A model generated the notes under the pieces. That model did not search any database, had not been told where the DNA came from, and worked only from the letters and a program-made list of their open reading frames with translations. A DNA stretch of 24,000 bases, taken from positions 1,971 to 25,970 of the forward strand of contig NZ_SRYG01000006.1 of NCBI RefSeq assembly GCF_004793885.1, read 5' to 3'. The position numbers and the translations under genes are program-made. Below, one piece after another: positions 1 through 24,000 of this stretch. Positions within the stretch are counted from its first letter, which is position 1, and every line of letters begins with the position of its first letter. Origin of the DNA: Dubosiella muris (GTDB lineage: Bacteria > Bacillota_I > Bacilli_A > Erysipelotrichales > Erysipelotrichaceae).

Positions 1-1
1 A

Positions 2-973
2 ATGGGAATCAAAAAAGGAATTACGCTGATTATTGGCGGCGGATACCATGGTAAGTCCACGCTGCTGGAGGCGCTGGAGCGGGGCGTATATGACCATATC
101 GCCCATGACGGACGGGAATATGTCTTGTGTGACGAGAGCGCGGTGAAGTCAAGAGCGGAAGATGGACGGAGCATCGAGAACGACAATATCGAGGCGTTTA
201 TCCGCGATTTGCCGGGCGACAAGTCGACACGCGCCTTTTCGAGCGAGGACGCGTCCGGATCTACTTCGCAGGCGGCGGGCGTGAGCGAGGCGCTGGAGGC
301 GGACGCGAAAGTTTTGTTGTTTGACGAAGACACAAGCGCGGCCAACTTCATGGTGCGCGACGCTTTGATGCAAAAAGTCGTCCATCCGGATCACGAGCCG
401 ATCACACCGCTTGTCTATCGCATTTCACAGTTGTTTGAACGGGCGGGGGTCAGCACGATTTTGGTTGCCGGCAGTTCGGGGGCGTTTTTCGAGCAGGCCG
501 ATTTGGTTTTGCAGATGGATCACTACATTCCGATGGATGTGACCGCCAGAGCGAAAGAGATGGCGCTGGCGTTCCCGTATTTGTGCTCGCCGGAACGAAA
601 ACTGGCACCGGAGCGCTTCTTTACATCGCGTGTTCCACTGCCGTTGGCGTCTTTGCGATCCGACCGGGTCAAAATCAAATCGCAAGGACTGGACGCCATC
701 GTGCTGGACCGGGAACCGCTGGATGTGCGTCTGGTGGAACAGCTGGTGGATCCGGAACAGCTGCCGACGCTGGGCGCGATGGTTTTGTACGCGCATCGGC
801 ATTTGATTGATGGAAAGAGGACGTTGAAGGAAGTCGCGGACAGGCTGGAAGAGCGAATCGACAGCGAGGGATTGCGGGTCCTTGGAAAACGGGACTTTTG
901 CCGGGTAAGGAAACAGGAGTTCATGGGGGTTATGAACCGGTATCGTTCCCAGCGTATGAAACAGAAATCTTAA
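2..973 (+). CDS. ABC-class ATPase (COG3044 / ABC_ATPase-like), C-terminal 323 aa; the 5-prime end lies outside the window
   Basis: The ORF is open to the left edge. It has a Walker-A-like GGGYHGKST near its start and a Walker-B-like LLFDEDTSA. A terminator follows the stop. Confidence 0.75.
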   Translation: MGIKKGITLIIGGGYHGKSTLLEALERGVYDHIAHDGREYVLCDESAVKSRAEDGRSIENDNIEAFIRDLPGDKSTRAFSSEDASGSTSQAAGVSEALEADAKVLLFDEDTSAANFMVRDALMQKVVHPDHEPITPLVYRISQLFERAGVSTILVAGSSGAFFEQADLVLQMDHYIPMDVTARAKEMALAFPYLCSPERKLAPERFFTSRVPLPLASLRSDRVKIKSQGLDAIVLDREPLDVRLVEQLVDPEQLPTLGAMVLYAHRHLIDGKRTLKEVADRLEERIDSEGLRVLGKRDFCRVRKQEFMGVMNRYRSQRMKQKS

Positions 974-997
974 AAGGGCGAGTGCCCTTTTTCTTTT
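973..997 (+). terminator. Rho-independent terminator of the ABC-class ATPase gene
   Basis: The stem is AAAGGGC (973-979) paired with GCCCTTT (984-990), with a GAGT loop. A T-rich run TTTTTCTTTT follows. Confidence 0.75.
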
Positions 998-1034
998 GGC
1001 GGCTGGATGGAAAGTGGACATTCATAACCGAAAG

Positions 1035-1133
1035 TATACCCGTTCGGGTGTTGATTTGTGCTGAATGTCCAATTTTATACCCGAAAAGGTATAAAATGGC
1101 TATTTTTGTTGAATATATACCCGAAAGGGTATA
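1035..1133. promoter_or_regulatory. Array of three 18-bp operator-like palindromes (TATACC-N6-GGTATA) upstream of the HTH/HipS/HipT operon
   Basis: O1 1035-1052 is TATACC-CGTTCG-GGTGTT (right arm 4/6). O2 1076-1093 is TATACC-CGAAAA-GGTATA (perfect). O3 1116-1133 is TATACC-CGAAAG-GGTATA (perfect). Centres are 41 and 40 bp apart. O3 fills the spacer of the predicted promoter. Confidence 0.7.
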
Positions 1134-1137
1134 AAAT
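1109..1137 (+). promoter_or_regulatory. Sigma-A-type promoter of the hip-like operon, possibly giving a leaderless mRNA
   Basis: TTGAAT (1109-1114), 17 nt, TAAAAT (1132-1137). Six nt separate the -10 from the ATG at 1144, and there is no Shine-Dalgarno between them. Confidence 0.5.
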
Positions 1138-1143
1138 AAAAAC

Positions 1144-1353
1144 ATGACAACGATTGGAAACTATATCAAAACGGAACGAAGAAAACTGGGAATCACGCAG
1201 GAGGAGTTCGCGCTGCGGGCCGGACTGGGACTGCGGTTTGTCCGTGAGCTGGAACAGGGAAAGGAAACGGTTCGAATGGATAAGGTGAACAAGGCGCTGC
1301 GGATGTTTGGCAAGGAAGCGGTGCCGGGTGATTTGGATCGGAGCGAGGAATGA
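1144..1353 (+). CDS. hipB: XRE/y4mF-type helix-turn-helix protein, HipB-like component of a HipBST-type module
   Basis: 69 aa. The HTH signature is LGITQEEFALRAGLGLRFVRELEQGK. Its stop overlaps the next start (ATGA at 1350-1353). Confidence 0.85.
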   Translation: MTTIGNYIKTERRKLGITQEEFALRAGLGLRFVRELEQGKETVRMDKVNKALRMFGKEAVPGDLDRSEE

Positions 1354-1673
1354 GAAAAGGAAGTGTATGGGTGGAGGAACGAAAAGCCGGAACGATTGAA
1401 GAGACGGATCGCGGATACCGGTTTTCCTATGAAAAAGACTATTTAGCCATGAAAGATGCGAAGGACGTCAGTTTGACTTTGCCGCTTCATGATGAACCTT
1501 ATGAATCGTCTGTGTTATTTCCTTTTTTTGATGGATTGATTCCGGAAGGCTGGCTATATGATGTGACGGTTCGAAACTGGAAGCTCGATCGTAAAGATCG
1601 TTTTGGCGTATTGCTTGTCGCCTGTAAAGATGCCATTGGAAATGTATCCATATGGGGGGAGAATGAAAGATGA
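1350..1673 (+). CDS. hipS: HipA N-terminal-subdomain protein (HipS-like, Couple_hipA type)
   Basis: 107 aa. The motif FPFFDGLIPEGW is typical of HipA N-terminal domains. GGAG lies 6 nt upstream. ATGA overlaps occur on both sides. Confidence 0.8.
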   Translation: MRKGSVWVEERKAGTIEETDRGYRFSYEKDYLAMKDAKDVSLTLPLHDEPYESSVLFPFFDGLIPEGWLYDVTVRNWKLDRKDRFGVLLVACKDAIGNVSIWGENER

Positions 1674-2629
1674 AATGTTTGTATTGCGGAAAGGAGATCG
1701 TCGATCCCGCGCCGGAAGAAATGGAGTCACAATGGCATACAGAATGTACTAAAAAATTTTTCGGAATGACTTTGCATCCGGTTCTTGATTTAGATGATTC
1801 GATCTTGCGGGAAATCGCTCGAAAAACGGTAAGCGAAGGATATACGGTGCCTGGCGTTCAAAAAAAGCTTTCTTTGCATTTGATCGAAGAAGAGAAGGGA
1901 TCGCGGTTAACGATCGTAGATTATCCGGCAGGATATATTTTAAAACCACAAACGGGAAAATTTTCCTATCTTCCAGAATTTGAGCAGTTGGGAATGCGCC
2001 TTGCGCAAATTGCTAAGATTCCTACCGTTCCATTCGGGTTGATTCGATTAAAAGATGGGACGTTGGCGTATATCACGAAACGAATTGACCGGTTGGAGAA
2101 AAAGAAAAAAGTCACAAAGCTGGCGATGGAAGATTTTTGCCAGCTTCAGAAACGTTTGACGGAAGACAAATACAACAGTTCTTATGAGCGGTGCGCAAAA
2201 ACAATAAAAAAATATTCGGCTTTCTATCAATTCGACTTAACTGAATTGTTTATCCGACTCGTTTTTGCGTTTCTCATTGGCAATTCCGATATGCATTTAA
2301 AAAACTTTTCGTTGATTCAAAACAAAGAAGGGGTGTATCAGCTTTCTCCGGTATATGATCAGCTTCCTGTTAACATCATAATGTCTAAAGATTTCGATCA
2401 AATGGCTTTAACGTTGAATGGAAAAAAGCGAAATTTGAGGCGAGGCGATTTTTTGAAGTTCGCGCATTCGATTGGGATTGAAAAGAAAACAGCTGAAAGA
2501 CTGATTGAGCGGATGCTGAAAAATATTGGCCGCTTTTTGGAAGCGTGCGAACAATCTTTTTTGCCCGAAGAAGAAAAAGAAAACGTGAAACGATTGATCC
2601 TGGAGCGGGCGGAATCGCTTCACGGATAA
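1670..2629 (+). CDS. hipT: HipA-C-terminal-type Ser/Thr kinase (HipT-like toxin) with an N-terminal Cys2-His-Cys knuckle
   Basis: 319 aa. The P-loop-like motif is YTVPGVQKK (T59). The catalytic motif is GNSDMHLKN (D207 at 2288-2290). YDQLP places D230 23 residues after D207, the spacing I recall for E. coli HipA D309/D332. GGGGGAG lies 8 nt upstream of the ATG. C3, C6, H23 and C26 sit at the N-terminus. Confidence 0.85.
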   Translation: MKCLYCGKEIVDPAPEEMESQWHTECTKKFFGMTLHPVLDLDDSILREIARKTVSEGYTVPGVQKKLSLHLIEEEKGSRLTIVDYPAGYILKPQTGKFSYLPEFEQLGMRLAQIAKIPTVPFGLIRLKDGTLAYITKRIDRLEKKKKVTKLAMEDFCQLQKRLTEDKYNSSYERCAKTIKKYSAFYQFDLTELFIRLVFAFLIGNSDMHLKNFSLIQNKEGVYQLSPVYDQLPVNIIMSKDFDQMALTLNGKKRNLRRGDFLKFAHSIGIEKKTAERLIERMLKNIGRFLEACEQSFLPEEEKENVKRLILERAESLHG

Positions 2630-2746
2630 AGAAAGCCGGCAAGTTTGGCGTCTTTACCGGTTTGGAAAAACAATAAAAAGGCTATCATTACGAAGGGGAT
2701 GCTCGAGAAGCAAAAGTAGAAATATCACGTAAACCGTGAAGAACTT

Positions 2747-2789
2747 AAAAAGGTAAAACCGCTTTATTTAAAGTGATTTTACCTTTTTT
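2747..2789. terminator. Bidirectional hairpin terminator between convergent hipT-like and pyruvate-kinase-like genes
   Basis: AAAAAGGTAAAA (2747-2758) pairs with TTTTACCTTTTT (2777-2788), and there is an inner CGCTTTA/TAAAGTG stem. An A-tract precedes it and a T-tract follows. The stem is AT-rich, so stability is moderate. Confidence 0.6.
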
Positions 2790-2830
2790 CTTTAAAGCTG
2801 TAAAACAAACGACATGAAGACGTGCCCGAA

Positions 2831-3814
2831 TTAAAAGGTACCATCCTCCCGGTCTTTCAGAGCAGTATACGCGGTTTGTGCAAAATAGTTCATCGCTTCG
2901 ACAGGATAAGAGCCAGACGCCGTTTCCCCCGTCAGCATAATCGAGGACGCCCCATTGTAAACCGCGTGGTAAATATCGGATATTTTCGCCCGTGTCGGGA
3001 TGGGAGAAGTCATCATCGAGTGCAGCATTTGCGTCACGATCATATACGGCTTTTCATGCCTGCGACATATTTTCTCCAAGTCGTGCTGCGCGCTGGCCAG
3101 ATGGACAAGACCAACCGAATCGGCAAGATCTCCACGGGCGATGATCAATTCATCGCAATACGGAAGCAGGGATTCCGCCATCGCGATTCCTTCTTTTGAT
3201 TCGATCTTGGCGTATAGGCAGGCGTTTTTTAGACCACACGCATCCATTTGCGCACGAACCTTTATCAAATCTTCTGTGCTGCGAACAAACGGCTGCATGA
3301 TGCCGGTGACGCCATATTGCGCCGCGCACGATAAATTATCGAAGTCTTCTTTTGTCAAAACCGGCAAAGGGATCGACACATTTTGGATGGTGATACTTTT
3401 CCGGGGAAGAAGCAGGCCGCCCCGGAGAACTTTGGATTTCTCATGATCTACGGTTTCAAGCAGGATCCTGCCATCGTCCACGAGGATTTGGACACCAGTT
3501 TTTAAATAGGGTCGCACACAATCCGGAAATCCAAGCGTGTTCGTCATCACGATATGATCTGTTTCCAGTGGCAAAGGCGATAAAGAAGCGGAGGTTCTTA
3601 ATTCCGGACCTTGCATATCTATAAGAAGCTGAGGAGAAACGCCGCACCGCTTGGCCGCGATATGAAAGTTGGCGATCCAGTCGGCATGTTGCGCCAGATT
3701 GCCATGCGACAAGTTCAGCCGCATCCCTGTGGCACCAGCCCGAAACAAAGCCATAATCGTTTCGACTTCATGGCAGGCCGGGCCAAGCGTTCCGAATATA
3801 TAAAGGTCTTTCAT
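2831..3814 (-). CDS. Short pyruvate-kinase-family protein (A and B domains only, no C-terminal domain)
   Basis: PK motifs are present: GTLGPA, MRLNLSHG, DMQGPELR, AKIESKEG, ARGDLA, TQMLHSM, PTRAKISD and MLTGETASGSYP. I chose the ATG at 3814 (MKDLYIFGTLGP aligns with PK N-termini) over the TTG at 3829 in the ORF track. The ATG lies 1 nt after the ldh stop. Confidence 0.75.
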   Translation of the reverse strand: MKDLYIFGTLGPACHEVETIMALFRAGATGMRLNLSHGNLAQHADWIANFHIAAKRCGVSPQLLIDMQGPELRTSASLSPLPLETDHIVMTNTLGFPDCVRPYLKTGVQILVDDGRILLETVDHEKSKVLRGGLLLPRKSITIQNVSIPLPVLTKEDFDNLSCAAQYGVTGIMQPFVRSTEDLIKVRAQMDACGLKNACLYAKIESKEGIAMAESLLPYCDELIIARGDLADSVGLVHLASAQHDLEKICRRHEKPYMIVTQMLHSMMTSPIPTRAKISDIYHAVYNGASSIMLTGETASGSYPVEAMNYFAQTAYTALKDREDGTF

Positions 3815-3815
3815 A

Positions 3816-4775
3816 TTAACGACTCTCAAGTACCGGATTCACAGTTTCCGTCCAGATTTTTTCTAACAACCGGCAGCTATCCAAAAACCGCTGCTGCTCG
3901 GCGGGTTCAAGCTCAAGCTCCAGCTTTTCAATGACGCCTTTCGCCCCGATGATAGCAGGAACCCCGTTATAAATACCCGTATAACCATATTCACCATTTT
4001 GTTTAGCCGAAACGGTAAGAATGCTGTTTTCGTCATTTAAAACGGCTTGGACAAGTCGATTGAGCGTCATTCCAATCCCGTAATATGTCGATTTTTTCCG
4101 ATTGACGATTTCGTACCCGGCATTGCGCACCTCGTCAAAGACTTCTTCCAGCATGTCTTCGTCGATTTTACGGGACTTCAATACATTCCGTATGGTCTTG
4201 CTTCCAATGCAGGCATGGGACCATGGCACAAAGCTCGAATCTCCGTGTTCGCCAAATACGTAAGCATGAATATTGTAAGGAGAAACCTGGAGACATTCGC
4301 TTAGACGAAAACGCAAACGAGCCGTATCCAGCAAGGTTCCCGTACCAATGACCCGGTTCGTCGGAAGGTTGGACACTTTCTGCGCGACCGCTGTCATTAA
4401 ATCAACCGGATTGGTCGCCACGATCAGGATGCCGTCAAAACCGGAAGCCATGATTTGCTCGGTGACCGACTGGACGATTTTTGTGTTATCGACCGTTAAA
4501 TCCAGACGGGTCTGATCGGAGCGCTGAATGATGCCGGCAGTGATGACGACAATATCGGCGCCTTTGCAGTCGGCATAGTCACCCGCTTTCATGCGGATTT
4601 GTTTTTTGGCAAAACAGCCGGCATGCTGCAAGTCCATGGCTTCGCCAATCGCTTTTTCTTTGTTCAAGTCGATTAAAACGAGTTCATCGACATTCCCCTG
4701 AACGACTAAGCTGTAGGCAAAGCTCATTCCCACCAGCCCTGTTCCAACGAGAACGATTTTTTTATTGTTTTTCAT
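3816..4775 (-). CDS. ldh: L-lactate dehydrogenase family 2-hydroxyacid dehydrogenase
   Basis: 319 aa. Motifs are the Rossmann GTGLVG, ITAGIIQRSDQTRLDL (LDH-type Gln and Arg), LDTAR and GEHGDS (catalytic His). GGAG lies upstream of the start. Confidence 0.85.
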   Translation of the reverse strand: MKNNKKIVLVGTGLVGMSFAYSLVVQGNVDELVLIDLNKEKAIGEAMDLQHAGCFAKKQIRMKAGDYADCKGADIVVITAGIIQRSDQTRLDLTVDNTKIVQSVTEQIMASGFDGILIVATNPVDLMTAVAQKVSNLPTNRVIGTGTLLDTARLRFRLSECLQVSPYNIHAYVFGEHGDSSFVPWSHACIGSKTIRNVLKSRKIDEDMLEEVFDEVRNAGYEIVNRKKSTYYGIGMTLNRLVQAVLNDENSILTVSAKQNGEYGYTGIYNGVPAIIGAKGVIEKLELELEPAEQQRFLDSCRLLEKIWTETVNPVLESR

Positions 4776-4847
4776 ATGATTGATTCAACTCCTTCAAAAG
4801 GAACTATAAGAGAGGCGGGATGAATAGAAAAGAAAGAGCGTGACAAG

Positions 4848-4874
4848 TTAAATTGCAGAACCACTGCATTTTAA
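4848..4874. promoter_or_regulatory. 27-bp near-perfect palindrome in the divergent ldh / regulator intergenic region (candidate operator)
   Basis: TTAAATTGCAG-AACCA-CTGCATTTTAA. The arms are 11 bp with one mismatch. The perfect core is TGCAG (4854-4858) / CTGCA (4864-4868). Confidence 0.45.
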
Positions 4875-4880
4875 GATGCA

Positions 4881-4909
4881 AAAAATTGCGTTTACTTTGC
4901 AAGAGCCAA
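4881..4909 (+). promoter_or_regulatory. Candidate sigma-A promoter of the PRD-regulator/PTS operon
   Basis: TTTACT (4881-4886), 17 nt, TATGAT (4904-4909). It would give a leader of about 55 nt that contains a cre-like element, AAAAAGCGCTTACA (4939-4952). Confidence 0.35.
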
Positions 4910-4971
4910 TTTTTATGATAAGTGTGTCAAGCGAAAGAAAAAAGCGCTTACATAATGAGGAGGTGGCAAAA

Positions 4972-6870
4972 ATGAGACTTTATTCAATCATGCGCGATTT
5001 TATCGAAACGGCTGATTGTCTGAATCTCAAGTATTTTACGGAAAAGTATCACGTTTCCAAACGGACAATACAAGGGGATCTCTCCTATTTCATGAATATC
5101 GGGGAGAGAAACGGGTTCAAGCTGCATACAATCCGTGGAAAAGGATATTTGCTGGAAGTGACAGACTCAGAAAAATTTGACCGGTTTGTTGCGCAGCTGG
5201 CCCAGCAGCATCCAACCGTTCCTCCAGACACACCTGAAAATTTGACCGCTTTTCTCGCGGTGCAAAAAGACTACATTTCTATGGAAGAAACAGCTTTCCA
5301 TTTTCACATCAATCGGTCGGCGGTCAAAGCGCTCATTAAAGAAGTTGAAACGTTTTGCCGCAAATACGATGTGGTTCTGGAAATCAAAAGCCATTATGGC
5401 TTGCGTCTAAAAAAAGACAATCTCGCATTTACGACGATGCTGGCGGAAATGCTGGAAGCGGATAATCCGGTGTTAAAGCTTTATATGGAGCAATCTCTTC
5501 CTGTTTTTCGGACCATCTATCCGTTTCTCATTGATCAGATTACCGAGAGCCGGCAGCAAATCAACTACAATGAACTGAAAACGATTTATATTTGGCTGGG
5601 AGCGATCGCTCTTCAGGCTTCGCTTCTTTGTTTGCCGGAAGAAAGATACCGCGTAAAAAACACCCCGGTCGATCGCATTGCGGACGCGGTTTTTCAACAG
5701 CTCAATAAAAACGCGGGTTTAAATTTCGCGGCCTGGCAATATGAAGTGTTTGTGGATGTGGTCCGAAGCAATATTCGACTTAAAGATGCCTCGCTGGATA
5801 TTAGCGACCAGCTGGAAAACCATATCGAAGAATTTTTGAAAGGAATTGACGCGCGATACAACACAAAATTTACGGATGACGAAAATTTCAAAAAAATGCT
5901 GTCGGAACATGTCTGTCTTCTTGTAAGCCGAAGCCATCAAAAAGTGTCGTATAAAAATTCGATGCTTCATGAAATCTGTATTCGGTATCCGCTCGTATTC
6001 AGTGTGGCAATCGAATTTTCCAATATGCTTCAACAACTGTACGGGATTACAGTGACCCAGGATGAAGCGGCTTTTATTGCTACTCATTTTGCAGGTCACC
6101 TGGAAAAAGAAAAGAGAGAAAAGCTCATGCGGTTTGATCGGGTAGCTGTCGTCTGCTCAAGTGGCGGCGGATGTGCTTATCTTCTGAAGATGCAGCTGGA
6201 AACGATTTTTCCCCAGCAAAAAATTCAGACATTCAGCTTTCTGAATATGGATGAACTCGAGTTATTCGATCCCGATATTATTTTCACGATCATGCCGCTA
6301 AACCGGGAGTTTAATATACCTATTATTTATATTCATGAGTTGTTGGAACCGGAAGATCTGGCAGCGATCCGGCAATTTCTATCTTATGACTGCATACAAA
6401 ATTTTCAATTATCGGATACATCAAGTAAATTTGATGCTTTGTTTTCCCGGCGATACTTTCAAGTTCGGAAAGCTGGTTCCTACAAAGAACTTATCTCCGA
6501 GATGGCGGATCAGTTGATAAAAGACGATGTTGTGGAAGCGGAATACAAAGACAGCGTGCTTGAGCGGGAAAAATACATGAGCACCGTATTCTTCAATGGC
6601 GTCGCGTTACCGCATCCAATCAAGCTTTGCGCAAAGAAAAGCGTGATTTCCGTCTGTATACTCGATACGCCTTTGATGGAGCAGGGAAAGGAAGTTCGCA
6701 CTGTTTTTCTTATCTCCCTTCGCAAAGATGAATATGGAAAATATGAGGAGATTACGAAGCTTTTTTACAAACTGATGCAGGACAGAGGAAGCGCCAGTCA
6801 CATGGCGGCTGCCCGTTCTTTTGAACAAATGCGATTGATTCTTAGAGAAGTGGAGGCTACGGTTTCATGA
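4972..6870 (+). CDS. PRD-domain transcriptional regulator with HTH, Mga-like HTH, two PRDs, an EIIB(Gat)-like and an EIIA(Mtl)-like domain (LicR/MtlR/ManR class)
   Basis: 632 aa counted from the ATG at 4972, which is preceded by GAGGAGGTG. The N-terminal HTH is LKYFTEKYHVSKRTIQGDL. The PRD signature is DEAAFIATHFAGHLE. The EIIB-like motif is VAVVCSSGGG and the EIIA-like motif is GVALPHP. The ORF-track start at 4876 has no RBS. Confidence 0.85.
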   Translation: MRLYSIMRDFIETADCLNLKYFTEKYHVSKRTIQGDLSYFMNIGERNGFKLHTIRGKGYLLEVTDSEKFDRFVAQLAQQHPTVPPDTPENLTAFLAVQKDYISMEETAFHFHINRSAVKALIKEVETFCRKYDVVLEIKSHYGLRLKKDNLAFTTMLAEMLEADNPVLKLYMEQSLPVFRTIYPFLIDQITESRQQINYNELKTIYIWLGAIALQASLLCLPEERYRVKNTPVDRIADAVFQQLNKNAGLNFAAWQYEVFVDVVRSNIRLKDASLDISDQLENHIEEFLKGIDARYNTKFTDDENFKKMLSEHVCLLVSRSHQKVSYKNSMLHEICIRYPLVFSVAIEFSNMLQQLYGITVTQDEAAFIATHFAGHLEKEKREKLMRFDRVAVVCSSGGGCAYLLKMQLETIFPQQKIQTFSFLNMDELELFDPDIIFTIMPLNREFNIPIIYIHELLEPEDLAAIRQFLSYDCIQNFQLSDTSSKFDALFSRRYFQVRKAGSYKELISEMADQLIKDDVVEAEYKDSVLEREKYMSTVFFNGVALPHPIKLCAKKSVISVCILDTPLMEQGKEVRTVFLISLRKDEYGKYEEITKLFYKLMQDRGSASHMAAARSFEQMRLILREVEATVS

Positions 6871-7925
6871 ATGAAACATTTTTACGCAAATTGAGCAATG
6901 CGGACGCGATCGCGTCCAAAGAAACGGAAGTGCGCGACCTGCTCGTGGAAGCCAATCGAGAGCATTGTGATGAAATTCGCTGCGACCATCTCGGAAGCGT
7001 GATTTTTGTGAAAAAAGGGTGTGGAGCCCATCCTTTGAAAATCATGTTTACCGCGCATATGGATGAAGTGGGATTTCGGGTACGGCATATTTCCGACCTT
7101 GGTTTTGTCTATTTAATAAAGACAGGTGGTGTGCTGGACAACTGTCTGGATATGCAAAAAGTCCGGATTACGACGCGATCAGGAAAAAAATTACCAGGCA
7201 TCATGAACTGCCAGCGGGACAAGGCGGGCCATCCAGACGATATTTATGTGGATTTAGGATTTGAAACAAGAGAACAAGCGGAAAAAGCAGGACTTGAAAT
7301 TGGCGATATGGTGACATTTGATACGACGTGCGTGTTGCCCGAAGGCACGGGAACCATCATGGGAAAAGCGATGGATGACCGTACTGGCTGTTATGTCGTC
7401 AGCAAGGTGCTGGAAAAGCTGAAGGACAGGCGGCTGGAAAACGACATCCTCATGTGCGCAACGAGCAGCGAGGAAGTCGGTACGCGCGGAGCGAAGACGG
7501 CGGTATTTCAGGAAGATCCCGACATTGTATTCGCGATTGACGTGGCCAACCACCCGGAGCTGGATCGAAGCTTTAAAAATCACCGCCAGCTTCATAAAGG
7601 ATGCATGATCGAGCATTATGACAAAACGATGGCGCCCAATGACAAGCTTCTGCAATTTGCTAAAGAAACCGCGCGAAAAGCGAACATTTCCTTTCAGGAG
7701 GACATGCTGAGCGGAGGCGGGACGGATTGCGCCCAGGCGCATCTGATTGGCAATGGAAAGCCGGCTCTGGTTATCGGGATTCCTTTGCGGTATTGTCATG
7801 GACCGGCATCTATTGCCAGTTTGAGCGATATAGACAACGCGGTCGCGTTCGTATGCGAACTCGCCGCTACACTAACAAGAAAGAACTACGAACAGTTTCT
7901 ACAGTTTACAGGAGGTATGAAATGA
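6867..7925 (+). CDS. M42 family metallopeptidase (FrvX/YpdE/CelM-like aminopeptidase)
   Basis: 352 aa. Motifs are AHMDEVGF, MGKAMDDRTG and SSEEVGTRGA. GGAGG lies upstream. The start overlaps the regulator stop (ATGA). Confidence 0.85.
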   Translation: MNETFLRKLSNADAIASKETEVRDLLVEANREHCDEIRCDHLGSVIFVKKGCGAHPLKIMFTAHMDEVGFRVRHISDLGFVYLIKTGGVLDNCLDMQKVRITTRSGKKLPGIMNCQRDKAGHPDDIYVDLGFETREQAEKAGLEIGDMVTFDTTCVLPEGTGTIMGKAMDDRTGCYVVSKVLEKLKDRRLENDILMCATSSEEVGTRGAKTAVFQEDPDIVFAIDVANHPELDRSFKNHRQLHKGCMIEHYDKTMAPNDKLLQFAKETARKANISFQEDMLSGGGTDCAQAHLIGNGKPALVIGIPLRYCHGPASIASLSDIDNAVAFVCELAATLTRKNYEQFLQFTGGMK

Positions 7926-8245
7926 CTGAATTGGAACAACAAATCGTAACGATTATTTCTGCGGCGGGTGCCAGTAAAGCGAAAGCTTTCGAAGCGCTCC
8001 GCAAAGTGAAAGAAAGCGATTATGATGGCGCCCGGGCTCTACTTGCTGAATCGAGACAGGCAGATCTGGAAGCGCATAAAGTACAGACCGCACTCATCAC
8101 GGCAGAAATGTCCGGGGAGGAGCGACCGGAAATCGGACTGTTGATGGTCCATGCCCAGGATCACTATATGACGAGCCAGCTGGCCCGGGATTTGGTTGAA
8201 GAATTTATTGAGATTTTTGAAGCAAAAGAAAAAGGAGGAAAATAA
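7922..8245 (+). CDS. PTS lactose/cellobiose-family EIIA component
   Basis: 107 aa starting MTELEQQIV. The VHAQDHYMT histidine motif is present. AGGAGG lies upstream. There is an ATGA overlap with the M42 gene. The ORF-track extension to 7727 is spurious. Confidence 0.85.
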   Translation: MTELEQQIVTIISAAGASKAKAFEALRKVKESDYDGARALLAESRQADLEAHKVQTALITAEMSGEERPEIGLLMVHAQDHYMTSQLARDLVEEFIEIFEAKEKGGK

Positions 8246-8246
8246 G

Positions 8247-8594
8247 ATGAAAATTGTATTGTGCTGTGCAGGTGGATTTTCTACCACTATGTTGATGGAT
8301 AACATGAAGAAAACGGTTCATAATTCTGCGAAATTGAATGATGAGGACTTTGCGTTCAAGGCTGTGCCTGTCGATTTGCTGCCGGCCGAAGTAGAAGACA
8401 CGGATGTGCTTGTCGTGGGGCCGCAAATCGCACACCGTATCGACTACATTCATGAAATGATTGATCCGTATCAAATTCCGCACATCATCGTAGACCAGGA
8501 TGTGTATGGAAAAATGGATGGCGCCACGGTTATGAAGCAGGTTCTGATCGCCCGCCGAAAAGCGGATCTGGCAAAAGCAAATAAGAAATCGTAA
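8247..8594 (+). CDS. PTS lactose/cellobiose-family EIIB component
   Basis: 115 aa starting MKIVLCCAGGFSTTML, which includes the active-site Cys motif. AAAGGAGG lies upstream of the ATG at 8247. Confidence 0.85.
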   Translation: MKIVLCCAGGFSTTMLMDNMKKTVHNSAKLNDEDFAFKAVPVDLLPAEVEDTDVLVVGPQIAHRIDYIHEMIDPYQIPHIIVDQDVYGKMDGATVMKQVLIARRKADLAKANKKS

Positions 8595-8618
8595 AAGTGA
8601 AGGGACAAGATAAAAGTT

Positions 8619-9944
8619 ATGATGAATAAATTCGAAACGTTCATGTCCAAATATTTGACGCCAATCGCCAATAAAATGGATCAGAACCGTTATTTGAGCG
8701 CGATCAAAAAAGCGATGGTCGCGATGACTCCGATTCTTTTGATCGGTAGTTTCTGTTTGATTCCGGAAGCGATTCCGAACATGATCGGTCCCAACAATCC
8801 AATATCCCAGTGGATCACGACCAATCTGGACATTATCTACATTCCTTACAATGTAGGAATGGCGCTTCTCTCGCTTTATGTGACGGCGGTTATCGCCTAC
8901 CATTTAGGAAAACATTACAAACTGGACATTCCCGGCGTTCTCTGCATGGCGATTATCGCTTTCTTGATGATGGGTGTTGACTATGGAGAAGACGGTGGAA
9001 TCAAATCCACTTATCTGGGGCCGAAAGGCTTGTTCGCGGCGATGTTTGCTTCCATTATCGCAGTGGAATTGTTCCGCTGGTGCAAGAAGAAAAACTTTAC
9101 GATTAAGATGCCGGAGTCGGTGCCGGATTTCGTATCCCGCTCTTTTGAAATGATTCCGATTAGTGTAATCATTATTGGTTTCTTCCTGATCATCCGAGTT
9201 GTGTGCGTCAATGTGCTGAACACGCTGCCGCCTCTGGTTTTCACGAATTTGTTCGCGCCTTTGGTCGGCTCCATGGACAACCCGTTTGCGGTTACGTTCT
9301 TGCAGATTTTGCGATGTCTGCTGTTCTTCTGTGGTATTCATCCATCGGTGCTTTCACCGATTACGAGCCCGATTTCAACGCAGTTTCTTGCTGAAAATAT
9401 CGAAATGGTCAAAGCCGGCGGCGAAGCGATCCACTTTTTCGCTCCTGGACCGGAATCGGCATTCGGAAACTTTACAGGCACCGGCGTGACGTTTGGTCTT
9501 GTGTTCTGGTGCTTGCTGTCCAAGGCAAAAGCAATGAAACAGGTTGGCCGCATCTCGCTGATTCCGGCGTTGTTTGGAATCAATGAGCCAATCTTGTTTG
9601 GCGCGCCGGTCGTATTGAACCCGATTTTCGCGATCCCATATGTAATCTGTGGTGGAATTATCGGCTCTATTCCGTACTGGATGATGTACTTTGGCTGGCT
9701 AAAGTGTTCCACTTTCACGCCACCATATGTTGGCGTTTTCCTGGAAGGATATTTGACGAACTTTGACTACATGTCTTTGGTTGCAAACGGAATCCAGCTA
9801 GTTCTGTCCATCTTGATATGGTATCCGTTCTTTAAAATTTATGAGAATCGTGAACTGCTGGCGGAAAAAGAAAAAGAGGAAAAACAAGATATTTTCAGTG
9901 CCGAAGATCAGGCTCTACTGGATGATTTACATCTTGATTTCTAA
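8619..9944 (+). CDS. PTS lactose/cellobiose-family EIIC permease
   Basis: 441 aa and polytopic-hydrophobic. Its N-terminus resembles ChbC/LicC (FMSKYLTPIANKMDQNRYLSAIKKAM). The start could instead be 8622. Confidence 0.85.
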   Translation: MMNKFETFMSKYLTPIANKMDQNRYLSAIKKAMVAMTPILLIGSFCLIPEAIPNMIGPNNPISQWITTNLDIIYIPYNVGMALLSLYVTAVIAYHLGKHYKLDIPGVLCMAIIAFLMMGVDYGEDGGIKSTYLGPKGLFAAMFASIIAVELFRWCKKKNFTIKMPESVPDFVSRSFEMIPISVIIIGFFLIIRVVCVNVLNTLPPLVFTNLFAPLVGSMDNPFAVTFLQILRCLLFFCGIHPSVLSPITSPISTQFLAENIEMVKAGGEAIHFFAPGPESAFGNFTGTGVTFGLVFWCLLSKAKAMKQVGRISLIPALFGINEPILFGAPVVLNPIFAIPYVICGGIIGSIPYWMMYFGWLKCSTFTPPYVGVFLEGYLTNFDYMSLVANGIQLVLSILIWYPFFKIYENRELLAEKEKEEKQDIFSAEDQALLDDLHLDF

Positions 9945-9951
9945 TGATTTC

Positions 9952-9980
9952 AAAGGGCAGGATTTTCTTGCCCTTTCTTT
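9952..9980 (+). terminator. Intra-operon hairpin (possible partial terminator or processing site) between EIIC and the M24 peptidase gene
   Basis: AAAGGGCA (9952-9959) pairs with TGCCCTTT (9969-9976), followed by CTTT. The GGAGGG RBS of the next gene follows immediately. Confidence 0.45.
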
Positions 9981-9989
9981 GGAGGGACA

Positions 9990-11072
9990 ATGGCGAAACA
10001 TATTGAAAACATTCGAAAAGAGTTAGGAAGGCACCGCGCCGACGCAATTTATCTCAAAAGCAAGACGATGAAAAAATATTTGGATACGATGACCGGGAGC
10101 GGTTGTCAAATCCTGATTGCGAAAGAGAAAGGTTATTTGCTGCTGGATGGCCGGTATGTGGAAGAAGCAAGACAAAAGGAACGGGATTTGGAAATTATTC
10201 TAACCGAAAATATAAAAGAGGAAATAAGCCGGATCATGAAAGAAAACGACTGGCATTGCCTGGCCGTGGAAAACAGCGAAACCTCTGTCAGTGCATATAA
10301 AGATTTCAAAGAAAAAGGGTTAGATGTGATTTTACTGGATGAGGAACTCGGACAAATGCGAATTGTCAAGGACGAAGAGGAAATCCGGCGCATTCAGGAA
10401 GCTGTCGATCGAACCGATTGGATTTTTGAACAAGTCAAAGCGAAAATCAAGGCAGGGATGACGGAGAATGAGGTTTCCGCCTGGCTGCAATACTACGCGA
10501 TCGCCAGTGGCGCCCAGCAGATGGCGTTCGACACCATTGTGTCGTCCGGAGAGCGGACCGCCCTGCCGCATGGCCGGCCGACGAATCGCAAGATCAGGCC
10601 CCATGAGCCGATCCTGATTGATTTTGGAATCCAATACAACAACTATCAGTCGGATATGACACGGATGCTCTTTATCGGGGAACCGTCTTCAGAAATGAAA
10701 AAAATTTATCATACGGTTCTGGTCGCGCAGACCACGGCGCTGGCCGCGATAGAAGAAGGAAAGACTGGACAGGAAATAGACGCGGTGGCCCGGAAAATCA
10801 TTACGGACGCCGGATATGGCGCGTATTTCGGTCATGGGCTCGGGCATGGAATCGGAATCGGGGATGGCAGCGAGCTGCCGCGGCTGAATCCAAAATCGGA
10901 TACCGTTTTGAAAGAAGGCATGCTGATGTCCTGCGAACCCGGCATTTATGTGCCGGGCGTCGGGGGTGTCCGCATTGAGGACGATGTCCTGATTCGCGAC
11001 GGGAAAGGCGTGGCCTTGAATCGTACTCCGAAAGAGATGTGCATTTTGCAGGAGGAAACACATGAACTATGA
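9990..11072 (+). CDS. M24B family Xaa-Pro aminopeptidase/dipeptidase
   Basis: 360 aa. Metal-ligand motifs are LIDFG, QSDMTR, HGLGHGIG, CEPGIY and VRIEDD. GGAGGG lies upstream. Confidence 0.85.
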   Translation: MAKHIENIRKELGRHRADAIYLKSKTMKKYLDTMTGSGCQILIAKEKGYLLLDGRYVEEARQKERDLEIILTENIKEEISRIMKENDWHCLAVENSETSVSAYKDFKEKGLDVILLDEELGQMRIVKDEEEIRRIQEAVDRTDWIFEQVKAKIKAGMTENEVSAWLQYYAIASGAQQMAFDTIVSSGERTALPHGRPTNRKIRPHEPILIDFGIQYNNYQSDMTRMLFIGEPSSEMKKIYHTVLVAQTTALAAIEEGKTGQEIDAVARKIITDAGYGAYFGHGLGHGIGIGDGSELPRLNPKSDTVLKEGMLMSCEPGIYVPGVGGVRIEDDVLIRDGKGVALNRTPKEMCILQEETHEL

Positions 11073-12273
11073 TTTTAATGAAGTAATCAATCGGAAAGGA
11101 ACGTATTGTACGCAATGGGATTATGTACAAGATCGCTTTGGGGAAAAAGACTTGCTGCCCTTTACGATTTCGGATACGGATTTTAAGATTCCGGTTCCGA
11201 TTACTGAAAAGATAAAAGAAGTGGCCGCGCATGAAATTTATGGGTACACGCGCTGGAACCATGCGGATTTTAAGAACAGTATTGCCGGGCATTACGGTCG
11301 AAGATTCAACACGCCAATTCAAAAGGAATGGATTTTATACAGTCCATCCGTCATGTATTCGGTCAGCTTGCTGATTCGGCTTTTAAGCGAGGAAGGAGAC
11401 GGCGTCTTGACGTTCGATCCGATGTATGACGCTTTTATGAATGTGATTGAACAAAATCACCGGAAGCTGATTGGCCATTCGCTCAACGCGGAAGAAGGAT
11501 GGTCGATTGATTTTGAACGGCTGGATAAAGAACTGGAGAGCGCTTCGATTCTTTTGCTTTGCTCGCCACACAATCCGACAGGCCGGGTTTGGACGAAAGA
11601 GGAAATGGATCAAATCGTGCGTTTGTGTAAAAAGCACCGCGTCAAAATCATTTCGGATGAAATTCATATGGACATCCATTTGCAGGGGGAGGCGCCGATT
11701 CCTTTGCTGCGATATATCGGCGAATATGACGGATTGTATACCGCCTCGGCCGCTTCGAAAATTTTCAATGTGCCCGGGTTGATTGGATCTTACGTTATGA
11801 TTCCGGATGAAGCCATTCGAAACGCGTTTTTGCATCAGACGCGCACGATGGATTTTCTAAATTCCGCCAGTATTTTCGGCATGCATGCGATCATGACCGG
11901 ATATAACGAATGTGACGACTACATTGACCAGTTGTCGGCGTACGTGTTCGAAAATATGAAATTTGTCCACGATTTCCTTGCGAGTCAGCTCCCGGATTTT
12001 CAGTTTGCAATTCCTCAGGCGACTTATTTGGCCTGGATCGACGTTTCCAATGTGCCGTTTGGGGCAAAAGAGATGCAGGAAGCGCTGGTAAAGGTTGGAA
12101 ACGTGGCGGTTATGAATGGCGAAGTGTATGGAAAGAATGGCAAAGGGTATTTACGGTTGAATTGCGGATGCCCGCGGACCAAGCTGGAAGAAGGGTTGCG
12201 ACGGGTGAAAATCGCGATGGATTCTTTGTACGACGCGAAACGAAAGGAGAACGCGGATGAAAAAACTGTTTAG
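11062..12273 (+). CDS. MalY/PatB-type PLP-dependent C-S beta-lyase (aminotransferase class I/II fold)
   Basis: 403 aa. The N-terminal RKGTYCTQWDY motif is typical of PatB/MalY. The PLP-lysine motif SAASKIFNVPGL is present. AGGAGGAA lies upstream. It overlaps the M24 gene by 11 nt. Confidence 0.8.
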   Translation: MNYDFNEVINRKGTYCTQWDYVQDRFGEKDLLPFTISDTDFKIPVPITEKIKEVAAHEIYGYTRWNHADFKNSIAGHYGRRFNTPIQKEWILYSPSVMYSVSLLIRLLSEEGDGVLTFDPMYDAFMNVIEQNHRKLIGHSLNAEEGWSIDFERLDKELESASILLLCSPHNPTGRVWTKEEMDQIVRLCKKHRVKIISDEIHMDIHLQGEAPIPLLRYIGEYDGLYTASAASKIFNVPGLIGSYVMIPDEAIRNAFLHQTRTMDFLNSASIFGMHAIMTGYNECDDYIDQLSAYVFENMKFVHDFLASQLPDFQFAIPQATYLAWIDVSNVPFGAKEMQEALVKVGNVAVMNGEVYGKNGKGYLRLNCGCPRTKLEEGLRRVKIAMDSLYDAKRKENADEKTV

Positions 12274-12838
12274 CTGGGTCGACCAGACGCCCAACAAAGT
12301 GAACACGACCGCGCGTTTGTACGCGTATTTGATTGACTGGGTGGTTGGTGGCGTGGTTTGCGCTTTTCCGGCCGTTCTTCTTTATGGATTGATTACACGG
12401 CGCAGCGATGTGTTTACGGATCTCTATGTGTTTCCGGCACTGGGGTACAGCCCGTTCTGGTCTTATCTTGGCGGTTTTCTATGTATTGTGGCAGCCATTG
12501 TTTATTTTGTTTATATTCCGTATAAAAAGTACGAGGGCCAGACGTTGGGCAAGAAAATCATGAAAATTAAAATCGTGAATAAAGATGGAAGCCGTGTCTG
12601 TTTGCGATCTTTGTTCGTTCGCCAGTGTATTGGTTTGATGATTGTGGAAAGCGGTGCGGTTGTGGTGGGTGGTTATTTTCGGCAAATGGCTACTTTGGCG
12701 CTTTCCTACAATGTGGATTCCTGGTGGCAAATGGCGGGGTCGATTTTGATCGTCCTGTCCGCGCTGCTGGTCGCTGTCACGCTCAGTCACCGCGCTTTGC
12801 ACGACTATTTGGCCAACACGAAAGTGGTGCCGGCTTAA
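12257..12838 (+). CDS. RDD-family membrane protein
   Basis: 193 aa. The RDD-like N-terminus is RLYAYLIDWVVGG, and several hydrophobic segments follow. AAGGAG lies upstream. It overlaps the lyase gene by 17 nt. Confidence 0.65.
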   Translation: MKKLFSWVDQTPNKVNTTARLYAYLIDWVVGGVVCAFPAVLLYGLITRRSDVFTDLYVFPALGYSPFWSYLGGFLCIVAAIVYFVYIPYKKYEGQTLGKKIMKIKIVNKDGSRVCLRSLFVRQCIGLMIVESGAVVVGGYFRQMATLALSYNVDSWWQMAGSILIVLSALLVAVTLSHRALHDYLANTKVVPA

Positions 12839-12841
12839 AGG

Positions 12842-12880
12842 AAAAAGATTCCCGGAAGACAATTTTCGGGAATCTTTTTT
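12842..12880. terminator. Bidirectional rho-independent terminator (end of the PTS operon and of the convergent Schlafen-like gene)
   Basis: AAAAAGATTCCCG (12842-12854) pairs with CGGGAATCTTTTT (12867-12879). It is flanked by an A-tract and a T-tract. Confidence 0.8.
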
Positions 12881-12909
12881 ATAGGGCATGGATTTTGATT
12901 TGGCGGTCT

Positions 12910-14166
12910 TTATTTTTTGAAGATCCTGTATTTTGTATTCATGCCGGAACCGTTTTTTTGAATCAATCCTTTAGAGGACAACGAATGCAGAAGGCGAACG
13001 GTTTTCGCTTTGCTGAAGCCGGTCCGCTCTTCCAGCTGCGCTCTCGACAACAAAGTCGAAGAAGACAAGTTGCTTAATATCGTCTTTTCATCGGCTGAAG
13101 TCTCGATGACCGTATCCGACACGGGAAGAACAACGGTGATGGAATTGTCGTAGATTTTAAATTCCGGACTGGCTTGATAGGGGTCATAGGCTTTCTTGAC
13201 CCTTTTGATTCCGGAGCCAAACATTTCAATGTACGCGAGTCTGAAAAAGATATTTCCTAAAATTGGATTTCGCAAAAAACTGATTTGTCCATCCAGATAT
13301 TCCGCTTCGCTGATGCCGGCCGGCAATCCGCCAGGCGACGTGATTTCTATTTTGTCTTGATCCATCGAAATCCTGATTCTTGTTTGGATGTCCCATGTCC
13401 GATGGACCAAGGCGTTTGCGAGCGCTTCGCGAAACGCTTCCTTTGGAATCATTTCTTTTTGGACGCGTTGGCTCCCTTCGATTTTTTCATAACAATAATA
13501 TTTCCGGTACATTTCCATCGCTTGATGGTACATACAGAAAACGGACATATGATCATAGGTTTGACGTTCCATGAGTTCGTTGATATTCCGCCCGTATCGT
13601 ACGAGATCCACGCCTGGAAACCGGTTTTCATCCGCGACAAGAGCCGCGGCGTGATTATAGGTGTTTTTATCCATCAACCCTAATGTTTTCAAAATGTCCG
13701 GTGTTATCGTTTCGACGCCTTTCTTTTGAAAAAATTCTTTTCCAAGTTGAGAGAAAGTCAAATCTTGTATAGATGAAGGCTGTTCTTCGTAGGTTTGATT
13801 CGAACCTTCCAGAATCAGGCGGTTTAGCTCAAGACGATCCACTTCGATCGTTGCCGAATCGTTTCTTTTATACGTTTTTCCTTTATAAAAATAAGGGGTG
13901 TAAGGACCTTTCAAGATGTTCAGGGTTATGGTTTGATCTTCGTTTATATCTAAAGTGTAGGAAGGGAGCGGCTTGATCGCATCGTTGATTTTGTTTTCCA
14001 AACGCAAACAGGCGTCAACCGGATGCTCGATTCCCGGAACCGTGCCATCGTCACGGATCCCAAAAATGATTTTTCCATCGCCAAAATTTGCGTAAGCTGA
14101 TATTGTTTTTAAAAATGAATTTGTATCGACGGTTTCTTTCAATTCCAGATTCCTGCTTTCGCGCAT
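12910..14166 (-). CDS. Schlafen/AlbA_2-domain protein with an HATPase_c_4-like middle domain and a C-terminal winged HTH (COG2865-type putative regulator)
   Basis: 418 aa counted from the ATG at 14166, which is preceded by AAAGAGGTGAT. The N-terminus is ESRNLELKE...AYANFGDGKIIFGI. The middle region is EALANALVHRTW...ITSPGGLP. The C-terminus is LSRAQLEERTGFSKAKTVRLLHSLSSKGLI. Confidence 0.75.
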   Translation of the reverse strand: MRESRNLELKETVDTNSFLKTISAYANFGDGKIIFGIRDDGTVPGIEHPVDACLRLENKINDAIKPLPSYTLDINEDQTITLNILKGPYTPYFYKGKTYKRNDSATIEVDRLELNRLILEGSNQTYEEQPSSIQDLTFSQLGKEFFQKKGVETITPDILKTLGLMDKNTYNHAAALVADENRFPGVDLVRYGRNINELMERQTYDHMSVFCMYHQAMEMYRKYYCYEKIEGSQRVQKEMIPKEAFREALANALVHRTWDIQTRIRISMDQDKIEITSPGGLPAGISEAEYLDGQISFLRNPILGNIFFRLAYIEMFGSGIKRVKKAYDPYQASPEFKIYDNSITVVLPVSDTVIETSADEKTILSNLSSSTLLSRAQLEERTGFSKAKTVRLLHSLSSKGLIQKNGSGMNTKYRIFKK

Positions 14167-14186
14167 TGTGATCACCTCTTTTTGAT

Positions 14187-14215
14187 ATTGTATATCGAAT
14201 CGAGTTGGTGTGCAA
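14187..14215 (-). promoter_or_regulatory. Sigma-A-type promoter of the Schlafen-like gene
   Basis: Read on the minus strand: TTGCAC (14215-14210), 17 nt, TACAAT (14192-14187). Confidence 0.6.
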
Positions 14216-14225
14216 CGAGAGCTTC

Positions 14226-14276
14226 CTCGACTCAAAAATTTATGAGTCGAGAGCTTTATCGACTCAAGTCGACTCG
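14226..14276. repeat. Cluster of four copies of the heptamer GAGTCGA/TCGACTC, including a 9-bp-stem inverted repeat
   Basis: CTCGACTCA (14226-14234) and TGAGTCGAG (14243-14251) form a perfect inverted repeat. Further copies are TCGACTCA at 14259-14266 and GTCGACTCG at 14268-14276. Confidence 0.7.
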
Positions 14277-14476
14277 TTCGTGCAGTAAAAAGGTTTTACA
14301 GGGGAAAACTTTTCACTTTCCGTAACGACAATCAGCTCGTTTGCCTGGTTGGCGGGCGTATCTGGTCTTTGTTCGTGAACCCCCGCCTTGTCGTCGTAGC
14401 CGTCGACGCCGATAAAAAACTTGTCCACAAGAAAGTGGCTCGCCGTGTCTTTGACAAACGGCCCGACGGCTGTTTT
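14264..14476 (-). pseudogene. Internal/3-prime fragment of a DeoR-family regulator (sugar-binding C-terminal domain) with no start codon
   Basis: My manual minus-strand translation gives [36 protein letters not shown]...ANELIVVTESEKFSPV. This carries the DeoR C-domain signatures VGP, VDKxFxGxDG and VVTxSxKF. A stop lies immediately upstream (14477-14479), and only 13 codons follow the SxKF motif. Confidence 0.6.
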
Positions 14477-14664
14477 TCAACCGCCTGCATGGCTACCATG
14501 TGCAATACAACATTGTTTCGAAGGCGACGCTGCTGGACGCGCAGGCCCATCCGGAAAAGCATCGGGATCTTATTGTCCGCGTGGCGGGATACAGCGCGTT
14601 TTTCAACGTGCTGTCGAAAAAGACGCAGGACGATATCATCGGGCGGACGAAGCAAACGTTATAA
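14470..14664 (+). pseudogene. 3-prime remnant of a glycyl-radical enzyme (PFL-like) gene: the C-terminal glycyl-radical domain only
   Basis: My manual translation gives [64 protein letters not shown]. The RVAGYSAFF glycyl-radical motif has its Gly codon at 14587-14589. There is no ATG or RBS, and in-frame stops lie at 14413 and 14452. Confidence 0.85.
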
Positions 14665-14667
14665 AAG

Positions 14668-14700
14668 AAAAAGCGTATCGTGGACGGGATACGCTTTTTT
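14668..14700. terminator. Bidirectional rho-independent terminator
   Basis: AAAAAGCGTATC (14668-14679) pairs with GATACGCTTTTT (14688-14699). It lies between the glycyl-radical remnant (+) and the PAS-REC gene (-). Confidence 0.8.
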
Positions 14701-14704
14701 GTCG

Positions 14705-16204
14705 TCAGGAAACGAGACAGTGGTGGATGGCTTGCTCGAGAATGTCCGGGTCGATTGGTTTGTCGAGATGGATGTCGATGCCGGCCTGGCGCGAGGCTTG
14801 TTTGTCGGCTTCCAGCGAGTTGGCGGACAAGGCGATTAGCGGAATGTGGCGCATCGCGGGGTTGTCGCGCATCGCCTTGGCGAGCTGCCAGCCGTTCATG
14901 TGCGGCATTTGAATATCGGTCACGACAAGATCGAAGCCGTTTGGATCGGCCACGAGGCGGCCGAGCGCCTGCAAGCCGTTTTCCGCTTCCTCGACTTGAA
15001 ATCCCATGTCCTGCAAGATTTCCGTTTCGATTTCCCGGTTGATTTCGTTGTCCTCCACGACGAGCAGCCGGATCGACGCTTTGGATAGCGGGTCCGGGGA
15101 CGAGGCCGGTTGGCCGGAATCCAGGACGCCATTCAAATGGCGGGAAGCGTTGGATAAAAACGCTTCTTTGACCCGGTTGGCGCGGCGGGCGGTTTCGAGC
15201 GCGTCGACGAGAATGTCGTTTTGGCGTCGCTCGTTTTCGACCGGATGGAGATGGATCACGACGCGTTCCACTGTTTTGGCGCCCGGCACGCTGTTGACGA
15301 CGCGCAACCGCATCGCCAGAGGGGGTTCGTGGATGGCGACCTGGTAGGTCAGCGTGAGTTCGGGCTTGCCGGCTAGAGCGGCGCGAATGGATTCCGGCGC
15401 GGTTTGCGCGAGAAACGCGGCCTGGTCCTGAGGAAGGATCCACTCTCTGGCGTAGTCGCGAAACAGGGCGTCGTACTTTGCGCTGGCGCCTTTGGGCAGC
15501 AGGGCGCCCATCCGGTCGCTGACGCGAAAGCCGTAAATGGTTTGGCGTTCCAGGTCGGCGTATAAAATCGAGTCGTAACGTTCGGAGAGCGTTTCGATGA
15601 CTTCGGCGTGCATGGTTTGCGCCTGATGAACGCGGCGCAGCCTCGCTTCGAGGCGCTCGATTTGCCGGATTTGTTTTTGCTCGCGTTCGACGCGTTCGGT
15701 GATGTCAGCGAGCGTGACGCAAACCAACGCGTCGCGGCCCGGCTCAAAAAGATCGGAGCGGCGCTCTTCGACCCATCGAACGCTTTGGCTTACCGGCCGG
15801 ATGCGGTAGGTAAGGGGTGTGGAAGACGCGGATGGGCGGATGACCTCGTTTCGGATCCGGGCGCGGTCTTCGAACGCAGCGATTTCGGAAAACGACCGGT
15901 TGACGTACGCCAGCCATTCGTCGAGGCTCGCGCATTCAAAGAGCTGGACGAGCGCTGGATTGGCGTACACGATTTCTTTTTGTTCGTCGTTTTTGAAAAC
16001 AAGAAGAGCGTCGGGTAGCCATCGGGCGAACGCGATAAATGAAAACGCGAGCGAAAACAAGGCTTGGCGCTCTGGCGACGGGGAGGCGATTTGGTCGCGC
16101 GACTGCATCGCGGACTCCCAGGATATAGAATGGACCGTCAAAAATTCGGCAAGCGCGGCAAGCGCCTGGCCAATCGACGGCGGAAAGTTTGACTGGTGTA
16201 TCAT
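14705..16204 (-). CDS. PAS / PAS-like sensor protein with an H-box stub and a C-terminal receiver domain (hybrid histidine kinase lacking DHp/CA)
   Basis: 499 aa. The N-terminal PAS-like region contains LLVFKNDEQKEIVYANPALVQLF. A coiled-coil follows (REQKQIRQIERLEARLRR). The H-box-like stub is ANRVKEAFLSNASRHLNGVLD. The REC domain reads IRLLVVEDNEINREI...DLVVTDIQMPHMNG...LSAN...DKP. Confidence 0.75.
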   Translation of the reverse strand: MIHQSNFPPSIGQALAALAEFLTVHSISWESAMQSRDQIASPSPERQALFSLAFSFIAFARWLPDALLVFKNDEQKEIVYANPALVQLFECASLDEWLAYVNRSFSEIAAFEDRARIRNEVIRPSASSTPLTYRIRPVSQSVRWVEERRSDLFEPGRDALVCVTLADITERVEREQKQIRQIERLEARLRRVHQAQTMHAEVIETLSERYDSILYADLERQTIYGFRVSDRMGALLPKGASAKYDALFRDYAREWILPQDQAAFLAQTAPESIRAALAGKPELTLTYQVAIHEPPLAMRLRVVNSVPGAKTVERVVIHLHPVENERRQNDILVDALETARRANRVKEAFLSNASRHLNGVLDSGQPASSPDPLSKASIRLLVVEDNEINREIETEILQDMGFQVEEAENGLQALGRLVADPNGFDLVVTDIQMPHMNGWQLAKAMRDNPAMRHIPLIALSANSLEADKQASRQAGIDIHLDKPIDPDILEQAIHHCLVS

Positions 16205-16352
16205 TGAAAAAACCTTTCTGCTCTAGAGAGAGGACTTTTTTGTCCTGTTTTTCATGATACCATTTTGCGGGAGGGCGAAAAAGCGGATTTTGAAAAAGAG
16301 AGGAAAAAAACGAGGATGTGACATCAAAATGGTTTATATTCCCTTAAATAAT

Positions 16353-16381
16353 TTGCATTATGCGAAGTTATCGCCTATAAT
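16353..16381 (+). promoter_or_regulatory. Sigma-A-type promoter of the HD-domain gene, possibly leaderless
   Basis: TTGCAT (16353-16358), 17 nt, TATAAT (16376-16381). Six nt separate the -10 from the ATG at 16388, and there is no Shine-Dalgarno. Confidence 0.55.
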
Positions 16382-16387
16382 AACGGC

Positions 16388-16870
16388 ATGAAAATGAGGA
16401 AAAAAGAAGAGTTTCAGAAAAAAATCCAGGCCCATGTCGAGCATTTTGAACAAAACGGCCGCTTTTTTCAACAGCACAATTATCCGCACCATAAACATGT
16501 GAGCGTGCATGAGCATGTGCGCCATGTCGCTTATACAGCGCTGAAAATCGCGCATTCCCTGAAAGTGAAAGTGGACGAGGACAAGCTGATTCGCGCTGCG
16601 CTGCTGCACGATTATTATTTATACGACTGGCATGACGACGAGGCGTGGCATAAGTTTCACGGGTTTAAGCATCCCCGCTTCGCCTGTGACAACGCGCATC
16701 GGGATTTTGGCCTTTGCGAACGGGAGCAGGACGCGATCCTGAAGCATATGTTTCCGCTGACGATCAAACCGCCAAAACACCGCGAAGGGTGGCTGATCAC
16801 GCTGGCGGACAAGATTTGCGCGTTCAAGGAATGCTGGATCAAAAACTGGAGCTACGAAACGACACGATAA
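16388..16870 (+). CDS. HD-domain metal-dependent phosphohydrolase
   Basis: 160 aa. The His...HD motif pattern is VHEHVRHVAYTALKIA ... AALLHDYYLYDWH ... LADKICA. The start may instead be 16394. Confidence 0.75.
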   Translation: MKMRKKEEFQKKIQAHVEHFEQNGRFFQQHNYPHHKHVSVHEHVRHVAYTALKIAHSLKVKVDEDKLIRAALLHDYYLYDWHDDEAWHKFHGFKHPRFACDNAHRDFGLCEREQDAILKHMFPLTIKPPKHREGWLITLADKICAFKECWIKNWSYETTR

Positions 16871-16877
16871 AACAAAG

Positions 16878-16909
16878 AAACGCAATCTTGATGGAGGTTG
16901 CGTTTTTTT
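16878..16909. terminator. Bidirectional rho-independent terminator
   Basis: AAACGCAA (16878-16885) pairs with TTGCGTTT (16898-16905) and is followed by a T7 run. The convergent gene ends at 16918. Confidence 0.75.
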
Positions 16910-16917
16910 GTGTGGCG

Positions 16918-17967
16918 CTATTTGATTTTGTGGATGAGCAGGCTCGAGAAAGCGTGAAAATCCGTTTGCGCGGACAGGCGGGTCATGAACTCCTCGTCGG
17001 AAAGCAAGCTGACAAGCGGTTCGTACACGTTCAGGAAGACGCGTTTGTCGACTTCGTTGATGGCGAGCAGAAAGACGGCGTACACTTTTTGCTCGTTGTT
17101 CCATAAGACCCCTTCCGGGCACAAGGCGACGCTGACCTTTGTTTCCCGGGCCGAGGAAACGAGTGGGTGCGGGATGGCGAAGCCGCCAAACGCGGTGGAA
17201 CACGCCTTTTCGCGTTCGAGTACGCTTTTTTCGAAATCCGACGCGACGATTTCCTTTTCGTTGAATCGGGCGCACATTTGATGAAGCAGCGCCTCTTTGC
17301 TCGTTTTGCGGACGACGGAAAAGAACGGTTCCTGGAAATATTCGAAAAAATGGTTTCGAATCATTTCCCCTTTTTTCCGCTCTTTGATTTTTAAGATTTT
17401 TTTGCTGAGCGCCTGCTGGGTGTATGGTGTCCAGATCGGCGAAAGCGATATGACTTTTTGGCTCGAAACGGTCGAGAGTGGAATCGTAGAAACGACAAGG
17501 TCGTAGCCGTCGTCCATGCCGCTTTGTTCCGAGGAAGCGACGTGCGGAATGTAAAGCTCGTCGGCGAATCGCGTAGAGAGCGTTTGCAGCAAATCGGACT
17601 GGAAGTTCAAATACGCCGGACAGACGAGCAAGGTTTTCAGTTTTTGGTTGAGCGCGTTCGACTGGTCGATCCAGGAGGAGATGTGGATCGCGAAAAAGGC
17701 GATTTCGTCTTCCGGCAGCAGGACTTGAAAGTTTTTTTTGTATTCGACGGCCATGACGATCGCCATTTCATAAATGGTCGGGCTGATTTGCCGGATACTT
17801 TCTTTCATCGGTTTTTTGATGAATCCGCCTGTTTGCGCGCGAATGTTCAAATTGTGCAAATGGCGCAAAAACAATTCCTTGACTTCTTCCCGGTTGAGGT
17901 CGACATGAAACCTTTTTTCCAGCAAATCCAAAATTTGACTCGTGAAACGAATGTTTTTTTGATCCAT
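16918..17967 (-). CDS. PRD / EIIB(Gat)-like / EIIA(Mtl)-like protein lacking any DNA-binding N-terminus (possibly a truncated LicR/MtlR-class regulator)
   Basis: It is a paralogue of the C-terminal two-thirds of the 4972-6870 product. Shared motifs are DEIAFFAIHISSWID, LLVCPAYLN, SVLEREK and GGFAIPHP. I chose the first ATG (17967). The ORF track extends to a TTG at 18123. Neither start has a Shine-Dalgarno. Confidence 0.55.
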   Translation of the reverse strand: MDQKNIRFTSQILDLLEKRFHVDLNREEVKELFLRHLHNLNIRAQTGGFIKKPMKESIRQISPTIYEMAIVMAVEYKKNFQVLLPEDEIAFFAIHISSWIDQSNALNQKLKTLLVCPAYLNFQSDLLQTLSTRFADELYIPHVASSEQSGMDDGYDLVVSTIPLSTVSSQKVISLSPIWTPYTQQALSKKILKIKERKKGEMIRNHFFEYFQEPFFSVVRKTSKEALLHQMCARFNEKEIVASDFEKSVLEREKACSTAFGGFAIPHPLVSSARETKVSVALCPEGVLWNNEQKVYAVFLLAINEVDKRVFLNVYEPLVSLLSDEEFMTRLSAQTDFHAFSSLLIHKIK

Positions 17968-18061
17968 TTCAAAGGAAGGCTCGCTGGCGCGAGATTCCGG
18001 ATTTTGACTATAAACAGGTTTGAGGGACGCCTTGAACCTTTTTTCGTATGTGGTGTTTCTT

Positions 18062-18090
18062 TTTACGTCGTCGGATCGTTTCGATATAAT
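18062..18090 (+). promoter_or_regulatory. Candidate promoter of the AmmeMemoRadiSam operon
   Basis: TTTACG (18062-18067), 17 nt, TATAAT (18085-18090). An AAGGAG RBS follows at 18098-18103. Confidence 0.45.
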
Positions 18091-18113
18091 CAAGAAAAAG
18101 GAGATGATGTTGT

Positions 18114-19505
18114 ATGCATCCAATCACAAACGCGATGGTCGTGCCCCATCCGCCTATCTTTTTGCCCAACATTGGACAAGGACGGGAAGCCCAGGCGCAG
18201 CCCATCCTCGACGCGTACCGGGCGGCCGCGCAAAAACTGATCGCCTCCCAACCGGAAACCGTGGTCATTGTTTCGCCGCACGCGCCAAGCTACTTCGACT
18301 ACATTCAAATTTCCAGCGGGAAGGAAGGCGTCGGCGATTTGCACGCTTTTGGCGATTCCATCGACCGCTTTCAAATCCGCTACGATACCGAACTCATTGA
18401 GGAAATCAGCGCGATGTGCCTTCAGGAGGATATGCCCGCCGGCACGCTAGGCAAGCAGGACGGCCTGCTCGACCACGGCACGATGGTGCCGCTCTATTTT
18501 TTGAAAGACTTGCCGGCGTCGACCCGGTTCATCCGGATCGGCATTGGCGGCGTCAACGCCCGCCTGCATTATCAGCTGGGTTCGATCGTTCAACGCGCGG
18601 CCGCGAAGCTGGGTCGACGCGTCGCTATTGTGGGATCGGGCGATTTGAGCCACTGCCAAAAGGAGGACGGCGCCTATGGCTTTAAAGCGTGCGGTCCCGT
18701 TTACGACGAGAATATGATGCGCGTCTTAAAAACCGGCAATTTTCTCGCCCTGCTTTCGATTCCCGAACGCGATTCCGACGAGGCGATGGTTTGCGGGCAG
18801 AAATCGTTTTGCGTGCTGGCCGGCGCGCTGGACGGACTCGCCGTCATGGCAAGCGAGGGAGCGCACGCGGCGCCGTTTGGCGTCGGCTATGGCGTCGTGT
18901 CTTACGCCCCGCTTGGCTTGGATCCGCTTCGGCACTTTTTAATAACCGCCAACGCGCAGGCGCGGGCAGACTACGAAGCTCGCGTCGCCCGGGAGGACGA
19001 CTACGTAAAGCTGGCGCGGACCACCATCAACAACGAAATCGAAAAGAACGAGTTGACACTGCCTTCCATGGATTTGCCCGAAAAACTGTTGAAGGAGCGC
19101 GCCGGGGTCTTCGTATCCATCCATGAAAACGGCCGGCTGCGCGGCTGCATCGGCACGACGAGTCCGACGCGCGAGTGCGTCGCCAGCGAAATCGTGAGCA
19201 ACGCCATCGCCGCGGCCACCCGCGATCCGCGTTTTCCAGCGATACAGCCCTGGGAGCTCGAATCGCTTGAGATCCATGTTGACGTCCTCGGTCCGGCGTC
19301 TCGAATCGACTCCTCCGATTCGCTCGATTCCAAGCGGTACGGTGTCATCGTGACGAAAGGAAACAAGCGCGGGCTGCTGCTGCCGGATCTGGAAGGCGTG
19401 GACACCGTGGAGATGCAGCTTTCCATCGCGAAACAAAAAGCGGGACTCGATCCAAACGAGCCGGATTGCGTGCTCGAACGCTTTGAGGTGGAGCGCCACA
19501 TATGA
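18114..19505 (+). CDS. Fusion protein: N-terminal Memo/LigB-superfamily (class III extradiol dioxygenase-like) domain plus C-terminal AMMECR1 domain (AmmeMemoRadiSam system protein A type)
   Basis: 463 aa. The N-terminal domain carries AMVVPHPPIF, VSPHAPS, LDHGTMVPL and GSGDLSHC. The C-terminal domain carries GVFVSIHENGRLRGCIGTT, AATRDPRFP and KRGLLLPD, which are AMMECR1 signatures. Confidence 0.8.
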   Translation: MHPITNAMVVPHPPIFLPNIGQGREAQAQPILDAYRAAAQKLIASQPETVVIVSPHAPSYFDYIQISSGKEGVGDLHAFGDSIDRFQIRYDTELIEEISAMCLQEDMPAGTLGKQDGLLDHGTMVPLYFLKDLPASTRFIRIGIGGVNARLHYQLGSIVQRAAAKLGRRVAIVGSGDLSHCQKEDGAYGFKACGPVYDENMMRVLKTGNFLALLSIPERDSDEAMVCGQKSFCVLAGALDGLAVMASEGAHAAPFGVGYGVVSYAPLGLDPLRHFLITANAQARADYEARVAREDDYVKLARTTINNEIEKNELTLPSMDLPEKLLKERAGVFVSIHENGRLRGCIGTTSPTRECVASEIVSNAIAAATRDPRFPAIQPWELESLEIHVDVLGPASRIDSSDSLDSKRYGVIVTKGNKRGLLLPDLEGVDTVEMQLSIAKQKAGLDPNEPDCVLERFEVERHI

Positions 19506-20317
19506 AATGCGAGACATGTTTTCGCCATTGCGCGCTTGCCGAAGGACAGATTGGCTGGTGCAAGGCGCGGCAGCGCGTCGGGGATGTGATCGTCGACCGC
19601 AACTACGGGAAGATCAGCGCGCTCGCGCTGGATCCGATCGAGAAAAAGCCACTGGCGTTTTTCCATCCCGGCTCGATGATTTTGTCGGTCGGCAGCTACG
19701 GATGCAATCTGGCGTGTCCGTTTTGTCAAAACCACGCAATCGCGCAACGCGATCTCGATGGATCCTGCGCCTGGGTGACACCCGAACAACTTGTGGAAAA
19801 AGCGGTTTCCCTCGTTCCGCGCGGCAACATCGGCATCGCCTTCACATACAACGAGCCAATGCTTTCGTGGGAGTTTATCCGCGATACCGGCCGGCTGGCC
19901 AAGGCGAGAGGCTTGCAGGTCGTCGTCGTGACCAACGGTAGCGTGACGCTTCCTGTTTTGGAAAAGGTGCTGCCGTATGTCGACGCGTTTAACATCGACT
20001 TGAAAGGCTTTTCCAACGCGTACTACGACTATGTGTCCGGGAATCTGGAAACCGTCAAACGATTCATTGAACGGGCGGCGACGGATGCGCACGTCGAGCT
20101 GACGACGCTTGTCGTGCCGGGAAAAAACGACAGCTTGGAGGAAATGGAGGCGCTCTCCAGCTTTGTGGCGTCGATTTCTCCGTCGATTCCGCTGCATTTG
20201 ACCCGATACTTTCCACGATGGAAAGAGGAAACGCCCGCGACGTCCATCGAAACGCTGCAAGCGCTTCAAGCGGTGGCCCTTCGGCATCTCGACAAGGTTG
20301 TGCTAGGAAATGTATGA
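19502..20317 (+). CDS. AmmeMemoRadiSam-system radical SAM enzyme (PFL-activase-like)
   Basis: 271 aa. The N-terminus is CETCFRHCALAEGQIGWC. DPIEKKPL is present. The CNLACPFCQN Cx3Cx2C cluster lies at 19703-19726. There is an ATGA overlap with the upstream gene. Confidence 0.85.
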   Translation: MKCETCFRHCALAEGQIGWCKARQRVGDVIVDRNYGKISALALDPIEKKPLAFFHPGSMILSVGSYGCNLACPFCQNHAIAQRDLDGSCAWVTPEQLVEKAVSLVPRGNIGIAFTYNEPMLSWEFIRDTGRLAKARGLQVVVVTNGSVTLPVLEKVLPYVDAFNIDLKGFSNAYYDYVSGNLETVKRFIERAATDAHVELTTLVVPGKNDSLEEMEALSSFVASISPSIPLHLTRYFPRWKEETPATSIETLQALQAVALRHLDKVVLGNV

Positions 20318-20326
20318 TGTTTTTCG

Positions 20327-20355
20327 TTGACAAGCCAGAGGAAGGATGGTAGGAT
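20327..20355 (+). promoter_or_regulatory. Sigma-A-type promoter of the siderophore-type ABC importer operon
   Basis: TTGACA (20327-20332), 17 nt, TAGGAT (20350-20355), with a TG at 20347-20348 (extended -10). Confidence 0.6.
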
Positions 20356-20365
20356 CATACCACTA

Positions 20366-20381
20366 GTTAGTTTAAACTAAC
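20366..20381. promoter_or_regulatory. Perfect 16-bp palindrome GTTAGTTTAAACTAAC between the -10 and the RBS (candidate repressor operator)
   Basis: GTTAGTTT is the reverse complement of AAACTAAC. The site lies about 10 nt downstream of the predicted -10 and 9 nt upstream of the AAGGAG RBS. Confidence 0.55.
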
Positions 20382-20401
20382 GATTGACGAAGGAGAAACA
20401 C

Positions 20402-21349
20402 ATGCGAGCATTGAAGAAAATAAAAAAGATAGGAATCGCCCTGGCGGCGGTTTTCTCTATCGCTTATATGAGCGGGTGCGCGAGTCGTCCGGCGGACGAA
20501 TCCGCCGCCGAAGAAACGAAAGTCGTGCAAACGGACAAGGGGGAGGTCGAGATCCCGGCCCATCCGCAGCGAATCGTTTCCGATTACTATTTGGGCGAGT
20601 TTCTGGCGGTGGACACCAAGCCGGTCATCGCCTCGCCGTACGCGCTGGACAATCCGTATTTGGCGGATCAAGTCGAAGGCATTGAACCGATGAATATCAC
20701 CAGCGCGGAAACCGCGCAGGAAATGATCGCGGCCGCTGAGCCGGATTTGATCGTGACGATTACCGAAGCGGATTACGAGAAATACTCGAAAATCGCACCG
20801 ACGGTGTACATCGAGGACGGAAAGCGCAGCGACGAGCAGCTGTTTCGCTATATCGCGCAACTTGTTGGCAAAGAAAAGGAAGCGGACGAATATTTGCGGA
20901 AATTCCACGAGAAAGTGGAAAAAACCAAGCCGGAAGTCCAGCAGGCGGTTGGCGACAAAACCGTTTCGATCGTGGAAGTGTGGCCGCAGCAAATTTACTC
21001 CATGGGCAGTCATTTCGCCCGGGGCGGAACGATTCTTTACGATTTGTGGGGACTGAAAGCGCCGGAAACCGTGCAAAAGGAAATGGTCGATGGGGACGAA
21101 GCGTACCAAGTCGTTTCGCTTGAAGCGCTGCCGGACTATACCGGGGACTATATTTTATACGGCGTCCTTTCGGACACGGATCCGGATTTTGTCACGGATT
21201 CGGCGATTTGGAACAACTTGCCGGCCGTACAGGCAAAGCGGGTGCTTCCGTATCGGCAAGTGGCGTTCATGCATCGGGATCCGATCTCGCTCAACGGCCA
21301 GCTCGATGAGCTGTACGCGTTTTTAACGGGCAAAGAGGTGCAGGAATGA
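20402..21349 (+). CDS. Iron-siderophore-type ABC transporter substrate-binding lipoprotein (FhuD/FeuA class)
   Basis: 315 aa counted from the ATG at 20402, which is preceded by AAGGAG. The signal peptide has the lipobox AYMSGC. It is followed by FecCD permeases. The TTG at 20384 in the ORF track is rejected. Confidence 0.8.
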   Translation: MRALKKIKKIGIALAAVFSIAYMSGCASRPADESAAEETKVVQTDKGEVEIPAHPQRIVSDYYLGEFLAVDTKPVIASPYALDNPYLADQVEGIEPMNITSAETAQEMIAAAEPDLIVTITEADYEKYSKIAPTVYIEDGKRSDEQLFRYIAQLVGKEKEADEYLRKFHEKVEKTKPEVQQAVGDKTVSIVEVWPQQIYSMGSHFARGGTILYDLWGLKAPETVQKEMVDGDEAYQVVSLEALPDYTGDYILYGVLSDTDPDFVTDSAIWNNLPAVQAKRVLPYRQVAFMHRDPISLNGQLDELYAFLTGKEVQE

Positions 21350-22353
21350 GAAAGACGGTTAAAATCAAGCCCGCCTTTTATATGATTGTGATTTGTATCG
21401 CGGTGGTTTTCGCCGCGATTCTTTCTGTTTTTTTAGGGAGCACGAAAATCCCGGTTTTGGAAGTGCTTCAGGCGCTCGTTTCGCCCGATGGAACGAGCCA
21501 CGCGCATTTGGCGGTTTTAGAGCTGCGCATTCCACGCACGATTGGCGATTTGCTTGTGGGCGCCGCCCTGGCTTGCGCGGGGGCGATGATGCAAGGGGTC
21601 ACACGCAATCCGCTGGCGGACTGTGGCTTGCTTGGCATCAACGCTGGCGCGTCGTTCGCGCTGGCGCTTTGCCTTGGCGTGTTTTCCACGATGGATTTTG
21701 GATGGAGCGTCCTGGCTTCGATGGCGGGCGCCACAGTGGCGGCTTTGCTTGTGTTTGGCTCCATGCGGGTCGGCCGCCGTCCGTTCGATACCGGCCGGCT
21801 CGTGCTGGCGGGTCTGGCTGTCAGCATGTTGTTCACGTCGCTGGCCCAGGCCATTTCCTTGTTTACGAATACGGGACAGGACTTGGCGTTTTGGAGCGCT
21901 GGCGGCGTGGCCGGCATTCGGATGGAACAGCTGAAAATCGTGGGGCCGATCTTGCTGGCGGGCCTCGTGTGGGGTTTGCTGCTGGCGAAAAAAGTGGCGG
22001 TGCTCTCGCTTGGCGAAGAGGTCGCGCAAGGCCTGGGGGTGCCAGTCAAACGGGCGACGCTTCAATGTCTGGCGGCCGTGCTGCTCATGGCGGCTTGCTC
22101 GGTGGCGCTGGCGGGACCGATCGCGTTTGTCGGTTTGCTCGTTCCGTACATCGCGCGGTTTTGGATCGGGCCGAGCTATGAAACGCTCATTCCGGCTTCC
22201 ATGGTGACGGGGGCGCTGTTTATGGTCGTGGCGGATTTGATTTCCCGGGTAGTCAACGCGCCATCCGAAACGCCGGTTGGCTTGATTTTCGCGATCATCG
22301 GCGTGCCGGTGTTCGTGGCGCTGGCGCGCAAAGGAGGACGCGGTTTTGAGTAA
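21346..22353 (+). CDS. FecCD-family ABC transporter permease
   Basis: 335 aa and polytopic. FecCD motifs are LELRIPRTIGDLLVGAALACAGAMMQGVTRNPLADCGLLGINAGAS and PVGLIFAIIGVPVF. There is an ATGA overlap with the binding-protein gene. Confidence 0.9.
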   Translation: MRKTVKIKPAFYMIVICIAVVFAAILSVFLGSTKIPVLEVLQALVSPDGTSHAHLAVLELRIPRTIGDLLVGAALACAGAMMQGVTRNPLADCGLLGINAGASFALALCLGVFSTMDFGWSVLASMAGATVAALLVFGSMRVGRRPFDTGRLVLAGLAVSMLFTSLAQAISLFTNTGQDLAFWSAGGVAGIRMEQLKIVGPILLAGLVWGLLLAKKVAVLSLGEEVAQGLGVPVKRATLQCLAAVLLMAACSVALAGPIAFVGLLVPYIARFWIGPSYETLIPASMVTGALFMVVADLISRVVNAPSETPVGLIFAIIGVPVFVALARKGGRGFE

Positions 22354-23350
22354 AAAACAAAAGAGAAGACAGCGCGTCGTGCTGCTTGGACTGCTGGTGG
22401 CGCTGCTTGGATTGGTCGTGGTCGACTTGCAGTCCGGCTACGCGAACATTTCGCTGACGCAAATCGGGGAGATTTTGAGCGGCCGGGCGAGCCGGGCGCT
22501 GACGTATACGTTTTTAGAGTTGCGGATGCCGCGAATCGTCGTGTCTTTGCTTGTGGGCGTCGGGTTGTCGGTGTCGGGGATGCTCATGCAGTCGGTGACC
22601 CGCAACGAGATGGCCGACCCGGGGCTGCTGGGGATGAACGCGGGATCGGGTCTGCTGCTGGCGGTGTTTTTCGTTTTTTTTAAACAAAGCGTGGATCGTT
22701 TCTCGTTTTGGCTGCCGGTTTTATCGTTTGCCGGCGCGCTAGGCGTGTTTGGACTCGAATACCGGCTGGCGCTTGTCCGTCAGAAGATGCATCCGAAGCG
22801 GCTGCTGCTCATGGGCGTGGCGATTTCGCTGGCGCTTTCCTCTTTGACGACGATGCTGATGCTGCGGCTGCCCGATCAGGACTATGCGTTTGTGCAAAAC
22901 TGGCTGGCCGGCAACATTTGGGGCGCGAGCTGGGGAAACGCCGCGCTGCTCGCGGTCGGGTTTGTTCCGCTGCTGGGGGTGGCGTTTTATGGAGCGAAAA
23001 CGCTCAACCTCTTTGATTTGGGCGAAATTCCGGCGACGGCGCTGGGCGTGGATGTCAAGAGGCAGACGAAAAAGTTTTTGCTGGCGGCCATCGCCTTGTC
23101 CTCGCTTTGCTGCGCGGTCGGCGGCGGCTTGAGTTTTGTCGGTTTGATTTGTCCTCACCTGGCACGCAAACTCGTGGGTGTCAATCATCGGGTGCTCGTG
23201 ATTGGAAGCGTGTTGCTGGGTGGCGTGCTACTGACGGGCGCGGACATTGTTTCGCGCACATTGCTGCTGCCCAACGAGATTCCGGTCGGCATCGTGGCGA
23301 CGGTGCTTGGGGCTCCGTATTTCTTGTATTTGCTAGTAAAGGAGAAGTAA
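22346..23350 (+). CDS. FecCD-family ABC transporter permease (second subunit)
   Basis: 334 aa. The TTG start is preceded by AAGGAGG at 8 nt. Motifs are LELRMPRIVVSLLVGVGLSVSGMLMQSVTRNEMADPGLLGMNAGSG and PVGIVATVLGAPYFLYLL. Confidence 0.9.
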   Translation: MSKKQKRRQRVVLLGLLVALLGLVVVDLQSGYANISLTQIGEILSGRASRALTYTFLELRMPRIVVSLLVGVGLSVSGMLMQSVTRNEMADPGLLGMNAGSGLLLAVFFVFFKQSVDRFSFWLPVLSFAGALGVFGLEYRLALVRQKMHPKRLLLMGVAISLALSSLTTMLMLRLPDQDYAFVQNWLAGNIWGASWGNAALLAVGFVPLLGVAFYGAKTLNLFDLGEIPATALGVDVKRQTKKFLLAAIALSSLCCAVGGGLSFVGLICPHLARKLVGVNHRVLVIGSVLLGGVLLTGADIVSRTLLLPNEIPVGIVATVLGAPYFLYLLVKEK

Positions 23351-24000
23351 TGGAAAACAAAGAGAAAACGATTTTGGAAGGAAAAGGGCTGAAAATCGGC
23401 TACGATGGCAAAATCGTCGTGCCCGGGCTGGATGTGAAAATTCCCCGCGGCAAAATCACGGCGCTGATTGGTCCCAACGGCTGCGGAAAATCGACTTTGC
23501 TGAAAGCGCTCGCCCGCGTTCTTTCGATTGAAAGCGGCGAAGTGCTGCTGGAAGGAAAGAACATCTTTCAAACGCCGACAAAGGAAGTGGCGAAGCAAAT
23601 GGCCCTGCTGCCGCAAGCCCCGCAGGCGCCGGCCGGCTTGAGCGTGGAAGAACTTGTGTCTTACGGGCGCTATCCGTATCAAAAAGGATTCGGGGCGCTG
23701 GATTCGACCGATCACGCCTTGATCGACGAGGCGATGAAAAACACGGGGGTCTACGATTTACGCGAGCGGGATATCGCGACGTTGTCGGGCGGACAGCGTC
23801 AGCGGGCCTGGATCGCGATGGCGCTGGCGCAGGACACGCCGCTCATTTTGCTCGACGAGCCGACGACGTATTTGGATATGGCGCATCAGCTGGAAATTTT
23901 GGAGCTGCTGCGAAAACTCAATGAAACTGCGGGCAAGACGATCGTTCTTGTCATTCACGATTTGAATTTGGCGGCCCGGTTTAGCGACTTTATGGTGGCG
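23350..24000 (+). CDS. ABC transporter ATP-binding protein (FhuC/FepC class); the 3-prime end lies outside the window
   Basis: My manual translation starts MENKEKTILEGKGL. It contains Walker A GPNGCGKST, the Q-loop LLPQ, the signature LSGGQRQR and Walker B ILLDEPT. The frame is open to position 24000. It is absent from the ORF track because it has no stop. Confidence 0.9.
   Translation, partial: MENKEKTILEGKGLKIGYDGKIVVPGLDVKIPRGKITALIGPNGCGKSTLLKALARVLSIESGEVLLEGKNIFQTPTKEVAKQMALLPQAPQAPAGLSVEELVSYGRYPYQKGFGALDSTDHALIDEAMKNTGVYDLRERDIATLSGGQRQRAWIAMALAQDTPLILLDEPTTYLDMAHQLEILELLRKLNETAGKTIVLVIHDLNLAARFSDFMVA

Follow-up and report, generated by a model that had tools for sequence, protein, structure and literature searches.

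The closest described relatives of the locus studied here are the tripartite HipBST systems of Escherichia coli O127:H6 and Legionella pneumophila. The E. coli O127:H6 system (PDB 7ab3, 7ab4 and 7ab5) is the founding member of the family, with HipS as the antitoxin, HipB as the repressor and a kinase, HipT(Ec), that targets TrpS. Residues E63 and W65 of E. coli HipS form an inhibitory wedge, as has been shown experimentally, and the Gly-rich loop in HipT(Ec) contains a dual-acceptor Ser-Ile-Ser motif, with Ser57 being autophosphorylated. In the L. pneumophila system (Lpg2368-Lpg2369-Lpg2370; PDB 7vkb, 7vkc, 7wcf, 8ezr and 8ezt), the loop of the kinase, HipT(Lp), has a single phospho-acceptor in the sequence S-V-Q. 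The acceptor, Ser54, is autophosphorylated (PMC9325769), and an RxDR motif holds the phospho-serine (PMC10627512, PMC9325769). Neither TrpS nor GltX rescues the toxicity of HipT(Lp). HipB-dependent repression has been shown in both systems, and in both HipT adds to repression and DNA binding. For HipT kinases, (S/T)-ψ-P loops as well as a T[IV][TP] clade have also been described (Baerentsen et al., 2023; PMC10627512). The same study, published in eLife, refers to a mini-domain at the N-terminus of HipT as 'of unknown significance'; neither cysteines nor zinc come up in this context, and the word zinc appears in one reference title only. The HipBA systems of E. coli K-12 and Shewanella share the kinase core, and their HTH repressor likewise has several palindromic operators, but N-subdomain-1 is fused to the kinase, the mini-domain is absent and the antitoxin is HipB, not HipS. 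The operators of E. coli K-12 hipBA have the sequence TATCC-N8-GGATA.

The locus lies in a 24 kb window of Dubosiella muris DNA, which is the whole stretch that we analysed. We conclude, with a probability of roughly 85%, that it is a tripartite type II toxin-antitoxin operon of the HipBST type, located on the chromosome and belonging to a Legionella-like branch with a T[IV][TP] loop. The L. pneumophila system has the same three-gene order and 4-bp overlaps, and is the closest solved relative of all three proteins (34–38% identity for HipT), although the hosts, a Gammaproteobacterium and gut Firmicutes, are unrelated. The reading frames are coupled by ATGA overlaps at positions 1350-1353 (hipB/hipS) and 1670-1673 (hipS/hipT). 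Of 80 related loci, 74 have the order hipB-hipS-hipT; the remaining six have no match for hipB, three of them being truncated by a contig end. An earlier note, made from the sequence, had described a HipBST-type split-HipA module of three chained reading frames of 69, 107 and 319 amino acids, and domain matches, gene order and catalytic residues bear this out. Its coordinates and its residue numbering for the Cys2-His-Cys element, the Gly-rich loop and the two catalytic aspartates are correct throughout, and the profile searches that it proposed returned a match for each of the three proteins. The features of the locus are summarized in Table 1.

Table 1. Genes, regulatory sites and protein motifs of the hipBST locus (positions in the 24 kb window).
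Feature	Position	Strand	Basis
Operator-like site O1	1035..1052	.	TATACC-CGTTCG-GGTGTT; degenerate array member, 41 bp 5' of O2; fits YACC-N6-GGTR
Operator O2	1076..1093	.	Perfect palindrome TATACC-N6-GGTATA
Putative sigma-70-type promoter	1109..1137	+	-35 TTGAAT, 17-nt spacer, -10 TAAAAT
Operator O3	1116..1133	.	Perfect palindrome TATACC-N6-GGTATA; within promoter spacer, right arm enters -10 box
hipB	1144..1353	+	69-aa Xre/Y4mF-type HTH repressor; TIGR03070 couple_hipB 4.3e-21, above cutoff
hipS	1350..1673	+	107-aa stand-alone HipA N-subdomain-1, predicted antitoxin; Couple_hipA 9e-25
HipS E66 / W68	1545-1547 / 1551-1553	+	PEGW aligned to E63/W65 of E. coli HipS
hipT	1670..2629	+	319-aa HipA_C Ser/Thr kinase, predicted toxin; HipA_C 6.5e-45
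HipT N-terminal mini-domain, residues 1-41	1670..1792	+	Profile end-to-end with HipT(Ec) and HipT(Lp); pLDDT 90-95 over residues 1-40
Putative zinc site C3-x2-C6 ... H23-x2-C26	1676..1747	+	Conserved CCHC pattern
Gly-rich (P-)loop Y58-T59-V60-P61-G-V-Q-K-K66	1841..1867	+	T59 aligned to Ser54 of HipT(Lp), Ser57 of HipT(Ec)
RxDR motif R138-I-D140-R141	2081..2092	+	R138, D140, R141 invariant; phospho-serine holder in HipT(Lp)
Catalytic motif G204-N-S-D207-M-H209-L-K-N212	2279..2305	+	Aligned to D197/H199/N202 of HipT(Lp)
Mg-binding Y229-D230	2354..2359	+	D230 aligned to D219 of HipT(Lp), D233 of HipT(Ec)

The repressor and the antitoxin are readily recognized. HipB is matched by HTH_3 (2.3e-7) and by the couple_hipB/Y4mF antitoxin model TIGR03070 (74.6 bits, cutoff 71.65), in agreement with the XRE/y4mF-type HTH that had been assigned to the first reading frame. 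Its nearest solved chain is HipB(Lp) (8ezt, 5.6e-6), which is similarly short (76 residues in the solved chain), whereas E. coli HipB is extended at its N-terminus by residues 1-35. The second reading frame, read in the earlier note as the HipA N-terminal subdomain on the strength of the segment FPFFDGLIPEGW, does contain that segment, and residues 5-101 of the protein are covered by Couple_hipA (9e-25), with a further match to TIGR03071 (1e-27). The top PDB matches of HipS are HipS(Lp) (3e-18), H. influenzae HI_0666 (7e-15) and HipS(Ec) (5e-9). Both residues of the E. coli wedge are conserved, including the tryptophan, in place of which HipS(Lp) has Ile/Met. By homology, HipS would neutralise HipT by docking on the N-lobe of the kinase in the way that N-subdomain-1 of HipA does, with E66 and W68 inserted beside the Gly-rich loop, so that the loop is kept ejected and inactive.

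HipT has the kinase core that had been proposed for the third reading frame. HipA_C covers residues 60-286, and all catalytic residues are present. A profile built from 61 relatives that are 34–54% identical to HipT aligns full-length to HipT(Lp) (7e-96; 2.7e-43 for HipT itself) and to HipT(Ec) (6e-45), and to HipA solely from the Gly-rich loop onward. Among these relatives K66, K92, R138, D140, R141, D207, K211, N212 and D230 are invariant, and H209 is at least 90% conserved. The AlphaFold2 (AF2) model of HipT (mean pLDDT 83) superimposes on HipT(Lp) (7wcf) with a TM-score of 0.85 over 321 columns; the similarity to HipT(Ec) is lower, with 22–24% identity and a TM-score of 0.77–0.80. HipT is thus predicted, by homology, to be an active Ser/Thr kinase that, when free, would be toxic by phosphorylating a translation factor and halting growth.

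The Gly-rich loop, with T-V-P in place of S-V-Q in HipT(Lp) and Ser-Ile-Ser in HipT(Ec), had been noted as unusual. It is not: the sequence Y-T-V-P-G-V-Q-K-K fits the published T[IV][TP] or (S/T)-ψ-P group exactly (Baerentsen et al., 2023, Fig. 5), the acceptor being followed by a small aliphatic residue, and an [ST]-x-P loop occurs in 32 of 129 representative clusters. As in HipT(Lp), there is a single acceptor and an RxDR motif, and the catalytic residues are shared; the third residue of the loop is Pro, where HipT(Lp) has Gln. T59 is the likely site of autophosphorylation. By homology, the substrate is probably an aminoacyl-tRNA synthetase. Assignment of TrpS as the target was considered and rejected, as the loop is T-V-P, not S-ψ-S, and HipT is nearer to HipT(Lp), the target of which is not TrpS. 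It is plausible, judging from the sequences, that target recognition differs from that of E. coli HipT, given that each of the three proteins has its nearest counterpart in the Legionella system.

Upstream of hipB we found three putative HipB operators conforming to YACC-N6-GGTR and phased 40-41 bp apart. The palindrome TATACC-N6-GGTATA is matched twice in the window, where 0.01 matches are expected, and none of 100 shuffled sequences contained two; O2 and O3 share a 22-nt direct repeat with a spacing of 40 bp. The array is not particular to this locus. Of 74 homologous loci, 70 have sites of the form YACC-N6-GGTR upstream of hipB, with a density of 12.8 per kb against a background of 0.042 per kb; there are up to three sites per locus, and 72 of 82 neighbouring pairs are spaced 40-42 bp apart. 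The promoter matches the consensus at 9 of 12 positions, which for the scan by itself is not above the shuffled expectation; we base its assignment instead on conservation across loci. Directly 5' of hipB, an arrangement of TTGACA/TTGAAA, operator and a TATAAT-like element is conserved in the homologous loci, and the geometry of O3, with the operator in the spacer and one arm reaching into the -10 box, recurs in many of them. The interval between the -10 box and the ATG of hipB is 6 nt, and the mRNA is therefore probably leaderless.

These features point to autoregulation by HipB through the operators in its promoter. A HipB dimer would bind the three phased palindromes at 1035, 1076 and 1116 and, because the last of them overlaps the -10 box, would shut off transcription of hipBST, probably aided by bound HipT. 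The conserved array in 41-bp phase, in which the right arm of the last operator forms the -10 box, provides a ready model of the HipB binding site for this branch.

The surroundings of the operon bear on a further suggestion in the earlier note, namely that the module might be of the abortive-infection type. Infection would then free HipT from HipS, and the kinase would stop translation before the phage finishes, so that the module would serve mainly in anti-phage defence and not as a stabilising or persistence toxin-antitoxin system. HipA-family kinases have lately been validated in defence, for instance HipAD / DS-6 (PMC13092281). The module has a G+C content of 38–46% compared with 50–57% in the flanks, and related modules are scattered over Clostridia, Treponema, Bacilli and Sodaliphilus, the low G+C content and patchy distribution being the pattern expected of a mobile accessory module. 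PADLOC gave weak matches to the candidate system PDC-M03A/B, but these are partial and confined to the catalytic motif: residues 180-230 of HipT match 51 of the 280 positions of the PDC-M03 profile (1e-11), and residues 13-61 of HipS match part of the 245-position PDC-M03 model (6.7e-5). As neither protein matches over its full length, membership in PDC-M03 was rejected. Moreover, the flanking genes are metabolic (ABC_ATPase, pyruvate-kinase barrel, LDH, PTS regulator and peptidases), and the locus is in neither a defence island nor a prophage; phage defence by any HipBST system was not found in the literature searched. A primarily defensive role is, consequently, without support at this locus, and we consider it unlikely, although it is compatible with the toxin-antitoxin reading and does not imply a different biochemistry. 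In the assembly collection, 799 indexed blocks contain the identical kinase sequence.

The most general observation concerns the Cys2-His-Cys (CCHC) element at the N-terminus of HipT. The earlier note had singled it out as an unusual feature not found in model HipT or HipA proteins. The latter part is right: in HipT(Lp) and HipT(Ec) the 61-relative profile aligns from residue 2 or 3 onward, and the mini-domain of both keeps the first Cys only, three of the four ligands having been lost, while HipA lacks the mini-domain altogether. In HipT(Lp) the pairs read C-T ... S-G where C-C ... H-C is found here, and HipT(Lp) therefore has no zinc site. The element is also genuine and conserved, but it is not peculiar to this locus. 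Among 130 N-termini aligned from related kinases (the query included), 118 have it, which makes it the majority state. Single-chain proteins of 439-457 residues with Couple_hipA and HipA_C domains (for example P0178, P0180 and P0230) belong to the same branch (36–40% identity) and have the same CCHC element; a HipS-like domain is joined upstream by a linker of ~25-30 residues, and the knuckle is therefore internal in these proteins.

The alignment of homologues that the note had called for shows that the four residues are conserved on a par with the catalytic residues K66, K92, D207, N212 and D230: in the 61 relatives C3 is invariant and C6, H23 and C26 are at least 90% conserved. The consensus of the mini-domain in these proteins consists only of C, C, Y/W-H, C and F-G. 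The positions of the ligands are fixed, whereas the spacer between the two pairs varies from 10 to 16 residues, and N-termini without the full element retain one ligand or none, indicating all-or-none loss. Translation from Met33 was considered as the true start of HipT and rejected, since nearly all relatives have Thr or Ser at position 33 and conservation is strong across residues 1-32. In the AF2 model, DSSP assigns a bridge between residues 2 and 9, which places C3 and C6 in a short hairpin (pLDDT 90–95), and H23 and C26 are at the start of a helix spanning residues 24-31; this arrangement would be consistent with a treble-clef-like zinc finger.

Scans of HipT residues 1-57 against Pfam, NCBIfam and PADLOC gave nothing significant (TRASH at E 0.11 only), and the first 71 residues, when searched against PDB sequences, returned matches at chance level only (Rad50 zinc hook, paxillin LIM and C2H2 finger; E of at least 0.08). 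A Foldseek search with the mini-domain model yielded no significant match (best E 1.7); ranks 1, 2, 4, 8, 9 and 10 of the ten matches listed are small zinc modules. In the papers searched on HipT, HipBST or HipA in combination with zinc we found no description of a metal site, and the CCHC site appears to be a family-wide feature that has so far not been described.

From the sequence pattern and the model, supported by homology, it is likely that the CCHC element binds zinc in a structural role. The first 41 residues of HipT would form a mini-domain held together by a structural zinc ion coordinated by Cys3, Cys6, His23 and Cys26, and such a site would be shared by about 90% of the related clusters. 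The mini-domain, composed of the knuckle hairpin and the helix start, is predicted to pack on the N-lobe just before the helix that enters the Gly-rich loop. The E. coli and Legionella HipT proteins fold and function without the ligands, so that the zinc site is not a general requirement for kinase activity.

A more far-reaching possibility is that the mini-domain is a functional module, serving either as a latch, sensitive to zinc or redox state, on the HipS-controlled helix and loop, or as an element for substrate recognition; taken together, we regard this as unlikely. In the first form, oxidation or loss of zinc would unfold the mini-domain and alter HipS binding or the position of the loop, thereby tying release of the kinase to redox or metal stress. 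The mini-domain leads directly into the HipS-controlled helix and loop, and the ligand-less Legionella mini-domain is ordered in free HipT and becomes disordered once HipS is bound, with only 261-272 resolved residues in the HipS-HipT complexes. Control of antitoxin turnover by zinc and oxidation is documented for MqsA (PMC8808172). The host clade consists of strict gut and rumen anaerobes, in which oxidative signalling would be unusual, and the zinc-free model HipTs are under normal HipS control. CCHC sites adjoining a helix are usually structural. On balance a regulatory switch is decidedly unlikely.

Much the same degree of doubt applies to the idea that the four residues bind no metal and are retained for packing or for disulfides. 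Retention of the first Cys in variants from which the other three ligands are gone, HipT of E. coli and Legionella included, implies a zinc-independent role for C3 at least. However, two pairs of the form CxxC ... HxxC, with fixed ligands, a variable spacer and all-or-none loss, constitute a classic signature of tetrahedral zinc coordination; disulfides are improbable in the cytoplasm of an anaerobe; and the six small zinc modules among the ten structural matches listed, while none is significant, point the same way.

The second form of the functional reading, in which the knuckle contacts operator DNA, HipB or the substrate, the last being an aminoacyl-tRNA synthetase or a tRNA, and so sets target or promoter specificity, is very improbable: small zinc knuckles commonly bind nucleic acids, HipT contributes to DNA binding in the two model systems, targets vary among HipT branches, and the mini-domain here contains the basic residues K8, K28 and K29, but these are not conserved in the wider family, and the knuckle is internal in the fused proteins.

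The locus itself represents a further HipBST operon in a common gut Firmicute, and the point of general relevance is the CCHC site of the mini-domain. The HipT mini-domain thereby gains a testable identity, a conserved Cys2-His-Cys site found in about 90% of related protein clusters. Both HipT proteins that have been crystallised carry degenerate versions of the mini-domain without the CCHC element. Loop ejection and the HipS-induced disorder of the mini-domain, as described for the E. coli or Legionella proteins, should therefore be checked in a zinc-bearing form before they are extrapolated to the family. If the mini-domain did prove to be a functional module, the two zinc-less models from which the present mechanism derives would differ in regulation or targeting from most natural HipBST systems and from most of the fused HipS-knuckle-kinase proteins.

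The three open reading frames of 69, 107 and 319 aa reported in the earlier note were found where it had placed them, joined by two ATGA stop/start overlaps (1350-1353 and 1670-1673), and every residue number it gave for the products (C3, C6, H23, C26, T59-V60-P61, D207 and D230) is correct. Searches with the HTH, Couple_hipA and HipA_C models returned all three families (see table); the Couple_hipA domain spans ORF2 at full length, and the ORF1 product scores 74.6 bits against TIGR03070, the Y4mF/"couple_hipB" antitoxin family, passing the curated cutoff of 71.65. Among solved structures, the Legionella pneumophila proteins HipT(Lp), HipS(Lp) and HipB(Lp) are the best matches of the three products (2.7e-43, 3e-18 and 5.6e-6, respectively). 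E. coli O127 HipT (8e-18) and HipS (5e-9) rank second, and canonical HipA gives weak matches only. Along its entire length, the profile of A1, an alignment of 61 relatives, could be aligned with both HipT(Lp) (7e-96) and HipT(Ec) (6e-45), whereas its alignment with HipA begins at the Gly-rich loop. An AlphaFold2 model of HipT (mean pLDDT 83, pTM 0.85) superposes on HipT(Lp) (7wcf) with a TM score of 0.85 over 321 columns, compared with 0.77-0.80 for HipT(Ec) and 0.63-0.69 for HipA. The family matches and the closest structures uphold the proposed HipBST-type identity: the locus is very likely a HipBST type II toxin-antitoxin operon, and the module is one further member of an already known kind. 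An anti-phage abortive-infection role for the module is unlikely; its neighbours are metabolic genes, encoding an ABC_ATPase, a pyruvate-kinase barrel protein, LDH, a PRD/EIIA regulator and peptidases.

Coordinates of the hipBST genes, their putative control elements and two nearby genes
Feature	Position	Strand	Description
operator-like site O1	1035-1052		third, degenerate copy
operator O2	1076-1093		perfect palindrome TATACC-N6-GGTATA
putative promoter	1109-1137		-35 TTGAAT, -10 TAAAAT; flanks last operator, right arm of which enters -10 box
operator O3	1116-1133		perfect palindrome TATACC-N6-GGTATA
ORF1 (hipB)	1144-1353	+	69 aa; HTH_3 2.3e-7; TIGR03070 match
ORF2 (hipS)	1350-1673	+	107 aa; Couple_hipA 9e-25; TIGR03071 1e-27
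ORF3 (hipT)	1670-2629	+	319 aa; HipA_C kinase, 6.5e-45
pyruvate kinase barrel protein	2831-3829	-	332 aa; barrel domain match only, without C-terminal domain
Schlafen AlbA_2 + HATPase_c_4 protein	12910-14235	-	441 aa

Of 80 loci taken from species-representative genomes, 74 keep the order hipB-hipS-hipT; six have no hipB match, which a contig end accounts for in three. The loci belong mostly to gut and rumen Clostridia, with some in Treponema, Bacilli and a Bacteroidota MAG. In the assembly collection, 799 indexed blocks contain the identical kinase (GCA_948962575.1 is one example), and its neighbours did not differ in the 23 contigs read. The G+C content of the module (1000-2750) is 38-46%, against 50-57% in the flanking genes, which is consistent with horizontal acquisition. 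A terminator-like hairpin with a T run (972-1000, AAAAGGGC-GAGT-GCCCTTTT) lies directly 3' of the upstream ABC_ATPase gene, so that hipBST appears to be a separate transcription unit. The interval separating hipT from the convergent pyruvate-kinase-like gene holds an AT-rich inverted repeat (AAGGTAAAA ... TTTTACCTT, 2750-2789) with a T run after it, which may serve as a weak terminator in both directions; a consensus scan did not call it. The barrel gene overlaps the start of the L-lactate dehydrogenase gene (3816-4775, - strand). Among the neighbours in that part of the window which was scanned, the AlbA_2/HATPase_c_4 protein alone has any link to defence or regulation.

Upstream of hipB, three operator-like sites are spaced by 41 and 40 bp. 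The perfect palindrome occurs twice in the window against 0.01 expected, and none of 100 shuffles contained two matches. The consensus YACC-N6-GGTR occurs in the 160 bp that precede hipB in 70 of 74 homologous loci; its density is 12.8 per kb there and 0.042 per kb in the remainder of these loci. Of 82 pairs of adjacent sites, 72 lie 40-42 bp apart, and 31 loci have three sites. The layout of TTGACA, operator and TATAAT-like box is also kept. HipB-dependent repression, strengthened by HipT, is experimentally known in the E. coli and Legionella systems, and strong comparative support suggests that HipB would repress through the operator array here. The TAAAAT box is separated by 6 nt from the hipB ATG, with no Shine-Dalgarno sequence (1132-1146), and the mRNA is therefore probably leaderless. 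In the window and in 23 loci, 12-15 nt lie between the end of the last operator and the start codon, again without a Shine-Dalgarno sequence; this leaderless-type layout is found in about a third of the homologous loci, the rest having a 30-40 nt leader with GGAGG.

The family-invariant catalytic residues of A1 (K66, K92, R138/D140/R141 of the RxDR motif, D207, K211, N212 and D230) are all present, and their counterparts in HipT(Lp) and HipT(Ec) are essential by mutation (PMC9325769). In alignment, P65-E66-G67-W68 of HipS matches E63/W65 in the E. coli protein, a wedge that experimentally neutralises HipT. From these conserved residues, HipT would be an active kinase, which HipS would inactivate by means of the E66/W68 wedge and by ejecting its Gly-rich loop. 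This kinase is closer to HipT(Lp), whose toxicity neither TrpS nor GltX rescues, than to the E. coli TrpS kinase HipT(Ec).

The Thr-Val-Pro loop, at first taken to be unusual, belongs to a published clade. The 48 known HipT orthologues have been grouped by loop motif into (S/T)-psi-P, T[IV][TP], SIQ (Legionella) and S-psi-S (E. coli) classes, Pro or Gln being frequent at the second position (Baerentsen et al., 2023; PMC10627512). We sampled cluster representatives (50% identity) from 1.84 billion proteins; of the 150 best, 129 have a complete N-terminus, and 32 of these carry [ST]-x-P (including 11 TVP and 8 TIP). T59 aligns with Ser54 of HipT(Lp), which is autophosphorylated, and is likely the equivalent site. 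E. coli HipT has Ser57 at this position; 54 of the 129 have a non-phosphorylatable residue there (Ala, Gly, Val or another), often with Thr two residues on (AVT, AIT and similar); autophosphorylation here is thus not universal in the family.

The Cys2-His-Cys knuckle (C3-x2-C6 ... H23-x2-C26, 1676-1747) is real and, as suspected, absent from the model HipTs, but it is not a local oddity. The pattern M-x-C-L-x-C ... W-H-x-x-C-x-K-x-F-F occurs in 120 of the 120 closest database proteins, and CxxC ... HxxC in 118 of the 129 representatives. Across A1, whose members are 34-54% identical to the query, C3 never varies and each of C6, H23 and C26 is conserved at 90% or more, a level equal to that of the catalytic residues; the ligand positions stay constant, with a spacer of 10 to 16 residues between the two pairs. 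Loss is all-or-none, variants retaining the first Cys alone (C-[TS]-[SNT]-[AGS]). In profile alignments HipT(Lp) (MKHC-PIT ... Y-S-QR-G) and HipT(Ec) (ANC-RIL ... Y-S-TQ-G) fall in this minority. That the first Cys (1676-1678) persists in proteins without the other three ligands, including these two, suggests a role beyond zinc binding.

Single-chain proteins of 439-457 aa (Couple_hipA, linker, knuckle, HipA_C), which are natural HipS-HipT fusions, have the knuckle too; in P0178, P0180, P0193, P0223, P0230 and P0259 it is internal, after a linker of about 25-30 residues. Two longer relatives, P0225 (630 aa) and P0242 (632 aa), share the knuckle and carry a C-terminal extension of about 320 residues after the kinase, without a Pfam match at E up to 1e-3, and may be related to long HipL-type kinases. 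P0256 (198 aa), which shares 72% identity with the query across residues 1-112, has Tyr for the first Cys and additional upstream sequence; it may represent a pseudogene, or an artefact of assembly or of a frameshift.

Residues 1-40 are modelled with pLDDT 90-95, with a short hairpin around C3/C6 and H23/C26 at the beginning of helix 24-31, a predicted layout like that of a knuckle-plus-helix, treble-clef-like zinc site. We hypothesize that the putative CCHC site binds one structural zinc, stabilising the mini-domain (the first 41 residues) on the N-lobe (probability about 0.75). The mini-domain modelled in isolation (pLDDT 80) had no significant Foldseek neighbour; its best matches, all at E >1 and suggestive only, include YacG, LIM, RING, UBZ and SBP zinc modules. 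Residues 4-28 of Lpg2370 were previously aligned with the E3 ligase FANCL (Zhen et al.; PMC9325769). That the knuckle acts as a regulatory latch or specificity element is quite unlikely. It is also unlikely that the site is a redox or zinc switch, and equally so that its residues bind no metal. Least probable is a recognition element.

No Pfam or NCBIfam model covers the knuckle region in a scan of the kinase, and a literature search found no mention of zinc or cysteines in HipT, HipA or HipBST; the conserved site appears to be undescribed so far. CCHC is the usual state in the family, from which the model systems depart. The site provides the HipT mini-domain with an identity that can be tested, and both crystallised HipTs are without it.

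Follow-up and report, generated by a model that had tools for sequence, protein, structure and literature searches.

Here we describe a single tightly coupled operon of eight genes on the plus strand (4972-12838) of a 24,000-nucleotide stretch of Dubosiella muris contig NZ_SRYG01000006.1. This whole stretch is called the window, and all coordinates are window positions. The operon combines a phosphotransferase system (PTS) of the lactose/cellobiose (Lac) family with two metallopeptidases and a PLP-dependent lyase (Table 1), and the set recurs in two phyla. The best reading, which we hold tentatively, is that the region is a horizontally mobile, self-contained catabolic operon whose substrate is a sugar conjugated to an amino acid or short peptide. 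If true, this would be an undescribed route for feeding on sugar-decorated amino acids or peptides. The cassette also ties together three long-unexplained gene clusters of E. coli.

Table 1. Features of the operon and its borders (window positions).
Feature	Position	Strand	Evidence
L-lactate dehydrogenase (L-LDH), divergently transcribed; possible accessory gene for a pyruvate end-product	3816..4775	-	TIGR01771 375 (cut-off 303.6)
Promoter-like site TTTACT-17-TATGAT	4891..4919	+	Consensus match only; site count not above shuffled sequence
PRD transcriptional regulator with C-terminal EIIA(Mtl/Fru)-type domain	4972..6870	+	Pfam PRD 2.4e-16, PTS_EIIA_2 2.5e-19
M42 (TET-type) metallo-aminopeptidase, YpdE-like	6867..7925	+	Pfam Peptidase_M42 8e-76
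PTS EIIA, lactose/cellobiose family	7922..8245	+	Pfam PTS_IIA 2.5e-27
PTS EIIB, lactose/cellobiose family	8247..8594	+	Pfam PTS_IIB
PTS EIIC, divergent branch of lactose/cellobiose family	8619..9944	+	TIGR00410 lacE subfamily 253.8 (cut-off 236)
M24B Xaa-Pro peptidase/prolidase-type metallopeptidase, YpdF-like	9990..11072	+	Pfam Peptidase_M24 2e-66, Creatinase_N
PLP-dependent beta-lyase, PTS-linked MalY clade of the PatB/MalY family	11062..12273	+	TIGR04350 340.5 (cut-off 340)
RDD-family small membrane protein	12257..12838	+	Pfam RDD 5.9e-20
Intrinsic terminator hairpin, operon end	12841..12880	+	-22.2 kcal/mol, z = -6.3

An earlier note on this DNA had described a packed eight-gene operon, and all eight genes were confirmed on the plus strand where it had placed them. 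The gaps at successive junctions are -4, -4, +1, 24, 45, -11 and -17 nt, the first being the overlap of the regulator with the M42 gene, and GGAGG-like sites precede most junctions. An operon scan found no excess of internal promoter-like or terminator-like sites over shuffled sequence.

The gene set is present in 50 species-representative genomes of Bacillota and Actinomycetota (Erysipelotrichales, Lactobacillales, Clostridia and Coriobacteriia). The order is the same in 32 of the 50, and the RDD gene has moved in four. The lyase is found in 49 of these loci, the PRD regulator in 46 and the RDD gene in 39; the latter adjoins EIIC in Lactobacillaceae and is missing from Clostridium-type cassettes. 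EIIC identity across the 50 species is 57-84%, and the genes flanking the cassette vary between genomes. On Enterococcus megaplasmids the genes are arranged IIC-M24-M42-lyase, and the EIIC is only 43% identical. The conservation of the association, which had been proposed as a check, is thus borne out: PTS, M42, M24 and lyase genes travel together across two phyla, in two orders and with differing PTS families. No catalytic residue varies in either peptidase, in the lyase or in the PTS proteins EIIA, EIIB and EIIC.

The lyase has E. coli MalY as its top PDB match (1d2f, 331 bits; B. subtilis PatB, 263 bits). The two proteins are 41% identical and have clade-specific residues in common. Lyase residues K233, Y122, D199 and R365 do not vary among 50 sequences. 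The M42 protein passes the NCBIfam YpdE equivalog model (NF007421, 414.6; cut-off 412), is 39% identical to E. coli YpdE and has the Shigella YpdE orthologue (1ylo) as its top PDB match; residues H64, D66, D170, E202, E203, D225 and H311 are constant across 51 sequences. For the M24 protein the top NCBIfam match is the YpdF model (NF007310) at 242, below the cut-off of 393. It is 37% identical to E. coli YpdF, its PDB matches include a prolidase (3q6d) and, third, YpdF (5cnx), and residues D211, D222, H286, E316 and E330 are invariant. EIIA is 44% identical to E. coli ChbA, with the invariant His77 aligned to ChbA His89, and EIIB is 30% identical to ChbB, with the invariant Cys7 aligned to ChbB Cys10. 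EIIC does not reach the cut-offs of the cellobiose, lactose or chitobiose equivalog models and shares only 26% identity with ChbC; the motifs GIH241PS and INE323P are invariant. Orthologues of the regulator additionally show HTH_11 and Mga domains.

With only the lyase as query, a metagenomic search yielded 80 loci, which are the best lyase matches, many from the same species, and not an unbiased sample. A PTS EIIC lies just upstream of the lyase in all 66 loci with sufficient upstream DNA (39 Lac, 23 MalX/Glc, 4 Fru), so that within the sample examined the lyase clade is exclusively PTS-linked. In a neighbor-joining tree built without support values, the window lyase groups with MalX-linked lyases, and the PTS-linked lyases stand apart from stand-alone PatB and a C. 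difficile lyase (L063). The lyase-linked regulators vary by context and are PRD-type, RpiR-like or MalI. MalX-lyase(-RidA) and Fru-EIIBC-lyase modules contain no peptidase. MalX-lyase pairs also occur in Klebsiella, Photobacterium, Cetobacterium and metagenomes.

The earlier note had pointed to the E. coli fry/ypd and malX-malY genes, and the annotated orders fryB-fryC-ypdF-ypdE-fryA and malX-malY agree with its account. The fry cluster, like the cassette, joins a PTS to a YpdE-type M42 and a YpdF-type M24B peptidase with no glycosidase. However, its PTS is of the Fru family, FryA is an EI-HPr-EIIA fusion, and the lyase, RDD protein and PRD regulator are absent. In malX-malY a MalY-clade lyase lies directly downstream of the PTS EIIC(B), as in the cassette, whereas the transporter is of the Glc family, peptidases are lacking and the regulators are of the LacI (MalI) or RpiR-like type; E. 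coli MalY additionally binds MalT. The kinship is closer than had been guessed. MalY, YpdE and, third, YpdF are among the nearest structures, and two metagenomic loci (L114 and L136) are fry-like operons with homologues of FryB (75% identity), FryC (62% and 57%), YpdF (46%) and YpdE (43%) that also carry a lyase 53% identical to that of the window.

Ordinary operons of the Lac/cellobiose PTS family usually include a phospho-glycosidase. E. coli chbBCARFG has the same EIIA/EIIB/EIIC family and phosphorylation residues as the cassette, but it includes a GH4 phospho-glycosidase (ChbF) and a deacetylase (ChbG), both of which the cassette lacks. The absence of a glycosidase had been remarked on before, and indeed no ORF in the 24-kb window matches a glycoside hydrolase family. 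Among 53 homologous loci, taken with 9 kb of flanking DNA to either side, three have a GH1 gene and none has GH4.

From this gene content we infer what kind of substrate is used, in which order the steps run and that the lyase expels the sugar as its leaving group. The Lac-family EIIABC would import the conjugate and phosphorylate its sugar. The M42 and M24B peptidases would then trim the neighbouring residues to leave a single amino acid with free amino and carboxyl groups and the phospho-sugar on its beta-carbon, held through O (Ser/Thr) or S (Cys). Aminopeptidases require a free N-terminus, so the sugar would not be on the alpha-amine; fold-type-I PLP beta-lyases need as substrate a free amino acid whose beta-carbon bears a leaving group. 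By alpha,beta-elimination the lyase would release sugar phosphate (or thio-sugar phosphate) and aminoacrylate. The latter would go on to ammonia and pyruvate (or 2-oxobutyrate), and RidA would assist where it is encoded. The lyase would thus stand in for the phospho-glycosidase of ordinary operons, and the PRD regulator would tie expression to transport through the PTS.

On the S-glycosyl-cysteine option of the earlier note, the arguments point both ways. Lyase-family enzymology favours C-S cleavage: to our knowledge the MalY/PatB enzymes so far characterised cleave C-S bonds, and there is no report of the family cleaving the C-O bond of a glycosyl-serine. Parsimony of the pathway speaks for an O-linked sugar, and we lean towards that linkage because no locus encodes a gene for processing thio-sugar phosphate. 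Several further points count against the proposed pathway. The Lac-family PTS is, as far as we know, associated with beta-linked di- and oligosaccharides only. The lyase needs a free alpha-carboxylate, yet both peptidases are N-terminal exopeptidases, and only a final Xaa-Pro dipeptide is covered. At one locus (L013) a GH1 gene lies directly upstream on the same strand. The interpretation in the earlier note is supported in part, for the conserved association and the E. coli kinship, and the conjugate itself is suggested by gene content. Our literature search found no experiment naming an inducer or substrate for any cassette.

The genes next to the lyase also bear on its reaction. Loci with a RidA gene after the lyase are L028, L029, L053, L054, L102 and L103, along with six of the MalX-lyase type. 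L-LDH comes after RidA in L028, and a D-2-hydroxyacid dehydrogenase begins 5 nt past the lyase in L041. Such RidA and lactate or 2-hydroxyacid dehydrogenase genes, directly 3' of the lyase in several lineages, would suit an enzyme that forms a 2-oxo acid by beta-elimination in vivo, although RidA and dehydrogenase neighbours occur only in a minority of loci, which counts against the proposed pathway. The L-LDH of the window has an orthologue at the same position in L007, L009, L019, L099, L102 and L103, a linkage that may be no more than synteny among related genomes, though an accessory role is possible.

Related modules are known elsewhere. The C. difficile amidohydrolase-AbgT-MalY/PatB locus (L063) resembles the proposal in that a conjugate is imported, trimmed by a metallopeptidase and cleaved at the beta-carbon by a PatB-family enzyme. 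It differs in its non-PTS transporter, which implies no sugar phosphorylation, and in a lyase outside the PTS-linked clade. The thioalcohol pathway of Staphylococcus hominis is a transporter, dipeptidase and PatB module for cysteine S-conjugates. A chemical precedent is LmbF of lincomycin biosynthesis, a fold-type-I PLP enzyme that beta-eliminates S-glycosyl-L-cysteine (PMC11794154). LmbF is biosynthetic rather than catabolic, has no PTS link and is absent from the lyase PDB sequence matches at E <= 1e-20. The cluster itself has been drawn once before, with no function assigned, in Latilactobacillus sakei LT-13 (LACBS_00568-00576; Kato & Oikawa 2018, PMC5845896). Judged from the gene list alone, it matches the cassette (PRD protein(s), aminopeptidase, Lac/cel IIA, IIB and IIC, RDD, aminopeptidase, MalY), in the Lactobacillaceae order of L028, L029, L053 and L054. 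Its lyase, the sole member studied, has cystathionine beta-lyase and broad amino-acid racemase activity (PMC5845896). The L. sakei cluster is specific to the strain, as would suit a mobile island.

Four other explanations were weighed. The operon could be an ordinary beta-glucoside or chitobiose PTS with its phospho-glycosidase elsewhere, the peptidases and lyase acting on unrelated substrates and being merely co-regulated, for example in a 'protein-rich niche' regulon. The standard Lac-family EIIA, EIIB and EIIC with all phosphorylation-site residues, the few cassettes with GH1 nearby, and the generic in vitro activities of YpdE and YpdF speak for it, as do those of MalY/PatB enzymes (PMC5845896). 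We regard it as unlikely, since the gene content survives order shuffling, inter-phylum transfer and exchange of the Lac for a Fru PTS, the flanks vary, the lyase clade occurs without a PTS in none of 66 loci, and EIIC scores as no cellobiose, lactose or chitobiose equivalog and is distant from ChbC. In a further scheme the substrate is an amino sugar amide-linked to an amino acid or peptide (such as aminoacyl-glucosamine or bacillithiol-like Cys-GlcN). M42/M24 amidases would open it and release amino-sugar phosphate, and the lyase would only dispose of the freed cysteine as a cysteine desulfhydrase. MalY/PatB enzymes, with C. difficile MalY as a cited case, do desulfhydrate cysteine, a monosaccharide would need no glycosidase, the M42 protein also scores with M20 and M28 models, whose families have deacylase members, and RidA and LDH would suit pyruvate from cysteine. 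In the MalX- and Fru-lyase modules, however, no peptidase is present, and the lyase must act on the PTS product itself. The cassette loci lack a linked deaminase or deacetylase for amino-sugar phosphates, and breakdown of free cysteine needs no dedicated lyase strictly co-inherited with a PTS; this scheme appears quite improbable.

That the lyase is mainly a regulatory partner of the PRD regulator or PTS is suggested by the annotation of E. coli MalY as a negative regulator of MalT and by the frequent presence of the PRD regulator. We give this very little credence: the PLP lysine, the catalytic Tyr, the Asp and the carboxylate-binding Arg are invariant in the lyase sequences, a RidA gene comes after the lyase in three different PTS contexts, the regulator type changes with context, and L. 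sakei has the cluster but no MalT (PMC5845896). Several M42 PDB entries are titled endoglucanase or glucanase homologue, and M42 itself ('cellulase M / endoglucanase') might then be the missing sugar-cleaving enzyme of an ordinary glycoside operon. This is highly improbable, as its di-metal aminopeptidase ligand set is fully invariant, the M24B peptidase and lyase would be left unexplained, and MalX-lyase modules lack M42. M42 enzymes that have been characterised act as metallo-aminopeptidases, and their glucanase label is considered a misannotation.

The borders of the operon are as follows. The regulator ORF is open from 4876, but translation likely starts at 4972, given the length of its homologues (633-638 aa) and the promoter-like site inside the longer ORF. 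At the other end, none of 200 shuffles folds as well as the hairpin 3' of the RDD gene. This terminator may be bidirectional, as an A-run precedes the hairpin and a U-run follows it.

The eight genes of the Dubosiella muris cassette are co-directional and form one operon with active-looking enzymes. They encode, in order, a PRD regulator, an M42 peptidase, EIIA, EIIB, EIIC, an M24B peptidase, a MalY-clade lyase and an RDD protein. The successive junctions measure -4, -4, +1, 24, 45, -11 and -17 nt, GGAGG-like sites lie 5' of most of the genes, and a hairpin with a U-run (-22.2 kcal/mol, z = -6.3) stands at the operon end. Although the reading frame of the regulator extends back to 4876, its start is probably at 4972, given homologues of 633-638 aa and a promoter-like site at 4891-4919. 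The gene calls, junctions, terminator and lack of a glycoside hydrolase match agree with the earlier note, which had described a single tightly packed operon, and with its start coordinate. An Rfam scan of the whole window gave no family at gathering score, and no riboswitch or RAT-type leader was detected. In a promoter/terminator consensus scan the counts equalled those in shuffled sequence and were uninformative on internal signals.

Coordinates of the operon and of other features in the window and in homologous loci
Locus	Feature	Position	Strand
Window	HipBST-like gene set	1144-2629	+
Window	Barrel-only pyruvate kinase	2831-3829	-
Window	Eight-gene PTS operon	4972-12838	+
Window	EIIA, Lac/cellobiose family	7922-8245	+
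Window	EIIB, Lac/cellobiose family	8247-8594	+
Window	Hairpin and U-run	12841-12880	
Window	Schlafen/AlbA_2 gene	12910-14235	-
Window	Second PRD and EIIA_2 protein	16918-18123	-
Window	LigB-fold-AMMECR1 fusion and radical SAM partner	18114-20317	+
L034, Collinsella tanakaei	HPr gene	12211-12504	
L046	CutC-family gene	11556-12290	
L056, Terrisporobacter petrolearius	Split cassette EIIC	6931-9726	
L056, Terrisporobacter petrolearius	Phosphomannose isomerase gene	12127-12960	
L063, C. difficile plasmid	Amidohydrolase, AbgT transporter and lyase genes	2207-6188	

The transporter belongs to the Lac family (TC 4.A.3). Its EIIC exceeds the cut-off of the lacE subfamily model TIGR00410 (253.8 vs 236; Pfam PTS_EIIC 6.9e-42), and the EIIA histidine and EIIB cysteine reside on separate proteins. 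In alignments EIIA His77 corresponds to ChbA His89 and EIIB Cys7 to ChbB Cys10, and both are invariant in 48 sequences. EIIC carries the motifs GIH241PS and INE323P in comparison with E. coli ChbC, to which it is 26% identical; its identity to a protein of Dubosiella muris (Erysipelotrichaceae, mouse gut) is 100%. It scores below the equivalog cut-offs for cellobiose (253.8 vs 434), lactose (208 vs 614) and chitobiose (118 vs 760), and no known Lac-family specificity can be assigned to it. The regulator has significant PRD and EIIA_2 matches and is of the PRD activator type (MtlR/LicR); HTH_11 and Mga matches occur in its orthologues, and HTH matches in the window regulator itself are weak.

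Residue conservation was assessed by aligning about 50 orthologues per protein. The M42 protein is of the YpdE type (NCBI equivalog NF007421, 414.6 vs cut-off 412), and its di-metal and catalytic residues H64, D66, D170, E202, E203, D225 and H311 never vary. The M24B protein combines a pita-bread M24 domain (2.3e-66) with Creatinase_N (5.4e-10), and its metal ligands D211, D222, H286, E316 and E330 are likewise constant. It falls below the YpdF equivalog NF007310 (242 vs cut-off 393) and is YpdF-like (37% identity) without being filed as an equivalog. The lyase lies barely above the cut-off of TIGR04350, the MalY/PatB C-S beta-lyases (340.5 vs 340). Its PLP-binding K233, catalytic Y122, PLP-anchoring D199 and carboxylate-binding R365 are common to MalY and invariant in 50 cassette lyases. 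Judged by these residues, all of the enzymes look active.

A GH1 or GH4 phospho-glycosidase partner is typical of Lac-family PTS, while not strictly defining, and the cassette lacks one. Glycoside hydrolase families gave no match anywhere in the 24-kb window. Within 9 kb on each side of 53 loci, GH4 was found in none and GH1 in three, adjacent and on the same strand in only one (L013). The GH1 genes near the cassettes of L015 and L028, the latter from Lactobacillaceae, belong to separate operons, and that of L028 lies directly 3' of a second EIIC gene. The LDH-like gene upstream of the window operon was considered as a hidden GH4 and is a true L-LDH (TIGR01771, 375 vs cut-off 303.6). No linked glycosidase or sugar-processing enzyme was found even in minimal regulator-MalX-lyase-RidA modules.

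The link to the PTS clusters of E. coli goes beyond mere resemblance. Among solved structures, E. coli MalY matches the lyase best (331 bits, vs 263 for B. subtilis PatB; 41% identity to MalY). For the M42 protein, which is 39% identical to YpdE, the top match is 1ylo from Shigella, which scores the same as E. coli YpdE and is therefore taken as its orthologue. For the M24 protein, YpdF (5cnx) ranks third. The fry/ypd and malX-malY partnerships named in the earlier note are present in the K-12 annotation as fryB-fryC-ypdF-ypdE-fryA and malX-malY. However, fry/ypd clusters place Fru-family EIIB and EIIC beside YpdE and YpdF, whereas the window uses a Lac-family PTS and is therefore not a member. 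From its gene content, the operon would work like a Fry/Ypd-type cluster of PTS, M42 and M24 proteins without belonging to that group. We know of no physiological substrate for malXY, fry/ypd, frv or sgc of E. coli after about 30 years.

The sole direct match to this cassette in the literature searched is a paper on L. sakei MalY (PMC5845896). There Kato and Oikawa (2018) depicted this cluster as an 8-kb island specific to strain LT-13 of L. sakei, measured cystathionine beta-lyase and broad racemase activities for the PLP enzyme MalY, noted the parallel to malXY and stated that the physiological function was unknown (PMC5845896). L. sakei LK-145 lacks the island. Within this cluster type beta-lyase activity has been measured for the L. 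sakei enzyme only, and that of the window lyase is predicted. Among the papers searched, none names a substrate for the cassette or for fry, frv or malXY.

The species survey, in which one genome per species was scanned with the EIIC alignment, gave 50 loci in four groups: Erysipelotrichales, Lactobacillales (Granulicatella, Bavariicoccus, Ligilactobacillus, Lacticaseibacillus, Companilactobacillus and Tetragenococcus), Clostridium/Terrisporobacter and Coriobacteriia (Olsenella, Olegusella, Atopobium/Lancefieldella and Collinsella). The identical eight-gene order is kept in 32 of the 50. RDD is missing from eight and lies directly 3' of EIIC in four, all Lactobacillaceae; two lack both M24 and RDD, one (Collinsella) lacks the lyase, and three are truncated by the contig. 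A distant version on megaplasmids of Enterococcus raffinosus and E. gilvus (EIIC 43% and lyase 45% identical) has the same content in the order regulator-IIA-IIB-IIC-M24-M42-lyase. Such a survey of EIIC neighbourhoods had been proposed in the earlier note, and the association of M42, M24 and lyase is kept, with the few exceptions given, across the 50 species loci and the Enterococcus megaplasmids. The cassette is a genuine, strongly conserved feature that the literature describes only superficially.

The genes flanking the cassette vary from genome to genome. In the window, a block at about 1.1-14.3 kb has 43-49% GC vs 55-60% in the flanks, and GC3 of 0.45-0.58 vs 0.68-0.73. It holds the HipBST-like set, the pyruvate kinase/LDH pair, the PTS cassette and the Schlafen/AlbA_2 gene, and looks like an acquired island of ~13 kb. 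Because the flanks vary and GC and GC3 differ, the cassette behaves as a self-contained, horizontally transferred unit.

Metagenome contigs were searched with two motifs from the lyase alignment, and the best 80 loci, which include same-species repeats, were kept. Among these, all 66 judgeable loci (those with enough upstream DNA) have an EIIC just upstream on the same strand, so that the lyase clade is PTS-linked in every judgeable case. The EIICs comprise 39 Lac cassettes, 23 of the MalX type (Glc family) and four of the Fru type. Two of these metagenomic loci, L114 and L136, combine a PRD regulator, a Fru-family EIIC (62% and 57% identical to FryC, respectively) and a terminal lyase. L114, analysed in full, also encodes an EIIA_2 protein and homologues of FryB (75%), YpdF (46%) and YpdE (43%), and its lyase is 53% identical to that of the window. 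Operons of this type amount to the E. coli fry operon plus a lyase. A third metagenomic locus, L141, holds a Fru-type EIIBC, a lyase and an HTH regulator. M42, M24B and the MalY-clade lyase thus form a module on PTS transporters of different families.

In a neighbour-joining tree without support values, the lyases of the cassettes fall together with those linked to MalX in E. coli, Klebsiella, Photobacterium and Cetobacterium, and apart from a Faecalibacillus paralogue, C. difficile PatB and the PatB of Priestia, which stands alone. The PTS clade has invariant residues of its own, among them Q18 (Lys in the outgroups), R25, R64-W65, D123, Y244 and K374 in window numbering; R25, R64 and K374 correspond to R24, R63 and K374 of MalY. 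The C. difficile PatB outside this clade adjoins an AbgT transporter and an amidohydrolase; the plasmid locus L063 has the order amidohydrolase, AbgT transporter, lyase, a transporter-peptidase-lyase logic without a PTS. In 11 of 18 inspected MalX-lyase loci (L116-L146), MalX is immediately preceded on its own strand by an ORF of 324 aa, which from its sequence looks like a putative RpiR-type regulator (HTH and sugar-phosphate-binding SIS domains).

Some neighbouring genes give hints of the product. RidA quenches aminoacrylate from PLP beta-eliminases, and its gene lies directly 3' of the lyase in four Lactobacillaceae cassettes, 3' of RDD in two metagenomic cassettes and 3' of the lyase in six MalX-lyase loci. 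In Lacticaseibacillus salsurae an L-LDH follows RidA. In four Erysipelotrichales/Coprobacillaceae cassettes the flank holds an orthologous D-2-hydroxyacid dehydrogenase gene, in one case beginning 5 nt past the lyase, and a true L-LDH is divergent from the regulator in the window and six relatives. These neighbours all hint at a 2-oxo acid product, in a minority of loci and partly as synteny. In L056 a 417-aa ORF, inserted in the opposite orientation, interrupts the EIIC of the cassette, and 5 nt past the lyase begins a gene for a type-I phosphomannose isomerase. This gene is the only clue to the sugar (mannose) and, as part of a single disrupted locus, is too weak to use. The same applies to the CutC-family gene that follows the lyase in L046 alone. 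An HPr gene follows RDD in L034, the one lyase-less cassette.

Aminopeptidases require a free N-terminus, so the sugar should not sit on the alpha-amine, and the substrate of a fold-type-I beta-lyase must be a free amino acid that carries its leaving group at the beta-carbon. We infer a substrate whose amino-acid side is constant and whose sugar side is variable. The PTS would import and phosphorylate a side-chain-glycosylated Ser, Thr or Cys amino acid or short peptide; the peptidases would trim the product, the Xaa-Pro peptidase handling Pro-rich contexts; and beta-elimination by the lyase would yield a sugar phosphate, pyruvate or 2-oxobutyrate, and ammonia. This scheme is the simplest because it accounts for the constant amino-acid side, the free N-terminus, the beta leaving group and the lack of a linked glycosidase, and we give it somewhat less than an even chance. 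An O-linked sugar is the more economical reading because its product would be an ordinary sugar 6-phosphate; an S-linked sugar fits better with the known C-S chemistry of the family. LmbF, a PLP enzyme that beta-eliminates S-glycosyl-L-cysteine, offers a chemical precedent (PMC11794154). Comparative genomics thus supports the general idea of the earlier note, a sugar-amino acid or sugar-peptide conjugate, and leaves its narrower option of S-linked cysteine conjugates as one of two linkages. The cassette is a Lac-family PTS operon, for which a new biochemistry is plausible but unproven.

Several other explanations are less likely. An ordinary glycoside PTS, co-regulated with enzymes unrelated to its substrate, would suit the Lac-family transporter; against it stands the gene content, which is kept when the PTS changes from the Lac to the Fru family. 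With amide-linked aminoacyl-amino-sugars the peptidases would act as amidases and the lyase would dispose of released cysteine, but MalX-lyase modules have no peptidase. A regulatory role for the lyase, like that of E. coli MalY on MalT, is improbable given the invariant catalytic residues. Equally improbable is M42 as a hidden glycosidase, since its di-metal aminopeptidase ligands are constant. Two further substrate types were rejected. Against Amadori or N-linked glycation products, no SIS-type deglycase is linked, a sugar N-linked at the alpha position would block the aminopeptidases, and the epsilon position of lysine is out of reach of a PLP beta-lyase. Against peptidoglycan muropeptides, the cassettes have no etherase, amidase or NagZ/MupG-type enzyme linked to them.

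The PTS-import, trimming and elimination scheme can be extended to the MalY-clade lyases at large. As a hitherto unrecognised, PTS-coupled PLP 'deglycosylating' class, they would free sugar 6-phosphate after uptake from O-glycosyl-serine/threonine (or S-glycosyl-cysteine) by elimination and not hydrolysis. M42 and M24B would extend the pathway to glycopeptides, for example Pro-rich mucin-type or O-GlcNAc peptides. This broader proposal is unlikely as it stands. If true, it would give the cryptic malXY and fry/ypd of E. coli, and probably frv, a physiological function, and would mean that bacteria of gut, mouth and food break down glycopeptides by a new route. Removal of the sugar by the lyase, if it occurs, would be a new biochemical deglycosylation, opening to gut, oral and food-fermenting bacteria a nutrient niche of glyco-amino acids and glycopeptides from mucin, host cells, meat and dairy. 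Bacteria in those habitats could, through the cassette, release pyruvate and ammonia, and possibly also thiols or H2S. One operon unites the odd components of E. coli malXY, fry/ypd and frv, which are co-inherited across phyla and PTS families; the substrate question is thereby turned into a definite hypothesis that can be tested. Culturable carriers include L. sakei LT-13, Longicatena caecimuris DSM 29481, Faecalibacillus spp., Clostridium baratii and Lancefieldella parvula.

The window contains several other genes. A toxin-antitoxin-like set with overlapping stop and start codons encodes a HipB/Y4mF-type HTH antitoxin of 69 aa, a separate protein of 107 aa with the N-terminal domain of HipA and one of 319 aa with its C-terminal kinase domain, and looks like a split, HipBST-type tripartite system. 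The pyruvate-kinase gene comprises the barrel part only (positions 5-336 of a 476-position model), without the C-terminal domain, and no pyruvate-kinase cut-off is reached. It runs in the same direction as the L-LDH gene, overlaps the end of that gene by 14 nt and was found in this genome only, not beside the LDH of relatives. Convergent to the operon, and sharing its terminator hairpin, is a gene for a 441-aa protein with Schlafen/AlbA_2, HATPase_c_4 and weak MarR-like wHTH domains and no NCBIfam match. The second PRD and EIIA_2 protein (401 aa) lacks the N-terminal DNA-binding region and adjacent PTS genes; either this is what remains of another, truncated PTS regulator, or its start has been mis-set. 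A LigB-fold (Memo-like)-AMMECR1 fusion followed by its radical SAM partner constitutes an 'AmmeMemoRadiSam' system (TIGR04335 and TIGR04337 above cut-off).

Follow-up and report, generated by a model that had tools for sequence, protein, structure and literature searches.

A two-gene AmmeMemoRadiSam-type operon encoding a LigB-type/AMMECR1 fusion protein and a short radical SAM enzyme

Organization and conservation of the locus

The stretch of Dubosiella muris DNA that we analysed (24,000 nucleotides, hereafter the window) carries two overlapping genes on its forward strand. The first of these, at positions 18114 to 19505 (+), encodes a 463-amino acid protein in which a LigB-like domain is joined to an AMMECR1 domain, i.e., a B-A fusion of the AmmeMemoRadiSam type, as judged from the open reading frame (ORF), Pfam and TIGR04335 matches, homologues and an AlphaFold (AF2) model. 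The second, at 19502 to 20317 (+), encodes a 271-amino acid radical SAM protein, which TIGR04337, homologues and an AF2 model identify as a short form of the AmmeMemoRadiSam-type enzyme. A first-pass annotation made from the sequence alone had described both ORFs, their coupling through a shared ATGA and a series of motifs in each product; the coordinates and the stop/start overlap (19502..19505, +) were confirmed, and all of the quoted motifs were found at residues of the fusion and radical SAM proteins. Upstream of the fusion gene, a consensus scan returned a promoter-like site, TTTACG-17-TATAAT (18062..18090, +), which matches the consensus at 10 of 12 positions and is a pattern match only. 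A Shine-Dalgarno-like GGAG can be read at 18100..18103 (+), 10 nt 5' of the ATG at 18114. Within the fusion gene, the LigB-type (class III extradiol-dioxygenase-like) domain occupies residues 7-261 (18132..18896, +) and the AMMECR1 domain residues 298-461 (19005..19496, +), the two being separated by a helical linker of residues 262-297 (18897..19004, +) that was delimited from the AF2 secondary structure. The locus is a self-contained two-gene AmmeMemoRadiSam-type operon, with the radical SAM gene translationally coupled 3' of the fusion gene.

Homologues of about 460 amino acids number in the thousands and go by the NCBI name "AmmeMemoRadiSam system protein A"; relatives are present in at least 579 species genomes, and the best 120 homologues all share the LigB plus AMMECR1 architecture. 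Of 80 other species, 75 have the radical SAM gene beside the fusion gene in the same orientation, 69 of them at a distance of 150 bp or less; in 64 of the 80 it lies immediately 3' of the fusion gene, a 4-base overlap being the commonest spacing. The two genes are thus strongly co-conserved. When ORFs of at least 100 amino acids were clustered across 81 loci (the 80 other species plus a near-identical contig, L001), no third conserved gene emerged: the fusion and radical SAM genes alone recurred, and the remaining recurrent ORF "families" proved to be antisense ORFs of one or the other. Operons with separate LigB, AMMECR1 and radical SAM genes also exist, in which the gene order is kept and the genes overlap.

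The proposal that this arrangement is a noteworthy two-gene variant could not be upheld. The fused form is the usual one in anaerobic Bacillota and has already been named by both PGAP and JGI, and AMMECR1-dioxygenase fusions of identical architecture were reported in 2007 by Balaji and Aravind (PMC2034487), so that the present locus is one more instance of an architecture that is known and catalogued rather than new.

Four neighbours were considered as possible associates of the module, and all four were rejected because none recurs in the 80 other loci: a divergent PRD/EIIA gene, an HD protein gene, a Gly_radical fragment, and an iron-type ABC importer just downstream, which had been considered because MEMO1 binds iron. 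Two of these had been noted at first pass as remnants without evident connection to the system, and both are real. The PRD/EIIA ORF aligns only to residues 301-656 of a 664-amino acid full-length regulator encoded elsewhere in the window. The glycyl-radical fragment (14500-14664, +; 54 amino acids) matches positions 71-106 of the 106 in PF01228 with 52.8 bits; it is the only Gly_radical sequence in the window and is located 4.8 kb 5' of the radical SAM gene.

The LigB-type and AMMECR1 domains of the fusion protein

Pfam LigB (PF02900) matched residues 7-261 of the fusion protein with 118.4 bits (E 4e-34; gathering score 26.3), and the domain carries the motifs VPHPP (10-14), SPHAPS (54-59), DHGT (120-123) and GSGDLSHC (174-181). 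A PDB profile search with this domain showed aminophenol and homoprotocatechuate dioxygenases to be its nearest solved relatives by sequence, with E values of 1e-17 for aminophenol dioxygenase beta and 1e-16 for TK2203. By Foldseek, the fold is shared with class III extradiol dioxygenases (PF02900; 3VSG/3VSH, LigAB 1BOU, DesB) at TM 0.66-0.78, while the nearest solved structure is TK2203 of Thermococcus kodakarensis (PDB 5HEE; E 8e-19, TM 0.84), an uncharacterised, stand-alone LigB-like protein with 18% identity to the domain. By sequence as well as by fold, the N-terminal domain is of the LigB type.

We next compared its metal site with that of aminophenol dioxygenase (3VSH), in which iron is held by H13, H62 and E251 (PMC11081632). 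In the alignment, H13 and H62 fall on H12 and H56 of the fusion protein, and E251 falls on position 226. Both histidine ligands are therefore kept, as are the equivalents of His121 and His180, but the position of the canonical glutamate is occupied by valine in the fusion protein and its 50 nearest relatives, and 51 of the best 120 homologues have V, S, A or G in its stead. This leaves the 2-His-1-carboxylate iron site incomplete. Cys227, which the HMM alignment places one residue past the dioxygenase glutamate, is invariant in those 120 homologues, together with H12, H56, D120, H121, D177 and H180; TK2203 has Pro-Asp where the fusion family has Glu/Val-Cys. Cys227 is probably a metal ligand alongside His12 and His56. 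Given that the glutamate ligand has been lost and the neighbouring cysteine is invariant, this subclade may combine a LigB scaffold with a metal site resembling that of Memo.

These observations bear on whether the domain might be a true O2-dependent extradiol ring-cleavage dioxygenase for an aromatic nutrient, to which AMMECR1 and the radical SAM enzyme would be linked only secondarily. The strong LigB match and the identity of its nearest solved sequence relatives speak for such an enzyme, but the carboxylate ligand is missing here and in 51 of 120 relatives, every dioxygenase equivalog model was missed by more than 250 bits, and no aromatic-catabolism genes were found nearby. Moreover, and unlike the class III extradiol dioxygenases, the domain is fused to AMMECR1 and has as its obligate partner a radical SAM enzyme, which is oxygen-sensitive. 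The hosts of the fusion are gut and rumen taxa, and these are obligate anaerobes. The O2-dependent reading is accordingly close to refuted. As far as the valine at the glutamate position, the invariant Cys227 and the gut and rumen hosts can tell, the domain is not a classical dioxygenase.

The first-pass annotation had called the domain Memo/LigB-like, and of this description the LigB part stood whereas the Memo part did not. PF01875 (Memo) scored 18.3 with the full protein and 20.3 with the domain alone, below its cut-off of 27; TIGR04336 (protein B) scored 22.3 and 24.4, just below its cut-off of 26; and the MEMO1-family model NF001987 gave 19-21 against a cut-off of 295. The B component is therefore a LigB-type rather than a Memo-type metal-binding domain, fused to the A component, AMMECR1. 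Some relatives score higher on TIGR04336, the best of them with E 4.8e-10, and some fusions carry the label "A/B" at JGI. No Memo match was obtained among the window ORFs scanned or the genes called on contig L001, in keeping with the earlier statement that the window holds no separate Memo gene.

What the domain has in common with MEMO1/Memo (PF01875; 3BCZ, 7KQ8) is a superfamily fold, with a Foldseek TM of 0.50-0.55 (E 2.5e-9). In prokaryotes, Memo also has partners identical to those of the N-terminal domain. MEMO1 binds Fe through two histidines and one cysteine (H49, H81 and C244; PMC11081632), and the invariant Cys-Gly that precedes a helix in the LigB-type domain resembles C244-G of MEMO1. 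At the level of residues, we infer a correspondence between Cys227 and MEMO1 Cys244; it was supported neither by HMM alignment to MEMO1, which gave 1 bit and paired only SGDLSH with SSDFCH, nor by hhalign against an animal MEMO1 profile, which returned a probability of 0.2% and no usable alignment. The PDB profile search with the domain did not reach Memo.

Like the LigB match, the assignment of the C-terminal domain lies far beyond chance: Pfam AMMECR1 (PF01871) covers residues 298-461 with 149 bits (E 1e-43, gathering score 25), TIGR04335 AmmeMemoSam_A is matched over 3-173 of its 175 positions with 130.7 bits, its cut-off being 99, and Foldseek paired the domain with the AMMECR1 structures 1zq7, 1vaj and 1wsc. 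Both of the active-site motifs defined for AMMECR1 by Balaji and Aravind in 2007, RGChG and DxRa (PMC2034487), are present, within LRGCIG (342-347) and DPRFP (371-375), and R343-G-C345-I-G and D371-P-R373-F374 are invariant in the best 120 homologues. The AF2 model of the whole fusion (pLDDT 94.6, pTM 0.90) implies a fixed arrangement of the two domains, which are bridged by linker helices at 275-292 and 296-311 (pLDDT >90). Taken together with the split operons, which keep the order B-A-radical SAM, this model lends weight to the earlier suggestion that the fusion argues for a physical complex between the A and B components.

The radical SAM partner

The 271-amino acid protein passed TIGR04337 AmmeMemoSam_rS with 222.9 bits against a cut-off of 220, matching model positions 12-286 of 349; the margin is narrow because positions 287-349 are absent. 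With TIGR04335 and TIGR04337 both passed, the assignment of the locus to an AmmeMemoRadiSam-type module held. Compared with the AmmeMemoRadiSam system defined by Haft (TIGR04335 for A, TIGR04336 for B, TIGR04337 for the radical SAM enzyme), the A and radical SAM components are matched and their genes are adjacent and co-conserved, but the B role is held by a LigB-type domain fused N-terminally to A, and the radical SAM enzyme is short, lacking about 60 of the last model positions. A C-terminally truncated gene was considered and rejected, as the homologues, which are named AmmeMemoRadiSam radical SAM enzyme, are all 268-312 amino acids long and all end in a conserved G-N.

The radical SAM [4Fe-4S] motif, C68-x3-C72-x2-C75 (19703..19726, +), lies within CNLACPFCQN (68-77), is invariant in homologues and is accompanied by a PF04055 match of 73.3 bits. 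A second cysteine motif, C3-x2-C6-x3-C10-x9-C20 (19508..19561, +), is found at the N-terminus. Each of its four cysteines is kept in 97-99% of 77 neighbour-encoded homologues, and 115 database homologues all keep C6, C10 and C20, with C3 retained in at least 90%. The motif may be a site for zinc or for an auxiliary Fe-S cluster.

Pyruvate formate-lyase (PFL) activase was the only solved structure reached by the sequence (E 1.8e-8). It was also by far the best match to the fold of the AF2 model (pLDDT 96.5), with a TM of 0.79-0.81 and E 2e-14; NifB, viperin and QueE followed at E 4e-9 or weaker. Like PflA (3C8F/3CB8), the protein is a small partial-barrel enzyme with a CX3CX2C motif, but it differs in having the extra four-cysteine motif, in having its own conserved DPxEKKPL (DPIEKKPL, 44-51), and in having no glycyl-radical enzyme as partner. 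Activases carry a DGxGxR loop, in the place of which DPxEKKPL stands here. The protein failed all glycyl-radical activase models, scoring 58.5 against a cut-off of 231.75 on TIGR02493 (PFLA), 45.6 against 174.35 on TIGR02494 and 40.7 against 131.15 on NrdG. A role as activase of the decayed glycyl-radical enzyme of the window was rejected on these scores and on its membership of TIGR04337.

It might nevertheless be an activase of its own partner and, in the manner of PFL-activase, alter a residue of the LigB-AMMECR1 protein by hydrogen abstraction or in some other way, so that the product, a radical-bearing or post-translationally modified enzyme, would carry out the actual chemistry; the invariant R-G-C-I-G loop would be the candidate site. 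In favour of this reading, PFL-activase, which stands nearest to the radical SAM protein in sequence and fold, acts on a protein. The similar size of the two enzymes, given the absence of the last 60 or so TIGR04337 positions, points the same way, as does the fact that the fusion is the sole conserved partner and tightly coupled in translation. It is opposed by the scores on the activase models and by the replacement of the DGxGxR loop. In addition, to our knowledge, eukaryotes keep AMMECR1 and Memo but lack a radical SAM enzyme of this kind, so AMMECR1 would not generally be in need of activation. We consider an activase role possible but unlikely, and the narrower claim that the enzyme leaves its LigB-AMMECR1 partner with a stable radical or a covalent modification, for example on the R-G-C-I-G loop, distinctly less probable again. 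Were that claim true, it would establish a new class of radical-activated metalloenzyme, capable of O2-free ring-opening or related chemistry, and a reaction would finally be assigned to AMMECR1/Memo proteins.

A proposed oxygen-independent joint reaction and its possible substrates

Their adjacency in 75 of 80 species, their status as the only two conserved families, the split operons and the pTM of 0.90 together suggest that the fusion and radical SAM proteins work together. All three catalytic modules are under selection, since H12, H56, D120, H121, D177, H180, C227, C345, D371 and R373 are invariant along with the radical SAM cysteines. The reading that we prefer, to which we give a probability of about 40%, is that the three modules act jointly, and independently of oxygen, on a single substrate that the fusion protein holds. 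The radical SAM protein would dock on the fusion protein and cleave SAM reductively, and the resulting 5'-deoxyadenosyl radical would take a hydrogen atom from the substrate. The transformation would then be finished by the LigB-like metal site, made up of His12, His56 and, probably, Cys227, together with Cys345, the invariant cysteine in the cleft of AMMECR1. No oxygen would be needed: the oxidising step, for which aerobic relatives use O2, would fall to the radical SAM enzyme.

The substrate of such a reaction would be a universal housekeeping molecule; at a guess, a free nucleotide or a small metabolite of heterocyclic or aromatic character is a likelier candidate than RNA or the fusion protein itself. 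A small molecule is weakly favoured because the proteins are acidic and no RNA-binding domain was found. Aravind's group has proposed otherwise from comparative genomics, with Balaji and Aravind arguing for RNA base modification (PMC2034487). According to this alternative, the AMMECR1 cleft, of the RAGNYA fold, would bind nucleic acid, and a base of tRNA or rRNA would be the target of the radical SAM and metal domains. In its favour, Balaji and Aravind pointed to the fold itself, to a catalytic cysteine in a Tyw3-like cleft and to the partners with which AMMECR1 is associated and fused, namely a ring-opening dioxygenase and a radical SAM enzyme (PMC2034487). The variable gene neighbourhood also suits a housekeeping target, and one of the split loci lies near queH, although this is anecdotal. 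On the other hand, searches with Pfam and TIGR models revealed no RNA-binding accessory domain, no tRNA or rRNA modification gene recurs near the 81 loci, and experimental support was not found in the literature searched. Furthermore, the proteins are acidic (family median pI 5.4) in all three of their modules; for the AMMECR1 domain the pI is 5.1 in this protein, with a median of 5.3 across the family. We regard RNA modification as unlikely, to about the same degree as an activase role, and retain the joint reaction on one substrate as the preferred reading.

AMMECR1 and MEMO1, proteins with conserved counterparts from archaea to humans, have both been connected with human disease, and we know of no reaction assigned to either. 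The best way into this problem is through the prokaryotic triad that includes a radical SAM enzyme. The literature searched contained no functional study of AmmeMemoRadiSam, with incidental mentions and the 2007 and 2020 papers of Aravind's group being all that was found. This opportunity for experiment has been visible in databases and publications since 2007, and the present locus adds nothing categorically new to it. Its two small additions are a subclade without the dioxygenase glutamate ligand but with an invariant adjacent cysteine, and a partner that represents a minimal, PFL-activase-like form of the radical SAM enzyme with an extra four-cysteine motif. The fused two-gene form is also a convenient experimental system, as it occurs in culturable gut anaerobes, Dubosiella, Faecalibaculum, Butyrivibrio and Blautia among them.

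The two genes and their distribution

The LigB-like/AMMECR1 fusion gene (18114-19505, + strand; 463 aa) and the radical SAM gene (19502-20317, + strand; 271 aa) were read as two ORFs on the same strand sharing an ATGA at their junction. A GGAG was read 10 nt 5' of the fusion ATG (+), and a promoter-like TTTACG-17-TATAAT was identified at 18062-18090 (+) by pattern match only. Pfam searches placed a LigB domain at fusion residues 7-261 (118.4 bits, E 4e-34) and an AMMECR1 domain at residues 298-461 (149 bits, E 1e-43). Using NCBIfam, the C-terminal half of the fusion passed TIGR04335, AmmeMemoRadiSam protein A (130.7 bits vs a cut-off of 99), and the 271-aa protein passed TIGR04337, the radical SAM enzyme of the system (222.9 vs 220). 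Both scores bear out the first-pass annotation, which had named this system; the ORF coordinates, sequence and domain scores likewise confirmed its two ORFs, their ATGA overlap and all the motifs that it quoted.

Of the 8,000 candidates scored in a search with the fusion protein, 7,999 matched significantly. The top 120 homologues, from sources including Dubosiella, Ileibacterium, Blautia, Mediterraneibacter and Oscillospiraceae, are all LigB+AMMECR1 proteins of 455-487 aa named 'AmmeMemoRadiSam system protein A' by NCBI. When one genome per species was scanned, at least 579 species were found to carry a relative, the best 80 being gut or rumen Lachnospiraceae, Erysipelotrichaceae, Oscillospiraceae, Selenomonadales, Acidaminococcaceae and Coriobacteriia. 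With only the N-domain (residues 7-261) as query, 1.84 billion cluster representatives yielded 2,126 matches, of which 323 had E values no higher than 1e-30; amongst the best 150 matches, 88 were at least 420 aa long (fused) and 33 were 255-299 aa (stand-alone). The LigB-AMMECR1 architecture is already catalogued, having been reported in 2007 (Balaji & Aravind, PMC2034487) and named in public annotation. The module had been put forward as a notable variant, a claim that we do not uphold: within Bacillota, this is the usual form that the known system takes. The remaining interest lies in the question of what AMMECR1/Memo does, and in nothing specific to this window.

Family and metal site of the N-terminal domain

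The HMM family check proposed in the first-pass annotation placed the N-domain above the Pfam LigB threshold, but below those of Pfam Memo (27 bits; full protein 18.3, isolated domain 20.3) and TIGR04336, protein B (26 bits; 22.3 and 24.4, respectively). Run against all PDB sequences, a profile built from 30 N-domains matched 2-aminophenol 1,6-dioxygenase beta (1e-17), TK2203 (1e-16), homoprotocatechuate dioxygenase and DOPA dioxygenases, with no match to MEMO1 up to E 10; profile-profile comparison of the N-domain with animal MEMO1 gave a probability of 0.2%. An AlphaFold2 model of the fusion, built from 120 homologues, was very confident (pLDDT 94.6, pTM 0.90) and depicts the fused protein as rigid. 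By Foldseek, the modelled N-domain matched TK2203 best (5HEE; TM 0.84, E 8e-19), followed by LigB-type dioxygenases (TM 0.66-0.78) and MEMO1 (TM 0.50-0.55, E 2.5e-9), and the modelled C-domain matched the AMMECR1 structures 1ZQ7, 1VAJ and 1WSC. Given the missed Memo thresholds and the preference of both the PDB profile and Foldseek for LigB-type proteins, the N-domain is LigB-type, sharing the Memo superfamily yet not Memo proper. Weak TIGR04336 matches in 30/30 N-domains tested (best 4.8e-10) and the 'A/B' label given by JGI to some fusions agree with a LigB-type protein in the B role.

The iron of aminophenol dioxygenase is bound by H13, H62 and E251 (PMC11081632). H12 and H56 of the fusion align to the two histidines of this enzyme (3VSG_B), and position 226 aligns to E251, the third iron ligand. 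The window protein has Val here. The 120 homologues have Glu (69), Val (41) or one of Ser, Ala and Gly (10), a split that runs by clade; Glu, Gln and Val account for 89, 13 and 8, respectively, of 149 family representatives (50% identity clusters). A-M-[VSAG]-C-G-[QH]-K (226-227 region; 18789-18794) is the version shared by the window protein and its 50 nearest relatives, whereas the 69 more distant homologues read A-A-E-C-G-H-R, keeping the Glu of the dioxygenase iron site. Judging by this alignment, the carboxylate ligand is absent from the window's clade. In MEMO1, the iron ligands are H49, H81 and C244, with Cys in place of the dioxygenase Glu (PMC11081632). The Cys of the fusion family, Cys227, is found in 120/120 homologues just after the Glu-ligand position. 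We infer a candidate Memo-like 2-His-1-Cys site on a LigB scaffold in the fusion family, the window subclade (Val/Ser/Ala/Gly at 226) being certainly amongst its putative bearers.

The nearest database copy of the fusion is P0001, from the near-identical contig L001, whose cluster has 64 member sequences. Compared with the window, it shows C>T at 18154 (codon 14) and carries Pro14Leu in the otherwise invariant P-H-P-P motif adjoining the His12 ligand. Two other differences within the operon are silent.

Pairing with the radical SAM enzyme

In 64 of the 80 species loci, a radical SAM gene (45-64% identical) lies directly downstream of the fusion gene on the same strand within 150 bp, most commonly with a 4-base overlap. 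It is on the same strand elsewhere in 11 (farther downstream in five, upstream in six). At one locus left unplaced by ORF clustering (L071), tblastn puts it ~70 bp downstream, and at four it was not found within the locus DNA examined. The genes are co-conserved and obligately paired. Clustering of every ORF of at least 100 aa in the 80 loci recovered only these two conserved families, the other recurrent clusters being their antisense ORFs; there is no third conserved gene.

Three stand-alone N-domain homologues occur in split operons of unchanged gene order, two with the radical SAM gene: L085 (LigB-like 284 aa, AMMECR1 175 aa, radical SAM 274 aa; genes overlapping), L086 (268, 172 and 277 aa; AMMECR1-radical SAM pair overlapping) and L084 (271 and 195 aa). 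Because the order is kept, the fusion is just the neighbouring B and A genes joined into one. In L085, queH (epoxyqueuosine reductase; 3287-3916) lies ~1 kb upstream, a single case and no conserved neighbour.

The radical SAM protein covers positions 12-286 of the 349 in TIGR04337. A truncated gene was ruled out, since its homologues are all 268-312 aa with a conserved C-terminal G-N; the protein is a genuine short form. It has the C68-x3-C72-x2-C75 motif and a conserved DPxEKKPL motif. Its N-terminal C3-x2-C6-x3-C10-x9-C20 (19508-19561), conserved among homologues, absent from PFL-activase and modelled with high confidence as short strands, could be the site of an auxiliary Fe-S cluster or zinc. 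PFL-activase is its sole PDB sequence match and the best fold match of its AlphaFold model (pLDDT 96.5, pTM 0.93; TM 0.79-0.81, E 2e-14), five orders of magnitude ahead of NifB, viperin and QueE (E 4e-9 or weaker). This likeness favours a rival explanation in which the fusion protein itself is what the enzyme activates or modifies; the radical SAM protein fails the PFL-activase family model (58.5 vs 231.75).

Proposed mechanism and genomic neighbourhood

The system comprises three catalytic modules with invariant active-site residues. The LigB-like domain probably does not work as an O2-dependent dioxygenase, given that the hosts are strict anaerobes and that it is partnered by a radical SAM enzyme; the rival reading of a true aerobic dioxygenase is nearly excluded. 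Most likely, the radical SAM enzyme would dock on the fusion protein and abstract hydrogen from a substrate lying between the AMMECR1 Cys345 cleft and the metal site, thereby standing in for O2, the possible oxidant in aerobic Memo/AMMECR1 pairs. A housekeeping substrate is suggested by the variable neighbourhood. As the pI values are acidic (5.3; family median 5.4) and no RNA-binding domain was found in the proteins, we lean weakly towards a free nucleotide or a small metabolite, either heterocyclic or aromatic, rather than the RNA base modification proposed by Balaji & Aravind (PMC2034487).

None of the module's window neighbours (an iron-siderophore/B12-type ABC importer, a PRD/EIIA gene, an HD protein and a Gly_radical fragment) was found in the 80 loci, and a functional link to any of them was rejected; the first-pass annotation had been rightly cautious about the PRD/EIIA gene and the fragment. 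The importer (20384-23350 and onward, +; Peripla_BP_2, two FecCD permeases, with the ATPase on the related contig) starts 66 bp past the radical SAM gene on the same strand, with no terminator-like site between, an adjacency that is lineage-specific. The divergent PRD + EIIA ORF (16918-18123, -) measures 401 aa when its first start codon is used, and the gene call on the related contig has 337 aa. Its alignment to the 664-aa PRD regulator of this window (4876-6870; 21% identity, E 9e-15) is confined to residues 301-656 of the latter, so that the N-terminal DNA-binding half is lacking.

The Gly_radical fragment (14500-14664, +; 54 aa, MQYNIV...RVAGYSAFF...) corresponds to the very C-terminal end of a glycyl-radical enzyme, matching positions 71-106 of the 106 in PF01228 (52.8 bits), and is a gene remnant as it lies inside a ~470-bp gap with no called genes. 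Another 54-aa ORF in this gap (14264-14428, -) has a weak, below-threshold match to a DeoR C-terminal sensor domain (E 0.005), and the gap may hold several gene fragments. Elsewhere, a 332-aa ORF (2831-3829, -) has only the pyruvate kinase barrel domain (PF00224), with no C-terminal domain match, and overlaps the end of the L-lactate/malate dehydrogenase gene (3816-4775) on the same strand. A 319-aa protein (1670-2629, +) carries a toxin-type HipA C-terminal kinase domain. Finally, a Schlafen AlbA_2 + HATPase_c_4 protein with a winged-helix-like C-terminal tail (12910-14235, -) is predicted to be a transcription regulator or ATPase.
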